Below are positions 1-64,000 of a stretch of 64,000 nt of DNA, piece after piece. The position numbers and the translations under genes are program-made. Origin of the DNA: an uncultured Planctomycetota bacterium (GTDB lineage: Bacteria; Planctomycetota; Planctomycetia; Gemmatales; Gemmataceae); contig CAWKHF010000005.1 in NCBI GenBank assembly GCA_963849325.1, positions 1 through 64,000 of the forward strand, read 5' to 3'. The notes below the pieces were generated by a model. That model did no database searches. It was not told the DNA's origin and saw only the letters and a list, made by a program, of their open reading frames with translations. Within the stretch, counting starts at the first letter, position 1, and the number at the start of each line of letters is the position of its first letter.

Positions 1-486
1 CAGTTCCTCGAAGACGTACCCCATCTCGATGTTGGACACCCGATCCGGGTGCAGGTCGATGTCGGCAAACTTCGACACCACGAGATACAGGCGGTTGTTT
101 TCGTCCAGCCGGGCGATCTCCGGCTCGAAGTTAAACTTCTCGAAGATGTCGCGGACCTGGGAGGAAAAGCCCTTGATGTAGGCTGTCAGGTTGGCCGCGA
201 TCTTGTCGGGTTCGCCTTTGAGCTTCTTGAAGTCAAGCTTGCTGGTGTTGTGGAAGGACGCCTTGGCGACGCGGTTCAGGATCGGCTCGGCGTTGGCGAC
301 CTTACCGCCTTTCAGCTCGGCTGCCCTGGCCAGCACCTTTTCCTTGGTCGGCTCCAGGACACAATCGAGGCGGCGGAGTACCGTCAGCGGCAGGATAACG
401 CGGCCATACTGCGGCGGCTTGTACGGCCCGCGCAGCAAGTCCGCCACGCTCCAGATGAAACTGACTTTATCTCCGAAGTTCGTCAC
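1..486 (-). CDS. hsdM: Type I restriction-modification methyltransferase subunit M, N-terminal part (runs off the window edge)
   Basis: Manual minus-strand translation from GTG at 486: MTNFGDKVSFIWSVADLLRGPYKPPQYGRVILPLTVLRRLDCVLE...KFADIDLHPDRVSNIEMGYVFEEL, a typical HsdM N-terminal domain. Absent from the ORF track because there is no stop in the window. Confidence 0.93.
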   Translation of the reverse strand, partial: MTNFGDKVSFIWSVADLLRGPYKPPQYGRVILPLTVLRRLDCVLEPTKEKVLARAAELKGGKVANAEPILNRVAKASFHNTSKLDFKKLKGEPDKIAANLTAYIKGFSSQVRDIFEKFNFEPEIARLDENNRLYLVVSKFADIDLHPDRVSNIEMGYVFEEL

Positions 487-499
487 GGTGCTGACCTCT

Positions 500-3141
500 C
501 TAACCGATGTTTCTCCTGGCCGGTTCATTCTTCGACCTCAATCGTGGCTTCCGTCTCCACTTCGGCTTCACCTGGGCCTGAAGTTCCAGAACCGCCACTC
601 GGAGTGGCTCATAGATCGAAATCTCCTGGCCGAGAATCTCGAAGCTGACCACGAGTGAGTAACGTGCAGCTGCCTCGGGGTCGCGGCTCCAGCCGCGATG
701 CCCCCGCACCGCGATGCAAAGGTCCTGGGGCAAGGCGTTGGACTTGACCAGCGCCCAATCTTTCTGGACAGTACCCACACTGCGGCGGATGTCGGGAATC
801 CGGCCCCATTGCCCGCGCGCCTCAATTACCCAACCGAAACTGGTGCCTTCCTGGATGGTGTCTTCGTCTCCCTTGAGGGCGCGTGTCAGGAAAGCGTCGA
901 GCGATTCACCCTTGCGGTTGCTCAGCCAGTCGAGCCAAACCGACAGATACCCGCGCGGCGTGCGCCGCGTCCGCCTGGGCTCGGCTGCGTAGGAAAGAGT
1001 CACCTCGACCAGAATGTCGTAATCCTCGGCTGGCCCGCGAAGCTGGGCGGGGATCGGCACCTGATAAACGTGGCAATCGCCGCGCCGATTTCACGGTCGC
1101 GGTGCGTGATGAACGTTGTGCGGTGATCGGTGTTCGTGGTGGCCCGGTCCATGTCAGGGATGCCGTAGCCAATGCGTCTCAGCAGCGCTGCTTGCTGTTC
1201 CGGGTTCAGCGCGCTGGCCCAATTCGGCCAACGGGCGGACTGCACGATCAAGCCGCGATAGAGCAGGCAGGGTTCGTCCGGCAGCAGGGCCTGTAGCCGC
1301 GCGGCTATCCGGGTAACCTTCGGTGCCGCATAGGATGTGCCCACATCGTCTCTGTCGAAAGCAGGCCCGCCGTGCCGGGTGGAGCGAACCAACTCGGGGT
1401 AACAAGTGCGAGCGCCATCAGGCGTGCCGACAGTGAGTGGGTTGCCGGCGGTGCGCAGGTAATCTCCGCCGTATTCGGCGACTTCGGGTTTGATGGAATC
1501 CCAGATTCCAAGACCCGTGCGGCTGAAAGCCGATGGGTCTCCGGGCCGGGTGGTCAGGCTGCGCCAGCCCGCATCTTCAAACGGACCGTAAGCGACGGAA
1601 CCGACCGTCAGCGCCTGAAAGCTCTGCGCCGGATTGGCCACGCGGCAGGCCACTTCGCCGAAGTAGTCGGGATAGGCACGACCCGTGCCGATAAACTCGG
1701 CAATGCCCGGTTTCGGTGCGGGTCGCGAGGATTTCAGGTTGCCAGCACTTTGAATGACCAGGATGTCGTATTCGCTGCTGAGCCGGTCGATTTCGGCGGC
1801 CCAGGCAGACATATGCCGCGTGCGGCATGGGGAGTCGGCATTGATCGAATGGTTGAAGATGCGGGTGTGACGGTTGCCTTCATGGTAGCGTTTCACGACT
1901 TCGCGTAAGGCAACCGGGGGAAACAGCTCCGTGGGCAGATTACAGTCGGCGTCAAGAATGCGTGCATTTTGCACCCAGGCTTCGAGCGGAACCTGTCCTG
2001 CGGTCGGAATCGTTTCGCCGTGAAGCACGGCACCTGCGACGCGGGTTCCGTGTCCGCCGGGTCTGACGTAATCAGCAATGTCGGTCGCCGCCGTGTTCGG
2101 CAGGAAACAGTGCGAGTTGTCCTTGTCGATTCCAGGTTCGAGCAAGAAATGCTCTTCCTGGATGCCGCTGTCGATCACGCAGACCGCAGGGGCGTTGGCG
2201 GATGGAGCCTGGATGTCCAGTCTGGCCCGGACTTCTCGCAGTTCTCTGGCAATCTGCTGCGGAAGCTCAATATCGTCCGGCTCGGCAACCTCGAAGATGT
2301 ACGGGTAATTGAGTACCAGGTCTTTCAGCCCTCTGCCCGGCAATTGCAGCCGCAACGTGAAGCTATCCGGCAAGGTAGGCGCATCGACAGGCGAATCATC
2401 GACGTTGAGCAGAATCTCGCCCTGGTAATGGGCGATGATCTCGCGGACGGCATCGAGGCGCTCCTCCTTGAGGGTATCCCATTGGTCGTAGGCGTCGTTG
2501 CGGGCCTCTGACCAGTCCCGTTCCTTGCGTGCCCATTTCTCGTCGGTCAGTCTGCCACGCTTGGGTTTTTTGGGAATCTGCCAGGTCCCGGCGCAGCTAA
2601 TGCTAACGTCGCAAATGTAAAGCTGGTCATCGGCCAGCGTGGGCCATTCGTTGAACAGGACATCGGTGAGGATGCGGCGAAGACGCTCTTCCTGCGTGGG
2701 GTCCTCGCGCAGCTCGTGAATCTTGGCGATGTTCGCCGATCCAGTGATGGCGGCCACGAAATCGTTGAGCTTTTGCTGAAAGCTGGCCAGAGAGATGTCT
2801 TCCGAGGCCACGATAACGAAACCGTCTTCCTGCTCCGAGACGATCTCGAACTGGAAGAAGTGGCGCAACTCGTCGAGGTCAAGCGACGGATCGATCTTGA
2901 GCAACAGGGGGATGCCGGCTTCGATGGTCGGCAAGCCTTCGGCCAGCCGCTGTGCCTTGCGGCTCTGCCAGCTCGCGACGATCATGCCTGCGCGGGTTCT
3001 CAGGATCAGGCTGTGCCCGGCACGGTTGCCTTTGTTGCTTACCGTGGCCGGATCAGGGGCCTGCGGCGCTGGCGAAAAGCGCGCCGGTCCCCGGTCACGG
3101 AGGATGAGCGGGAGATACTCAAATTGGTGCGGAGCCGGCAT
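500..3141 (-). CDS. ietS: S8 (subtilisin-like) serine peptidase, IetS-like; split by apparent frameshifts near 1070 and possibly near 570
   Basis: Catalytic triad VIDSG, GHGT, GTSYAAP in ORF 1000..3141. The C-terminus continues in ORF 500..1060 (VEVTLSY...GTVQKDW...RYSLVVS). An alternative acidic end EAEVETEATIEVEE stops at 525. Confidence 0.88.
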
Positions 3142-3144
3142 GGG

Positions 3145-4150
3145 TTACTCGCCATGTTCCTTGCCATCACCTCGCTTGAGTTCAGCGATAGCGTTCTTCA
3201 GGTGCGATTCCGTGACGATCTTCTGACCGCTAAGCACGGCGGCTTTGGCTGCATCCTGGGCTGCCTTGACCACCATTGCGGCGGATGCGCCCGTCAGTTT
3301 CTCTATGACACATTTCCAGGAAATCCGTTCGGACAGCTGGACCGACGAAAGCGTCATTTTCAGGAGTTTCTCCACTTCTTCCGGACCCGGAGGCGGCACC
3401 TGGAATACGTCATGGAAGCGCCGGAACAGCGCCTCATCCAGGGATGACTCGACGTTGGTTGTGGCAACCAGCAGGCCGGGGGCATCGTACTCTTCCATCA
3501 GCTGCAAGAGAGAATTCACGATACGTGATGCTTCGCCGATGTCCTTCGAGTGGACACGCGAGCGGGCAATGAAGTCGCATTCGTCGAGCAACAGGACGCA
3601 TGGCCGTTCCTTGGCGGCGGCGAACACAGCCCGCAGATTGGCGGCTGACTCGCCGAAATACGATGAGATCAGCGCATCGAATCGGACCTTCAGTAAAGGC
3701 AACCCCGTGTTCCAGGCCAGGCGCTTGGCTCCGAGCGATTTTCCACAACCTGGCGGACCGTAAAGCAGGATCGTCTTGCGTGGGAGAAGGCCGTAGGCCC
3801 CCAACCGTTCTCGGGCTGCGAATTCCCGCTCGATGCGGGCAAACCGCTCCTCCGTGGCGGTGGGCAGAATCATGTGGTGTTCCAGGGCTTCCCTGGGGAT
3901 GATCGTCGCAAGCAACTCGCCATGCCGGCGACTCAGGGGCAGTTCTTTGAGGCTCCGCTCGCTGTCGGTCGTCGGTGCAAGGCCGTTCTTCACAAGCCGG
4001 GGCCGATTCAGAATCGCTTCCAGTTGATCAGCAAGCCTGGCGTGGCCGCTTTGCCGCTCCGAGTCAACGACTTTGCGCAAGGCGATCCAGGTCGCCTTGG
4101 GAACCGTCGGCGATAGCACGCACGATGCGCTTGAGAATGTCCGCGTTCAT
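3145..4150 (-). CDS. ietA: AAA+ ATPase, IetA-like; likely true start MNADILKRIVRAIADG at 4150 with a frameshift near 4075
   Basis: Walker A GPPGCGKS, Walker B LLLDECD, ATTN sensor and LFRRF arginine finger; directly upstream of the S8 peptidase. Confidence 0.88.
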
Positions 4151-4186
4151 GGGAAACCCGCCTGCATCATGGTTTCGTCGGTTGGT

Positions 4187-4453
4187 TCATCGTGTCGCTC
4201 CGGCAAGTTGCCCTGATTCCGTTCTGGTTGCAGCCTTCGGAGGTCGTACAAGGATGTAGTGCCAACCGTTGCCATGTTTTTCCGCCCGGATGTCGTGCCC
4301 CCTTTCCCGCAGGGCGGTCACGCAGCGGGAAATAGTCGGGATAGAAACGCCGACTTCCTCGGCCAGTTTCGGCGTGGAATACCTGCCTGTACGGATGAGC
4401 CTGAGAACATGATCCAACCGCTTTTCAATCCCAAAGGAACGTTCGTACAGCAT
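4187..4453 (-). CDS. Small helix-turn-helix regulator (HTH_11-like) heading the defence operon
   Basis: YSTPKLAEEVGVSIPTISRCVTALRERG; RBS GGAGG upstream. Confidence 0.8.
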   Translation of the reverse strand: MLYERSFGIEKRLDHVLRLIRTGRYSTPKLAEEVGVSIPTISRCVTALRERGHDIRAEKHGNGWHYILVRPPKAATRTESGQLAGATR

Positions 4454-4616
4454 TTCGTGGCCTCCTTCAAGGTTAGCTTTTATCTATCCGTTTCTGATAG
4501 ACTTGTCAAGGTCGGTAGTGCTTTTCCACAAGGATTTTACGGCCGCTTGGTCGGCTGCATTCCTTGCTTTTGCTCAAACCGGAATACAGGCGGTATGAAT
4601 GAAATGTCCATCCGGA

Positions 4617-4783
4617 ACAGGCTGCTGCGGGGAAGTACGTTGAGCCTTCTCCTCGCGGCCTGCGCCTTGCAATCGGCTGTCCCTGCGGTATTTCCCGGAA
4701 CAGAGCAACAGAAATGAGGGAACGAGGGAGAGGGGTTTGGGGAGAGGGAACGTTGGGACTATGGTTCCCTCTCCCCAAGGTGA
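4617..4783. repeat. Structured ~165-bp repeat X, copy 1
   Basis: Aligns with 12547..12712. Identical core ATTTCCCGGAACAGAGCAACAGAAATGAGGGAA; hairpins CAGGCTGC..GCGGCCTG and GGAGAGGGAAC..GTTCCCTCTCC. Confidence 0.9.
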
Positions 4784-4981
4784 AAGGATGGATTACCGAT
4801 ACCGCGCACGTATTCACGCATTGTGCTCGATAGGCCAGTCAACGCCCCTCAAGAGCGGCCCGCAAGGGGGCCAGTTCTCCCGACACCGGTAGCCAGGACT
4901 TCACCGATGTCTTGTAGATCGGACGCCGCACCTGCAAGGCGCTAGCCGTGCTTACGACACGTTTAGTGCGATAGAATTGCA

Positions 4982-5039
4982 ACCAGCAGCCGGGCATTCG
5001 GGTACAGCTGCATGAATTCGCGGGCGAATTGCTCCAGCA
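4982..5039 (-). pseudogene. Isolated 58-bp fragment of the DarB-like helicase gene
   Basis: Matches 17404..17461 at 56/58 positions (LLEQFAREFMQLYPNARLL); both mismatches are synonymous. Confidence 0.85.
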
Positions 5040-5400
5040 AACCGCCAGGGTCAGCATAGGTGATCGCCGGGTTCCTGGCAATCATGAATGGCCCGGACGA
5101 TTATCGGCGAGGAGGGCGGGAATCAACACGCCGAGGCAAGCGCCGATCGCCTCCGCAGCTGCTCTATTTCCACTACCGCGTTCGCGGTTGCCGAGGCCGA
5201 CGCGGTGGAGTAAGTTGCCATGAAGTCGGGGAGACGGGAAAGACAATGACGCCGATGACGGAACCGAACGGAGTTGGTTGGCATGGACCTGAAAGACGAT
5301 ATTCGCATAGCTCTGGAGGGCCAGTTGTCAAACGCACCATTGCCTTCGGTGATGGGCAAGCGTCTCCGCCGGAAAGTCAGACGTGCCTCCAATCACAGTT

Positions 5401-5568
5401 TCACAGTTGTATGTGACCCAACAGGAATAGAACAAGAAGGATGACCAGGATTAACCCGACCAGGCCCCCGCCCCCCGCGAGGATGTTGTTACCACTGCGG
5501 TAGCCGTAACCGCCACCGAGCACGACCAGAATCAAGATCACGACGAGAATCAGTACGATAGGACTCAT
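5401..5568 (-). CDS. Small two-helix membrane protein (DUF3309-like)
   Basis: Manual translation MSPIVLILVVILILVVLGGGYGYRSGNNILAGGGGLVGLILVILLVLFLLGHIQL; RBS AGGAG upstream. Confidence 0.8.
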   Translation of the reverse strand: MSPIVLILVVILILVVLGGGYGYRSGNNILAGGGGLVGLILVILLVLFLLGHIQL

Positions 5569-5673
5569 TGTTCACTCCTGAAAGAATACAGCCAAACACC
5601 CGCCAGCCGAGTAAACCCAGCAGGAAGGTGTTCGGCGGCGATGATGGGCGACTCGAAGGAAGGCGCTCCCGGC

Positions 5674-7291
5674 TTACCCACGAACGGGTCGCCGTAGGGC
5701 AGAGGCATGGTCGCCTTCCGCCCCACCTTCTTGGGTTGGTTGTCGTACAACCGTCTTGAACAGTTCGAGCAGCGTCTCAAGGTCCACCGGCTTGACGTAG
5801 TAGTGGTCGAACCCCGTTTGCTGCTGACGCTGGCGGTCTGCCTCACTTGGGGTGTAGCCCGTCAACGCACACACCATCACGTTCTTGAATTCCGGCTTCT
5901 CCCGCAAACGCTGTGCGACCTGATAGCCGTCCATGCCCGGCAAGCCGATGTCCAACAGCACCACGTCAGGCCGACAAGCCGACGCCATCTCCAGGGCGGT
6001 CGGGCCGGTGCGAGCCACTTGAACCTCGTGTCCATACAGCCGTAGCAAGAGGTTCAGGCTGTCGGCGGAATCGACGTTATCTTCCACCACGAGGATGCGC
6101 AGCGGGCGTCCGGCAGGCTTGCCCGGCTCCAGCACGGTCTTCGCTTCGTGCCCTGACGTGTCGGCCACCAGCGGCAGCTTGACCGTGAACTCGCTGCCCT
6201 TGCCCAGACCGCCGCTCTGCGCTTGCACCCTTCCTTCTTGCATCTCCACCAACTTCCGCACCAAGGCCAGCCCGATCCCCAGACCCCCGTGGGACCGGCT
6301 GAGTGTGCCTTCCACCTGGGTGAACAGGTCGAAAATCGCGAGGCAGCATCTCCGGGGCGATGCCGACGCCGTTATCCCGCACCCGGATCACCGCTTCGGA
6401 CCCTTCTTGCTGGACGCTCATCCGAATGAGTCCACCCGCATCGGTGTACTTCGCCGCATTGTTGAGCAGGTTGACGACGATCTGCTCCAGCCGGGCCGGG
6501 TCCGCTTCCACCCAGACCGGCCCGGTCGGGAGCGACACGGAGAAGTCGTGCTTGCGGGCGTCCATGAGCGGGCGGGCGGACTCGGCGGCACGGTTGGCGA
6601 CGACACGCAGTTCCACCTTTTCCTTGGTAAGCCGCAGCTTGCCCTTGGTCATGCGGCTGATGTCCAGCAGGTCGTCCACGAGGCGCACCATCTGCACCAC
6701 CTGGCGGTTGATGATGTTCCCGGCCTGCTCGATGATCGGGTCGCTGGTCCTCATCTGCCGCAGGATGCTCAGGGCATTGAGAATTGGCGAGAGCGGGTTG
6801 CGCAGTTCGTGGGACAGCAAGGCCATGAATTCTTCTTGGCTCCGGTTGGCTTCGGCCAGGTCGTCGGCCCGCTTCTTTTGGGCGTCCTGCGCCTGACTGT
6901 CGGTGAGGTCGTGCATCACCCTGGCGAAGGACCGGACCTGTTTATGCTCGTCCCGCAGAGGTGTGACGGTGGCCCGGCACCAAAACCGGCTGCCGTCCTT
7001 CCGAACTTGCCAGCGCACACTGTCGGCCCGGCCTTCGGCCAACGCCGTCTTGAGTTCATGCTCCGGCTGGCCGTTGCGAATGTCTTCCGGCGAAAAGAAG
7101 CGGGAGAAATGGTGTCCGATGATTTCGCTCGACTGGTAGCCGAACAGCCGTTCCGCTCCGGGGTTCCAGCAAATCAGACGCCCTTCTTGTCCGAGCAAGA
7201 AGATGGCGTACTCCTTCGCATCTGCCGCCAGCAGGTCGAAGCGCTCTGATAATTGTTGCGGTGAGAGGTCGTTCAGAAAATCATCATTCAT
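5674..7291 (-). CDS. Hybrid sensor histidine kinase/response regulator (PAS-HisKA-HATPase-REC), frameshift near 6340
   Basis: PAS (WNPGAERLFGY), H-box LSHELRNPL, N-box NLLNNAAKY, G-boxes DNGVGI and GGLGIGL, REC (VVEDN, LLDIGLP, VKP). Confidence 0.9.
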
Positions 7292-7325
7292 GATCGCTCC
7301 CTCCGTGCAGCAGCGAACCCACGGC

Positions 7326-8326
7326 TCACTTGTCTACCTTCTTGGCGGCTGACATATCCCATAACTTGATCGTGATGTCCTTGCTCCCCGAGGCCAGCGT
7401 CTTGCCGTTCGGGCTGAAAGCCACGGAGAACAAAAAGTCGGTGTGTCCCTTGAGGGCGGCTTGTTCCTTGCCCGTCGCCACGTCCCATAGCTTGATCGTC
7501 TTGTCCCAACTCCCCGAGGCCAGCGTCTTGCCATCCGGACTGTACGCCACGGAGCTAACACAGCCGGTATGGCCCTTGAGGGTGGCTTGTTCCTTGCCCG
7601 TCGTCACATCCCACAGCTTGATCGTCTGGTCCATGCTCCCCGAGGCCAGCGTCTTGCCGTCCGGACTGAACGCCACGCACAACACCATGCCCGTGTGTCC
7701 CGTGAGGGTGGCTTGTTCCTTGCCCGTCGCCACGTCCCATAGCTTGATCCGTCTGGTCCTGGCTCCCCGAGGCCAGGGTCTTGCCGTCCGGACTGTACGC
7801 CACGGAGGTTATACCGTCTATGTGTCCCTTGAGGGTGGCCTGTTCCTTGCCCGTCGCCACGTCCCACAGCTTGATCGTCTGGTCTCCGCTCCCCGAGGCC
7901 AGCGTCTTGCCGTCCGGACTGAAAGCCACGGAGGACACATAGTCCGTGTGTCCCTTGAGGGTGGCTTGTTCCTTGCCCGTCGTCACGTCCCACAGCTTGA
8001 TCGTCTGGTCCAGGCTCCCCGAGGCCAGCGTCTTGCCGTCCGGACTGAAAGCCACGGACATACACCCACCCCATGTGTCCCTGGAGAGTGGCCTGTTCCT
8101 TGGCCGTCGCCACGTCCCACAGCTTGATCGTGGTGTCCTCGCTTCCCGAGGCCAGCGTCTTGCCGTCCGGGCTGAAAGCCACGGAGAACACCGCTGCCGT
8201 GTGTCCCTTGAGGGTGTCCCGCAGCTTGGGTTCCTGTGCGGTTAGCGGCCCCACCGGAAGCAGCCCCAGGCAGACCACACCTACCCACACCGCCGCCCAC
8301 TGCCTTCGTCCGCAATTCATCTTCAT
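7326..8326 (-). CDS. Secreted seven-bladed WD40 repeat protein (two apparent frameshifts near 8070 and 7750)
   Basis: Signal-peptide-like N-terminus followed by seven 42-aa repeats LKGH..VxSVAFSPDGKTLASGSxDxTIKLWD with a 126-bp DNA period. Confidence 0.9.
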
Positions 8327-8413
8327 CGCTCTCCTTCCATTTTTTTGGTTCATGGTTCCTCGCAAGGACGGCGTTTGTATCAAGCTCAGTAACCAACAAG
8401 ATGCTCGTGTCTG

Positions 8414-8845
8414 CTATCGCCATTCTCCATTCGTGGTATTCTCGTCGTGCCTATCCAGCGCCGCTTGCGCCTCCCTTGCCTTGCGGTACTCGGCGTCGGC
8501 ACCAGGCAACGGCCCGTCGTCCTCCAGGGCGGCGGCGGCGAGTTGCAATACTAGCTGGCGGCGTGCGGCCTTCAACGCCTGGTTGGAGCCTCCGACAGCT
8601 TCGGTCCGGCGCAACCGCTCGTCCAGGGCGTTGATCTTCGCCCCATTCTCGCCATCATCAATGCCCGCCGCATACATACGCTCGCCCAAAGCGGCCTGGG
8701 CCTCCACGAAGGCACCGCTCAACCGACGCTTGCGCCACAGGTCCATTCCGTGCTTTGCAAGCTGGAGAGGCTTGCTCAGAGTCGCAATTGCAGTCTGCAC
8801 AACTATCTCCGAAACGAAAAAGCCGACCGGGTGGGGCACCTGCAA
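8414..8845 (-). CDS. Hypothetical helical protein; start uncertain
   Basis: ORF with coding-like composition in the same orientation as its neighbours; no family recognised. Confidence 0.5.
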   Translation of the reverse strand: MQVPHPVGFFVSEIVVQTAIATLSKPLQLAKHGMDLWRKRRLSGAFVEAQAALGERMYAAGIDDGENGAKINALDERLRRTEAVGGSNQALKAARRQLVLQLAAAALEDDGPLPGADAEYRKAREAQAALDRHDENTTNGEWR

Positions 8846-8994
8846 CGGCGCTCCACCCGGTCGGCTTACTCTTCAACCAGCCCCCGCCAGATGGCGGTTG
8901 CCGTTCATTTAGTCTTCCGACTTCACTTCGTAACTCATCAGTATACGGTTTTCGCCCCGGAACGCAAGGGCCTTGTTGAGAATCCCTTGCTGTT

Positions 8995-10936
8995 GGGTGT
9001 GGTACATGGTTTGCTAGGCAGCTGGCTGGTGTGGTAGACTGCCGCGACAAGTTAGTCAAGACTTTCGCCGCAACCTCAAGGGGGAGCCAGGGATGGCACG
9101 CAAGAAAAAACGGAGTCCAGAGGTAGAAGAAGTCCGTAGCTACGTGGAAGGCGTCGCGAAAAACCTCGCGGACCGCCTCTGGGGCCCGAAGGGGCCACGC
9201 TGGGGCACCAAGCTCAGCGCGTTGGAGGATTTGGTTGTCGAACTTCGGGAAGTGCTGTCCGAGAAGATGCTGGAATTGGGCTTGGAACGTCAAGCGGCCG
9301 TCGTGGCGGAAGAACGACCCTGGCCCTTCCAGGGATGCCCCGGGTGCGGCCGACCCTTTCCCGAGGAAACGCCCGAGCCCCGGGTGGTGCACACACGGGG
9401 CGGGGAGGCCGAATGGCTCGAACCGAAACACTACTGCCGCAAATGTCGGCAGGCTTTTTTTCCCTCAGTCCCGGAGTTTGGGCGTTGACCGCTCGCAGTA
9501 CAGCAATGCCATCTTGGCCAAGATTACCCACGCCGGCAGCAACAACACCTCGTATCAACAAGCCGAAAGCGATCTCGAATGCCTGGCGGAACTCACGGTT
9601 TCGGATAAACAGGTGCGCCGCTTATGCAAACGCATCGGCGACGAACGGGTGCAGGAGCGTGATGCTGCCGTCGTCGCCTACCAGGCGTTGCCGCTGGTCG
9701 AGCGGAAGTCGGCGCCCACCGCAGTAGTGCCACCCGCGGTGGCGGTCGTCAGCGTCGATGGCGGCCGCATCCAAATCTTCGAGCGGGAGCCAGACACGGC
9801 CGCGCCGCCACCGCCGACGGCCGAAGTCGTTCCCCAACCCGATCTCGTTCTGGCAGTGGCCGAGGTCTCCGACGCGGACGGGACGACGCTAGCGCCAGGC
9901 GCCGGTGCGGACGGCAGCGGAAGCGGTGGCAGCGCCCGCCGCTGCTGCCGCCATCGCCGCCCCGGCGCCAGTCGGGGCGGTGGACATGGAAGAGGAAGAC
10001 GAGGAACGCCGGGGGAAATTCTGGCGGGAAGACAAGATCGGCCTGCTGCTGACTATGCAGAGTGAGGAGGCCACGAGCGATCCCTGCCCGATCGTTCCCG
10101 CCGCCTTTCTGCACCCGGGACGCATGGCCAAACTGGTGCGTGAGTTGAAGAAGCGGGCGCCGCCGCAAGAGGAAGCGGCCAAAACGACCGACGATCCCGG
10201 CGCCGGCAGCGAAGCGTTGCGGGACGACGCGGCGAAGTGGCAACCTCCGGAAGTGGCGGCCAAACAGGTGGTGGCCAGCCGACGTTCGTGGGCGGACTTT
10301 GGGCCCATGGTGGCGGCGGTGGCGTGGGCGCAGGGATTCTTCGCCGCGGCCCGCAAGGGCTTCGTGGCCGACGGCGCCGAGAACAACTGGACCTTGCACC
10401 GGCAGTTGTTTTCCTCGTTCGTGCCGATCTTGGATTTCATCCACGGCTTGTCGTACGTGTTCGCGGCAGCGCTCGCGGGTCGCGGGTTCAAGGAAGGATG
10501 GGCCGTGTATGAGCGGTGGATCCAATGGGTATGGTCCGGCGCGGTGGAGAAAGTGCTCGACGAGTTGTCGGCGCGTCAAACCGAGTTGGGGGTCCCGGCA
10601 ACGACGGAGCCGGCGGGAAGCCCGCGAGCAGTGGTGGCTCGGGCCTTAACGTACTTGACCAACAACAAGGAACGGATGCGTTACGCGGACTACCGCCAGC
10701 AAGGCCTGCCGATCACATCGAGCTACGTCGAAAGTGCCGTGAAGCAGATCAACCGTCGGGTGAAAGGAACGGAAAAATTCTGGAATGAAGTCGGCGCCGA
10801 AGAACTCTTGCAACTCCGCGCGGACTACCTGAGCGACGGCGATATCATGGAAAAGTACTGGCAACACCGGGAAGCCAACGAGACTGGGCAAAATCGCTAC
10901 CGCCGTCCGAATTAGATCAAAGCATGTACCGCACCC
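8995..10936 (+). mobile_element. ISKra4-family insertion sequence
   Basis: Terminal inverted repeats GGGTGTGGTACATGGTTTG / CAAAGCATGTACCGCACCC; 9-bp target duplication CTTGCTGTT at 8986-8994 and 10937-10945. Confidence 0.9.
9093..10915 (+). CDS. ISKra4-family transposase in three frames (zinc-finger orfA, slippery GCTTTTTTTCCC near 9455, further shift near 9900)
   Basis: CPGC..CRKCRQAFFP, VSVDGG, FVADGA..NW, ILDFIH, GLPITSSYVESAVKQINRRVKG motifs. Confidence 0.85.
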
Positions 10937-11078
10937 CTTGCTGTTTAGCGGAACAAAACGACAGCCTCTTGGTGGGGTGGTGCGCCTGGAATCGAGCAAA
11001 GCAGGCAAGAAGACCGTGAAAGGGGTGCCGGGGCGGTCATCCATGAGGCCAGGGCCTTCTTCACGCCGCAGAGCGGGG

Positions 11079-11456
11079 CTATGTCTTCTTCGCTTGGCGG
11101 CAAGAGGGTGGCTCGGCCAGGGTCAAGACAACGAACGCTTCGCCGGTCACGGTGCTGATGTCGTGGTGCAGGCTCACCACCTTGACGCCGGTGATGTCCT
11201 GAACCAGCGCTTGCAGGAGCGGCTTCGCCGTTTCGATCAGATGGGTCCGTACTTGCTTGAGCAAATCCCTCCCCTTCTCGGAGGGGAATTTGGCAAGCTG
11301 CTGTTCGGCGGGTGTCAACAAACCCTGGAGCCGGACGACGACGAAATCGCCGAGCAGGTAGGCGTGGATGTCCTTGGGGCCACGGCCTCGGTATTCCTGC
11401 TCAAAGCGACTGATGCCCTCGCAGATGGCGGCCTCGATTTCTCCTTGGGTTTTCAT
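11079..11456 (-). CDS. DUF2294 / MpsC-like protein
   Basis: MKTQGEIEAAI..GRGPKDI..GLLTPAEQQL..SLHHDISTVTGE, typical of the family. Confidence 0.85.
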   Translation of the reverse strand: MKTQGEIEAAICEGISRFEQEYRGRGPKDIHAYLLGDFVVVRLQGLLTPAEQQLAKFPSEKGRDLLKQVRTHLIETAKPLLQALVQDITGVKVVSLHHDISTVTGEAFVVLTLAEPPSCRQAKKT

Positions 11457-12480
11457 CGGGCCAGCGACTCCGAGAGGGCCGCCAGGATTTGCAGCACCTT
11501 CCCGAAATCGCCTGGCTTGACCAGGTGGTGATCGAATCCCGCCTCCTTGGAGCGCTGCCGGTCGCTCTCCCGCCCGTACCCGGTCATGGCGACCAGCACC
11601 GCGTTCTGGAGAGCGGGCTGCTGACGGAGCCGCTTCGCCACCTCAAAACCATTGAGTCCCGGCAGGCCGATGTCCAGCAGCACCACGTTTGGTCGGTAAT
11701 CGAGGGCTGCTTCCAGGACCGCCGAGCCGTCGTAGGCCGTCCGGACATCATGGCCGGATTCTTGCACCAGCAAGGCCAGGGTCGTCACCGTGTCCACGTT
11801 GTCATCCACCACCAGCACCCGCAAGGAGGGGCCGGTCGGCTGGGCTTTTTCGGCGGGAGGCGATGACGCCTGCGGCTGGGGAGGCGGCACCACTGGCAGA
11901 CGCACGACGAACTCGCTGCCTTGCCCCACAGTGCTGGAAGCCGCCACCGTTCCTCCGTGCATCTCCACGAGGCGTTGCACCAAAGCCAGTCCGATGCCCA
12001 GCCCGCCCTGCGAGCGGTCCAGGGACCGTTCCGCCTGCGTGAACAGGTCGAAAATGCGGGGCAGGTTTTCGGGGGCGATGCCGACGCCCCTATCCCGTAC
12101 TCGTAGCACCGCCTCGTCGCCCTCTTGCTGGACAGTCAGCCAAATGTGCCCGCCTGGGTCGGTGTACTTGGCGGCATTGGTGAGCAGGTTCACCACGACC
12201 TGTTCCAACCGGGCGGCGTCGGCGTGCAGCCAGATGGCTTGCGTCGGCAGCGACACCGTGAATTCATGCTTGCGGTGGTCGATCAGCGAGCGAACCGTCG
12301 CCACCGCATTGTCCACGACGACGCCCACGGCGATTCGTTCTTGCTGAAGCTGAATCCTCCCGGTGGTGATGCGGGAGACTTCGAGGAGTTCATCAACGAT
12401 CCGTGCCAGTTGTCCCACCTGACGCTCGATGATGGTGGCCGATTGCTGGAGGACCGGGTTCTCGATGCCTTGCAGACGAT
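11453..12480 (-). pseudogene. 5'-truncated hybrid histidine kinase (HATPase-REC, H-box missing)
   Basis: Homology starts at RLQGIENPVLQQSATIIERQV, just after where the HELRNPL H-box should be; N, G and REC motifs intact. Confidence 0.8.
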
Positions 12481-12546
12481 TCCGGTTGCTGTGCATGCGA
12501 AGGAGAGGCACAGAAAAGCGGCTGTGTTGAATGTCAAGCATTGAGC

Positions 12547-12712
12547 ACAGGCTGCTGCGGGGAAGTGCGCGTGGGCTTCTCCTCGCAGCCTGCGCTCTGA
12601 AAACAGCTGTCTCTGCGGCATTTCCCGGAACAGAGCAACAGAAATGAGGGAAGGAGGGAGAGGGGTTTGGGGAGAGGGAACCTGGGGACGCTGGTTCCCT
12701 CTCCTCAAGTGA
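12547..12712. repeat. Structured ~165-bp repeat X, copy 2
   Basis: Direct repeat of 4617..4783 with conserved stems and different loops. Confidence 0.9.
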
Positions 12713-12792
12713 CGTGCCTCGCTAGGCTCTTGACGACCGCACTACAAGCTGTCATACGTCGGAGGATTGTTCTCACAATATCAAGGCTTTTC

Positions 12793-13665
12793 GTGAACCG
12801 AATTATCTGGCAATACTGGGAGACCCGAGGACAGAAGCCGGCATTTATTGATGGCCTTCTAGAAATCGCGATCAAGAACGCGGGCGTCAAGATCATTCTA
12901 GTAACGCCAGAAACGCTTCCGCAATACCTTCCAGAGTGCCCGCCCGAGGTTCACGCTATTCAGAAGATGGCGCATAAGGCAGACATGATAAGGGCCATGC
13001 TTATTAAAAAGCATGGCGGTATGTGGCTGGATTCGGATGCTATCGTGCTCAAGGATTTGAACTGGCTCTTTGATTTACTTAGTGAGCACGAGTTCATCGG
13101 TTTTGACGATGCAGGAGGTGCAAGGGTAAGAGTTAATTGCTTCCTCTCCCGGCCAAACGGCACAATCATTTCTGAATGGGTAAGACTACAGCACGCTAAG
13201 TTCCCGCGCACGGAATATGAATGGGAGGAAATAGGGTCCGACATCCTAGACCCGCTTTGCAAGACGTATCAGGCCAAAATCCTTCCTTTCCATCTAATCT
13301 GCCCCATTGCGTGGTATGAGGTTGAGGAATTCGAGCGGTGCGGACATCACCCAAAGAAAGTCGTGCAATGGCTCAATGAATGTATGATGGTAATGATGAC
13401 CAATAACGCACTTAGTAAAAGGAACTCAGAGATTATCGGCAAGACGGTGCCCCAACTGGCCGCTGGTAATACTTTGATAAGCCACTTTATCCGGAAGGCG
13501 CTCGATAATCGCTACGCCCCTTCGCAGGCAGCTTTGTACGGGCAATATGTTCTGTCCTATGACGCCAATATGAAGCGATTAAGAGAGCTTAGAGCCCGCG
13601 TGAAGAAACGCTGCGCCAGAACTCATCCATTAGATATGGAATACAATAAGACTGGCGGTCTATGA
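12793..13665 (+). CDS. Capsular polysaccharide synthesis / DxD glycosyltransferase (GT32-like)
   Basis: IIWQYW, AHKADMIR, HGGMWLDSD motifs; visibly more AT-rich than the flanks. Confidence 0.85.
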   Translation: MNRIIWQYWETRGQKPAFIDGLLEIAIKNAGVKIILVTPETLPQYLPECPPEVHAIQKMAHKADMIRAMLIKKHGGMWLDSDAIVLKDLNWLFDLLSEHEFIGFDDAGGARVRVNCFLSRPNGTIISEWVRLQHAKFPRTEYEWEEIGSDILDPLCKTYQAKILPFHLICPIAWYEVEEFERCGHHPKKVVQWLNECMMVMMTNNALSKRNSEIIGKTVPQLAAGNTLISHFIRKALDNRYAPSQAALYGQYVLSYDANMKRLRELRARVKKRCARTHPLDMEYNKTGGL

Positions 13666-14865
13666 GTGCCTTCTCCTCTTGGCCTGATGCGTAATAGTGC
13701 GCCTGACAGAAGGAGCGGCCCTGATCATCTCGTCGCATTGGATCATATTCCATACTTAGACGGCATACGCGGATTCGCCGCTTTGTGGGTATTCCTGGGT
13801 CATGCGCAAATAGTGTCCGGCATGCGGGCTGTACCGTTGCTTTCCTACGGCAGGTTGGCGGTAGACCTCTTTATGATCGTATCTGGACTGTTGATGTCGC
13901 ATCATTATTTGCTGCGCCAACATAAAGAGCCTTGGCTATCGCCGAAGACGTGGGGAATATTCTGGGTTCGTAGGTTGTTCCGAATTGCTCCACTTTACTA
14001 TTCTCTCCTCTTCGTTTCTCTGCTCGTTGGACCAGTTATTGGAACAGATGTTGCTCTTCTTGAGGACATTTGGCCGCACATAGCAATCCGGTTATCGCAC
14101 TATGCGGAAAGCACCGCGGCCAATATCCTGGCGCATCTGACGTTTGTATTTGGAGTCATCCCTGAGTATTCCATCAAAACTCCACTACCAGATTGGTCGA
14201 TTGGACTTGAAATGGAGTTTTATGCCGCTTTTCCATTTCTGATGCTGCTCATTGCCAGACTTGGCGCTCCTGCTGCCACGATTATGCTTGTGTGTGCGAG
14301 TATTGCCCTAAGCAATTTGTATGCTGATTTCTTCGATGAGTTCGTGATGCCGTCGTTTCTCCCGATGAAGCTATATATGTTTCTCTGCGGAATACTGATT
14401 ACGATGGGGCGGTGGCGACGCTCCATGAGATTGCCAATGATTCTGTCAGTAATGTGTGCGCTCGTGTACGCAATACGTGAACATAGCCCGGAGGCGGCCG
14501 CACGGGTCTTGATGGTGGCACTCGTCTTCTACTTGCTGAACGACGGCTCGCTGCCATCAACCCGACCCTTAGACAGCATCACTCTTAAGATTCGAGAAAT
14601 GCTTGGCGGGCGCTTGGCCCGCTTCCTGGGTGACACGTCTTATAGCGTGTATCTATTACATTGGTTACTTCTCGTTCCAGTGGCCGCCTATCTGACGACG
14701 AGAGCCAGCTATGTCGAACTGCACGGGAGTATTCGGTGCGGCATTTGTGTTCTAGTCAGTGGACCCATCGTGTATGCTGCATCATGGGTCTTGTATCATG
14801 TTATCGAGCGACCGGGAATAGGGCTAGGAAGAACTGCCGTTAAACGTTTCAATCAGGAACAGTAG
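13666..14865 (+). CDS. Acyltransferase family 3 (OafA-like O-acyltransferase)
   Basis: LDGIRGFAALWVFLGH, AVDLFMIVSG, RRLFRIAPLY, WSIGLEMEFY, SYSVYLLH; multiple transmembrane segments. Confidence 0.9.
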   Translation: MPSPLGLMRNSAPDRRSGPDHLVALDHIPYLDGIRGFAALWVFLGHAQIVSGMRAVPLLSYGRLAVDLFMIVSGLLMSHHYLLRQHKEPWLSPKTWGIFWVRRLFRIAPLYYSLLFVSLLVGPVIGTDVALLEDIWPHIAIRLSHYAESTAANILAHLTFVFGVIPEYSIKTPLPDWSIGLEMEFYAAFPFLMLLIARLGAPAATIMLVCASIALSNLYADFFDEFVMPSFLPMKLYMFLCGILITMGRWRRSMRLPMILSVMCALVYAIREHSPEAAARVLMVALVFYLLNDGSLPSTRPLDSITLKIREMLGGRLARFLGDTSYSVYLLHWLLLVPVAAYLTTRASYVELHGSIRCGICVLVSGPIVYAASWVLYHVIERPGIGLGRTAVKRFNQEQ

Positions 14866-14897
14866 GAACTGCCCTTTGCTTGGCGTCTGATGCTTCA

Positions 14898-17800
14898 TTA
14901 TCGATTGAGAGGCGAGTGATCTAGGTTTGGTTTCCGTTCTCGGGCGATTCGTTCCTGGAACGTCATCGGCTGCTCACCAGATGAGTCCTCTCTTCCTACG
15001 GGAGGCTGGAGGGCTGGGGGTTGCGTCGAAACGTCACCGTTAACCGGATGATCCGATGCGGAATCTGCTTCCTGTCGCCTGCGAATGCGGGCGGTGATCG
15101 GCTCTTCGGCGGCTGCTTGCTTTCGCTGCACCCTCTGTGGCGTGGTCTCAATAGTGTTGGCGGCTTTCAGTGCCTTGATCCTTTCGGCCAGCTCCGAAAC
15201 GGTCGGACCGTTTTGGTTGCTTGGGTCATGAGCCGTGGCGGATAGACCGGCCTTGAGCTGGTCGCGGAGGCTGGTCAGTTCGGATAGATAGGTGTCGTGT
15301 GCGAACGGCTTGCCCAGGCGTTCGCGGTAGTCACGCAGCTGCGATTCGGCGATGGCCAGGTCCTGCCGGACGCGCACGCACTCGGAGCCGTAGCCGGTGG
15401 CCAGGCGTTCGAGGGCGTTCAGCACGGCACGCGGCCCCTGGTGGTCGCGCGACAACGTAGACAGGCGGGTGATCGCGCCTTCCAGATACACGTCCGGCGG
15501 GAATTGCGGGTGCATGACCATGCCGAACCGCAGGCCCCGGTAGGTGCCGATGGGTACGCGGGTTGTCTCACGGACGTTGCGGGGCAAGCGGTCGATCTGG
15601 TCCGCCAGTGCGGCGGGTGCATCCTTTTGTGACCAGGCGCGTTTGCCGATGGTGACCGGATCGGCGGCATGGGCCGTGGCCGTCGCTTCGTCGGCGGTGA
15701 GTTTTGACAGCCTTTCATTGAGCTTGGCGATAGTGCCTGGCAAGTCGCGGACGCTGCGGCGGGCGACGTATTGCTCGTCCAGGTGGTTCTTTTTCAGGAG
15801 ATTGAGGCGTTGCAATTCGGCGTCGGCCTCGGCCAGCGTGAGCACGGCCGGATTGCCCGACGCTATCGCCTTCACCTCGGCGTAGGAGAGTTCCTGGCTG
15901 CCGATGTCCTCGGCACGGCGGGCGGTGTTGTCGCCTGACATGACCTGGGCGATGAAGCGGGCCTTGGTCTCCAGGGCTTGCCACATGTAGGCATCGAACG
16001 ATCCTTCGGTCACGTAGCGGTAAATCGCCACTTCCTCATTCTGGTTGCCCTGCCGCAGGATGCGGCCGTCGCGTTGCTCAACTTCCGCCGGCTTCCACGG
16101 TGCATCGAGGTGATGCAAGGCGACCAGGCGTTTCTGGACATTGGTGCCGGTGCCCATTTTCTGGGTGCTGCCGATCAGCACGCGGACGGAGCCTTGCCGC
16201 ACTTTCTCGAAGAGCGCCTGTTTCTTGGGGTCCGATTCGGCATCGCCGATGGCGGCGATCTGGTTGCGCGGGATGCCGTGGGCGACCAGCTTCTCGATGA
16301 TCTCTTCATAGGGGGCGTAGCCCCAGGGCGTCGGGTTCACGCCCATGTCGGCGAAAACCATCTGAGTGCCGCGCTTGTCGGCGGTCTCGTTCCAGATGGA
16401 AAAGACGTTTTCAACGAGGCGGTTGACTTTCGATTCCAGGAAGTCCGGTGCTGTGGGCGAAAGCATCCGGGCATCGGTGGCGAGCTTGCGGCCGTCGGTG
16501 GTGATGGCCAGGGCATTATCAACACGCGGGTCCACTTTCTGCGACCGCAGCCGCTCGTAGCGTTCGACTAGCTCCTGTTGCAGCTGGTGCTGCTCCTCGG
16601 ACATCGGGCAGGCAACCACGTCGGGCTTGCCGCCTTGCAGGCGTGGACGTGGCAGGTTCAGCATTTCGGCTGTCTGCACGTCGGAGAATTGCCGGAACAT
16701 CTGCTGAAGTTCCGGCAGGTTGGTGAAGCGGGCAAACCGGCTCCGGGGCCGCAGGCCCGCACCATCTGGCGAGATTTCCATCGTGTCCACGACTTCGCCG
16801 AAAGTGGCGGCCCAGGCGTCAAAATGCTCCAGCCCGCGATCCCGCAGTCCCTTCGGATCGAGGAAACGCTGCATGGTGTACATCTCCACCATCGTGTTGG
16901 AAATCGGGGTGCCGGTGGCGAAGGTGACGCCGTGGCCGGCGTGCTGTTCGTCGAGGTAGCGGGCTTTCATGTACACGTCGAATGCCCGCTCTGAGCCTCC
17001 GGTCTGGATTCCGGCGACACGTTCCATCTTGGTCGGTGTCTCCAAGTTCTTGAAATAATGGGCCTCGTCGATGAAAACGTGATCGACACCGAGTTCATCA
17101 AACACCAGCCCGTCATCCTTCTTGTCCTCGGCCAGCAGGTCTTTCAGGCGTTCGCAGCGGGCGGCCTTCTGTTTCTCGATGGTCTTGATGAGGTTGCGGT
17201 TGGCACCACGTTCGGCGGCGTGCTCCAGCAGCAGCTTGTCGTACTCGGCGATCTGCTCGGTCAGGAACTTCTCCTGGTAATCGCGTGACATGCCGATGCG
17301 CTCAAAACTGGAATGTGTCACGATGATGCCGTCCCACTCGCCGCTGGCGATCTTGGCGGTAAGCATCTTGCGGCGGTCGCGCGTCAGGTCTTCCTTGGCG
17401 GCGACCAGCAGCCGGGCATTCGGGTAGAGCTGCATGAATTCGCGGGCGAACTGCTCCAGCAGGTGGTTGGGGACCACGTACATCGGCTTCTTGATAAGGC
17501 CGGCTTCCTTCATCTTCATGCCGGTGGCGGCCATCGTGAACGTCTTGCCGGCGCCCACGACATGGGCCAGCAGCGTGTTGCCGCTGCTCATGCCGCGCCA
17601 AACGGCATCCTTCTGATGGGGCCGCAGCGTCAGCGTCTGGTTCATGCCGGGAAAATCGAGGTGCGAGCCGTCGAACAGGCGTGGACGCAAATTGTTGTAA
17701 GTGTCGTTGTAGGTCCGCACGAGGCGCTCCGTGCGTTCTGGATCGGAGAAGATCCAGGAGCGGAAACGCTCCTTGATAAGCTTCTGCTTCTCGCGGGCGG

Positions 17801-20759
17801 CCATCGTCGCTTCCTGGTTGATGACGCGCTCCTCGCGGTCGCCATTCTGGATGGTGTCGTAAATGGTTGGCGATTTCATGTTGAGGGCCAGCTCCAGCAG
17901 CCAGGTGCCGTTGGCCCGTCCCGTGCCGTATTCGGATGTTGCACCGACCGATGCTTTCGCGGCGTAGCCGGCGTCGATATTCCAAACGGCGTCCTTCTTC
18001 AGATGACCGATGGGGACCGCGTCCCCCTCGACCTTGAAGAGGTCGGCGGCGAATGCCTGGATGTCGCTTTCAGGAATCCACGGTGCTCCAAGATTGGCGT
18101 CGATGTCGCCGGGCAGCACGTCTTCGGGCTGCACCTCTCGCAGGGCTTTGACATTGCGGGCATATTGCGGTCCGGCGTTCATCGCGGCGGCGAGCTTCGC
18201 TCGGACATTGCCGGAGAGATAGGCGTCAGCCGTCTGCCAGGTCCTGGATTCCGGATCGGGGAAAATCAGGTCGCCTAGCTCGGCGACGATTTCCGCTTTC
18301 TGTTTGCCGTAGAGCGTTCCAATGAAGGGCAGGTCTACCGCTCCCTTCTGGTTTAGTGACACCAGCAACCCTTCCTCGGCGCTGCGGACATGGGTGATGG
18401 GCTGGGTCTTTCCAACCACGTCGCGGGACATGATGGCGGCTTTCGCCGCCTTACCCGTAACCTCGTCGTAATCCTCCAGCGACATGACCAGCATGGCGTC
18501 GGGGTCTTCGCGGAACTTGACCAGGTTGGGCATTCGGCGAATGACGGTGCCGTCGCGGGTTTCGCCAAAGGTGGTTTTGTTGATGGGTCCGTAGGCATTA
18601 ACGAAACGGTCATAGGCATAATTGAGTTCGCGGCGTGCGTCCTGGCGATTGGCCTCGGGCCAGCCTTCATTCTGCGATTGCAGTACGCGGCGTGCCTTAT
18701 CGCGCAGGCCCACGAGGCCGGCCAGGCGTTTTCCGGTCAGCGTTCCATCTGATTTCAGGGCGGTGCCGCCGTAGACGACGGGTACGCCCTGTCCGCCTTC
18801 GGACTGGTAGATGATCTTGTCGTCGCCGATGAAGAAGCTGCCTTCGCTGATATGGCGCTCGGCTGGTGGTGGCGTGAAGGCCGGGGCTCGCTCATTTAGC
18901 ACCGGTGATGCCTGCGGCGGTGCGAATTCCGGCAGGCGATGGATCGCTGTCTTGAGCTGCCCGGTCAGGTCGCCATTGCCAAGGACGCTGAAGCCTTCCC
19001 CGCCGTAGAGCGTGTCCTTGCGGCTCCAGTTGCCCAGCACCATTTCGGGATGGTTCAGGAAGTAGCGGTTGACAGGAACCTCTGCGCCATCGATCAGGAG
19101 CGGGGCGATGCCTAGCCAGTCTGGATCGAGGTGATTGGCCGGCTCCCCAGGAGCCCGCTTGCGAAGAAACACGATGTCGGTCACCACGGCGGTTCCTTCC
19201 CGCTTGAACGCATCCGATGGCAGCCGGATCGCTCCGACGAAGTCAGCCTTCGAGGCGAGGTACTCGCGGATGGCGGCGTTCTGCTTGTCGAGCGTGAAAT
19301 GCGATGTGACCAGCGCCATTACCCCGCCGGGTTTCAGGGCGTCGATGGATTTGGCGAAGAAGAAGTCGTGCAGGGAAAGCTTCTGGCCCTGGTATTCGAG
19401 CTTTACGTCGGCGAACGGGACGTTGCCGATTACGGCGTCGATGCGGTTCTCGGGCAGCTTGCTGTCGCGGAAATTCTCGATGCGGATGTCGTGTTCGGGG
19501 TGGATGGCTCTGGCGATGCGGCCGGAAATGGAATCCATCTCCACGCCAATGAAGCGATTCCCCGGCTTGCCCTGGCCCATGAAATTGCCAATGCCGCAAC
19601 CGGGTTCCAGGATCGTGCCGCCCTCGGGCACGCCTAGCCGGGCAATGGCGTCGTGCATGGAAGCGATGACGGTCGGTGATGTGTAGAAGGCGTTGAAGGT
19701 GGTGCGCTTGGCGCTGTCGTATTCCTCTGGCGTAAGCAACGACTTCAGGTCGCCGCCCAGGGCTCGCCAGCCATCGTCCTTGTAATTGCCGCTGACAGGA
19801 TCGGGAAAAAGGGAGAGTGCGACCGGCCCGAAACCACAGAAGCGGGAGAGCTGCTGCTTTTCCTCTGCGGTGGCAGGTCGCTGCTCGCGCTCAACGACCT
19901 TCAGCGTGCGGATGGCAGCAATGATGTCGCGAGCCTTGGATTTTTCGCCGCTGGCGATCGGGGTGGGCTTTGGCTGCCTGACCGGTTCTTCCTGCCTGGC
20001 TGAAATGAATGGCGGCGGTGCGTCGAACTGCAAACTGAGCTGCGTGCCCATCATGGCGTGATTTCCTTCTGCTGGCGTTACCGGCCCCGCCGTCGGGGCC
20101 TGATGGCGAGCAGAAAAATCAGCCCCAGCCGGAAGCTGGGCATCCTTGGCCGGACCATCGTGGGAAGGAGCACCATTGCACGCGGGTAATGGGGTGGGGT
20201 CCCCGTTCCCGCTTGCAATGGCCGGCGGGCTGATTACAGTGCGGTCGCTCGTGGCCCCAGGCGGGGCTGGCGTGTCAGGAGGGGAATTGCCGGAGATGGA
20301 ATCAAAGAGTGTCGGTTGGCGGCGTGATGCTTTTACCCGCGCCGTGTAGGATGGCGGAGAAAGAGCATTGCCGCGTCGAGGAAAAGCGCCTCGCTGTCGT
20401 CCTGCGATGACGCGGCTGACAAACGATCCTCCATTTCCTTGACCGCTGTCTCCAGCGCCTCCAGGGCGATCTGGACCGGATCGGTGCCCGGCCTCAGTGG
20501 GATCAGCAGGCGCGTCCAGCCCTCGTGGCTGGTCTTCAGCTCCCTGGCGAATTGCTCCATTGTCGTTAGGAGCTTCCGGTCTTTCCGGAGCTGGTCGTAC
20601 ATCTGCGGTTGCTGTTGCAGGAGTTCGAGAACGATGGTCTTGTACTGCATGGTCATCTCCTTGTGTTTCAGGGGGCGATTGGTCTTGAGGCTCAGCGTTG
20701 GTGTCTGGGTCGGTGGGGAAGAGTGAGGACTGGTGCCAGTCGGGGGGCTTCCTTGCCAT
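14898..20759 (-). CDS. Large DarB-like adenine methyltransferase plus SNF2/SF2 helicase (alternative start at 20054)
   Basis: MTase motifs LEPGCGIGNF and IGNVPF; helicase motifs HVVGAGKT, IDEAHYFKN, ATGTPISN, GTGTNVQ, EQRDGRILRQGN. Confidence 0.92.
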   Translation of the reverse strand: MARKPPDWHQSSLFPTDPDTNAEPQDQSPPETQGDDHAVQDHRSRTPATATADVRPAPERPEAPNDNGAIRQGAEDQPRGLDAPADPTEAGHRSGPDRPGGAGDSGQGNGGSFVSRVIAGRQRGAFPRRGNALSPPSYTARVKASRRQPTLFDSISGNSPPDTPAPPGATSDRTVISPPAIASGNGDPTPLPACNGAPSHDGPAKDAQLPAGADFSARHQAPTAGPVTPAEGNHAMMGTQLSLQFDAPPPFISARQEEPVRQPKPTPIASGEKSKARDIIAAIRTLKVVEREQRPATAEEKQQLSRFCGFGPVALSLFPDPVSGNYKDDGWRALGGDLKSLLTPEEYDSAKRTTFNAFYTSPTVIASMHDAIARLGVPEGGTILEPGCGIGNFMGQGKPGNRFIGVEMDSISGRIARAIHPEHDIRIENFRDSKLPENRIDAVIGNVPFADVKLEYQGQKLSLHDFFFAKSIDALKPGGVMALVTSHFTLDKQNAAIREYLASKADFVGAIRLPSDAFKREGTAVVTDIVFLRKRAPGEPANHLDPDWLGIAPLLIDGAEVPVNRYFLNHPEMVLGNWSRKDTLYGGEGFSVLGNGDLTGQLKTAIHRLPEFAPPQASPVLNERAPAFTPPPAERHISEGSFFIGDDKIIYQSEGGQGVPVVYGGTALKSDGTLTGKRLAGLVGLRDKARRVLQSQNEGWPEANRQDARRELNYAYDRFVNAYGPINKTTFGETRDGTVIRRMPNLVKFREDPDAMLVMSLEDYDEVTGKAAKAAIMSRDVVGKTQPITHVRSAEEGLLVSLNQKGAVDLPFIGTLYGKQKAEIVAELGDLIFPDPESRTWQTADAYLSGNVRAKLAAAMNAGPQYARNVKALREVQPEDVLPGDIDANLGAPWIPESDIQAFAADLFKVEGDAVPIGHLKKDAVWNIDAGYAAKASVGATSEYGTGRANGTWLLELALNMKSPTIYDTIQNGDREERVINQEATMAAREKQKLIKERFRSWIFSDPERTERLVRTYNDTYNNLRPRLFDGSHLDFPGMNQTLTLRPHQKDAVWRGMSSGNTLLAHVVGAGKTFTMAATGMKMKEAGLIKKPMYVVPNHLLEQFAREFMQLYPNARLLVAAKEDLTRDRRKMLTAKIASGEWDGIIVTHSSFERIGMSRDYQEKFLTEQIAEYDKLLLEHAAERGANRNLIKTIEKQKAARCERLKDLLAEDKKDDGLVFDELGVDHVFIDEAHYFKNLETPTKMERVAGIQTGGSERAFDVYMKARYLDEQHAGHGVTFATGTPISNTMVEMYTMQRFLDPKGLRDRGLEHFDAWAATFGEVVDTMEISPDGAGLRPRSRFARFTNLPELQQMFRQFSDVQTAEMLNLPRPRLQGGKPDVVACPMSEEQHQLQQELVERYERLRSQKVDPRVDNALAITTDGRKLATDARMLSPTAPDFLESKVNRLVENVFSIWNETADKRGTQMVFADMGVNPTPWGYAPYEEIIEKLVAHGIPRNQIAAIGDAESDPKKQALFEKVRQGSVRVLIGSTQKMGTGTNVQKRLVALHHLDAPWKPAEVEQRDGRILRQGNQNEEVAIYRYVTEGSFDAYMWQALETKARFIAQVMSGDNTARRAEDIGSQELSYAEVKAIASGNPAVLTLAEADAELQRLNLLKKNHLDEQYVARRSVRDLPGTIAKLNERLSKLTADEATATAHAADPVTIGKRAWSQKDAPAALADQIDRLPRNVRETTRVPIGTYRGLRFGMVMHPQFPPDVYLEGAITRLSTLSRDHQGPRAVLNALERLATGYGSECVRVRQDLAIAESQLRDYRERLGKPFAHDTYLSELTSLRDQLKAGLSATAHDPSNQNGPTVSELAERIKALKAANTIETTPQRVQRKQAAAEEPITARIRRRQEADSASDHPVNGDVSTQPPALQPPVGREDSSGEQPMTFQERIARERKPNLDHSPLNR
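20333..20656 (-). CDS. Hypothetical helical protein nested out of frame in the 5' part of the helicase ORF
   Basis: Strong RBS AAGGAG before ATG; globular-looking sequence MQYKTIVLELLQQQPQMYDQLRK... Confidence 0.7.
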   Translation of the reverse strand: MTMQYKTIVLELLQQQPQMYDQLRKDRKLLTTMEQFARELKTSHEGWTRLLIPLRPGTDPVQIALEALETAVKEMEDRLSAASSQDDSEALFLDAAMLFLRHPTRRG

Positions 20760-20866
20760 AGTCGGGAACCTTCATGTGCATCCGGTTCCCGGCAGTGGGC
20801 TTCGCTGTCGGGCGATTGGCTCCCGAGGCGTTTCTTGCTCTTGGTCGTCGTATCTGCCCGGCATAG

Positions 20867-21076
20867 TCATCTGGACCTGCCGTGGCCGTGTCCGGAAGCT
20901 GGTGATCCGAACACTTCCTTCAATAGACGTGTAGCGGCGACCCCGGCCATGACGATCATCGAGCCGATGGCGACGGATTGCAAAACCATCGCCATGCGTT
21001 CGTTCTTGCAGTTGTTCGACATCATCTGGGCCTGCGGGCCAAGGTCGGAAAGGTTATAGGTCGGTGGATAGGTCAT
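20867..21076 (-). CDS. Small protein with one hydrophobic helix and a basic tail
   Basis: 69-aa ORF with RBS GAGG, in the operon with its neighbours. Confidence 0.65.
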   Translation of the reverse strand: MTYPPTYNLSDLGPQAQMMSNNCKNERMAMVLQSVAIGSMIVMAGVAATRLLKEVFGSPASGHGHGRSR

Positions 21077-21100
21077 GGCCGCCTCGGAGACGATTCGTTA

Positions 21101-21568
21101 CTAGAACGGCACTTCCTGCCCGGCGCCGATCTCCTGCCGGATCATGTTGCAGACTTCCTGGTAAATCCTCTCCGCTTTGATCCGGGTGGTTGCGGCGGTT
21201 TCGGGGGTGATGGCATGTGCCCATATTTTGTCTGCCTGCTTCCATGCCCAACCTGCGTCGTGAATCCTGTCGAGCACGGCACGGCTGGGTTTGTCCTCAA
21301 ACTTGATCGCCATCTGGCGGTCACGCTTGCTCTCGTAGAGGCGGACACCGAGAGCGGCGTCCGCAGCGATAACGTATGGGTCGGCTGCCGAAGCCCGCAT
21401 CCTCTGGCCAACCCGCTCAGCAAAGCTGGGCCGGTTGTCATTCGATGCCGGGAGATTGTCGTTGGCGGCTGGCGAGGGTTCAGCGATTGCCGTCCCGGTA
21501 TCCGGAGCGGCGGTTTCTGCGGTGGAAGTGTCAGTTGGTTTTTGGTCTGGTGTGCGTTTGCGTGACAT
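21101..21568 (-). CDS. Hypothetical protein ending in EVPF (SSB-like tail)
   Basis: RBS GGAGGA; first gene of the operon leading to the helicase. Confidence 0.75.
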   Translation of the reverse strand: MSRKRTPDQKPTDTSTAETAAPDTGTAIAEPSPAANDNLPASNDNRPSFAERVGQRMRASAADPYVIAADAALGVRLYESKRDRQMAIKFEDKPSRAVLDRIHDAGWAWKQADKIWAHAITPETAATTRIKAERIYQEVCNMIRQEIGAGQEVPF

Positions 21569-22371
21569 ATGATCCTCCATGTCGATAGCCGGGATTTTCC
21601 TTAATCCCTGTTGCCAATCTTAACACAACTATAGGTTGTGGCGCAAGAGGCTGGCTGCGGGTTTTCCGCGTTGTGCTCTGCACAATAAGCGAGAGTTTCA
21701 GCGGCTCTCGGAGCGTTGCTGTGTGGCAAAGCCGCACAACCATTAGTATATGTGCGGTTACCTTCTTGGCGTTTTGGGCTGCCTTTGAGACGGATGCGTT
21801 TCGGGCGGTGAGGCGGTCATCTCCTGCATCGTTTTTTGGGTGCGCCCGCCGGGTATATCGCCCCGGATTTTCGGACGCGGGTCCCAGGGTGCGGCACGAT
21901 GCCGCAGCCTGGGCAGGACGGAAATCCGACAAGGCGGCGCCTCGTACCTGCCTTCAAGACGTGGGGGGCGTTTGGCAGGCATCTCCGACCGGATGGGACG
22001 GCTGGAACCGTTCCATTCGGCCTATGCTGTGCATAGGGGAGATGCCTGATGAGAAGTGAATGACTTTGAGTCTTCGTCATTGTGACATTTTGGGCTGCCT
22101 GGGGCAAGCAAAAGTTGATGGGGTGAGACTGTGTGGCGGGGTGCGCGGTCCCGTGTTGCAAAGCAGCAGACGACGGGCAGAACCCCCGCCCGCCAATGGC
22201 GGTGGCCGCGTTGAGAGACGGGGGATAATGCAGCCGAGCGTCGGCATGGCCTGGGCTCGGAGACTTTGGTTATTGACCTGTATTCCAGCTAACGAGCGTG
22301 GGGTGCCATACCGATAGGGGGCAGGGGTACTTACCCGCAACAGATAGCGTGGGTACGGATCGTGGTCCGGT

Positions 22372-22474
22372 ATGTGATTGCACCAGCGGTCCGGAGGGGG
22401 CGGTAGCCGCCGGTAATCCGGCCGAGCGTATGCGGAGCCCGTAGGGACGCGGTCGCCTGGATGGCGAGGTGCCC
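22372..22474. repeat. Structured repeat A, copy 1 (upstream of the dead relaxase)
   Basis: TGCACCAG..GGAGGGGGCGGTAGCCG[hairpin]CGAGCGTATGCGGAGCCC..GGTCGCCTGGATGGCGAGGTGCCC, homologous to 33162..33267. Confidence 0.9.
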
Positions 22475-22730
22475 AAGGGGTATCGGGTTTATCCTCCGGA
22501 CCAAGGGGAGGGCGAAGACGAAAGCAAGGCTACGGCGGGGAATGGGTACGGGAATGGTTACTTGCAGGGCAGGTGGGCATTCAGTCCTGTTGTCGCGGAA
22601 GGGTATAGCCACTGGCTGGCAGGCTGTCAACTGAGCCGATGGCGAGAGGCTGGACACCAGGCTGGGCGAGGGTTAGCGAGCGACCGTTAGGTGTTTGTTA
22701 ACCGATGAGCGGTATCCTGAATCTTAGGGC

Positions 22731-23852
22731 ATGAGACGGATCACGCAATATAGTAGTCCAGCATTCGTCAAGGGGTGCTACGGCAAGGCGGCCCATCACC
22801 GCCTAGGGCGAGGGATGGTGGGTTCGTGGGGCGGGAAAGGCGCTTTCCGGCTTGGCCTCAAGGGTACAGTGGACAAGTTTTCCTTCTTCCGGTTGTGCGA
22901 GAATGTGAACCCCAGGACGGGCGATGCCGTAACGGTCAGAACCCTTGCCAAACGAACTGTGGGTTACATGTTCACGTTCTCTGTGCCGAAGTCGGTCTCG
23001 CTGCTCTACGGCCTGACCGGTGATTCGGGCATCCTGGATGCGTTCCGTGCAGCGGTCGGTGAAAGCATGCGTGAGATGGAACGGGAGATCAAGACGCGTG
23101 TCCGCAAGGCGGGGCAAGATTCCGATCGCGGCACGGGAAACATGGTGTGGGCCGAACTTGTCTACGCTACGGCAGCACCGCTTCGCGGCCGTTGTGATCC
23201 GCAGTTGCATGCCTTTGTGTTTGTGTTCAACATGACCTGGGATGAACAGGAGCAACGGTGGAAGGCGGGTGCATTCCGGGATCTTAAGAGCGATGCCCCG
23301 TATTTTGAGGCGGTGTTCCGCGTTCGCATGGCGAACAAACTGCTGGGCCTGGGCTTCAGGGTAGAGCGGAAGGGGAAGAATGTCGAGATTGCCGGGATAC
23401 CTCCGGATGTTCTCAAACGGTTTTCCCGGCGGACGGAGCAGATCGATGGACTGGTACGGGAGAGGGGTATCCTATACCCGAAGGGGAAACAAGCTCTCGG
23501 GCCGAAGTGCCGGGAAAGGGCGAGAGGCATTCCGTATGGCTTGGAGATTTTGCGGGAGGAATGGACCTCGCGCCTGACTGACCAGGAACGGCAAATGGTG
23601 GCGGCGGTTTACCGGCGCGAGACGCCATACCCCCGGCAGATCAATGCAGAAGCACAGGCGGTCGATCATGCCATCGAGCATTGTTTCGTGGTGCGTGAGG
23701 CGGTGGTGCCGGAGCGTAAGCTGGTTGCGGAAGCGTTGCAACACGGGCTTGGGGCGGTGACAGTCGAGGATGTTACGCGCGAGCTGAGCATGCGACCGTT
23801 GGTCTGGAGCGAAGTTGCGGGTCGCAAAATGGCCCGATTAAACGCTGACTGA
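22731..23852 (+). CDS. MobF/TrwC relaxase paralogue, predicted catalytically inactive, no helicase domain
   Basis: Colinear with 33518.. over ~370 aa, but SYY/DYY became GCY/AHH, YDFTFS became YMFTFS, HTTSR became YATAA and LHAH became LHAF. Confidence 0.88.
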   Translation: MRRITQYSSPAFVKGCYGKAAHHRLGRGMVGSWGGKGAFRLGLKGTVDKFSFFRLCENVNPRTGDAVTVRTLAKRTVGYMFTFSVPKSVSLLYGLTGDSGILDAFRAAVGESMREMEREIKTRVRKAGQDSDRGTGNMVWAELVYATAAPLRGRCDPQLHAFVFVFNMTWDEQEQRWKAGAFRDLKSDAPYFEAVFRVRMANKLLGLGFRVERKGKNVEIAGIPPDVLKRFSRRTEQIDGLVRERGILYPKGKQALGPKCRERARGIPYGLEILREEWTSRLTDQERQMVAAVYRRETPYPRQINAEAQAVDHAIEHCFVVREAVVPERKLVAEALQHGLGAVTVEDVTRELSMRPLVWSEVAGRKMARLNAD

Positions 23853-23930
23853 AGGTTGCGCATGACCTGTGGTTTATGCTATGTATCAATTTTCGTTAGT
23901 AATTCATGAGGCACCAAGGAGGGTAAGACC

Positions 23931-24230
23931 ATGAACAAGAATGAACTGATTGAAGAAATCGCAGACAGGACCGACCTTACTAAAGCAAGGGTTACAAAAG
24001 TGGTGGATGCCTTCGTCACGGCCGTATCGAAAGCGATAGCGAAGGGCCACGATGTTCGCATTGTTGACTTTGGTACGTTTACCGTAGTACACCGTCGCGC
24101 TTCCGAAGGCCGTAATCCACGTACAGGAGCCGTAATCACGATTACTGCGCAAAACAAGCCAAAATTCAAGCCAGGAAAGGCACTGACTGAGGCGGTAAAC
24201 AAGGCATCGAAGAAAAAAGGGACTTCTTGA
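23931..24230 (+). CDS. hup: HU-family histone-like DNA-binding protein
   Basis: MNKNELIEEIA..FGTF..GRNPRTG..PKFKPGKAL signature. Confidence 0.95.
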   Translation: MNKNELIEEIADRTDLTKARVTKVVDAFVTAVSKAIAKGHDVRIVDFGTFTVVHRRASEGRNPRTGAVITITAQNKPKFKPGKALTEAVNKASKKKGTS

Positions 24231-24261
24231 AGAGTGCCGAAAGCAGCTGATAGAAGGATGG

Positions 24262-24552
24262 TCAGGGAGCAAGAGATGCTGATGCTAATTTCGTCAGATT
24301 ATTAATGTTGACCCGCTTCGGGAGACGCGGTCTGTTCCAGTCGATTTCGGCAAGGATCATGTCGCCATGGAGTGTGTATAGTGCTCGTACCAGGCCATGT
24401 GCGGATAGCAGGTCATTAAGGTATTGGCTATGCCGTTCGATGAAAGTGTCGGTGTAGGCAACAATGTCGCCTACCCGGATTGGATTGGATGGGTCGGCTT
24501 CCAGCGTAGTCATGCGAAGAGGCATGTTAGCGGCAGTGGCGGAGGCTGTCAA
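24262..24552 (-). CDS. Small hypothetical protein (SH3-like appearance)
   Basis: IRVGDIVAY..LAEIDWN..KRVNINNL; start uncertain. Confidence 0.5.
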   Translation of the reverse strand: MTASATAANMPLRMTTLEADPSNPIRVGDIVAYTDTFIERHSQYLNDLLSAHGLVRALYTLHGDMILAEIDWNRPRLPKRVNINNLTKLASASLAP

Positions 24553-24606
24553 ATGGAGTGGGAGATTGCCGGGACCTGGCGGCGCAGGCCCCGGCAGTTG
24601 CGCAAA

Positions 24607-25038
24607 TCAGCCCGGTGGTTCTCCGGCCGTTTCGGCATCGTAATGCTGGCGTGCGCAATCAAGAGCTTCGTTGAAGTCCTGATGCCTCCGGTCGGCCCAG
24701 TGCATCAGGTCGGCCAGCAGGTCTCCCAGTGCATCTTCGTACTCGGTCCCCGTGACCAGCATGAATTGGGCCAGGGCAGACGCGGCCCAGGCAGAGCGGT
24801 CATCGTTTGACCCATCCTGATCGGGCGGTAGCTCGGGCTTCTTGCGGAACTCGTTCATCTCTCCATCGAACCCGCATTCCGGGCAGCGAGTCGCGCTGTG
24901 ATCGTCCCACTCGTGATCGCCGACCGGTTCGCTCCCGTCGTCGGTGACGTCGCAGATAATGAGTGCCACAATCTTGAAGTGATCTTCTTGCCCGCATTTG
25001 GGGCAGCGGACGTTTTCCAGGCAGTTCGTATTCGTCAT
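24607..25038 (-). CDS. Hypothetical protein with zinc ribbon and helical C-domain
   Basis: CPKCG..CPECG and DALGDLLADLMHWAD; ATGA overlap with the upstream gene. Confidence 0.8.
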   Translation of the reverse strand: MTNTNCLENVRCPKCGQEDHFKIVALIICDVTDDGSEPVGDHEWDDHSATRCPECGFDGEMNEFRKKPELPPDQDGSNDDRSAWAASALAQFMLVTGTEYEDALGDLLADLMHWADRRHQDFNEALDCARQHYDAETAGEPPG

Positions 25039-25418
25039 GCTGCCCTCCCGGTCGTCTCAAGGATGACGGCTTGGGCCACTTGATGCTCGTGAAAGTGGCG
25101 TGCATAGCCGGCCGTTGCTTCGACAAGCGCCTTTAACGCCTCAAGTAGCTTCGGCCCGGCGTGCATCAGGCGGATGTGGTCGTCGGCCTTGTACGAGCCG
25201 GTGAATCGGATGCCGGTGATTCGCTGGAACGCCTCCTCGGCATACTCACGTTTGGAAAAATCGCCAATGGCCTGCACGCCTTCGCCAGGGATGTGGCCGT
25301 AGAGCGTCCACACGTCGGCCTCCTGCGGCTCGCAAATCTCGAAGTAAAACGTGCCGGGCCTCTCCGGCTCCTCGTAGCGGCGGCAGGGGCTGATTTCGTA
25401 GTTGTCGAACGGTTTCAT
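25035..25418 (-). CDS. Hypothetical protein of the ICE gene cluster
   Basis: RBS GGGAGG; ends in the AGPKLLEALKAL motif common in mobile-element proteins. Confidence 0.75.
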   Translation of the reverse strand: MKPFDNYEISPCRRYEEPERPGTFYFEICEPQEADVWTLYGHIPGEGVQAIGDFSKREYAEEAFQRITGIRFTGSYKADDHIRLMHAGPKLLEALKALVEATAGYARHFHEHQVAQAVILETTGRAA

Positions 25419-25493
25419 GCTGTCCTCCCTGTCGCTTGCGCGATGGCGGCAACCGCTTCCCTCCATGCATCGCCCTGATCGCCCTCCGAGTCG

Positions 25494-25763
25494 TCATAGT
25501 CGGCGAGCAGGTTCGCACAGGTGATGAGTGCCGCGAGCAGTCTCGGCGGCTACCGACGCAAGGGAGGGAGGACCGGATTTGAGCGATCTTTGGCAATGTC
25601 GCTCAATCTCCTCGTAGTTCTCCACATCGCCGTTGTGGTCGGCGAAGACTACGTCGTCGGTTTCGTCCTCGATCCGTTGTGCAACGGCGCAGAGGCGGTT
25701 TTCCGCAATGGATTCGTCGCCAGCGTCGATGATGACAGTGATTTGTCCAATGTATTGCGTCAT
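25494..25763 (-). CDS. Small acidic hypothetical protein
   Basis: RBS AAAGGA before MTQYIGQITVII; the 3' end may be frameshifted. Confidence 0.55.
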   Translation of the reverse strand: MTQYIGQITVIIDAGDESIAENRLCAVAQRIEDETDDVVFADHNGDVENYEEIERHCQRSLKSGPPSLASVAAETARGTHHLCEPARRL

Positions 25764-25828
25764 GGTAAATGTCCTTTCGGTTAAGTGGTCAAATGATGGG
25801 CGGCCCGTTGCCGGGCCGCCCGGTTGAG

Positions 25829-26089
25829 TTATGCGGCCTGCTGGGATTCCCTGCGGGCCTTGGCGTCGGCCTGCTGCTGGTGGAAAATCCAGGTGTGGGC
25901 CAGGTCGAGCAGCTTGGCCATCGTGAGCAAGTCGTCGGCACCGAGGCTGTCGGTTTCCTTCCACGCATCATCGCCCTGCTTGTAGCTGCGGGCGGGAATG
26001 ACGCTGTACCAGTTGCCCTTCTCGCTGTGATTCCGCCAGATGGTGACTTGCAGGACGCCCATTCTGATTTTGTGAGCTGGTTTCGACAT
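25829..26089 (-). CDS. Small putative ssDNA-binding (PC4/SSB-like) protein
   Basis: RBS AAGGAG; LQVTIWRN..WYSV..RSYK..WKETDSL..DLL pattern common in mobile elements. Confidence 0.7.
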   Translation of the reverse strand: MSKPAHKIRMGVLQVTIWRNHSEKGNWYSVIPARSYKQGDDAWKETDSLGADDLLTMAKLLDLAHTWIFHQQQADAKARRESQQAA

Positions 26090-26156
26090 GATGTTCTCCT
26101 TCTCTTGAGTTTCAGCCCCACCACGGGGCCTTACGGCAATCGACCAGAAGCAGCCA

Positions 26157-26352
26157 CAGACGGGAGCTTTTGAGGCGACGGTCAATTGCCGGGTGAGAAC
26201 GAAACGGCATTGGGCAAGGTCGGCGGCTTGCCGCCCTACCTTGCCGGCGTTTCGCAACGGAAGCCGGTGATTTACCGACCCGTCGGCTGCTTCAGAGTGC
26301 CGTCTCACTAGGCCACGGGCGGGGCTGGCTCATGCTGCGAAGGAGAACTGGC
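26157..26352. repeat. Repeat B, copy 1 (non-coding, hairpin-rich)
   Basis: Blocks CAGACGGGAGCTT..GCGACGGTCAA and AGTGCCGT-N7-GGCCACGG..GGGGCTGGCT..GAAGGAGA also occur at 29968..30120. Confidence 0.75.
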
Positions 26353-26553
26353 TAACCGGCTCGACACATCTGCCCAGGCGGGCCGCGGTCACTGGATTGG
26401 CGGGCGAGAAGGGTACGCTGCACACGGAATCATTCCTCAACGCGGCGACGGCGATGCGTCGTGAGGAGTAGGAAACCGATCCCCTGGCTGCCGGACGATA
26501 CTGGTGACTCACTAGCAGGCCGGGGCGCAGCAGCGGTGACGTGCGAAGGCACG

Positions 26554-26826
26554 TCAATAATCCTCTGGCAGCAAAACCGTGGTAACCGAGCGGTCGGCCT
26601 CGGTGATGACCCAGAAGCGATTCTTGCCAAATCCATACGCGGAAAACAGCCTCCTTCCGTCGCGCAGGGCGGCGTCGTTGGACAGCGTGTCCTCGGGGCA
26701 TAAGTCGCCCCAATCGCCGCAGGCATGGCGGCGAAGGCCGGTAAGGACCTCCTCCGTGGAAAGCCGCATGGCGGCATTTCCAGTCGTGAGGAGCTGGCCG
26801 AGCAGAAAGCGTGAAACGCGGCTCAT
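26554..26826 (-). CDS. Plasmid-related small protein (RHxxGDWGD family), paralogue 1
   Basis: FLLGQLLTT..RHACGDWGD..FSAY..FWVITEADRSVTTVLLPEDY. Confidence 0.85.
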   Translation of the reverse strand: MSRVSRFLLGQLLTTGNAAMRLSTEEVLTGLRRHACGDWGDLCPEDTLSNDAALRDGRRLFSAYGFGKNRFWVITEADRSVTTVLLPEDY

Positions 26827-27744
26827 GGGCGGCCTCCCGAGTCAGCGGCTTGCGTGCTAGCCTCGCCCGGTTGTAGCCCGTGCAGGAAATCCACGGCTCT
26901 CTGGGCGTGGGCAGCCGCCTGGAAGATGGCGCGCTTGTCCTCCTTCAGAACCTTAAGCCAATGGTCCAGATAGGCAGCGTGGTCGTCGCGTGGCTCGGGG
27001 GTGATGCCGAGGTCGCAGCAGAGGAATGCAGCCCCGATCTCGGCGACCAATTCCTCGCGGGCGTAACCCTCGTCGCCGAACTTCTTGCGGCCGAAGTCGC
27101 GGTCGAGGCGCGACGGGTGCTTCGTCCAGTGCGTCATCTCGTGGGCCAGCGTAGCGCAATAGCTCGTCGGCATCCGTGAAGGACACGAAGGGCGGCATCT
27201 GCACGTAATCGGGTTCGGCGGCATAATACGCCTGGTTTCCGCCGTGGCGGATGTCGGCCCCGGTGTTGGCGAAGAACAGGTCGGCCGCCTCGTTGCGCTG
27301 TACCGGGTCGAGCTGCGGAGCGGCGGCGGCGTAGAAGTGCGGCGGAAGCCCCTCGATCTGCTCGACGTTGAAAACGGTATAGCCCTTCATGAAGTAGATG
27401 TCGCGCTCGCTCTCCTGGCCGTCTTCAGCGGTTTCGGTCCGCCTGATGCGGTCGGCGTAGACGACCAGCGATCCCTTGGAGCCTTTCCTGACACTGGCGT
27501 TCAGTTCTTTCGCCTGCTTGAACGTCATCCAGATGGGAGCGGCGAAGTTCTGGGACATGGCTGATGCCCAGAGCATCAGCACGTTGATTCCGTTGTAGGG
27601 CTGTCCGCCCGCTCGCAGCGGACGGGTGATGCGTCCGGCGGCGTGTTCGGCGTTCCACGGCTTGAACCAGGGACGGACGCCTTTTTCGAGGTCGGCGATG
27701 ATAGCGTCAGTGACGCGGGTGTAGAGGTCAGTGCGTATGGTCAT
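26823..27744 (-). CDS. ardC: ArdC antirestriction ssDNA-binding protein with zincin-like domain (frameshift near 27165)
   Basis: DLYTRVTDAII..PWFKPW..YNGINVLMLW..WMTFKQA..YTVFNVEQ; LAHEMTHWT, YAREELVAEIGAAF. Confidence 0.92.
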
Positions 27745-27757
27745 GGTTGCCTCCCTC

Positions 27758-28039
27758 TCAATAATCTTCCGGCAACAGAACCGTCGTCGCCGAGCGGTCT
27801 GCTTCGGTGATAATCCAGAAGCGCTGGTCACCGGTGCCGTAGGCCGACAGGAACCCGCCGTTCCCTTGAGTTAGTGCGGCATCATTTTCGGCGGCATCGT
27901 CTGGGGAAACATCGCCCCAGTCGCCAGCGGCGTGGCGGCTCAAGCCTTCGTAGACCACATGGCTGTCGAGGCGTGACTGGGCATTTGCCGTGATGACGAC
28001 CTGACCCAGTGGAAATTTGGAATGAAGTATCTTGGTCAT
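27758..28039 (-). CDS. Plasmid-related small protein (RHxxGDWGD family), paralogue 2
   Basis: FPLGQVVIT..RHAAGDWGD..FWIITEADRSATTVLLPEDY. Confidence 0.85.
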   Translation of the reverse strand: MTKILHSKFPLGQVVITANAQSRLDSHVVYEGLSRHAAGDWGDVSPDDAAENDAALTQGNGGFLSAYGTGDQRFWIITEADRSATTVLLPEDY

Positions 28040-28109
28040 AAGGTGACTCCTCTTATGAATGAAAACAAGCAGTTTGAATAAAGCCTTCCTGAGCAAGGCT
28101 CTCGAAGCC

Positions 28110-29585
28110 CTGCTATGTGAAGTGGATAAGCCACGGCCAGGGCTGGAGACAGAGTTTTCAAACGACGGCCTATCACACTCTTATACGCGGGTTGGATACC
28201 GCAGGACCGTTTTTCGTCTTGGCCTTCCGGAGCCTTTCATCGTGCGTCGATTCCGTTGCGTGTAATCAACGGACCGGCTGAATGGAATCATCTCGGATTG
28301 CCTGATATAACTCTGCCCCCAGCGTTGGCCGCGGGATATGTTTGGGTAAGCTAACCCTCTATGAAGCTTTAGCCTCCTGAGTTGTGGGCGACACCATCCG
28401 GGCAATCGCCCAGAGGAAGCATGCGATTTCACGGGCTACAGCGGTAGCAACCACGTTCTGGTTCTTGCTGCGCGCGCGCATCGCACGGAACCGCTGGCAG
28501 AGTCGGACCTGCGCCTTCCAGGCGATGTCCAGTACATCTTTCGTCAGACCGTTTTGCCGAAAACTCAAGTATCTGCCTATTCGTGCGGGCAGCCTATAGG
28601 ACCAGGCACCTTCGATCAGTACGCGCCGTGCGTGCTTACTGCCTGCCTTGGTGATTGCCCCCCGCGTGACACGACTTCCTGACGAATGCTCAGAGGGCGA
28701 CAGCCCCAGATAACTGACGAGCTGCCGGGGATGGGCAAAGCGATTAAAGTCGCCGATCTCGGAGACCAGGATGACGGCAGAGATATGCGAGATGCCACGC
28801 ATCGCCTGAAATGCTTGCACGACAGGCGCGAGGGACCAACTCGGCAATAGGCCTAAAATCTGTTGCTCCAACCTGGCGAGCCGGTCCTGACTGTCCCGGA
28901 TTGCAGCGAGGTTCTCCTCGATGAGGATGTGATGGGCGGGATGGCCGAACGTCTGCTCCCGAATCCACCTGATATGCGTCTGGCTCCAGTTAGCCTTACG
29001 GGGATAAATTCGTCCGTGACGAAGCAAGAATCCCCCAAGTTGCTGACGGTATCTCTTGACGGTCTCCATCGCCGCAATGCGTGTACGCACGAGGTCGCGC
29101 ATCGCTTCATGCGCCTCATCCGGTACCCAGATCGGGGTCAGATCCCCGGCGCGATGTAGCCGCGCCAGCTCTAGTGCATCGCGGCGATCATTCTTGACGC
29201 GAACGCCTTTCTTGGTGGGCGTGTGGGATGGAGCAATGACGACGCATTCATGGCCCAAGCCAGTAAGTTGACGTTGAAGGGCATAGCCGCAGGGCCCTGC
29301 CTCGTAGCAGAAGAACAGCTTGGAGTAGTTGCCGGCGAGTTTCTTGACAAGCTTCAAGACTGCCATCGGCTCGTTGGCGATCTGGCCGTAATAGCGGACC
29401 TCGCCGTCCCGGCGATCCTCGGCGATGGCAACGGCGATTGTCTCTTTGTGCGTGTCAAGTCCGATAAATGCTGTATTCTTGGTCATGGTTTACCTCCCTA
29501 TGATTGAGTCCCTGCGGTGGACCATCCGCCGCAATACTCGTGTATCACAGCGGAGGTAAGCCACAGACGATTTCATTCATACAGC
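28110..29585 (-). mobile_element. IS110-family element; ends approximate; long 3' non-coding end
   Basis: Transposase with ~100 bp of 5' and ~245 bp of 3' non-coding DNA; imperfect subterminal inverted repeat TATGTGAAGT / ATTTCATTCATA. Confidence 0.7.
28359..29486 (-). CDS. IS110-family DEDD transposase/recombinase
   Basis: GLDTHK, YEAGPCG, KNDRRDA; C-terminal YLGLSPSEHSSG..GAITKAG. Confidence 0.95.
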   Translation of the reverse strand: MTKNTAFIGLDTHKETIAVAIAEDRRDGEVRYYGQIANEPMAVLKLVKKLAGNYSKLFFCYEAGPCGYALQRQLTGLGHECVVIAPSHTPTKKGVRVKNDRRDALELARLHRAGDLTPIWVPDEAHEAMRDLVRTRIAAMETVKRYRQQLGGFLLRHGRIYPRKANWSQTHIRWIREQTFGHPAHHILIEENLAAIRDSQDRLARLEQQILGLLPSWSLAPVVQAFQAMRGISHISAVILVSEIGDFNRFAHPRQLVSYLGLSPSEHSSGSRVTRGAITKAGSKHARRVLIEGAWSYRLPARIGRYLSFRQNGLTKDVLDIAWKAQVRLCQRFRAMRARSKNQNVVATAVAREIACFLWAIARMVSPTTQEAKAS

Positions 29586-29899
29586 CTTTCAGAAAATGAA
29601 CGGTCAGCCCCGACCGGGGCCTTCCGGCACTCCTCAAAAACCCGTCGCGCCGGTGCGTAGCGAGCCCAGCGACCGGGCAAGCTGAAAATTGGGTGGAGAC
29701 CTTCAGGGGGAACCGATTTTCTGCTTGCCCGGACCGGCGCCGGGTTTATAAGTGCCGGTAATGAAGGCCCAGGTGCGGGGTGGGTTGCCGTGAAAGAAGG
29801 AAGATGGCTGCTACTTGGCAGCATGCATTGGCGGACGCGCGTGGCCGCCCTGGCCGGGATTGTTCGTGGCTTTTGCGGCTGTGCAGGTTCTTTGGTCTT

Positions 29900-29960
29900 T
29901 TGCACCAGGGCACTGGAGGGGGCGGTAGCCGTCGCGTACTCGCGACCGAGCGTATGCGGA
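29900..29960. repeat. Structured repeat A, copy 2 (5' part only), fused to repeat B
   Basis: One mismatch to 33169..33229. Confidence 0.9.
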
Positions 29961-29967
29961 CCCGCTT

Positions 29968-30120
29968 CAGACGGGAGCTTCAGCGACGGTCAAGCGAAAG
30001 GCCGAAGGCTTCCGCTGGCGGAAAGCGGCCTTGGCAGCTTGACCCGCCCGGCGGCGGGATCATAGTGCCGTGAATGAAGGCCACGGCGGGGCTGGCTTAC
30101 GAGTGAAGAAGGAGAGTGGC
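29968..30120. repeat. Repeat B, copy 2
   Basis: Homologous blocks to 26157..26352. Confidence 0.75.
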
Positions 30121-30300
30121 CGGAAGCTGCACGCGGGCAATGGCGATGCCCATCACAAGCGATTCGGAAGGAGAGAAAGGCCCGAGCGAGGGTTATGACC
30201 GGACCGCTGATTGTCAGGACCGACGGCGCGGAGATAGCACAGCCCGCGCAATGGCAAAAGCACGATGACGCAAGCTTGCTGGACGGCAGCCCGAGCCTGT

Positions 30301-33080
30301 CTATTCATCAGTGCCGGTGGTACGCGAGCGCCCCATCCGTTTCAGATCATCACTGCCGGGCGAAATATCTTTCCTACGGACGCGAGTGGCTTTGTCTTGC
30401 CTTCTGACAGCGGCACCAATCAGTCCGGCTGCGATCAAATCATCCTTCAAGAAACAAATAGGTTGCATTCCGACTGCCTGCATTTTCTGCACGTGAATCG
30501 AATGCCCTTCGTAGTCAAGTAGCCTACCGCCGTCGGGCTGCTGAACTCCCTGGCATGCTTCGTAGGCTTGGGCAAGCTGGAGCAAGGCGTTTTGGGTTGC
30601 GATCGTGCCGCCGTGAGGAAAGGCCTTTACACCCTTACTGCTCATCCACTCAGCCGTTTTCTCGGGTAAAGCATGTTCCTGACATAGCCCCGCTGCAAGA
30701 ACATCCGGCCGAAAGAAACATACGCAGGGGGTTGTTCCGGATCGCATCTTCTGCATGCGTATAACTTGGCTCCCAAGCGGTATCCGAGCGATGCCACCAG
30801 TGCTTTTCTTTTCAAAGACGCGCAGCAATTCTGCCACACCGGCTTTGCTTGTCTTCGATTCTCCGCCAGGCATTTGTGAAATGTCGCGCGTTGTCATCCA
30901 TTCACTGGTTCTGACCGGTAGGACTTCCTCCGCAACCAACTCGGCATCAACCAGGTCCTGACCGAAAAAGCACACAGCAGGCCGCCTACCTGCTAGCATG
31001 CGCGGGCCTGAATATGAGAGCCGCGATAATCGATAACGCGTGCGCCGCTGTCATCCAGGTCGCCTTCACCCGTTTCAAAGGCACGGGTTAGCTGGGCAAT
31101 CGCAGCCTTGGTTTCTTTCGATTCGCCGTAAGGCTTTTGTCGAACATCAACCGAGCTCCACCACTCATCCGTCTTTGCAGGCAGAGCTTCACGCTGCACT
31201 ATTCCGGCACGATATACATCCTCCTTGAGAAAGCAGATAGGCCGTTGATTATGTGCCTGCATCCGCTGCATGTGAATGTCCGTTCCGTTATGCTGTAGGA
31301 TAACGCTGCCAGCATCAGTCTGTCGGCCCTTGCCTGCTTCAAAGCTCTTGACCAGCGTTGCGATCGCTTGTCTTGCCTCTTTAGCCGACCCACCGGGAGC
31401 AAAGAGCACGTCCGATGCGGTCCACCATTCGCCCGTTTTCTCTGGCAGCGGCTTTTTCCCCTGATCGAGGAACGTTTTGGTGATTGCTCGCATCGCTTCC
31501 GTCTTTGTGACGAACTCAAACCCGAGTGATTCAAGGCTCTCTGAGACTTCCGGCGGATGTTTCTTAAATCGTGTCAGCGCTCCAGTTCGTCGTCCCGGAG
31601 GTCTGTGTTCAGCACCATTGAGAATCTCGGTGGCGTGAATCGGGTGGAACGCGGTCCCCTTGTACATCTCGTGCGTAGTCTCATCGATTACATTGATGGC
31701 AGCACAGGATTTCTCAGGATTCGGTGGCAGGTGGCGCCGCGTATCGCCTCGATCAACACGAAAGCCCCGCCCCATGCGTTGTGTGGCATCGGGAACCGAG
31801 AAACGATCGACCGCATCCACGATGAAGCTGTCCATCGGAAAATCACTGCCCAGCTTTAATTCCTGATCGGAGATAATCAACAGGATTTTGCCCTGGCGGT
31901 GCAGTTCCTTGATCTCGTCCTTGGTACATTTCCGTCGCTTGCCGCCAAAGTTGACCTCGACGCCGCCCGGCGGCATATCGCTATGTACGGGTGCAATCAA
32001 TGCCACGCCTTCGTCACGCAGCCATTGTTTGACGGGCCGGTAGGCAGGCTGGTTCATCACTCTCTCCGCGTGCAGTATGAAATCATTGCAGTGCGTGATT
32101 CCGCCGGCAAATATCAACCCTGTCTGACCAAGAAAACGTTCAGTCGTGTCTGGATGACTGCCGGTCAAGTACGCCTTGATGATGGCCTGGTTGCGAGCCT
32201 CCTGGTTCAGTAATTGCTCCAATTGCCTATTGGTGAGAGGATGTCCTTGCTGCTGTTCGAGAAACTCTCTAGCTTTGGCGAGGTTGATGACATCCTTACC
32301 GCGGAGGTGTGTCTTCAGAACAATCGGCCTGACGTGGCACAGGTCTCCTCGCTCGATGGCAGTATTGAGCGGCAGGTGGTAATAGCAGTGCCCCAGCTTG
32401 TTAGCGACCGTTTTGTCCGTCGAGTATTCCGGCGTGGCAGTGACACCGAGCTGGATGGCTCCTTTGAACTTATCGACGGCAGCCGGCCCGAATTTGGGAC
32501 CGGTCAGGTAATGCGCTTCGTCGTGGATCACGAGCCCAAAATCGGCTGGGTTGTGTATCCGTTGCTCCTTTGACTTTCTCTGATCTGCGGCTTGGCCCTG
32601 ATAGGTCGTGATGAGAACTTTCGGTTTATTCTGGGCACCGTGCCGACGGGTGTAATGAATGTCGATCTGGCTGTTCGTCCAGTCGATTTCCCTGCCGCAG
32701 TCGTCATCTGCTTGCATTCGTTTGGCAACATCGGGCATGAAGTCAGCGAAGGACTGCGCGGTCTGGATCACTAGGTCGGTGGTTGGTTCATGGATCAGGA
32801 CGCGGGGTGCGTCAGGGATATTCTCTGTTGCTCGGAGATAGCAGCCGATGATGGCGATAAACAGGGCGGTTTTGCCGACGCCGGTGGGTATTTCATAGTA
32901 GCCTTCGCGATGGTCGGCCTTGATGCCATTGAGGTAAGCGTCAAACGCCTCCCGCTGCGTTCCTTCAAACAATTCTCTGCCGGAGTCGGGGAATCTGTAA
33001 CCGCCGTGCTTGAACGCTTGCAGTTCCGTAATGAACGCTTCCGCAATCTGCTTGTGTGATCTGTGAGACGGTCTCGGCAT
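30301..33080 (-). CDS. SF2 (ResIII/DEAH) helicase-like protein with four ~85-aa C-terminal repeats (frameshift near 30995)
   Basis: IPTGVGKT, TTYQ, HDEAH, VTATP, QRMGRGFR motifs; the repeats continue across ORFs 30993..33080 and 30301..30999. Confidence 0.85.
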
Positions 33081-33161
33081 CCAACGGCGTAACAGTTATT
33101 AGTCCACGCCGTTTAGAATAGCGCATAAACGCTTTCAAAGAGGTTAATGGCAGGTAAGTCA

Positions 33162-33267
33162 ATGTGACTTGCACCAGGGCGCTGGAGGGGGCGGTAGCCG
33201 TCGCGTACTCGCGACCGAGCGTATGCGGAGCCCAGAGGCACCCGGTCGCCTGGATGGCGAGGTGCCC
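33162..33267. repeat. Structured repeat A, copy 3 (upstream of the full relaxase; candidate oriT/ssi region)
   Basis: Closing stem GCACC/GGTGC, hairpins GTCGCG-TACT-CGCGAC and TCGCC-TGGAT-GGCGA. Confidence 0.9.
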
Positions 33268-33517
33268 GAAAAAGCACGTCAGCCTTGGACGGAAACAAAA
33301 ACCATCACCCCAAACCAGGTGTCCAGGAGATGCTGGCAAGTGGAGACCGCAAAAAGCTGGGACGAGCAGTAAAATCCCTACCCCTAGGGGGGTGGCGTGG
33401 AGGTGACATAGCGGTGACAATGCGAATGTAAGAACCAGAGAAAACCGGGGCTGGCCGCGGTGGACCGCAGCATCGTTAAGAATGCGTTAACGAAATCGTG
33501 CTATTCTAAAATTAGGC

Positions 33518-36189
33518 ATGATCCGAATCACGCAACAGGATAATGCCAGGTCAGCCAAGTCGTACTACACGGCCGGCGATTATTACAGCGAAGGCCAGGA
33601 AATCATCGGCCTTTGGGGAGGCAAGGCCGCGTCCATGCTCGGGCTCGAAGGGACGGTGGATAAGTTCTCATTCGAGCGTCTGTGCGACAATCTCCATCCT
33701 AAAACCGGCGAACACCTGACGATGCGGACGCGCACTGAACGGCGTGTCGGCTATGACTTCACCTTCTCGGTGCCCAAGTCGGTGTCGCTGCTCTACACGC
33801 TGAGCGGCGATCAGGACATCATGGAAGCATTCCGTGGGGCGGTCGATGAGACGATGCGGGAGATTGAGAAGGAGATGAAAACCCGCGTGCGGAAGAAAGG
33901 CCAGGACACGGACCGCACCACGGGCAACATGGTTTGGGCGGAGTTCATTCACACCACGTCGCGGCCGGTGGACGGCCTTCCCGACCCGCAGCTTCACGCC
34001 CATGTCTTTGTGTTCAATACGACCTGGGACAAGGAAGAGGACCACTGGAAGGCGGGCCAGTTTGCCGAGATCAAGCGGGATGCTCCATATTTCCAGGCGG
34101 CGTTCCGCGTCCGGCTGGCGAATCGGCTCCAGGGCCTGGGTTTAGGTATTGAACGCAAGCGGGATGATTTCGAGGTCGCCGGGATTCCGAAGGATGTGCT
34201 GAAACGCTTCTCGCGGCGAACGGCACTGATCGAGAAGGTGGCGGAGGAGCGTGGCATCACCGATGCGCGCCGCAAGGACGTGCTTGGCGCCGAGACGCGC
34301 GAAAAGAAGGCGAAGCCCCTGAGCCTTTCGTCACTGCGGAAGGAATGGAATGCACGGCTGAGCGACAGCGAACGCGACGCGGTTGCAAGCGTCCATCGCC
34401 GCGAGCATGCACCCGAGATACCGGAGCGTGGCGAGAAACTGGCGGTGGACCATGCCATCGGGCATTGCTTCGTCCGTGAGGCAGTGGTGCCCGAACGCAA
34501 GATCGTGACCGAGGCCCTGAAGCGTGGGCTGGGCACGGTGACGGTCGCCGGGGTGCAAGGTGAAGTGAACTCCCGGCCGCTGATAAGCAGCGAAATCACA
34601 GGCCGGAAAATGGCAACCACGACCGAAATGCTGGGCCTGGAGTCGCGGCTGATCGAATTCGCCCGCAGCGGCCGTGGGCGTTGCCGCCCGCTGGCCGACC
34701 CGAACCGCCCCATCTCCCGCGACTGGTTCAATGAAGGGCAGAAGGCAGCGGTCCGGCATGTCCTGGGCTCCCGCGACCGCGTGATGGTTATCCGTGGCGC
34801 GGCGGGAACCGGCAAAACGACGCTGGAACAGGAAATCGGCGAAGCGTTGGCTGAGGCTGGGCGGCCGGTCGTCGCCCTGGCCCAGTCGGTCAAGGCCAGC
34901 CGCGAGGTGCTTCGCGAGGAAGCAGGCTTTGCCAATGCGGACACTATTGCCCGGTTCCTGAAGGACGAGCAGATGCAACTTAGCGCAAAAGGTGGAGTCA
35001 TCCTGGTGGACGAGGTTAGCCAGGTCGGCACGCGGGACATGCTGAAGATATTCGGCGTCGCCGAAGCGGTGGTGCGCGCGTCCTTCTCGTGGGGGACCGC
35101 CGGCAGCATCGCAGCGTGTCGGCGGGCGAGCCGCTCAAGCTGCTGGAAGACCTGGCTGGCTTGCCGGTTGCCGAGGTCACGGAGATCCTGCGTCAGCAGG
35201 GCGACTACAAGAAAGCGGCGGAATACTTGAGCGATGGCCGCGTGGGCGAAGCGTTCGAGGAACTGGACAAGCTCGGCTGGGTCAGGCAAGTGCCCGATGC
35301 TGAACGCTTCCAGCAGCTCTCCGCCTGTTATCTCGCGGCGGTGGCTGAGAAGAAACGCAATGGGGAGCAAAAGACGGCGCTCGTCGTGACGCCGACGCAC
35401 GCTGAGGCTGATCGCATCACGGGTGCGATTCGCGCCGGGCTCAAGGAAAAGGGCACGCTCGGCAAGGAACGCATCATCAACGTCTGGCTCGCGACCCACC
35501 TGACGGAAGCGGAGAAAACGGACCCGACGCAATATGATCCGGGGGACATGCTCCAGTTCCATGAAAATGCGAAAGGCCATACGAAGGGATCGCGGCTGGT
35601 CCTGGGCGAGGGCGACGTGCCGCCGACCGAACTGGCCGCGCGCTTCGAGGTTTACAGGCCGGGACAGCTTGCGCTGGCGGCGGGTGATCGTATCAGGGTC
35701 ACCGCTGGCGCGAAGACCAGGGACGGCCATCGCCTGAGCAACGGGTCGCTGTTCACGGTGCAGGGATTCACGAAGCGCGGTGATATTATCGTTGATCGCG
35801 GCTGGGTGATCGACCGGGATTTTGGCCATCTCACACAGGGCTACGTTGTTACGAGCTATGCGAGTGAAGGGTCCACCGTGGACAAGGAATTCGTCGGCAT
35901 GTCCAGTGAATCCTTCCCAGCGACAAACCAGCGGACGACGTATGTCGCCCTGACGCGCGGACGGGAACAGGTCACTGTATTCACGGACGACAGGGCAGCA
36001 CTACTGAAGGCCATGAGCCGCCCGGACGATCCCATGTCTGCGACACAGCTTGCCGAATCCACGAACGGCCAAGCCGTATCGCGGAATGGCCCAGCCTTCG
36101 GCCGCAGGCACGCGGTCCCGGCGGTGCACGTAATGCAGCCAAATACGGAGAGACGTTTGCCCGAAAGGGGGCTGGATCATGAGCGATGA
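33518..36189 (+). CDS. trwC: MobF (TrwC/TraI-type) relaxase-helicase (frameshift near 35080)
   Basis: SYY..DYY, YDFTFSVPKSVS, HTTSRP..PQLHAH; helicase GAAGTGKT, VDEVS, GDRRQH, RQ, YVALTRGR. Confidence 0.93.
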
Positions 36190-36691
36190 AAAGCTTACCC
36201 ATCAGGAACGGCTGAAGCGGGCGTTCAATACGCAGGGTCAGTCCGGAGGCCCACAGAAGGAAGCGGAAGGTGAAGAAACGGAAGTCTCCTGCGGGGCGTT
36301 CGGCTATCTGCGCGGCATCCGCGATCTGCCAGGCTCCGTCGAGTTCCGCTTTCGCGATGGAAACAGCGCGTGGTTCCCCTATGGCTGGCTGGGACCGTGG
36401 AAATTCAACCCCTCCGAGGGCTTGCTGCTCAAGTTCTCCGGGGATCTCGTTTACCTTGTCCTCATTCGCGGCAGCAACCTGGACAAGCCTCTCAACGAGG
36501 GGGCGATCAACCTGACCACGGGCGGTCTGCAACGTAACCGGATCGTGTGGGTTCGCGAAATGAGCGAAGCGGACATCCGCCAGGTCGGTGACAGCGGGCC
36601 TACAATCGACAGTATTCAGGTCTGTGAGTTTGAGACCCAGGCCGCGCTCAGGGAATGGCTGACGCAGAATGCCCCGGCGTTCGTGCCGTGA
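36179..36691 (+). CDS. Hypothetical protein coupled to the relaxase
   Basis: Overlaps the relaxase 3' end; 170-aa ORF with coding-like composition. Confidence 0.75.
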   Translation: MSDEKLTHQERLKRAFNTQGQSGGPQKEAEGEETEVSCGAFGYLRGIRDLPGSVEFRFRDGNSAWFPYGWLGPWKFNPSEGLLLKFSGDLVYLVLIRGSNLDKPLNEGAINLTTGGLQRNRIVWVREMSEADIRQVGDSGPTIDSIQVCEFETQAALREWLTQNAPAFVP

Positions 36692-36696
36692 TTTCA

Positions 36697-37086
36697 TCAA
36701 CTGTGCGGCTCCGCCTGCGGCATCAAAAAGTGTGGGAGGTATTCTGGTTCATCCCATGTCCTTGTCCAGGGTGCGGCCGCTCTGCTCAACGCTTGCTCAA
36801 ATGCTTTGTCCTCGGTGGGAGAGAACAGAGTGCGCGAAAGAAATGTGTGGATGCGATTCACAACACCTTTCATCAGTGTCTTCATTTCCTCCTGGTCGAT
36901 GTGTGATACCTCATTCCAGGGAATCTCCCGGCCTTCGGCATCAATGACCTTCACGTCGGAGTAGTCACCCGACCGGGTAACCGGCGTAATACCGGCATGG
37001 ATTTTCTCAAGGTAACCGCGCCGCACGCAGGCGGCGGCCATTAGCTTGGCGATTTCGGCCTGCGCTTGTTTAGGGCTGAATGTCAT
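36697..37086 (-). CDS. Hypothetical protein downstream of the P4-type integrase
   Basis: RBS GGAGAGG; CVRRGYLEKIHAG..GDYSDVKVIDAEGREIPWNEVS. Confidence 0.75.
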   Translation of the reverse strand: MTFSPKQAQAEIAKLMAAACVRRGYLEKIHAGITPVTRSGDYSDVKVIDAEGREIPWNEVSHIDQEEMKTLMKGVVNRIHTFLSRTLFSPTEDKAFEQALSRAAAPWTRTWDEPEYLPHFLMPQAEPHS

Positions 37087-37181
37087 GGGCCTCTCCACTC
37101 TTGTGTCTGGAGAAGGATAGCACGATGGAATGGAACATACACGCCTTTCTGATTCGTGGGGGCTGAGACCGACAGCTCGGT

Positions 37182-38376
37182 TCAACGCGTCGGCGGCTTC
37201 TTGACTGCGATTTCATCGAGATAGTCTGCCCACCATTGCATCATCTCGCGGCGCTCCGATAGGTACTGGGCGTGATTGTAGGCGGCCCGGACGCTATTCC
37301 GTTCGCTGTGAGCGAGTTGACGTTCTATGACATCCGCCCGGAAACCGTGCTCGTTCAGGATAGTGCTGGCCGTGCTGCGGAATCCGTGCCCCGTGGTGCG
37401 GGAATGGTAGCCCATGCGATAGAGCGCATAGAGCATAGTGTTCTCGCTCATGAATGTCGCGGGATTGTGCTCGTTCGGGAAGAGATAGGGACGGTTGCTT
37501 GAATGCTTCTGGAGTTCTCGGAGAACAGCAATTGCTTGTTTCGACAGGGGCACGATATGGAGTTCGTTCATCTTCATGCGTTCCGCCGGAATTCGCCAGT
37601 CCGCCTTGTCCCAGTCGATCTCCATCCATTGTGCTCCCCGAAGCTCCTGGGTGCGGACGAAGGTGAGCAGCAGGAGTCGGAGGCGCTAGCCTAGTCTGGA
37701 CACTGCCGTCATAGCGCTCCAGCTTTTTCAGGTACTCCGGCAGGTCGCTGGCTTTCAGGAACGAGTAATGCTTGGCAACCGGAGCCTTTAACGCTCCGCG
37801 CAGGTCGGGGACTGGGTTGCGTTCGGCCCGCCCAGTAGCAATGGCATACATGAAGACTTGCCCGCAAATCTGCATGACACGCCGGGCGGTTTCCAGGTTG
37901 CCTTTTGCCTCGACGACCCTGGCCATTTCCAGCACCTCCGGCGGAGTGATCTCGGTTACCGGCCTTTCCCCCAGCTTCGGAAGGATATGTTGTTCCAAGC
38001 GGGCAAGCATGGTTTTGGCGGAGCGTGGCGCCCATTCGTGCGCGCGTTTCTCATACCATTCGCGGGCAATGGTCTCGAACGCATTGGCGCTGTGCAGGAC
38101 GGTCAGCCGCTTAACCTCTTTCTTTGCCTCCCCAGGGTCCTTGCCGGCGGCCAGCAGTTTGCGGGCTTGCGCCCGCCGGTCGCGCGCGTCGCCCAGGCTA
38201 ATCTCCGGATACACACCGAGAGCCAGGAGCTTTTCCTTGCCAGCAATGAAATATCGCAGCCGCCAGTATTTGCTGCCGGATGGCGTGATAACCAGGAAAA
38301 GCCCTTCGCCGTCGGCGATTTTGTAAGGCTTGTTTTTCGGTTTGGCGTTGCGCACCTTGGCATCCGAGAGCGACAT
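37182..38376 (-). CDS. P4-type tyrosine integrase with arm-binding domain (frameshift near 37680)
   Basis: MSLSDAKVRNAKP..DGEGLFL..YWRLRY..LGVYPEISL; RMKM..HIVPL, HGFRSTAS, QLAH, AYNH. Confidence 0.93.
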
Positions 38377-38638
38377 GGGGTACATCCTGATGTTGGTGGG
38401 GTATTGGTCCGAGAAATGTACCCCGAAATCTGGCTGGATGTCAATAAGCTTGAATGGGCGCGGTTGATCGACCGGCTCGGCGAAAGTGGCTGTCAGCCTT
38501 GATTGTGTCGATGTGGATGGACGCGGTTGGCCAGGGATTTGGCGACCCCTACGGTCTTCACATTGATGAAATAACCGATTGTAGTATTGACCATATCTTA
38601 TGATGCGAGAAATGGAGATACCCCGGTTTTGTACCCCT
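38377..38638. other. Putative intact attP of the P4-type integrase, core = tRNA 3' end
   Basis: 38540..38554 reads CCGTAGGGGTCGCCA on the minus strand (tRNA-Glu-like 3' end with CCA); GGGGTA/TACCCC arm-type motifs on both sides. Confidence 0.7.
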
Positions 38639-38710
38639 AACTCTAATTAGGAGTGAGAAAGCGATATGCCAAGGCATAACACGTTGAGCAAAAAGGCGCA
38701 AGAGATGCTG

Positions 38711-38914
38711 TTAAGGTTTTGATTTTATGGCCGATAGGTGGTTGATAAGCTCCCGGATGTCCTCGGCCCGCCAGGCGGTGCATCGCGGTGATAACTTGAC
38801 TGGTTCCGGATACCGCCCGGATTTCACTCCATTCCACCAGCTGCTCTTGCTGATAGGAATGACGGCTAGAATCTGCGGCAATCGCAAGAAGCCTGTTTCT
38901 GGAATGTCGTACAT
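38711..38914 (-). CDS. alpA: AlpA-family regulator / recombination directionality factor
   Basis: GFLRLPQILAVIPISKSSWWNGVKSGRYPEPVKLSPRCTAWRAEDI. Confidence 0.92.
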   Translation of the reverse strand: MYDIPETGFLRLPQILAVIPISKSSWWNGVKSGRYPEPVKLSPRCTAWRAEDIRELINHLSAIKSKP

Positions 38915-40101
38915 GTAGAAACCTATCTTTATTTCAACTCCTAATTGTAGCACGATTGATAACCGAATGTCTCGGAGAATCGCACTGGCAGCCGGTTTTC
39001 GCGATTTGTGCGGCGCAGCAAAGCGGGCGCTACTGCGACAGGGAAACCGGAGTCCCTGTCGGCTGTTCTGCCCGTGGTAGAGGTCTTCGCGACGGCGACC
39101 ACTGGCTGCCACAGGTCGTTGCGTTCCCAGAGGATAATCGGGAGCAGCGACGAAAGGAGAGGGCGATAGCAATGGCAAACGATGCACGGGCAGCGTCTGA
39201 GGTCGGAGGGACGACTTCCGCCCTCAATCGGTGAAGCACCTCGCCGTGACAAAAACGGCGTGGTCTTTCGCCGGCTGAACCGCTACCCCGGATATGACGA
39301 TGCCGCTACCGGCGCGATAGCGCCGACTACCGCAATGTACAGTGGGAAGGGCAGCTCGACGAGTACGTCAACACTGCTTTCTCGGGAAACCACATTGCGC
39401 CGCACACGATCGAAGTCGCCGCCGTATGGGCGCTTACGGCGAGCTTTTTCTGCGTCATTCCCTGCGATTTCATCCTTGCCTCCCGTTTTCCGCTCTTGAT
39501 GGGAGCAGGGGTAGTCGGCGTATGCTTTTATAATGGAGGAGAAGGCGGGACGAACGCTAAGGTGAGTCGAGGACGCAGGTTAACGCCGGCGCCTTGATTC
39601 TTCCCTCCCCCAAAACTAGAGTCCGCAAGGGTCCAGGCGGACCAAAAAGTCCCCAGAAATTCCTGAAACCGAGAAAAGCGATCCCAGGGTCGCCCTGTGG
39701 AGCGTTCGCGCCTGGGGGTGCGCTACTCGTGGCGACGACGGCGACGAGAAGAACATCAAGAAGCGCATGAAGAAGGACATCGAGTGCCAGCAAAACCTGA
39801 CGGTCCGGAGAATCGCGGGAAGATTTCACGCTCGTGCCGCCGGAAACCCCAGAAAAACGCAAGCGACAGCGGGGTGACCTGCTGCCCGTGAGCAGCAGGG
39901 TCTCTCGGGACGTTGGTAAGGGCCATCGGGCATCGTCCTAAGGGCGGCTTGCGATGGGTCAGGACCACGCTAGGCCGGGGACAGGGAAGCGTTGGAGCGA
40001 TCCCCAAGGGGCAGGAGCGTCTGCGTCTTCATCCCCTGCGTGAAAAAGTTTGGAAAATCCAGCGAGGAAGATGTCCGGATACGGGTAGGAGGACAAACAT
40101 C

Positions 40102-40956
40102 ATGACTCAGTGGCAAATGAAATACGTGAAACCACAGGACATTGTGGTCAAGGAACAAGTCCGCAAGGAAATCGACCCAAAGAAGCAGGAGGAACTGAAC
40201 GTCTCCGTAAAGGCACACGGCATCCTACAGCCTTTGCTGGTGACCGTTCTCATGGTTCTCCTCGCCGGGCACCGCCGGCTCATCGCGGCCCTGGCCGCAG
40301 GGCTTGAAGCCGTTCCCGTCATCATCACGGACCGCGTTCTTTCTGACAGCGAAATCCGGGTGATCCAGTTGACCGAGAACATGCACCGCGCCGACCTCAA
40401 GCCAATCGAGCAGGTCGAGGGGGTGGAGGAAGTCGCCAGGCTCAACCCTGGGATGACCAACAAGGACTTGGCCAAGCTGCTCGGCTTCGAGGCCAGCATG
40501 ATAACCCGCCTGCGGTCGGTATCCAAAGTCACTCCTGCCGTGCGTGAAGCGTTTGCGGCCGGCAAGATCGGGCTGAGCACCGTCTACGCGATCAGCAAGT
40601 GCGAAGCGCTGGCCGACCAGGAGCAGATGCTTGCCCAGGCCCTGTCCGGCGCCAGCCGCGACACCATCGAGCAGGTGGGCCAGAGAAACCGCAAGGGGAA
40701 GTCGGCCAAGGACGAGGCTGGCAAAACCGCCAAGGTTCACTGCCTGCTGCCTACCGGGGTGCAGATCACTGTCAGCGGCAAGGGTTTGTCCCTGGGATCG
40801 GCAATCGACGCGCTGATTGACGGGATTAAGGAGATGCGGGCAGCCAAGGCCAACGGCTACACCGCCAAGACGTTCGCCGCTTCCATGAAGGACAAGGCAA
40901 GGGCGAAGCAGGCTAAGGCAAACGCAACAGCAACAGAAAACGAGGCGAAAGGATAA
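40102..40956 (+). CDS. parB: ParB/RepB/Spo0J-family protein
   Basis: GILQPLLV, LLAGHRRLIAA, ENMHRADL, HTH; RBS AGGAGG. Confidence 0.9.
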   Translation: MTQWQMKYVKPQDIVVKEQVRKEIDPKKQEELNVSVKAHGILQPLLVTVLMVLLAGHRRLIAALAAGLEAVPVIITDRVLSDSEIRVIQLTENMHRADLKPIEQVEGVEEVARLNPGMTNKDLAKLLGFEASMITRLRSVSKVTPAVREAFAAGKIGLSTVYAISKCEALADQEQMLAQALSGASRDTIEQVGQRNRKGKSAKDEAGKTAKVHCLLPTGVQITVSGKGLSLGSAIDALIDGIKEMRAAKANGYTAKTFAASMKDKARAKQAKANATATENEAKG

Positions 40957-40959
40957 ATC

Positions 40960-41145
40960 ATGGTGCGCATCCGGCATGACATCGCTTGGGCAACGACGCT
41001 ACGCATCCTGGAGATATTTAATCTCCGCCCGGAGGAACAACACGAGGCGTTCCCGGTGGTGTACGAGCACGTCAGGGACGGACTGCTCGCTTATGAGAAG
41101 GAAACAAAGGACCTTCTTCACCGGCGGAGACTACTTAGCAACTGA
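40960..41145 (+). CDS. Small hypothetical protein
   Basis: 61-aa ORF 3 bp after parB with RBS AAGGA. Confidence 0.65.
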   Translation: MVRIRHDIAWATTLRILEIFNLRPEEQHEAFPVVYEHVRDGLLAYEKETKDLLHRRRLLSN

Positions 41146-41186
41146 GGCACAAAGACACTCCGGCATAGCCGGATGGAGACATTCCC

Positions 41187-42782
41187 ATGCGTCCGAGCAC
41201 TGACGACCAGATTATTTCCCTGTTCATCATCGCTGCTGTCGTGGCCATCATCTTTTTCCGCCACCGCCGCTGGCGTGGATCTGGAACGGCCTTCGGGACA
41301 TCGGCATTTATGAGCGACAAGGCGCTTCGTGCCGCCGGGATGCTGACTGGCACAGGGCTTGTCCTGGGACGCACCTTCAAGGGCGAACTCATTCGTCTGC
41401 GTGACTATTTTGCCGTCCTACTCTGCGGCACCCCAGGATCGGGTAAGGGAATCGGAATCATCATCCCTAACCTGCTTGCCTATCGGCGTGGCTCGATCAT
41501 GGTTTTCGACACCAAAGGCGATCTCTACGAGACGACGGCGGGACCACGTGCCGCCTGGGGAGAATGCATCCGCCGGCTTGCACCGTTCAACGGAGGTGAG
41601 GACGCATTTAACCCTCTTGACACGATTCCCAGTGACAGCCCGACGCTCGTGGACTCGGCACGCGCGCTTGCAGAGGCGCTGGTAGTTCGCCAGGGAACGG
41701 AGCCCGATCCCTATTGGAACGACAAGTCCGTCCAGGTGATTTGCGCCGTACTGGTCCTCGTACTGCTGCGGTTCACGGGCGAAGACCGCAACCTTAGCAC
41801 GGTACAGGAAATTGTAAGCGATCCCGACCTGTTGAAAGCCGCGTCCAGCATGCTGCAAGACATTGGTGGCATTCCCGGACGGCTTGGGGCGCAGTTGAAA
41901 ACTCATTTCGACAAAGCGACCTCGGCATTAACCAAGGAAGGCACCAGCGTGTTGGGCTGTGTAACCCGCCATTTATCTTTCCTGGATTCAGAGCTGGTTG
42001 CAAAGGCCATTGCCAGCAGTACGTTCGACCCGGCTGAGTTGCGTAAGCCTGGCATCACGCTGTTCTTGCAGATACCTCCCGACCAGCTGGAAGCCCAGAA
42101 AGGGTTGCTTCGCTGCTGGGTTACCGCCCTGGTGCGCGTGATAGGCGCTGTCGGCGATGAGCGGGACGGTGAAACCCTGTTCCTGCTGGACGAAGCGTCG
42201 GCGCTGGGCTCACTCCCGGCAATCGAAGAAGCGATGGTACGCGGACGTAGCGCGGGTATCCGGCTGCTCATGGCGTACCAGTCGGACAGCCAGATTACCA
42301 CGGCCTTCAAAGGTAAGCCCAGCCTGCTTTACGATAATTGTTCCGCGCAAATCTACCTCGGCGCTCCCAGCAGTTACGAGACCGCTGAGCGACTTTCTAA
42401 GTCTCTAGGGGCCTGGACACAGGTTATCGAACAGTACAGCGAAAACGAATCGCACTCGTGGCAGGCGGGCTCCATGTCGTCGGAGGGCGGCCAGGCGAGC
42501 CGTGGCAGTTCCCTGAGCTACTCGGAAACCGAGAGATCCCTCAAACGGCCAGAAGAGCTACTTCAACAAAGCAACGATCGCGTCATCGTGCTGCAACGCG
42601 GAAGCTTGCCAATCCTGGCGAACCGCGTGAAGTGGTACGCGGACCCGGAGTTCAATCCCGCATTGCCACGGCAACGCAAGCCTTGGTTCCGGTGGAACAC
42701 TGTGGGCTGGCAATGGCGGCTATGGGCAGCAGGCGTCCTCGCCTTGATCCTGTTGGGCCTGATTAACAGGTCGAATCACTGA
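41187..42782 (+). CDS. virD4: Type IV coupling protein (VirD4/TraG family)
   Basis: N-terminal TM helix, FGTSAF, Walker A GTPGSGKG, FDTKGD, FNPLD, Walker B LLDEASALG, YQSDSQ. Confidence 0.92.
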   Translation: MRPSTDDQIISLFIIAAVVAIIFFRHRRWRGSGTAFGTSAFMSDKALRAAGMLTGTGLVLGRTFKGELIRLRDYFAVLLCGTPGSGKGIGIIIPNLLAYRRGSIMVFDTKGDLYETTAGPRAAWGECIRRLAPFNGGEDAFNPLDTIPSDSPTLVDSARALAEALVVRQGTEPDPYWNDKSVQVICAVLVLVLLRFTGEDRNLSTVQEIVSDPDLLKAASSMLQDIGGIPGRLGAQLKTHFDKATSALTKEGTSVLGCVTRHLSFLDSELVAKAIASSTFDPAELRKPGITLFLQIPPDQLEAQKGLLRCWVTALVRVIGAVGDERDGETLFLLDEASALGSLPAIEEAMVRGRSAGIRLLMAYQSDSQITTAFKGKPSLLYDNCSAQIYLGAPSSYETAERLSKSLGAWTQVIEQYSENESHSWQAGSMSSEGGQASRGSSLSYSETERSLKRPEELLQQSNDRVIVLQRGSLPILANRVKWYADPEFNPALPRQRKPWFRWNTVGWQWRLWAAGVLALILLGLINRSNH

Positions 42783-42811
42783 GGCAACAACAACACGAAA
42801 GGAGGTGCGAA

Positions 42812-43132
42812 ATGGCTCGGAAGATTGGTGAAGGGCACGTGGCAGCAATGGCCCGGCTGGGCCTCAAGGAACTGCGCAACGCGCTCAATCCGTCGCGTGA
42901 AAGCGTGGCCGACAACGAAATCGGCTTGGTCGGCACTGCAACGCAAGGGGAGATCGCCGATGCGCGGGACGGCCCCGGAAAAGGCTCGAACCAGGAATCG
43001 CGCGTCGGAAACGTGAGCCTTAATGATCTTCGTGCCTATGCGAAGGAGCTTTCGCAGGCCGAGGAGAGAAGCCGGGAACAAAGCAGAGAGCAAGTTCAGG
43101 AACGTGATCGAGGCGGGCACGAATTGGAGTAG
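42812..43132 (+). CDS. Hypothetical protein with charged SLxDLR...ELE tail
   Basis: RBS AAAGGAGGT; tail VSLNDLR..ERDRGGHELE. Confidence 0.8.
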   Translation: MARKIGEGHVAAMARLGLKELRNALNPSRESVADNEIGLVGTATQGEIADARDGPGKGSNQESRVGNVSLNDLRAYAKELSQAEERSREQSREQVQERDRGGHELE

Positions 43133-43170
43133 TGTCCGTTCAACCATAACTCGCCCACAAGGAGTTCGCT

Positions 43171-43323
43171 ATGTCCGGTGATTACTTTTTGTTTCTGGTC
43201 GTCTTCGTGAGTCTAGCCCTCATCGGCTTCCGCAAGTTTATGCGAAACGTCGATCCCGAAGGCAAGATCACAACGACTACGCGGGACGGCATCGTCGGGA
43301 AGATCGGCAAGTGGCTGTCGTAA
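43171..43323 (+). CDS. Micro membrane protein A1 (50 aa)
   Basis: Manual translation MSGDYFLFLVVFVSLALIGFRKFMRNVDPEGKITTTTRDGIVGKIGKWLS; RBS AAGGAG. Confidence 0.8.
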   Translation: MSGDYFLFLVVFVSLALIGFRKFMRNVDPEGKITTTTRDGIVGKIGKWLS

Positions 43324-43388
43324 CTGTGCGGCGGGGGCGCGCGCCCCTGCTGTTCTTCAACCTCAATTTCGCCCAGAAGGAGTTTCTT

Positions 43389-43544
43389 ATGGATGGTGGA
43401 AATGTATGGGGCTACCTGTTCCTGTTCGGACTGGTACTCCTCGGCCTTCGCAAGATGTGGAGCGCGTTTGATTCCGGCGGCAAGGTCAAGAGTGCCGCCC
43501 AGAATGGTCTGGCTGGCTGGATCAGCAGCCTGTTCAAGCTGTAA
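43389..43544 (+). CDS. Micro membrane protein A2 (51 aa), paralogue of A1
   Basis: MDGGNVWGYLFLFGLVLLGLRKMWSAFDSGGKVKSAAQNGLAGWISSLFKL; RBS AAGGAG. Confidence 0.8.
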   Translation: MDGGNVWGYLFLFGLVLLGLRKMWSAFDSGGKVKSAAQNGLAGWISSLFKL

Positions 43545-43602
43545 CCCACGGCGGCGGGGTGCGCTCAACCCCGCCGCCTCTTACAAGAAAGCGAGGTGAT
43601 TC

Positions 43603-43791
43603 GTGGACTTCGTTGGGATTATTTTCTTCTCGCTCTACGCGGGCATCTGCGCCCTGTTCGGGGCCGGATACTACCACTTCGCATGGGGAGTGGGAACGAT
43701 GAAGCGCGAACTGGCAGAAGCTCGCGAGAAGCTCACCGCGCTGCAGAAGTGCAGCGGCACAACGGCAAATGACGCCGTGAAAGCGGCGTGA
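43603..43791 (+). CDS. Micro membrane protein B1 (TM plus coiled coil)
   Basis: RBS GAGGTG; TM helix then MKRELAEAREKL. Confidence 0.8.
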   Translation: MDFVGIIFFSLYAGICALFGAGYYHFAWGVGTMKRELAEAREKLTALQKCSGTTANDAVKAA

Positions 43792-43849
43792 ATGTTTGGA
43801 GGCGGGGCACGCTAGCCCCGCTTCCTCTTACAAGAAAGTGAGGTGATAC

Positions 43850-44017
43850 ATGGTGCTGTTTATTGCGTTGCTTCCTACCCTCGTCGGCGCCGCGATGCTT
43901 GTCATCGGCGTTGCAATGCTGATCCGTGAACAAGGACAGAAGGAGCGGAAGATGGCCGAGCTGGAAGCTGAACTGGCCGAAGCCAAGGAAAAGACCGGTG
44001 CGCAGAAGGCTGAGTGA
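43850..44017 (+). CDS. Micro membrane protein B2 (55 aa)
   Basis: Manual translation MVLFIALLPTLVGAAMLVIGVAMLIREQGQKERKMAELEAELAEAKEKTGAQKAE; RBS GAGGTG. Confidence 0.8.
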   Translation: MVLFIALLPTLVGAAMLVIGVAMLIREQGQKERKMAELEAELAEAKEKTGAQKAE

Positions 44018-44069
44018 TGGTGCGGGGCACGCCCATCCCGCGTTCTCCAAGAAAGTGAGGGAAGTTCAG

Positions 44070-44213
44070 ATGGAAGGTTTCATTGTCTGCGTCGTGGTCG
44101 CTGCTATCGTTTGGGCGATCTTTATCCGCAACGGACTCAGGGACGAGCGGAAGATGGCTGAGCAGGAAGCCGAACTGGCGGAAGCCAAGCAAAAGCTGGC
44201 TGCCAAGCAGTGA
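44070..44213 (+). CDS. Micro membrane protein B3 (47 aa)
   Basis: MEGFIVCVVVAAIVWAIFIRNGLRDERKMAEQEAELAEAKQKLAAKQ; RBS GAGGG. Confidence 0.8.
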   Translation: MEGFIVCVVVAAIVWAIFIRNGLRDERKMAEQEAELAEAKQKLAAKQ

Positions 44214-44265
44214 GGAAAGGACGGGGCCGCCCAGCCCCACCTCCTTTTCTTCCGGAGGAAATGCG

Positions 44266-44796
44266 ATGAGTAACAAACACGCGAAACTCGCCGAGCAGTT
44301 GTTGTCGGTGCGGGCGACCACCCGCAGCTTGGTCACGAGCATGCTGACCGATAACTGGCCGAGTGATGCGGCCGTCGTCGATTTTGGTGTCGATAGCCGG
44401 AAACACTACGAAGCGCTGTGCTTCCCGATCCGCGAAGCGGAAATCATGCCGAAGGAGCTGGATGCAGCTTTAGGTGACGGAATGCGGCTCACCACACTGA
44501 CACGGAACGCGGATAGCAATCCGCACAAGGATGTGGAATTCCACACGGCGATGGATTTGATACTTGGGCGGAACGACAAAACTGCGACCCGCACCATTCA
44601 TCTTTCCCCTCCAGATGCTGCCGATTTCTGGCGGTGTCAGGGCCTGAGTCCTCCCTGGGAAACGCAGGCCGGGCTGCATCGGTCTGCTCCAACAGCAGAA
44701 GACGGGAAAATTTCGCTGGGAGATTTGCGGACCCGATCACAGGAGCGCGAGAGCGGGGAAGCTCAGCGAAGTAAGTCGATGGAGTTTGAACGGTAA
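44266..44796 (+). CDS. Hypothetical protein with SLxDLR...EFER tail
   Basis: RBS GGAGG; tail ISLGDLRTRSQERESGEAQRSKSMEFER. Confidence 0.75.
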   Translation: MSNKHAKLAEQLLSVRATTRSLVTSMLTDNWPSDAAVVDFGVDSRKHYEALCFPIREAEIMPKELDAALGDGMRLTTLTRNADSNPHKDVEFHTAMDLILGRNDKTATRTIHLSPPDAADFWRCQGLSPPWETQAGLHRSAPTAEDGKISLGDLRTRSQERESGEAQRSKSMEFER

Positions 44797-44849
44797 GGCG
44801 GTCGGGCCAAGCGACGGCGCCTATAGCCCGTTGAAAGGAACCGAGAGAC

Positions 44850-45209
44850 ATGCGCAAGGAACAGGAACCGCAGGCCGGCGGAAGCTGGCTTGAGAAGAAG
44901 CTAGCCACGATGGACGCGATCTATCGCAGGTTTGGACGCGATGGTCTCAAGGACCATTCCGTGGCCGATGTGGGCCTGCTGCTGTCGTCGAAGGAGCTTC
45001 AGCTCGGGGATGCAGCCAAGGGCCGTGACCTTGGCGAAGATCAGAAAGCGGCGAACCGACAGCTAGCGCTGGAGATCAAAGACCTGACTGCCTACATCAA
45101 GGGCCAGCTTGTTGGCTTGAGCCTTTCTGACCTGCGCTCATTCCGGCAACCTGATCGCCCGCGCGAGCACGAGCCGCAGAAGCGCCGGGATGTTGAGTTG
45201 GAGAGATAA
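44850..45209 (+). CDS. Hypothetical protein with SLxDLR...ELER tail
   Basis: RBS AAAGGA; tail LSLSDLRSFRQPDRPREHEPQKRRDVELER. Confidence 0.75.
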   Translation: MRKEQEPQAGGSWLEKKLATMDAIYRRFGRDGLKDHSVADVGLLLSSKELQLGDAAKGRDLGEDQKAANRQLALEIKDLTAYIKGQLVGLSLSDLRSFRQPDRPREHEPQKRRDVELER

Positions 45210-45211
45210 CG

Positions 45212-45559
45212 ATGAATACCAACGCGAAAAACCGCTGGGCCGACATCTGGCAAGCAGAATGTGAACGGGCCGCTTTCCATGCCGCTGCCTTGCTGCGCAT
45301 CGCGCGAATGTATCCGAGCAAAGCGGCGATCCTGGAAATCATCCGCACCGCGCCTCGGTCACCGGATGAGGAACAGGACCCGGAGACATCTCCGTTCTTT
45401 CGCTATGCGAGGGCCGCACGGACGATGGCCCAGTCTTGGGATGACGATCTACTTCGCAGTATTTGGGACTACTTCGTTCATCTGGCATCGATGAAACCGG
45501 CAAGGCGTGCATTCCTGGAGGCATCGCTTGCAGGTGTGCTGATCGGCGCGGAACAGTGA
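45212..45559 (+). CDS. Hypothetical protein
   Basis: Starts 2 bp after the preceding stop, same operon. Confidence 0.65.
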   Translation: MNTNAKNRWADIWQAECERAAFHAAALLRIARMYPSKAAILEIIRTAPRSPDEEQDPETSPFFRYARAARTMAQSWDDDLLRSIWDYFVHLASMKPARRAFLEASLAGVLIGAEQ

Positions 45560-45614
45560 GGCCCGGGAGCTGGGGCCAGGAGCGGGACTGGGGGATGGAG
45601 AGGTGAGGGCTGCA

Positions 45615-45926
45615 ATGAGCGTGCAAGAACAACTGGACAAAATCGAAAAACTGCTCCTCGTCCTGGTTGAGCGCCAGCAGGTGAGAGAGTGGTACACCAC
45701 TGAGCAGGCCGCCACGTTTCTGGGCAAGGGAGTCTATACGGTCAGGGAATGGTGCAGGAGGCACCGGGTGAATGCAACGAAAAAGGCAAGCGGCCGTGGC
45801 GGCTCCAAGTCATGGGCACTGTCACATACTGAATTGCTCCGAATCCAGCGCGAGGGCCTGTTGCCTGGCCGGCGCAGCGGGGCTGGCTTGCTAAGCCTGC
45901 TGAAATCTGAGGGAGAAGGGCTGTGA
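45615..45926 (+). CDS. Excisionase-like HTH (HTH_17) protein
   Basis: EWYTTEQAATFLGKGVYTVREWCR..SWALSHTEL. Confidence 0.8.
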   Translation: MSVQEQLDKIEKLLLVLVERQQVREWYTTEQAATFLGKGVYTVREWCRRHRVNATKKASGRGGSKSWALSHTELLRIQREGLLPGRRSGAGLLSLLKSEGEGL

Positions 45927-46879
45927 TCGAGACACTGACGCTGCAACTGATCATTGACAACCGTGGCGGTCTCCTGGCCGAGCTGCACGGGCGGCAGGCG
46001 ATTGCTCGCGACTACGTTCGCGGCGTGGCCCGCCAGTACGCCACGGGCGCGTACCTGTTCGGGCGGCCTGGAACCGCCAAGACACATACGGTGCGGGCCG
46101 TGCTGGAGCAGGAAATCCGGGAAATCTTCACCTACCAGCGCGGGCACATTACGCCGATGGGCCTGTTCGAGCTGATCGCCAGCCATCCGGATGAAGTGAT
46201 CGTCCTCGATGACCTAGGTGCCGTCCTGAAAAGCGACGTGGCGTTGCAAATCCTGTTGTCGGCTCTGGAGCACCCGAATTCGCGGGACCGCAGTCGCGTG
46301 GTCAAGTACCGGCGGCAGGGGCGGGAAGAGCGTGCCGTGTTCCGGGGAGGAATCGTCTGCATCTCCAACCGGGAATTACACGACGATGAGCTGCTCGGGG
46401 CGTTCAAAAGCCGGGTCCACACGCTTAATTATGACCCCACGGACGCCCAGCTCGGGGCACTGATGCTCGACATCGCAGACCGGGGCTGGCCAGGCGGATC
46501 GGCCAATCCCGAAATCACTGCCGACGCGGCCCGGATGGTCGCCCACTACCTGATCGGCGAAATGCTGCGGCTTTCCTGCCGGTTTGACCTGCGCCTGCTC
46601 GTCAACAAAGCCTTCCCCGATTACCAGCAATGGATGGATGGCGAGGCGGAATCCGACTGGCGTGACCTGATTACCGCGTCCATCGAGGAGCACCTGGTCG
46701 CCGTCAGGCATGCCGAGGAGTCGCCGGTGCCGCGCGAGGAACGCAAAAGCGAGGAGCATTCAATCTTGCAGGAGATCATGCGGGTTCATCCGTCTCGGGA
46801 AGATCGCGTGCGGGCCTGGATGGAACGGACTGGCAAGTCGGAGCGGGCCTTTTACCGGCGTCTGGCCGAGATGAAGTGA
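45923..46879 (+). CDS. P-loop NTPase with C-terminal HTH, possible replication protein
   Basis: Walker A GRPGTAKT, IVLDD, CISN, AFKSR; C-terminal GKSERAFYRRL; GTGA overlap. Confidence 0.75.
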   Translation: MIETLTLQLIIDNRGGLLAELHGRQAIARDYVRGVARQYATGAYLFGRPGTAKTHTVRAVLEQEIREIFTYQRGHITPMGLFELIASHPDEVIVLDDLGAVLKSDVALQILLSALEHPNSRDRSRVVKYRRQGREERAVFRGGIVCISNRELHDDELLGAFKSRVHTLNYDPTDAQLGALMLDIADRGWPGGSANPEITADAARMVAHYLIGEMLRLSCRFDLRLLVNKAFPDYQQWMDGEAESDWRDLITASIEEHLVAVRHAEESPVPREERKSEEHSILQEIMRVHPSREDRVRAWMERTGKSERAFYRRLAEMK

Positions 46880-46954
46880 CGTTTTGTGAAAGTGTCAAAC
46901 TGTCAATGTGGCAAAGGCCGGCGTCCAAGCCGGCTGCAACGGGGAGGAACTGCA

Positions 46955-47152
46955 ATGGCTGGGAGAAGTTTCAGCGAGGACTTCAGCAATGAAATGACGG
47001 GTAAGGCCATCATGTGGGGGCCTGCCATCGCGGGAGCCGCCCTACTGGGGCCAGCGGGCATCGCGCTCGGACTGCTAACTTCGGTCATCCTCGCGGCGTC
47101 TGGGGGCAGCAGCGACCCGGCGCCGAAAGACGGCGATCAATCGGGGGAGTAG
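46955..47152 (+). CDS. Small glycine-zipper-like membrane protein
   Basis: RBS GGGAGG; WGPAIAGAALLGPAGIALGLL. Confidence 0.6.
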   Translation: MAGRSFSEDFSNEMTGKAIMWGPAIAGAALLGPAGIALGLLTSVILAASGGSSDPAPKDGDQSGE

Positions 47153-47231
47153 CCGGGGTGGCGCGGGCCGATGAAGCGTTGGAATGGCGCGGATGGTCGT
47201 GAAGTAGGTTGGTTAGTTTTAAGGTGCGGCG

Positions 47232-47453
47232 ATGTTGTCGGCAAAGAATCAGCCTGATGACCTTGATGCCTATATGAACCTGGGCAGCAAGGAGATTGTC
47301 CGGCTGGTTTTGTTACTGCTGGTTGAGGAAGGGTTGCGGAAGCAGTTAGCCGCCTTCCGTGCGGAGGATTTGCCTACGGAGCCAGTCGAGGGCCAGGAAG
47401 AACTCGGCGCCGCTGGAAACGACGTAGTGCGGGTCCGCAACCGCGCGGGGTGA
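47232..47453 (+). CDS. Small hypothetical protein
   Basis: 73-aa ORF with RBS AAGGTG. Confidence 0.4.
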   Translation: MLSAKNQPDDLDAYMNLGSKEIVRLVLLLLVEEGLRKQLAAFRAEDLPTEPVEGQEELGAAGNDVVRVRNRAG

Positions 47454-47892
47454 ATCGGCAAGTAAGGAGCGGCGGAAAAAGGAAAGAATGACCCGCTGTG
47501 AACAGCGGTTTTTTCGTTTAAGTGCCCGGAGAGGCCGGGCATATGCGAGCGGCCAGGTCCAGCTTTTCCCTTTCTGGGTACCCGTTCACGGGTCGAGGGT
47601 GACAAGGTAGAGAGTGGGGCCCCGCGGTGAAGGTGCTTCCCAGCTACTTCGGTCGATGTGACCGCAGCAGATTGGCATAATTGCGGTGCGCGCGGAGGTG
47701 TTTCGGACAGTGTTTCGGACCGAAGCACGCTCTGAAGCCGTACATAGGGCGTTGTGCCAGAAACTGTTCGCACTCTGTCCTCGTTCTGATTAGCGCGCCT
47801 GACTTAGATTCTGCGCGCTCCTGGTACAGACCCGGCTGAGGGCCCCGGCCATCTGCTCACGGCTGTGGAAGCGAGTAATCCTCCCACCACCG

Positions 47893-48606
47893 CTACCGGG
47901 CGGCTGCCTTTTCCTCCTTCACCCCGAGGACAATCTCCACGGGAACCCACATCATCTTCCTTTCCGTGCTCTCGATGCGGAAGCCAGCGGCCTCCAAGGA
48001 CTGGCGGGCGAAGATCGGGCGGCAGTCCACCAGGTTGGGGAAATGCCGGTGGCTCCACTCGAAGGCGTGCAGGATGACACCGCCCTCGCCTTCCTTGGAA
48101 ACCCCGACGACCACGATCCGCCCCTCCTGCCGCAGGACGCGCTGGCACTCGGCCAGGACCTTGGGGATCTCCGGCGTATCGAACAGTTCCAGCGTAAAGC
48201 TCATGAAGATCGCGTCCACCAAATCCGACGGGTAGGGCAGCTGCACGGCGTCGCCACAGGTCAGCTCCACCCGGTCGGCCAGCCCTGCCTTGTGTAAGTT
48301 GTCCCGGGCCACGTCGAGCATTCGCTCTGAGAGATCGAGGCCATACACTTTGCCGGTCGGGCCGACGGATTGGGCCAGAGACACGAGGCTATGGCCGGTC
48401 CCGAAGCCGATTTCCAGCACCTTCTCCCCAGGCCGCGCGTCGAGTTTCTCCAGCCCGGCCCGGCGGACGGGCCCCTCGCTGTGCTCGGCTAGCAGGTCGT
48501 AGACGTGGCTGATTTTGTCGTAAAACGCCTTCGTCTCAGCCTTGGACTGGAAGACGCGCTGGATTTCCGGCTCGTCTGTAGCTTGGGTGGTCGCGGTTTG
48601 TGTCAT
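47893..48606 (-). CDS. Class I SAM-dependent methyltransferase (UbiE-like)
   Basis: VLEIGFGTG, GLDLSERML, GDAVQLPY, RVLRQEG. Confidence 0.9.
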   Translation of the reverse strand: MTQTATTQATDEPEIQRVFQSKAETKAFYDKISHVYDLLAEHSEGPVRRAGLEKLDARPGEKVLEIGFGTGHSLVSLAQSVGPTGKVYGLDLSERMLDVARDNLHKAGLADRVELTCGDAVQLPYPSDLVDAIFMSFTLELFDTPEIPKVLAECQRVLRQEGRIVVVGVSKEGEGGVILHAFEWSHRHFPNLVDCRPIFARQSLEAAGFRIESTERKMMWVPVEIVLGVKEEKAAAR

Positions 48607-48679
48607 CGTTCTCCCCTTTCGGTTTGTTCGCGCTCTGAGTTTTGCGCCATTGGGGCTCTGTCCGGGTTGCCCGCGGTCT

Positions 48680-49510
48680 CTAGGCTTCTTTCGCGGCATG
48701 ATACTCCCGGCGAATATGCTCAAGATCCACCGAGGGTGAAGGGAATTTCATGTCCAACCCTTCCAGGTATTCGACGACGATCCGTGCTATCGCGAGGTTC
48801 CGGAACCACTTGTGGTCGGACGGGATGACGAACCAGGGCGCCTGTTGGATACTGCAGCGGGACAGAACCTCCTCGTAAGCCGCCGTATAGTCGTCCCAGA
48901 ACTTGCGCTCCTTGTAGTCGGCCTCGCTAATCTTCCATTGCTTGGCCGGATCTTCGAGCCGCTCCTTGAAACGAGTCAGTTGCTCTTGCTTGGAAATGTG
49001 CAGGTAGAACTTGAGGATGTGGGTGTTGTCCTCGACGAGTCCCTGCTCGAACGCGTTAATCCGGTCGTATCGTTGGGACCAGACCGCTTGCGGGACCAGG
49101 TTGTGAACGCGGACGACGAGCACGTCCTCGTAGTGGGAGCGGTTGAAAATGGCCACTTCTCCCTTGGACGGCACGGCCCGGTGAATCCGCCACAAGAAGT
49201 CGTGTGCCAGTTCCTCAATAGTCGGCTGGCGGAACCCAACCACACGACAGCCCTGGGGGTTCATCGCTCCCAGGATGTGGCTGATCGTCCCGTCCTTGCC
49301 CCCCGTGTCCATCCCTTGCAAGCAGATCAGGAGGGAGCACCGTCCGTCCGCGTAGAGCAACTCTTGCAGCTCGCGCAGCTTTTTCCGGTCTTGCTCGATT
49401 TCCTCGGCCGCGTCCTTGTGGCTCTCGTGGTGGTCCTTGAACCTCGGATCGATGTCTTTGAGCTTTACTTTGCTGCCGGGTGCCACTTTGAACCGATTGA
49501 CATATTTCAC
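48680..49510 (-). CDS. ppk2: Polyphosphate kinase 2 family (class III-like)
   Basis: QGMDTGGKDG, HDFLWR, FNRSHYEDV, PSDHKWFRN. Confidence 0.93.
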   Translation of the reverse strand: MKYVNRFKVAPGSKVKLKDIDPRFKDHHESHKDAAEEIEQDRKKLRELQELLYADGRCSLLICLQGMDTGGKDGTISHILGAMNPQGCRVVGFRQPTIEELAHDFLWRIHRAVPSKGEVAIFNRSHYEDVLVVRVHNLVPQAVWSQRYDRINAFEQGLVEDNTHILKFYLHISKQEQLTRFKERLEDPAKQWKISEADYKERKFWDDYTAAYEEVLSRCSIQQAPWFVIPSDHKWFRNLAIARIVVEYLEGLDMKFPSPSVDLEHIRREYHAAKEA

Positions 49511-49673
49511 CTTGAGCCTCCTACCTGGATGCGAGCGTCATGCTAGATTTCGCAGGACGAAAATGGATTGCATTGCGATTGCGAGTTTCATCCACACGCA
49601 CACACGCCAGTACACCTCGCCCGCGGCAACTGACATTGAATCCGTGAGTTCGATCGGATTGTAACTTTGCACG

Positions 49674-50567
49674 TCAGGGTGTCTTTCCTTTGGACAAGGA
49701 TTCGTAGCCGGATAGGACGTCGAATAATTCCTCATCAATGGAAGTCTGGCGCAGGCGGCGGAACGTCTGATTCAAGGTTCCCAGCAGTTCGTCAATGTTT
49801 TTCTCGGCTCGTTGCATGGCGGCCAAGCGGCTCGCGTTTTCGCTGGCCAACGATTCGGCGCAAGCCTTGAAGAGCGAAACAAAAAGATACTCCCGCACGA
49901 GTGCCGACAGCGTTTGCACCTGGCTTCCTATGACCTCGGGCAGGGTTTTTGTTGGCCACGGGAGATGGGCCAGCCGGACTCCCCATTGTGCATCCAGGGG
50001 CAGCAGGCGTTGACTGACCGTTTCATAGGTCGCCCCGGACCTGGGGCCGTTGTGGAAGAGGTAAAGTTGACCGATCTCCCCCGTGCCGTGATGCGCCTCA
50101 CTTTCAACGAGAATCTGCCCGACGAGCGGCGTGATGGCGTTGACGGAAGTCGGAACGGCGAAAAGTCCGACCGGCGCCAAACCGGCATCCGCCAGCCGCG
50201 CGTGGATGCGCTCACCGACCGCCCAGACTTTCTTTTCGCCGGGCAGAGCATTCAGCGCTGTAACGACAAAATCAGCCAGCACATCATTGAATTGGCCGAC
50301 GAGTCCCTGATCCGAGCCGAAGACGATGGCGCACACCGTCTTCACATTGTCTGAACGGCGACCTTGTTCGGCTGTGGCCATTCCCTGCTTCCTCAGGCAG
50401 ACAAGCAAACCCAACTCCACGGTGCGATAATAGTCGGCCAGGGCCAGCACGGACTTCTCATATTGGCCGATGCTCGCGGCTGCCAGGGCCTTCATCGAGC
50501 GGACCACGGATTCCAGATCACCCGCTCCGTTGATTTTGCGGCGCAAACTCGCCAGGGTATCGCTCAT
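49674..50567 (-). CDS. atpG: N-ATPase gamma subunit
   Basis: [34 protein letters not shown]. Confidence 0.95.
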
Positions 50568-52123
50568 GGTTTCCCCTTGGTTTCGGGAGCGGGTTTTGGC
50601 TGGAACGACGCGATCGCTGTGCCGGCGATTTGCAGAATGGCTTTGCGGTCCTCGTCGCTCAACGGGTCCTTAGAGGAAAATCGTTTACGAACCTCGGCCG
50701 GGATGTCCGCGGCCGATTTTCGCAGAGCTTGCTCGGCATCGCGCACCTTGTCAATTGGCACGCTATCCAGCAGACCGGCGGTGAGCGCCACGAGGATGAC
50801 GATTTGTTCGGGAACGGACGCGGGCTCGAACTCCGGCTGTTTGAGGACTGCGCGGATTCGCTGGCCATGGTCGATGATCTTGCGGGTGTGTTCATCGAGC
50901 CGAGTGCCGAACTTGGCGAAAGATTCCAGCTCGGTGAACTGCGCGTACGCGAGCTTGAGATCGCCCGCCACCGCACGGTAGGCCGCCCGTTGTGCCTTGC
51001 CGCCGACGCGTGAGACGGACTTGCCGACATCGACGGCGGGAAGAACGCCCAGCTCGAACAGCGTCGGCGAGAGGTAGATCTGCCCGTCCGTGATGGAGAT
51101 GAGATTCGTCGGAATGTACGCGGAGATGTTCTGCGCCTCGGTCTCGATGATGGGCAGTGCGGTGAGCGAGCCGCCATGAAAGTCGTCGCCGAGATGAGTG
51201 GCACGCTCCAGCAGCCGCGAGTGGATGTAAAAGATATCGCCGGGAAAAGCTTCGCGACCGGGTGGGCGGCGCAGCAGCAAGGAAAGCTCGCGATAGGCCC
51301 GTGCGTGGTGGGTGAGATCGTCGTAAACGATGAGTACGTCCCGGCCCGCTTCCATGAAATGCTCCGCGATGCTGGTTGCGGCGTAGGGGGCGATGTAGGC
51401 GAGCCCGGGCGGGTCGTTGCCTTCAGTCACGACGACGACGGTGTAATCCATGGCGCCTTTTTCGCGCAGGTTGGCGACGACCTTGGCGACGGCGGACGCA
51501 CGCTGGCCGATGGCGCAATAGACGCACAGCACATTTTGGCCGCGCTGATTCAGAATCGTGTCAATAGCGATGGCGGACTTGCCGGTTTGCCGATCGCCGA
51601 GGATCAGTTCACGCTGGCCGCGGCCGATCGGAATGAGAGCATCGATGACGATGAGGCCGGTCTGCAGAGGAACGGTGACGGGAGCGCGGTCCATGATGGG
51701 CGGGGCGGGGCGTTCGATGGGCAAACGCTGGCTGGAGGCGACCGGCCCTTTCCCATCGAGTGGCCGGCCCAACGGGTCGATGACGCGCCCGATCAGTCCA
51801 TCGCCCACCGGCACGTCCATCACGCGCCCCGTGCGCTCGACTTCAGCGCCCGCGTGGAGGTGCTCGCAATCACCAAGGAGCACGACGCCGATTTCGTCCT
51901 CATCGACGTTGAACGCAATGCCGTACAGATCCCCGGGAAACTTCACCAGTTCATCAAAGCCCACGCCCGGAAGGCCCGAGACTTTGGCGATGCCGATGGA
52001 GACACTCGTGATCGTCCCCACCTCACGCGGCGTCATTTGCGGTGTGAAAGTTTCCAACGTCCGGCTGATACCAGCGAACGCCTGATCGAAGACGGTATGC
52101 AGGCTATCCGGCGAGTTGTTCAT
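50564..52123 (-). CDS. atpA: N-ATPase alpha subunit
   Basis: [36 protein letters not shown]. Confidence 0.97.
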
Positions 52124-53034
52124 TAGTCCCCCTTAGGAGCGGAGGGTACCGGTGCAAACCCAGGCTTGGATTCAGCCTTTGGCTCTTGCTTGGCTTTAGC
52201 CATTGACTCGGGTATGACCTCAGCCTTTGGCTCGGACTTCACTTCGGGCTTCGGCTCAGGTTTCGCTTCGGCCTTCGCATCCTTGTGCAGAAGTTCGCCG
52301 GCGCTTTTTTCCATCATCGTGAGATAATCCGAGATGCTCCAGGCCACCTTCTGTCCGTTGGTGGAGAGTTCGATGCCGCTGACCAGCTCGGGCACGGTCT
52401 CGAACTGGATGTGAATATCAGCCGAAAAGGTTTCGTTCAGCGCTGTTTGTATCACCGCGCGCTGCTCCGGCGGCAGATCGAACGCGCTGCGCACACGCGC
52501 CGGTTGGGTCGAAGTCTTGAGAGCCGCGGCCAATTGCTCCTTGGCTGCGCCCGTTAACGCGCGCAGGCGCTGAACGAACACGTCCCCCATGCGTTCCTCA
52601 AGGCTGGTGGTGGAGAGGTCCGCCAGCGTCTTTCGCGCGATGGCAAAAACTTGCTTCTGCGTCCAGCGGGTAATTTCTTGACTGAGGTTCCGTTGTTCCT
52701 TTCGCATTGCGTCCTGGCGTTTGGCACGCAACGAGTCGGCATCCTTTCGTGCTTCGTCGATGATCCGTTGCCCTTCGCCGTTGGCCTCGTCTGTGGCTTT
52801 TTTCAATAGCGCTGCACGCTCCTGGTCGAAGGCCTCGTTCTTGTGCTGAAAGTCGTCGCGCTCCTTTTGCGCTTCAGCCTTCTTCGCCTCGGCCTGGGCG
52901 AGCTGCGCGGCGATCCCTTTCTCCCGCTCGTCGATGGCGTGGAGGATGGGTTTGTACAGGAATCGCTTCAACAACCACACCAGGATGAGAAAGTTGATTG
53001 CTTGTGCGACGACGGTGAACCAATCGATCGGCAT
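52123..53034 (-). CDS. atpF: N-ATPase b subunit (b-delta fusion type) with Pro/Lys/Glu tail
   Basis: [41 protein letters not shown]. Confidence 0.93.
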
Positions 53035-53037
53035 GGC

Positions 53038-53319
53038 TCACCTTCCTGTGCTTTGGGCAATGACGTGGTTCCAAAACGGGTTGGCGAAGATCAGAATCAT
53101 CGAGACCACGAGACAATAGATGGCAATGGATTCGATCATCGCCAGTCCCACGAACAAGGTTCGTGTGATGGTGCTTGCGGCATCGGGCTGTTGTGCCAGC
53201 GCATTCAAAGCCGTGGAGACCGCCCGCCCTTCGCCCAGCGCGGGCGCGATGCTCCCAAGTCCCATCGTGGCGCCGGCGGTTATGATTGAAACGATCGCGA
53301 TAAGTGTCATGCTGTCCAT
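53038..53319 (-). CDS. atpE: N-ATPase c subunit
   Basis: ALGEG, AQQPD loop, LAMIESIAIY. Confidence 0.95.
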   Translation of the reverse strand: MDSMTLIAIVSIITAGATMGLGSIAPALGEGRAVSTALNALAQQPDAASTITRTLFVGLAMIESIAIYCLVVSMILIFANPFWNHVIAQSTGR

Positions 53320-53349
53320 ACGTGTCCTTTCGTCGCTAGTGGTCTTGTT

Positions 53350-54021
53350 TCATCCTTCGCGGGTTCGCGTGGCGGCTGCGATGTAAACGGTGGCGAGGAT
53401 GCTGAAAATGTAAGCCTGCACCATGCCGGTGAGCAAACCGAGCAGGTTCATAAAGATCGGGAAGATGAGGGGCGCGATCGTCAGCAAGATGCCGACAATC
53501 AACGTCCCGCTCATGATGTTGCCGAACAGCCGGATGGCCAGAGCAAACGTGCGTGAGAACTCGCTGATGATGTTAAACGGCAGCATGATGAACGTGGGCT
53601 TCAAGTAGGATTTGAGGTAACCGACAAATCCTTGCTCCTCAATGCCGAAGAGCAACACGGCGACAAACACGGAGATCGCCAGCGCCGACGTTGTCGAGAG
53701 CGAGCCGGTGGGCGGTTCGTACCAGGGGAGAATCGCGCAGAGGTTGGACACCGCGATGAAAAGAAATAAGGTGCCAATAAAGCCGAGATACTTCTCCGGA
53801 TGGAGCAGGCCCACCTCTTTGATCTGCTTTTGAATCGTCGTGACCACGATTTCAAGGAAGCCTTGCCAGCGTGAGATATCCCCTTCGGTTTTGAGCTTGC
53901 GTGTGATTAGCATCGCCCCAACGGTCATCACGAGCATCAACGCCCAGGTCGTGACGATCGTGCTATTAAGCACGACAAAGCCCCACTTCCAGAAGACCAG
54001 CTCGTCGGGACTAATCCGCAT
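53350..54021 (-). CDS. atpB: N-ATPase a subunit
   Basis: PPTGSLST, ALAIRLFGNI, VQAYIF..LATVY. Confidence 0.95.
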   Translation of the reverse strand: MRISPDELVFWKWGFVVLNSTIVTTWALMLVMTVGAMLITRKLKTEGDISRWQGFLEIVVTTIQKQIKEVGLLHPEKYLGFIGTLFLFIAVSNLCAILPWYEPPTGSLSTTSALAISVFVAVLLFGIEEQGFVGYLKSYLKPTFIMLPFNIISEFSRTFALAIRLFGNIMSGTLIVGILLTIAPLIFPIFMNLLGLLTGMVQAYIFSILATVYIAAATRTREG

Positions 54022-54328
54022 TGCTAGTCTCCTTTTCCAATGGAGTCGGGTCCTTCGCAGGCGCTCGTGTGAGCCATTTCACGACGATGACGCGCGCGAT
54101 GACAAATCCAGCAAGGCACGCCAGGAACCTCGACCAATGATCCTGCGAGACAAAATAGAAACCAGCCAGAACCGTACCGGTTCGCAGCAGCAAGCTGCCG
54201 AGGAACCAGAGCGCTGACCTCTCGGACGCAACGCCCTTCTGGACCGTCCACCAAAGGCCGCCGAAGAAGAACGCGCCGAGCAAGGCGCCGGCAAGCGACG
54301 CCAGGGCAAGAGCCAGGATGTCATTCAT
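54011..54328 (-). CDS. atpR: N-ATPase AtpR subunit
   Basis: FFGGLWWTV..SLLLR..GFVIAR; position in the atpDCQRBEFAG order. Confidence 0.88.
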   Translation of the reverse strand: MNDILALALASLAGALLGAFFFGGLWWTVQKGVASERSALWFLGSLLLRTGTVLAGFYFVSQDHWSRFLACLAGFVIARVIVVKWLTRAPAKDPTPLEKETSNAD

Positions 54329-54642
54329 CCGGATCCTCCTGCATTTCCTTGTATTCGGAGGCGACCCAATGCCAGGCATTCAAACAGCCGATGATCAAAC
54401 CAAGGAGAAGCAGCATCAGCGTCCATGAAAACCGACTCGGATAATGGTTGTCCACCCAGATGCCGAGCGCGGCGCCGATCAGAGTCGGAACCGTCACGGA
54501 CCAACCGATCAACCCGGACATGCCCAGGCCAAACCAGACGCTCCTTTTGGCGCCGCGCTGCGCCTTCCGCTTGCGCGCTGCCTGTGCGCCGACCTGCCGG
54601 CTGAAGTTCGTCTCTTCGTTTGGGACGTTCACTTTGTTCTCT

Positions 54643-54650
<8 letters not shown>
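54321..54650 (-). CDS. atpQ: N-ATPase AtpQ (AtpZ/AtpI-like) subunit
   Basis: GLIGWSVTVPTLIGAALGIWVD..GCLNAWHW. Confidence 0.88.
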
Positions 54651-56546
<1,896 letters not shown>

Positions 56547-56550
<4 letters not shown>

Positions 56551-58913
56551 TTGCGGTTGCTCCACTTCCAGTTCCGGATTTCCGGCAGGTCTTGGCCGTA
56601 CCGGGCGATATACTGCTTATGCTCGATAAGTTTGTCAATGAGCTTCTGCTTCAGGTATATGCCCTTGTCGCCGGTCTGCGGTACGCGGTCTATGGTGTCC
56701 ATCACGAGATGGAAGCGGTCCAGATCGTTCCGCACGGTCATGTCGAAGGGCGTGGTGACGGTGCCCTCTTCCTTGTAGCCGCGGACGTGGATGTTGTCGT
56801 GGTTAGTGCGGCGGTAGGTGAGCCGGTGGATCAACCACGGGTAGGCATGGAAGGCGAAGATGACCGGCTTGTCCTTGGTGAAGAGCTGGTCGAAATCGAT
56901 GTCACTCAACCCGTGCGGATGTTCGGTTTGCGGCTGCAACTTCATGAGATCGACTACGTTGACCACCCGGATTTTCAGGTCGGGCAGGTGTTCGCGCATG
57001 ATGGAGACGGCGGCGAGCGTCTCCAGGGTGGGCACGTCGCCACAGCAGGCCATGACCACGTCGGGTGCAGCGCTCTGGTCGTTGCTGGCCCACGGCCAGA
57101 TTCCGATGCCCTCGGTGCAGTGCTGGACGGCGGCCTCCATTGTCAGCCACTGCGGCGCTGGGTGTTTGCCCGCGACCACGACGTTGACGTAATGGCGGCT
57201 GCGCAGGCAGTGGTCCATCACGGATAATAGGCAGTTTGCATCCGGCGGAAGGTAAACACGCACGACCCCGGCCTTCTTGTTCACGACGTGGTCGATGAAA
57301 CCGGGATCCTGGTGCGTGAAGCCGTTGTGATCCTGGCGCCAGACATGCGAGGCCAGCAGGTAGTTTAACGAGGCGATCTGCCGCCGCCACGGCAGGTGCG
57401 ACGTGACCTTTAGCCACTTGGCGTGCTGGTTGAACATTGAATCGACGATGTGAATAAACGCCTCGTAGCAGTTGAAGAGTCCATGCCGCCCGGTGAGCAG
57501 GTAGCCCTCGAGCCAGCCCTCGCATTGGTGCTCGCTGAGCATTTCCATCACGCGCCCAGTGGGCGCCAGGAATTCGTCATTCGGCGCGGTCGCGGCATCC
57601 CATTGGCGTTTGGTCACCTCAAAGAGAGCCTCCAGGCCGTTGGAGAGCGTCTCGTCAGGGCCAAAGACCCGGAAATTCCTCTGCTCACTGTTCAGCTTCG
57701 ATATATCGCGCAGGAAACGCCCGAGCACATGGGTGTCGCCGATGCCGGGCACTCCCGGCGAATCCACATCGATCGCGTATTCGCGGAAGTCGGGCATCCG
57801 CAGGTCGCGGAGCAGATTGCCGCCGTTGGCGTGAGGATTGGCCCCCATGCGCCGTTCGCCCTTGGGCGCCAGCTCGGCCAGCTCCGGTTTCAGCAGGCCC
57901 CGCTCGTCGAAGAGTTCCTCCGGCCGGTAGCTCCTCAGCCAGTCTTCCAACAGCTTGAGGTGTTCGGGATGGGTGGCCGGGTCTGAAAGCGGCACCTGGT
58001 GTGCGCGGAAGGTGCCTTCAACCTGTAGACCATCGACCATCTTCGGCCCTGTCCAGCCCTTGGGCGAATTGAGGACGATCATCGGCCAGCGTGGACGCGC
58101 AATTTTCCCGTGGACGCGAGCTTCTTGCTGGATCTTCTTGATCTGCTCCACCACCGTATCGAGCGTCGCGGCCATCGCCTGATGCATGAGTTCAGGCTCG
58201 TGACCCTCGACGAAGTGCGGGGTCCAACCATAGCCGCGGAGCAACTGATCCAATTCCTCATGTTCGATACGGGCCAGGATCGTCGGGTTGGAAATCTTGT
58301 AGCCGTTGAGATGCAGGATCGGCAGCACCGCCCCGTCGCTGGCCGGATTCAGAAACTTGTTGGAATGCCACGCCGTGGCCAGCGGTCCGGTTTCCGCCTC
58401 GCCATCGCCGACGACGCAGGCGACGATGAGATCGGGATTGTCGAACACCGCGCCGAACGAATGGCTGAGCGAATAGCCCAGTTCGCCGCCCTCGTGGATC
58501 GAGCCAGGACACTCCGGCGATGCGTGACTGGGAATTCCTCCGGGAAACGAAAACTGAAGGAAAAGCTTCCGAAGCCCGGCCTCATCCTGGCTAATGTCGG
58601 GATAGATTTCGGTGTAAGTGCCTTCGAGATAAGTGTTGCCCACGACGGCCGGGCCGCCGTGCCCGGGGCCGGAGACGTAAATCATGTTGAGGTCGTATTT
58701 CTTGATGACCCGGTTCAAATGCACGTAAATGAAGTTCTGCCCGGGAGTTGTACCCCAATGTCCTAGCAGCATGTGCTTCACATCCGCGAGCGTCAGAGGC
58801 CGCTTCAGCAGCGGATTGTCGAAGAGGTAGATCTGTCCGACCGCCAAATAATTGGCCGCCCGCCAGTAAGCGTCCATTCTCCGCAGCAGGTCTGGGGAAA
58901 GGGGTTCGTTCAT
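56547..58913 (-). CDS. xfp: Xylulose-5-phosphate/fructose-6-phosphate phosphoketolase
   Basis: [42 protein letters not shown] overlap with atpD. Confidence 0.96.
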
Positions 58914-59545
58914 AAGGCTGCTCCTAGAAACGGGTTCCACGCAGGAGTCAGGAGTCTCCACGCCGACTGATCCGACCTGGGTGAAGCGGGCGGTACTCCC
59001 GCAACGCAATCACTGCCAGACCTCCGGCGGAACGTGCGCCAGGTCCGTCGCTATAAGCCGCTCGGCGTGAAAGCTGGTGGCCCGGGGGCCAGGCAACAGC
59101 AACCGGCAGCTCAGGCAACAGCAACCGGCCGCTTTTGCCGCCTCCAGCCCCGGCAACGGCGTCCTCGACGACCAGGCAGGCGGCCGGGGGGCAGCTTCAG
59201 CCGCTGTGCCGCCGTCAGCAACAGGTCGGGATGCGGCTTCTTGCGCCAGACTTTCACTGGCATCGACAACCGCGTCGAAACTGCTGGGCATTAGGCCGAC
59301 CTCCCGGAGATTGTATTCCACCTTGATTGCTGCGGCGTTGCTGGCCGGCGCGACCTTGAGGTGCCGCCTTGCTCGCCGACCATACGCGCAGCGTACCGGG
59401 AAGGGAGTCTTGCCTGCTGCGGTTCTCTCGACCTACGCGCGGAAGCCGAAGTCCTCAGCGCGCTGAGGACCGACACACCGCCTTCAGCGATTGCCGCAGC
59501 TGAACGGCTGTCACCCTCGGCCCGTGAACGCGCACCCCTTTGTGA

Positions 59546-60877
59546 TTAAGCGGGTAATCGCTGGGCAGCTTCGGTAGCCAGTAGCTGCTCCCGGAGCCAA
59601 TTCAGGGCCTTGAAAAACTCCTCGTCGCTTGGGATCACGTAATGACGATCCGCCATGTTGCGGGGAGAATCCGCGAGGAAGTGGTTGGCGTAGAACTTGT
59701 ATTGCGGATGCTGGCCCAGAATCGTCGCCGATGTCTTCCGCAGGTGCTTCATGCCGAGGCGGATTTTCTCCAGCTCCAGCTTTTCGGCAAGCCGGGTCCA
59801 TGCCGAGTGAATGCAGTCATATCGTTTCATCTTCCCATCTTCCAGCCAGAACCTGACCAGCGGGTTGCCTTCGTCAGTGGTGAGCGCCAGCTCGCCCTTG
59901 GCCCGGTGCTTCTTGAGCAGGGCGAGCGTCTCCGGCCACAGCTTGTAGGTTACGACCGGCCCGTTGCGGTCGCGTGTCTTGCTGCGGGCGCGGGTGATGG
60001 TCCCGTTCTTCCAGTTGACTTCCTCGGTCCGCAGCTCGGCGATGTCGTTCTGGTACATGCCGCAATTGAGCATGAGCAGCAGGTACAGCTTCGTCTTGTC
60101 GGAGAAGCCATCGCAGCCGGCGAGAAGGGTCCTGACTTCGACCGGGGTGAAGGTTTCGATCTTCGCAGGTGCGGAATGGTTGAAGCGGAAGCGGCGGGAG
60201 CGGATGTTGCCGGGCAGCGGGATCAGCTTCATTTCGGCCAAGCGGGAGATGAACTGCTTGGCGGTCATCATCAGCGTATGGGCGTAGGTGGGGGAATACT
60301 TGCCGGTGGCGATCTGCGTGGACAGGTAATTGAAAAAGCCTTCCAGCTTGCTCTCCTCGATGGCGTCGATGGCGGCGTCTTCGCCTATCCACGTGACGAA
60401 GTTGCCGATGTTGCGGCAGTAGGCGTCGTACCTTCCTTCGCTCATCTGGCCGGACTGACACACGCCATGCAAAAGCGTCTTCCACGCTTCGACCTGCGCC
60501 TTGACGGTACGCTCCGGCGGAGTGACCTTGGCGGTGCTTTCGATCATTGCCTCGGCCTGGACCTTGATCTTTTGGTACTGCCCGTTCCCCACCAGCGAAT
60601 CGACAATCTTCTCCCGGCTGGGCTCATCCAGCGATTGCCAGTCCTGCACCATCGACCAGACCTTGAAGGCGTTGGCCCGCAGCTCCTCTTCGGTGGGCGG
60701 AGCCGCCTCGATTTCCTTCTGCTTGTTTTCCCACCAGCGGTTGGCGGCAGCGGCGCTTTCCTCTTTCGTGTCCGGGCGTTCGAGCTGCTTGCAGGAGACC
60801 GCGTACATCTTGCCTTTGTGCTTCTTGATCCACCGGCGGGATTCGGGAATCCAGGTCATGAGGAGTCGGCGTGCCAT
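59546..60877 (-). CDS. Tyrosine recombinase/integrase of the element, with divergent active-site motifs
   Basis: Adjacent to the tRNA 3' end and reading inward; NCGMYQNDI, RARSKT, KHLRKT, DRHY. Confidence 0.85.
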   Translation of the reverse strand: MARRLLMTWIPESRRWIKKHKGKMYAVSCKQLERPDTKEESAAAANRWWENKQKEIEAAPPTEEELRANAFKVWSMVQDWQSLDEPSREKIVDSLVGNGQYQKIKVQAEAMIESTAKVTPPERTVKAQVEAWKTLLHGVCQSGQMSEGRYDAYCRNIGNFVTWIGEDAAIDAIEESKLEGFFNYLSTQIATGKYSPTYAHTLMMTAKQFISRLAEMKLIPLPGNIRSRRFRFNHSAPAKIETFTPVEVRTLLAGCDGFSDKTKLYLLLMLNCGMYQNDIAELRTEEVNWKNGTITRARSKTRDRNGPVVTYKLWPETLALLKKHRAKGELALTTDEGNPLVRFWLEDGKMKRYDCIHSAWTRLAEKLELEKIRLGMKHLRKTSATILGQHPQYKFYANHFLADSPRNMADRHYVIPSDEEFFKALNWLREQLLATEAAQRLPA

Positions 60878-61070
60878 AGGTTTTGCCCTCTTGTAAACCG
60901 TAAATGCCGCACCTTCATTCTATGGTCGCAGCCGGCAAAATCAATGGCTTGTAAACCGTTTTGTAAACCGAAAGGCGGGAAAACGGTTGGACGGGTATAC
61001 AGCATCAGGAAATGGCGATCTGCCGAGATGTGCGGATTATTGGCGTAAATCCAATGTTTTCAAGGATAAG

Positions 61071-61159
61071 CGGAGAGGGCGGGATTCGAACCCGCGGTGA
61101 GGTTTGACCCCCACACGGCATTTCCAGTGCCGCACAATCGGCCACTCTGTCACCTCTCC
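61071..61159 (-). tRNA. tRNA-Ser(GGA), CCA not encoded; probable integration site
   Basis: Acceptor stem GGAGAGG/CCTCTCC, anticodon arm CGGCA-CTGGAAA-TGCCG, long variable arm, GGTTCGAATCC. Confidence 0.97.
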
Positions 61160-61219
61160 GAATGATGTAACCTGCTTATTTACAAGACATTATGTCTAAG
61201 AGGTACTAACAAAATGGAG

Positions 61220-61270
61220 AGCCGCGACCGCGAGGGAGCGGGAAGAACCGCTCCCTCACGGTCGCGGCCC
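61220..61270. repeat. REP-like inverted pair
   Basis: GCCGCGACCGCGAGGGAGCGG / CCGCTCCCTCACGGTCGCGGC, resembling REP doublets of Planctomycetota and Acidobacteriota. Confidence 0.75.
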
Positions 61271-61911
61271 TCCAAAAAGATAGAGCCTCTAATTCTTTGT
61301 ATAAACCCTCCCAGCTTTGCGATTTTGTAAACTTTTCTGTAAACTACAAGTCGGCTAGTTGGTGCGGCATCTTGTAAACCGCTCTGTAGATTGTATCGGG
61401 GGGAAGGTGAGCGAGCAATCGGACGGGAGAATGAGCCGTGGGAGTGGAGTCCACGAAGGAGTCAACGGTCGATAAGACCGACGCTCGCAAGGCAACCGAC
61501 TGCTGACGGGTGTCACGACCCCCTTGCTTCCTTCCGCGCCCTCCTGGCCCGGTGCGCCGCCGCCTTCGCCCGGCTTTGTTGCCGAACCGCCTCGTTGCAA
61601 AACCCATCCGGTCTGTTGCAAAACCGGCGGCGCAAAGAACAGGGCAGATGCGCGAGACTTTTCCTCTCGCGCATCTTTCGCCCCTGTCCTGTCGTCCCGT
61701 TTTCGCTCGAAAGGTCTCCTGTATCTCTCTTCCGCGACTCCAGAACACAAAAAAGGCAGCCAGCAGCTGCCCGGCTTTATTGCCAACTGACGTTGCTTCT
61801 CAAGCAGGCGAAATGCAGGATACGAGGCAAGGGCGACGTTACCCGGACCCGACCAGCCGCGACGAGACGGGGATGCCGGGGGAAACGCGAACTCGGAGGA
61901 GACGCGCACGC

Positions 61912-62510
61912 ATGGAGGAACCGACCAGCCAGCCCTTGCGACAGGTCGTGGAGGGCATCTATCGCTCCCAGTCGCGGCGCGTCCTCGCGACGCTGATCCG
62001 CCTGCTCGGCGATTTCGACCTCGCCGAGGAGGCCCTGCACGAGGCGTTTGCCGCGGCGGTGGAGCAGTGGCCGCGAGAGGATCGCCGAAGGACAGACCCT
62101 GGTCGAGCAGGCACTCGCGTCCGGGCGGTTCGGCGCGTACACGATTCAGGCGACCATCGCCGCGGTGCATGCCGAGGCGGCGACGGCCCCGGCCACGGAC
62201 TGGCGCCGGATGGTCGCCTGGTACGACGTGCTCGAGCAGCGCCGCATCCTCGCCCGTCGTGGCCCTGAACCGGGCCGTGGCCGTGGCCATGCGCGACGGC
62301 CCCCAGGCGGGCCTCGCGCTCATCGACTCGATCCTGGCCGGGGGGCAGCTCGCCGAGTACCACCTGGCCCACGCGGCGCGGGCCGACTTGTGCCGGCGGC
62401 TGGGGAGGACGGCCGACGCCCGCCAGTCCTACCGCAAGGCGCTGGCGCTGGCCTGACAGGAGCCGGAGCGAGGGTTCCTCGAACGACGCCTCCGCGAACC
62501 GGGCTCGAAA
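61912..62510 (+). pseudogene. ECF42-type sigma factor (C-terminal TPR) with a large internal deletion
   Basis: Region 2 start RVLATLIRLLGDFDLAEEALHEAF..WPRE is joined directly to the C-terminal IAEG..YTIQATIAAVH..TDW..SPVVALNRAVA; further frameshift and premature stop. Confidence 0.85.
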
Positions 62511-62522
62511 AAATATACGCGA

Positions 62523-62549
62523 TGTCGATATCCCGCTTTCCCGAACGAC
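62523..62549 (+). promoter_or_regulatory. Putative ECF42 promoter (TGTCGA..CGAC); a second copy near 63450-63476
   Basis: TGTCGATATCCCGCTTTCCCGAACGAC before the DGPF gene; CGTCGATT..GTTCGAC before the VOC gene. Confidence 0.6.
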
Positions 62550-62601
62550 TACCGCTGTGAAAGCGGCGAGAGTCCGCCGCCAAACCCGTAAGGAGGAAGC
62601 C

Positions 62602-62964
62602 ATGAAATATCTGTTGCTCATCTACACCCCGGAAAATTCCTGGACGCCAGCCGATCGGGAAAAGTGCTTTGCCGAGTCCACCCAGCTTAGCCACGAACTC
62701 CATTCCACAAAGCAGTACCTGGGAGCCGCGCCGCTCCATCCGGTCGCCCTGGCCACGAGTGTTCGGGTGCGGGACGGGAAACGTGTCATGACGGACGGAC
62801 CGTTCGCCGAAAGCCATGAGCAGCTAGGCGGTTTCTTCGTGATCGAGGCCGGACACCTCGACGAAGCCATTGACATCGCCGCACGTATTCCCGGCGCCCG
62901 CAAGGGCACGGTGGAAATCCGGCCGGTCCTGGATCTGCCGGGACTTCCGGACGTGAAATCGTGA
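62602..62964 (+). CDS. YCII-related DGPF protein
   Basis: MKYLLLIY..TDGPFAESHEQLGGFFVI..VEIRP. Confidence 0.92.
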   Translation: MKYLLLIYTPENSWTPADREKCFAESTQLSHELHSTKQYLGAAPLHPVALATSVRVRDGKRVMTDGPFAESHEQLGGFFVIEAGHLDEAIDIAARIPGARKGTVEIRPVLDLPGLPDVKS

Positions 62965-62998
62965 TCCATTGTTCTCTTCGCTGGAAAGGAAAAAACTC

Positions 62999-64000: not shown

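Follow-up and report, generated by a model that had tools for sequence, protein, structure and literature searches.

A short relaxase-like gene and its surroundings

The window (the whole stretch of 64 000 nucleotides that was analysed) contains a short gene related to MobF relaxases and, on the same strand, a full-length relaxase gene. The features to which the text refers are as follows.

14898..21580, − strand: genes for an SNF2-type helicase protein (1953 aa) and a 159-aa protein, the conserved left neighbours
22377..22476, + strand: repeat A copy 1, a conserved structured element of ∼100 nt, 255 nt upstream of the short gene (102 bits with covariance model R1)
22650..22730, + strand: promoter-proximal region that full-length relaxase genes share (GTTAA/ATTAG-N6-7-TTAAC, a GATA-containing box, then ATG)
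22731..23852, + strand: short-class 'pseudo-relaxase', a 373-aa TrwC-fold domain without helicase
23931..24230, + strand: HU/IHF-family gene, 99 aa (PF00216, E 5.9e-34), 78 nt downstream of the short gene and with its own AAGGAGG ribosome-binding site
29899..29982, + strand: partial copy of repeat A, the first 64 nt of which are 97% identical to copy 3
33168..33269, + strand: repeat A copy 3, 249 nt upstream of the full-length relaxase (97.9 bits with the covariance model)
33518..36189, + strand: full-length MobF relaxase-helicase with all catalytic residues, in two frames with a frameshift near 35071

The open reading frame at 22731..23852 encodes 373 aa with no interruption, and its product matched the TrwC domain of Pfam (PF08751, E 2.5e-48). 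In a BLASTP comparison with the product of the 33518 frame, 213/368 residues were identical (58%, E 9e-150) and the two were colinear over residues 1–368, as the initial annotation had described. The stop falls at codon 374, six residues past GRKMA, and there was no match to AAA_30, whereas the 33518 protein matched this helicase domain at E 2e-26; the absence of a helicase after RKMA had likewise been read correctly. The scaffold motifs named earlier (FTFSVPKSVSLL, TGNMVWAE, DAPYF and VLKRFSRRT) were all located in the protein, and every substitution listed with them was verified (SYY to GCY, DYY to AHH, GYD to GYM, HTTSR to YATAA, LHAH to LHAF and SEGQE to RLGRG). The replaced catalytic positions are C16, H22, H23, M80, Y145, A149, C155 and F162.

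Sequence alignment with TrwC (1omh, E 1.7e-26) equates M80 with D85, Y145 with H150, A149 with R154, H160 with H161 and F162 with H163. The N-terminal tyrosine position was mapped through an alignment of the 33518 protein (P0002) to F TraI; the primary tyrosine is Y18 in TrwC and Y16 in F TraI, and the second pair corresponds to TrwC Y26. The proposed correspondence of the lost positions to D85 and the histidine triad of TrwC is confirmed by the 1omh alignment, and that of the tyrosines is deduced from the F TraI alignment together with the TrwC numbering. An AlphaFold model of the protein (pLDDT 78.4, pTM 0.83) retrieved 1omh_A in a Foldseek search at E 2.7e-16 with a TM of 0.78. By both PF08751 and Foldseek the protein has the HUH-type/TrwC relaxase fold, but it lacks the primary tyrosine, the second tyrosine pair, the three-histidine site with Asp85 and the helicase of an active MOBF relaxase. 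It scores 128.3 bits with the NCBIfam MobF model NF041492, above the cut-off of 100, and would be named a relaxase automatically; with TIGR02686 (relax_trwC) it scores 134.1, below the cut-off of 145.5.

The gene at 33518 had been taken as the element's real relaxase. All of its catalytic residues are present, but the gene is itself split by the frameshift, beyond which the helicase part continues in 35089..36189. An integrase of the same element is also frameshifted, and the window's copy of the short gene may sit in a dying element. A coupling protein (T4CP) is encoded at 41187–42782. Five full-length relaxase genes of this type occur in the genome, counting the one in the window.

Among the loci with enough flank (the window, L011, L012, L020 and L069) a full-length relaxase lay on the same strand 2.7–9.7 kb downstream of the short gene in 5/5, the distance in the window being 9.7 kb. 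Between short and full genes the sequence is crowded with transposase genes of the IS3, IS110, ISL3 and DDE_5 types. In other loci the SNF2-type and 159-aa neighbours flank a gene of the short class in some cases and a full-length relaxase in others. The motif of the promoter-proximal region was derived by aligning 130 nt of upstream sequence from 6 short and 9 full-length genes; the region is ∼95% identical in L088, and scans for promoters and terminators around the short gene gave results at chance level. No RNA data set was listed for 22300–24300, the four runs compared with the region being DNA contigs. The HU/IHF gene was suggested to be a partner of the short gene. It is a genuine member of its family, but the partnership is not supported as a general one: none of the 77 related genome loci showed an HU gene, and within the window's close subclade one follows the short gene in the window itself and on a single metagenome contig and is absent in two others.

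A clade of helicase-less relaxase paralogues

The window's gene is a member of one clade of ∼57 protein clusters of ∼371 aa, mostly from Planctomycetota-type mobile elements. The short class is defined by a residue other than Tyr at position 16, other than Arg at 149 and other than His at 162, with Cys at 155 and Gly at 28, in a protein of ∼371 aa which ends just past GRKMA and has no helicase; the window's protein carries C16, A149, C155, F162 and G28. The 121 closest proteins comprise 55 of the short class and 66 of the full class. Forty of the 55 are 368–405 aa long and 15 are 294–347 aa, the latter being fragments or gene calls shortened at the N-terminus. For several members the annotated start is an internal Met (343 aa), so that translation of the first 28 residues is uncertain.

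The loss of the primary catalytic tyrosine, the active-site arginine and the third metal-binding histidine recurs throughout the class, the recurrence of catalytic losses being a test that the initial annotation had set. The equivalent of Tyr16 is C in 28, W in 11 and L in 1 of the 40 with an N-terminus, and never Y; with two extra members that have R at this position (P0123 and P0124), tyrosine is found in 0/42 short-class proteins vs 65/65 of the full class. Arg149 is present in 0/55 vs 66/66. Pro155, invariant in the full class (66/66), is replaced by Cys in 50/55, and His162, also invariant there (66/66), by Y (41), F (6), R (4), S (2), C (1) or A (1). Other residues of the site are mostly retained: Y17 and Y22 each in 38/40, Y23 in 35/40, His145 in 49/55 and His160 in 41/55. 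The window's subclade has gone further and has lost the second tyrosine pair, the Asp and a second His; His22-His23 is found in the window's protein and in P0004, and most other short-class members keep YY. New residues have become fixed in the class (Gly28 in 100%, Cys155 in 90% and Arg27 in 82%), and Cys recurs at positions 16, 149 and 155, which line the former active site and, with His145 and His160, might form a metal site.

In a tree all 43 short rows (43/43) fell in one clade with an SH-aLRT of 100, and this clade was retained, again with SH-aLRT 100, after 15 trait columns and the C-terminal tail had been removed; these support values come from quick searches. The class is nested within the full-length MobF relaxases of Planctomycetota, to which its members are 56–66% identical. 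In a class sample of 401 genomes the short class was confined to the window's genome and two entries duplicating loci already counted. Two open frames of 377 aa from the genome search, on contigs equal in length to those of L011 and L020, were taken as duplicates of these and were not recounted. A metagenome search with P0001 added only L088, a close relative with DNA, and the short-class fragments L089, L090 and L094. Five candidates proved to be full-class genes and were rejected as members of the class: frameshifts affect L070 and L076 and divide L044 and L016, and L117 contains stops.

For 11 short-class pairs dN/dS was 0.14–0.27, compared with 0.08–0.16 in 21 pairs of full-length N-domains; the value of ∼0.23 for the short class is roughly double that of the active domain. 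In the closest pair, the window and L088, there were 50.2 synonymous differences (Sd) over 273 sites and 39.8 non-synonymous differences (Nd) over 846 sites (Fisher p 3.5e-11 against neutrality), with 50/90 differences at third codon positions. The TrwC fold and most scaffold motifs are retained; of 179 columns that are at least 95% conserved in the full-length proteins, the short class preserves 107 at a level of 90% or more. The family has gained ∼15 positive charges, the mean net charge being +19 in 39 short proteins vs +3.5 in 48 full N-domains, and Cys makes up 1.92% of residues vs 0.47%. The pattern of loss is shared within one clade and dN/dS is well below 1, and these data therefore indicate a maintained pseudo-relaxase and not a neutrally decaying pseudogene.

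Repeat A

The copies of repeat A at 22377–22476 and 33168–33269 are about 87–89% identical, and a fourth copy lies on another contig. The partial copy adjoins an IS110-family transposase gene (28359–29486, − strand). In the repeat a hairpin supported by covariation precedes the conserved stretch CCG.AGCG..GCG.AGCC, and two long-range stems covary too. The inner hairpin differs between copies, reading GCCGG-TAAT-CCGGC in copy 1 and GTCGCG-TACT-CGCGAC in copy 3. This structure emerged only from an alignment of 26 sequences; folding of single sequences was uninformative (z-scores −1.0 to +0.3). Long-range covarying stems are unusual for an oriT. G-U pairs occur on the + strand, as in an RNA. Rfam gave no match at gathering thresholds across the window, and at E values up to 10 only chance-level hits in 33100–33330. 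The repeat was found only in relaxase-bearing genomes (3/11 vs 0/20), and it is an element-specific candidate oriT or non-coding RNA.

The claim that the short gene has its own upstream copy of the repeat held in part. The repeat is real, but only in the window's subclade does it stand upstream; L011, L012 and L069 have it on the downstream side of the short gene. Since its position relative to the gene is unconserved, a specific pairing of protein and repeat is shown for no locus.

A probable non-cutting binder and its relation to known systems

The gene product probably binds, rather than cuts, the DNA of the element. The reading that we favour, at a probability of roughly 55%, is that the frame encodes a non-nicking protein of relaxase fold, from an old helicase-less MobF paralogue family of single origin, which binds oriT-like DNA and modulates the full-length relaxase. 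The short protein would still recognize DNA resembling the element's transfer origin, its likely target being the repeat A hairpin with single-stranded flank, or the T-strand, and its binding may alter processing by the full-length relaxase. We lean towards a negative role, in which oriT would be occupied or blocked as self-restraint or in competition with the four sibling elements; the main alternative role would be a positive one, as a melting or loading factor. Against a maintained binder are the dN/dS roughly twice that of the active domain, the breaking of one member (L022) across three frames, the rarity of the family in representative genomes, the varying position of repeat A, the uncertain N-terminus of several members and the frameshifts in the window's element.

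A bolder form of this proposal is tentative and, in our judgement, rather doubtful. It would make the short class the first pseudo-relaxase family, in which dead trans-esterase domains control conjugative DNA processing by occupying repeat A as a structured origin-like element. The window's protein, with every catalytic residue lost, and its private repeat, with a recognition hairpin altered through compensatory substitutions, would form an orthogonal lock-and-key device for exclusion or fertility inhibition among the five elements.

A positive relaxosome accessory is a less probable alternative. Here the dead trans-esterase domain would bind and melt oriT, or hold the T-strand, while the helicase of the full-length relaxase loads, a division of labour that F TraI obtains from two copies of one protein. 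The arrangement of short gene and same-strand full-length relaxase behind related promoter regions, in loci with flank, would suit such a role, as would the HU/IHF-type gene beside the window's copy, IHF having been reported to inhibit nicking. However, in the class sample a short paralogue is lacking from 69/72 genomes that bear a relaxase, the full-length protein keeps a complete trans-esterase domain of its own and the HU adjacency is not conserved.

We regard as improbable a nucleic-acid binder whose target is other than oriT, either a regulator at the GTTAA...TTAAC promoter motif or a binder of repeat A RNA. The strong shift in charge, the operator-like motif upstream of both short and full genes and the RNA-like stems and G-U pairs of repeat A are consistent with it, but the best-conserved parts of the protein are the scaffold motifs with which a relaxase binds single-stranded DNA, and we know of no relaxase-fold protein that acts as a transcriptional regulator or binds a repeat RNA.

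A continuing enzymatic function is more improbable again. The retention of Y17, the DYY pair, His145 and His160 in most members, and the recurrent Cys, would allow a remodelled site using the second tyrosine of the first pair, the DYY pair or a new Cys in a different strand-transfer or recombination reaction. Yet in 14/42 members Trp, Leu or Arg stands where the primary nucleophile would be, so that this residue is not a conserved nucleophile, and the window's copy has lost the second tyrosine pair, the Asp and two of the three His under the same purifying selection.

Least probable of all is a functionless leftover from the duplication or tandem accretion of a relaxase module, its frame open by chance or hitch-hiking, a reading to which the transposase-rich intervals, the frameshifted relaxase and integrase, the broken L022 and the raised dN/dS might point, but against which stand 43/43 tree sequences open at ∼371 aa despite path lengths within the clade of up to ∼1 substitution per site, the selection evident in the closest pair, the fixation of Gly28, Cys155 and Arg27, and the contrast with L117, which is truly decaying and has accumulated stops yet keeps its catalytic residues.

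Relaxases are treated as the defining enzyme of conjugative and mobilisable elements, and databases count them by domain matches. The short class lies above the NCBIfam MobF cut-off, yet is unable to nick by the known mechanism, so that counts of relaxases are inflated and elements can be mis-assigned as mobilisable. If the non-nicking, oriT-binding reading is true, a relaxase copy that selection keeps for binding alone would add a new kind of component to the relaxosome or a new kind of transfer regulator, and would be a natural experiment that parts DNA recognition from catalysis in HUH enzymes. Repeat A offers a concrete candidate for a transfer origin, or for a new RNA, of Planctomycetota mobile elements.

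A preprint on the plasmidome of Planctomycetes reported 29 MOBF relaxases across 21 chromosomes, with two in some genomes, and described conjugation among members of Planctomycetota as unreported (10.1101/2024.01.22.576637). The portion of that preprint consulted makes no mention of truncated or inactive copies, and its supplementary tables may list such proteins as relaxases. The full-length Planctomycetota MobF relaxases share the upstream motif of the short class. No description of dead, retained HUH relaxase paralogues was found in the full-text literature searched.

Proteins known to bind oriT as accessories include TrwA, TraY, TraM and IHF, and fertility-inhibition factors include FinOP, PifC, Osa and FipA. 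The function proposed here is theirs, to modulate the relaxase at oriT or to inhibit transfer of related elements, but they have other folds (ribbon-helix-helix, HU/IHF and others) and none is known to be a degenerate copy of a relaxase. The window's protein has the same fold, family and scaffold motifs at the DNA-binding cleft as TrwC of plasmid R388 (N293) and the trans-esterase domains of F, pKM101 and pCU1 TraI (MOBF), and like theirs its gene lies within a conjugative or mobilisable element with a coupling protein nearby. Unlike them, it has no helicase, is strongly basic, has the primary tyrosine, the second tyrosine pair, the equivalents of Asp85 and Arg154 and two of the three His replaced, and shares its element with a canonical relaxase without being the element's relaxase itself. 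The short class resembles pseudoenzymes in general, dead paralogues that persist as binders or regulators, in which active-site residues are lost while the fold, the binding surface and purifying selection are retained.

The short gene and its protein

The short gene, which encodes a relaxase domain without a helicase, lies in the window among the following features.

22377-22476, +: repeat A copy 1, ~100 nt, preceding the short gene
22650-22730 and 33440-33517: promoter-proximal motif, with a TAAAAT-like sequence, also found at the relaxase genes in related loci L011-L024
22731-23852, +: short-class relaxase-domain ORF, 373 aa, uninterrupted (Pfam TrwC)
23931-24230, +: HU/IHF-family gene, 99 aa (PF00216, E 5.9e-34)
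33518-35230 and 35089-36189, +: full-length relaxase in two frames; its helicase domain holds a frameshift near 35071
37182-38385: tyrosine integrase, split between about 37637 and 37696

TrwC was the sole Pfam match of the 373-aa protein (E 2.5e-48), which was colinear with residues 1-368 of the 33518 ORF (213/368 identical, 58%; E 9e-150). The motifs and substitutions listed for it in the initial annotation were all present on checking. Alignment to TrwC (PDB 1omh, E 1.7e-26) placed M80 at Asp85, Y145 at His150, A149 at Arg154, H160 at His161 and F162 at His163; Y18 and Y26 are the catalytic tyrosines of TrwC. Y16/Y17 and Y22/Y23 of the 33518 protein were equated with the TraI tyrosine pairs because its alignment with F TraI starts at residue 1, and at these two positions the short protein has C16-Y17 and H22-H23. 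Structure prediction returned a TrwC-like fold: the AlphaFold model, made from a 39-sequence alignment, had a pLDDT of 78.4 and a pTM of 0.83, and Foldseek ranked TrwC-DNA complexes best (1omh_A, E 2.7e-16, TM 0.78). The short protein fails TIGR02686 (134.1, cut-off 145.5) and passes NCBIfam MobF (128.3, cut-off 100), therefore pipelines will call it a relaxase.

The gene at 33518, previously described as the real relaxase of the element, is a full-length homologue but its reading frame is split. The split relaxase and integrase may represent a decaying element or assembly indel errors (genome completeness 84.7%).

The HU gene, separated from the short gene by 78 nt, had been proposed as its partner, and this was not supported as a general feature. 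No copy of the HU protein was found by tblastn across 77 related genome loci, and the window's genome has one other HU gene only (34% identical). Homology between the window and the metagenome contig L088 ends directly after the short-gene stop codon. On metagenome contig X3 (record 21) the HU gene follows the 3' end of the short gene after ~166 additional bases, whereas X2 (record 8, 4066 nt) continues as in L088, without HU. Absent from the 77 loci and present in just some contigs of close relatives, HU is therefore a recent neighbour confined to one lineage, not a partner shared by the family.

The short class and its conservation

A search of 5.8 billion proteins yielded 971 relatives at E <= 1e-10. 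The best 120, aligned with the 33518 protein, gave a set of 121 that split cleanly into 66 full-class and 55 short-class proteins. The same catalytic losses recur throughout the latter.

Residues at four positions in the two classes (numbering of the 33518 protein)
Tyr16: full class Y 65/65; short class C 28, W 11, L 1, Y 0 (n=40 with N-terminus)
Arg149: full class R 66/66; short class C 22, S 12, W 12, A 5, G 3, T 1, R 0
Pro155: full class P 66/66; short class Cys 50/55
His162: full class H 66/66; short class Y 41, F 6, R 4, S 2, C 1, A 1, H 0

Forty of the 55 short-class proteins are 368-405 aa long, and the other 15 (294-347 aa) are internal-Met calls or fragments. Searching with a short-class profile recovered a near-identical set and just two extra members, each with Arg at position 16, thus the class comprises ~57 clusters at 90% identity. 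A maximum-likelihood tree built from 82 N-terminal domains grouped every one of the 43 short-class rows in a single clade (SH-aLRT 100; stem 0.18 substitutions per site) nested among full-length relaxases, and the clade was unchanged after removal of 15 signature columns and the C-terminal tail; both trees came from quick searches. The genome loci with short-class genes were in MAGs labelled Planctomycetota, Planctomycetia or Gemmataceae, with one unclassified 'bacterium' and one MAG labelled Alcaligenaceae. The short class is a family, not an accident.

The window's subclade (the window protein, P0004-P0007, P0021 and L088) has additional losses: Asp80 is replaced by Met and His145 by Tyr or Phe, and the second Tyr pair is also lost in the members with a visible N-terminus (the window protein, P0004 and L088).

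Pairwise Nei-Gojobori dN/dS was below 1 throughout, at 0.14-0.27 in 11 short-class pairs compared with 0.08-0.16 in 21 pairs of full-length N-terminal domains. The closest pair, the window and L088 (90% amino acid identity; dS 0.21, unsaturated), gave 0.231, with 50.2 synonymous differences over 273 sites against 39.8 non-synonymous over 846 (Fisher p = 3.5e-11), and 50 of the 90 differences lay at third codon positions. These counts indicate that purifying selection acts in the subclade with the additional catalytic losses, at about half the strength of that on the active domain. Of 179 columns conserved at >=95% in full-length relaxases, 107 are kept at >=90% in the short class, and the catalytic columns among the conserved ones are changed. 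Newly fixed residues include Gly28 (100%), Cys155 (90%) and Arg27 (82%). Mean net charge rises from +3.5 in the full class to +19 in the short class, and Cys content four-fold, from 0.47% to 1.92%. Cys recurs at short-class positions 16, 149 and 155, lining the former active site (C16, A149 and C155 in the window); judged from sequence, these residues and the retained His145/His160 might form a new metal site.

Repeat A and the surrounding genes

BLASTN followed by a covariance model showed repeat A to be widespread among related loci. Its strand was always that of the relaxase, but it lay up- or downstream and at varying distance.

Window: 22377-22476, 33168-33269 (copy 3) and 29899-29982 (partial)
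Related loci: L007 6750-6849, L011 13234-13335, L012 11376-11473 and 20 more loci

The consensus of a 26-copy alignment has four main stems: an outer CACC...GGTG ~95 nt apart, GGGC...GCCC and two hairpins. Nine of the 19 pairs show compensatory changes. Copies 1 and 3 of the window differ by such changes in the inner hairpin (GCCGG-TAAT-CCGGC in copy 1, GTCGCG-TACT-CGCGAC in copy 3). Pairing was found in 95.5% of cells compared with 31-45% when partners were slid, and none of 500 shuffles reached the pairing and compensation values. The L088 counterpart of copy 1 is ~96% identical. The model matched 3/11 genomes with this relaxase type and 0/20 without, and found four full copies and one partial in the window's genome; Rfam gave no match to repeat A. 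TrwC-type relaxases recognise a hairpin followed by a conserved stretch, and because repeat A has this pattern it is a candidate oriT of these elements; alternatively, it may act as a structured element of RNA or single-strand DNA. The truncated copy adjoins an IS110-family transposase gene (28359-29486, -) and forms with copy 3 direct repeats (64 nt, 97%) around genes for a 232-aa protein and a 695-aa ResIII/DEAD helicase; 29899-33269 resembles a 3.3-kb segment duplicated or inserted at repeat A.

A full-length relaxase gene lies on the same strand 2.7-9.7 kb downstream of the short gene in all five loci with enough flank (the window, L011, L012, L020 and L069), across a variable interval with many transposase genes. 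The neighbours of the short gene in the window, L011 and L012 are conserved genes for a 1953-aa SNF2-type protein and a 159-aa protein; in L044 and L016 this pair flanks a full-length relaxase instead, which suggests that an origin-proximal module was duplicated. Both gene types share the promoter-proximal motif, GTTAA/ATTAG-N6-7-TTAAC followed by a GATA box and then ATG; this motif could be an operator. Short-class genes are uncommon among representative genomes. Among 401 genomes of a class-level sample, 72 had this relaxase type; the short-class gene occurred only in the window's genome, which has one in addition to five full-length genes, and in two entries duplicating L011 and L020.

The 1953-aa protein (14898-20759, -) contains a SNF2/ResIII helicase region and weakly resembles DISARM DrmD and anti-phage proteins of the PLD type. 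In several loci it is conserved next to the relaxase module (70-90% identity), possibly with an anti-restriction or defence role in the leading region. The ArdC gene is at 26953-27831 (-). Between the transfer genes and a second integrase (59546-60877), which adjoins a tRNA gene (61071-61159, -), are cargo-like genes (47893-60877), among them a second F/N-type ATP synthase operon and genes for phosphoketolase, PPK2 and a methyltransferase. This arrangement suggests a single large island integrated at a tRNA gene. Genes for a mating pore were not seen within the 64-kb window.

Possible function and relation to known systems

The short class combines a retained fold, replaced catalytic residues, increased positive charge, purifying selection, a canonical relaxase nearby in all five loci with enough flank, and a shared promoter architecture. 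The short protein would bind origin-like DNA of the element but leave it uncut, and binding would modulate the full-length relaxase. Since most elements of this type work without such a gene, we lean towards a negative effect on transfer, either as self-restraint of the integrated element or through competition with sibling elements or their exclusion. A positive role, in melting or loading, also deserves serious consideration: a 2026 preprint reports that in F one TraI trans-esterase domain melts oriT for helicase loading of a second TraI, and that nicking is inhibited by IHF. The window's copy is unlikely to keep an old catalytic activity or to have gained a new one. The dN/dS values, the kept columns and the newly fixed residues contradict simple decay of the short gene. 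Real decay was seen in two cases: L117 411-1607, a full-class relaxase with in-frame stops and all catalytic residues retained, and L022 3416-4518, the sole broken short-class copy found, which is split over three frames.

Full-text literature searches on inactive, truncated or pseudoenzyme relaxases, fertility inhibition and Planctomycetes turned up no such family. A Planctomycetes plasmidome preprint (10.1101/2024.01.22.576637) reports 29 MOBF relaxases in 21 chromosomes and several genomes with two; the passages covered here make no mention of inactive copies. We regard the short class as pseudoenzymes derived from the MOBF relaxase and accompanied by a structured DNA or RNA element that is absent from Rfam.

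Follow-up and report, generated by a model that had tools for sequence, protein, structure and literature searches.

A conserved two-part C-terminal tail on three dissimilar small proteins encoded behind a VirD4-type coupling protein in Planctomycetota

Three dissimilar small proteins, encoded behind a VirD4/TraG-type coupling protein (T4CP) on a mobile element of an uncultured member of the Gemmataceae, end in the same two-part C-terminal tail. The SLxDLR tail is a real, conserved feature of these proteins, and as its inner motif goes with one T4CP lineage, it likely acts as a label that addresses the proteins to the pump. Judged from these sequence patterns, the tail is probably a bipartite T4CP-docking and export signal, a variant of the C-terminal signals of type IV systems.

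A shared tail on three proteins of one element

The window, a stretch of 64,000 nucleotides, opens contig C5 of a genome of 8.16 Mb that is 84.7% complete. The G+C content of its first 62 kb (positions 1-62 kb) is 0.54-0.63 compared with ~0.65 for the contigs, and this low-G+C stretch terminates near a tRNA-Ser gene and an integrase. No att direct-repeat pair was found in 10-50 kb of the window, the contig showed no further copy of the tRNA-Ser end, and the island may extend past the contig start. The closest related loci are in Gemmataceae, Isosphaeraceae, and other Planctomycetota records. The element encodes a MobF relaxase-helicase (33518..36189, + strand; PF08751) that lies in two frames in this assembly (33518-35230 and 35089-36189), a tyrosine integrase split over two frames (37182..38385, - strand), a ParB-like protein (40102..40956, + strand) whose family occurs in 105 of 125 T4CP loci, a T4CP of 531 aa (41187..42782, + strand; Pfam PF02534, E = 5.5e-68), ArdC, and a 1953-aa methylase-SNF2 helicase (14898..20759, - strand). 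A 170-aa conserved gene (36179..36691, + strand) overlaps the relaxase stop and is, from this position, a candidate relaxosome accessory protein; a 61-aa conserved gene without a family match (40960..41145, + strand) lies upstream of virD4. Five T4CP genes and six TrwC-domain matches were detected in the source genome, and contig C1 carries another element of this kind. Both elements carry a T4CP of the lineage termed clade A below.

The tail consists of an SLxDLR core, a charged spacer of 15-35 residues, and an E[LF]E(R) end. It terminates P2 (106 aa; 42812..43132, + strand; VSLNDLR..ERDRGGHELE), P1 (176 aa; 44266..44796, + strand; ISLGDLR..RSKSMEFER), and the small conserved protein P3 (119 aa; 44850..45209, + strand; LSLSDLR..KRRDVELER), with the cores SLNDLR, SLGDLR, and SLSDLR encoded at 43016..43033, 44713..44730, and 45120..45137, respectively (all + strand). 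P2 is the first gene after virD4 and also carries the motifs GLKELR and TQGEIA, and P1 comprises a conserved body of ~103 aa, an insert of ~35 aa, and the tail module. Purine-rich stretches resembling ribosome sites precede the starts of all three open reading frames (ORFs). Between P2 and P1 lie five genes (43171..44213, + strand; 43171-43323, 43389-43544, 43603-43791, 43850-44017, and 44070-44213) for proteins of 47-62 aa, which are of two paralogous kinds, have one hydrophobic N-terminal stretch each, and do not carry the tail. P3 is followed by genes for a 115-aa protein of unknown function (45212-45559), an HTH_17 excisionase-like protein (45603-45926), and an AAA-type ATPase-like protein (45923-46879), all on the + strand.

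The initial annotation had proposed that one tail ends three otherwise unrelated proteins, and the ORF ends and the comparison of the bodies, which gave zero BLASTP matches among P1, P2, and P3 at E ≤ 10, confirmed this. BLASTN revealed no common DNA match >15 nt among the three genes, and the core codons differ, so the tail is conserved at the protein level and a recent DNA duplication was rejected as its source. P1-P3 matched no family in Pfam, PHROGs, NCBIfam, or PADLOC. Neither toxin domains nor neighbouring immunity genes were recognised for the tailed proteins, and a literature search that had most subscription papers outside its range yielded no description of this tail.

Among 56,753 six-frame ORFs of at least 50 aa in the genome, the core was found near the end of 11 and the end pattern in 13, and only P1, P2, and P3 had both. 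The number expected to have both if the two parts were independent is 0.0025, a figure that overstates the case because the pattern was derived from these same three proteins. A looser two-part pattern matched five ORFs, i.e., P1, P2, P3, and two on the contig C1 element; these are confined to the two clade-A elements, with none on the other three T4CP elements of this genome. Short C-terminal tags on unrelated proteins can serve as degrons, and the tail might accordingly be a tag for a host factor, e.g., a protease or chaperone controlling how long early element proteins last. We consider this very unlikely, given that the two-part pattern occurs on no chromosomal ORF outside the two elements and that the core differs by element inside one genome, where the host factors are identical.

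Two larger proteins had originally been grouped with the three. The relaxase does share the terminal D/E-x-E-R part (ERRLPERGLDHER, closing in GLDHER) and lacks the core. The 1953-aa helicase, initially labelled DarB-like, ends instead in a different tail that is conserved in its own family (MTFQERIA...) and was present in five of six own-genome copies among the matches listed; a single tail common to this protein and P1-P3 was thus rejected.

Conservation and modularity in homologues

Searches yielded 425 homologues of P2, 178 of P3, and 157 of P1, and the best 120 of each, query included, were analysed. The core, scored as xLx[DE][LVIF]R inside the last 50 aa, was present in 117/120 (P2), 119/120 (P3), and 61/120 (P1), and the acidic-hydrophobic/Arg end in 112/120, 108/120, and 106/120, respectively. 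The motif is therefore kept in all three families, as the initial annotation had asked of a genuine signal. In P2 and P3 the L, D, and R columns of the core were 95-100% conserved next to a variable spacer, and among the best 120 homologues the core almost always lay 21-42 residues before the end. The P1 homologues without the standard core had near-variants (GLKDL), another core (AFKEVL), or none; GLxELR was the tail core in 28 of the best 120.

Over 55 aa (49%), the tail module of the window P1 resembles that of a 184-aa family unrelated to it, and in the P1 homologue P0249 an older tail is internal and a new one appended, which together indicate that the tails act as modules. On a tree of P1 bodies (93 of the 120 rows), tail type required 9 changes compared with 31.3 when shuffled; as supported branches force only one of these, the tree cannot demonstrate repeated tail swaps. 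A tail HMM searched against 1.84 billion representatives, with little power given its 34 positions, returned eight matches and no new family. Besides tails like those of P2 or the 184-aa family, they comprised a probable chimera, a visibly repetitive protein, and a 994-aa protein in which nine stretches matched.

The tail had first been likened to charged, Arg-rich signals, and this was not borne out. The last 30 aa of the homologues had a mean net charge of -1.5 (P2), -1.3 (P1), and +1.9 (P3), and those of the window proteins a net charge of -3, +1, and +1, respectively, i.e., about zero overall. Signals of the Agrobacterium type follow the Arg consensus R-X7-R-X-R-X-R, which matched 2 of the best 120 homologues for P2 and 0 for each of the other two families. 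On net charge and Arg pattern counts, an Arg-positive signal was rejected.

P2 stands apart within the set. Searched with a profile built from the same loci, 120 of 130 T4CP loci had a P2-like gene, and for this reason P2 looks like a core partner of the pump, beyond one cargo among many. Its additional motifs were also widely kept (GLKELR-type in 116/120 and TQGEIA-type in 119/120 of the best homologues). The structural model of P2 has low overall confidence (62.3), with residues 71-90 alone reaching ~80, and consists of three separate helices without a stable fold, two of which begin right after the Thr of TQGEIA and the Ser of the core. With the core Ser directly before the predicted helix 70-100, the core would be an N-capped short helix. 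Beyond these loci, a P2 search at class level gave matches in 24 of 301 genomes and a phylum-wide search with the P2 alignment in 3 of 401; tblastn of P2 against the PLSDB plasmids gave no match, and the P2 profile weakly recognised two plasmid genes (E ~1e-5).

P1 and P3, detected in 19 and 13 loci, respectively, are optional members of a variable small-gene array that also encodes small membrane proteins, pentapeptide-repeat proteins, and a DUF4313 protein. By eye, P3 and a 147-aa family show a remote likeness and may be distantly related.

The core and the coupling-protein lineage

To relate the core to the pump, 142 loci (five from the source genome) were examined, which had been selected by similarity to the window proteins; 130 of them had a T4CP. 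A FastTree phylogeny of 114 T4CP segments placed the window T4CP in a supported clade (clade A) and a divergent type in clade B, and all remaining T4CPs were pooled as group "C", which is not a clade. Nine partial or frameshifted loci went into clade A on the basis of identity, and L094 was assigned manually; five duplicates or near-duplicates (L103, L159, L089, L152, and L042) were removed, and L040 was omitted as a copy of L036. We counted ORFs on the same strand, within 9 kb downstream of the T4CP, that had a charged-tail ending.

With a core expression that was tuned after part of the loci had been viewed, and so not blind, the core was found in 37/48 tail-ending ORFs of clade A, 0/32 of clade B, and 1/57 of group C, compared with a background of 61/13,645 ORFs; beside non-A T4CPs overall it was 1/89. 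By locus, among those with a tail-ending ORF, the core was present in 22/26 (A), 0/17 (B), and 1/41 (C), the sole non-A case being L115. The 37 clade-A ORFs comprised 22 P2 genes and 15 other cargo genes from nine loci, and about six real clade-A cargo genes were without the core (in L034, L039, L076, L077, and L094, and the P1 of L060). The core occurs beside clade-A T4CPs on six to seven unrelated bodies, seven representatives of which had no meaningful BLASTP match to each other.

For similarity, tails on unrelated bodies scored 25.6 when they came from one clade-A locus, 22.6 when they came from different clade-A loci, and 16.8 when the clades differed; the pooled test of clades B and C showed no clear excess (16.5-18.2 vs 16.8). 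An unfiltered search of all ORFs for shared tails per locus gave 248 of 19,841 pairs vs 217 of 17,160 for the opposite strand, with spurious ORFs overwhelming the result. Because clade A is a single clade, its link with the core counts as one event and could be co-inheritance.

Other cores were found beside other coupling proteins. P1 bodies in L065 and L108 have the core AFxExLxG. Different bodies in L141, among them a P3 body, have the matching cores AFQQIL and TFQNIL (the latter on P3), LEEARQRA is on both P1 and P2 in L143, and L144 also has matching cores on different bodies. On two complete plasmids of cultured Isosphaeraceae, LPSPSEIAN is on two proteins behind the T4CP (pSINAC03) and SPGDLAEGKGV on three (PALBO2), and in PALBO2 SPGDLA is also near the N-terminus of the gene after the relaxase. 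The nearest plasmid T4CPs are from planctomycete and small alphaproteobacterial plasmids. The relaxase tail type was found across T4CP clades, and two alphaproteobacterial MobQ relaxases on T4CP plasmids have similar ERDR-rich tail ends.

These recurring cores bear on the idea that the tail arose incidentally as modules were shuffled among small genes in tandem, was passed down with one element lineage, and has no specific receptor. The chimeric look of P1, the double tail of P0249, the fact that clade A is one lineage, and the clade-A cargo without the core would all fit. Against it, the three tails have no DNA homology, L, D, and R stay conserved in P2 and P3 amid a variable spacer, and different shared cores recur independently on the two plasmids and in L141, L143, and L144, so that we regard shuffling alone as improbable. 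A T4CP-directed signal, as first suggested for the tail, remains the best reading given a conserved motif whose core goes with one T4CP clade; what did not stand is its Arg-rich character and the presence of the full tail on the relaxase and the DarB-like protein.

A candidate export signal and its transfer route

If the tail is a T4CP-docking and export signal, the element's own VirD4-type T4CP would recognise P1, P2, and P3 via its two parts and route them into DNA transfer alongside the relaxase. The terminal E-x-E-R-type part, common to relaxases of all clades, may be a general export cue, and the core a clade-specific docking helix for the all-alpha domain of the T4CP, by analogy with the XVIPCD of Xanthomonas effectors (X-Tfe). 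P1, P3, and genes like them would encode exchangeable cargo that acts in the recipient, and P2, with three motifs and a fixed place after virD4, possibly a pump adaptor or gate-keeper. A point against an export signal is that the relaxase, the one obligate substrate, is without the core and has a tail type that crosses T4CP clades. Complex prediction with T4CP residues 40-495 and the P3 tail alignment, run without controls, gave scores of 0.11 and 0.22 vs a mark of 0.32 and is counted neither for nor against the signal, and the AlphaFold2 model of P1 (pLDDT 49.6) was unusable.

Agrobacterium VirB/VirD4 substrates have C-terminal transport signals, as described for VirF, VirE2, VirE3, and the last 48 residues of RSF1010 MobA (PMC10025392, PMC8525350), and no signal consensus holds across type IV systems (PMC10025392). 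Like these signals, the planctomycete tail is a hydrophilic extreme C-terminal stretch of 30-50 residues on unrelated proteins that goes with a VirD4-type T4CP (PMC10025392, PMC8525350). It differs in its near-zero rather than positive net charge, the near absence of the Arg consensus (0-2/120), its extra conserved core, and the lack of any VirB system found. In XVIPCD, the inner part binds the VirD4 all-alpha domain (VirD4-AAD) and transfer requires the two parts together (PMC8740702). The two-part design is similar, with an inner conserved region and then a tail that in XVIPCD is Gln/Glu/Arg-rich and ~26-42 residues long (PMC8740702). However, the inner part here is a six-residue motif rather than a folded domain of ~90 residues, and the extreme end is acidic (ELE, FER, LER), whereas that of XVIPCD is without acidic residues. 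The alpha-alpha-beta-beta-beta fold of XVIPCD was not found, as there was no Pfam match, the bodies are non-homologous up to the core, and the P2 model consists of separate helices. By comparison, the tail most likely works like the XVIPCD and Agrobacterium signals, yet it lacks features that define membership in either.

Small proteins are known to accompany DNA in conjugation, i.e., ParA, ParB, SSB, and PsiB of pED208, among F-type plasmids (PMC8406263), and co-transfer has been proposed for polyvalent proteins (PMC5512222). P1-P3 resemble them as small element-encoded proteins, which in those systems accompany the DNA and depend on the T4CP (PMC8406263, PMC5512222), and the ArdC-N/MPTase and methylase-helicase of this element are a further likeness. 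A shared C-terminal peptide, which P1-P3 have, is not described for the co-transferred proteins in the portions of these sources consulted (PMC8406263, PMC5512222).

The initial annotation had gone further and proposed effectors co-transferred to recipient cells. This is not supported, as it needs a channel and a VirB4 ATPase was found neither in the source genome nor in 142 of 144 family genomes. In the source genome, 84.7% complete as noted, PF03135, PF19044, and PF12846 gave nothing over the cut-off. The family survey covered 144 genomes, mostly drafts (143 at ≥90% completeness and the source genome), and used the TrwC, PF03135, and PF19044 models. A MobF relaxase (TrwC match) was present in 61 of these genomes and VirB4-like matches in two (PF03135 in one, PF19044 over the cut-off in another). 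No VirB-type genes are listed in the annotation tables of pSINAC03 and PALBO2. A 2024 plasmidome preprint gives a mating-pair formation system (MPF) on 1/4 relaxase plasmids of the phylum and, in the part available, states that conjugation from planctomycete to planctomycete is without report to date; the available text of PMC3158045 does not mention planctomycetes.

An integrative element that is also conjugative (ICE) would have a relaxase and a T4CP, both found here (PF08751 and PF02534), and also a VirB4-family ATPase and mating-pair genes, which were not found. An integrative and mobilisable element (IME) with its own T4CP is defined by an integrase, a relaxase, and a T4CP without VirB4 (PMC5357655), the combination observed here. 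The element is thus, by working definition, a mobilisable element with its own T4CP, and a helper pore is scarce: streptococcal IMEs use the pore of co-resident ICEs, whereas VirB4-like matches are as rare in this family as given above.

The scarcity of a mating-pore ATPase also favours docking without export, in which the tail would dock on the T4CP or on a partner, be it P2, the ParB-like protein, or the 61-aa protein, and the tailed proteins would not leave the donor, serving there as adaptors or regulators or to inhibit rival elements. The near-constant presence of P2-like genes in T4CP loci, as for a structural partner, the three similar motifs of P2, and the co-residence of up to five T4CP elements in one genome are consistent with this. 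However, placement strictly at the C-terminus and an end that relaxases also have fit export signals, and the cargo bodies are highly varied, e.g., the pentapeptide-repeat and DUF4313 proteins; we therefore judge docking without export to be unlikely.

Returning to the export signal, a bolder and doubtful extension is that Planctomycetia elements move DNA and small proteins without a VirB4-type pore. The route would centre on the T4CP, P2 as its fixed partner, and small membrane proteins; every pump lineage would read a six-residue helix code of its own, separating the cargo of co-resident elements.

Substrate choice by T4CPs is poorly resolved, and a core that changes with the T4CP lineage allows cognate and non-cognate tails to be swapped; cultured strains carry such tailed sets on plasmids (pSINAC03 and PALBO2). 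The tail further makes it possible to list candidate cargo for these elements, all of which lacks a family name. Relaxases outnumber VirB4 in the family, which points to an unexplained transfer route, and it is this route, together with a testable pump-specific code, that makes the finding of interest.

Motifs at protein ends

The SLxDLR-type core, a six-residue motif read as a candidate T4CP (coupling protein) signal in the C-terminal tails of the small proteins P1–P3, occurs at both ends of P0363, a homologue of P2 (the protein encoded first behind virD4), i.e., as SLQDLR near the N-terminus and SLDDLR in the tail. The methylase-helicases, namely the DarB-like protein of the window (14898–20759) and five own-genome paralogues, have a distinct C-terminal motif in common, [MT]-[TS]-F-[QR]-E-R-[ILV]-A. 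A sequence resembling it, T-[HF]-Q-[ED]-R-L, lies at the start of the 170-aa gene behind the relaxase (36179–36691).

Coupling-protein loci and membrane-protein genes

The clade-B T4CPs of loci L044–L058 are divergent (~500 aa) and seem to be without an N-terminal membrane anchor. Downstream of the T4CP gene come first a distinct gene for a membrane protein of ~200 aa (in 20 of 21 loci) and then P2. Behind the clade-B T4CP of L068 lies a tandem array of five P1 paralogues (9517–11534), the majority of which terminate in a short charged stretch.

Five very small genes in the window (43171–44213) encode membrane proteins and fall into two paralogous kinds; hairpin and ribosome-site sequences recur 5' of them (repeats D2, D7 and D17). 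The first kind is also present in ~20 related loci. The products of the five genes may be part of a pore or act in entry exclusion or as toxins. Candidate envelope parts are two uncharacterised proteins of ~300–400 aa with hydrophobic N-termini (L178, 6721–8855); the pair is also found in 28 related loci and adjoins many T4CPs, and is absent from the window's own element.

Island cargo, split genes and relaxases

PADLOC detected an IetA/IetS-like defence pair (AAA ATPase and subtilase; 1000–4119). A cargo block (47893–59009) encodes a methyltransferase, PPK2, an N-ATPase-type ATP synthase operon with AtpR, and phosphoketolase, and an IS110 transposase is located at 28359–29486. The integrase adjoining tRNA-Ser(GGA) (59546–61159) probably marks the island's right end. 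Four genes are split into two frames, those for the relaxase (33518–36189), another integrase (37182–38385), ArdC (26823–27831) and a histidine kinase (5674–7291), which may reflect either decay or assembly indel errors.

A second MobF relaxase is truncated to its TrwC domain (22731–23852). A repeat of 64–100 nt, a candidate oriT, lies 5' of both relaxase genes and at one third site in the window (22378–22474, 29900–29963 and 33169–33267), and is present on contig C4 of the same genome as well. Across the 144 Gemmataceae genomes, MobF relaxases were detected in 61, with up to 15 matches in a single genome, whereas VirB4-like matches were found in only two, a family-wide surplus of orphan relaxase-T4CP elements.
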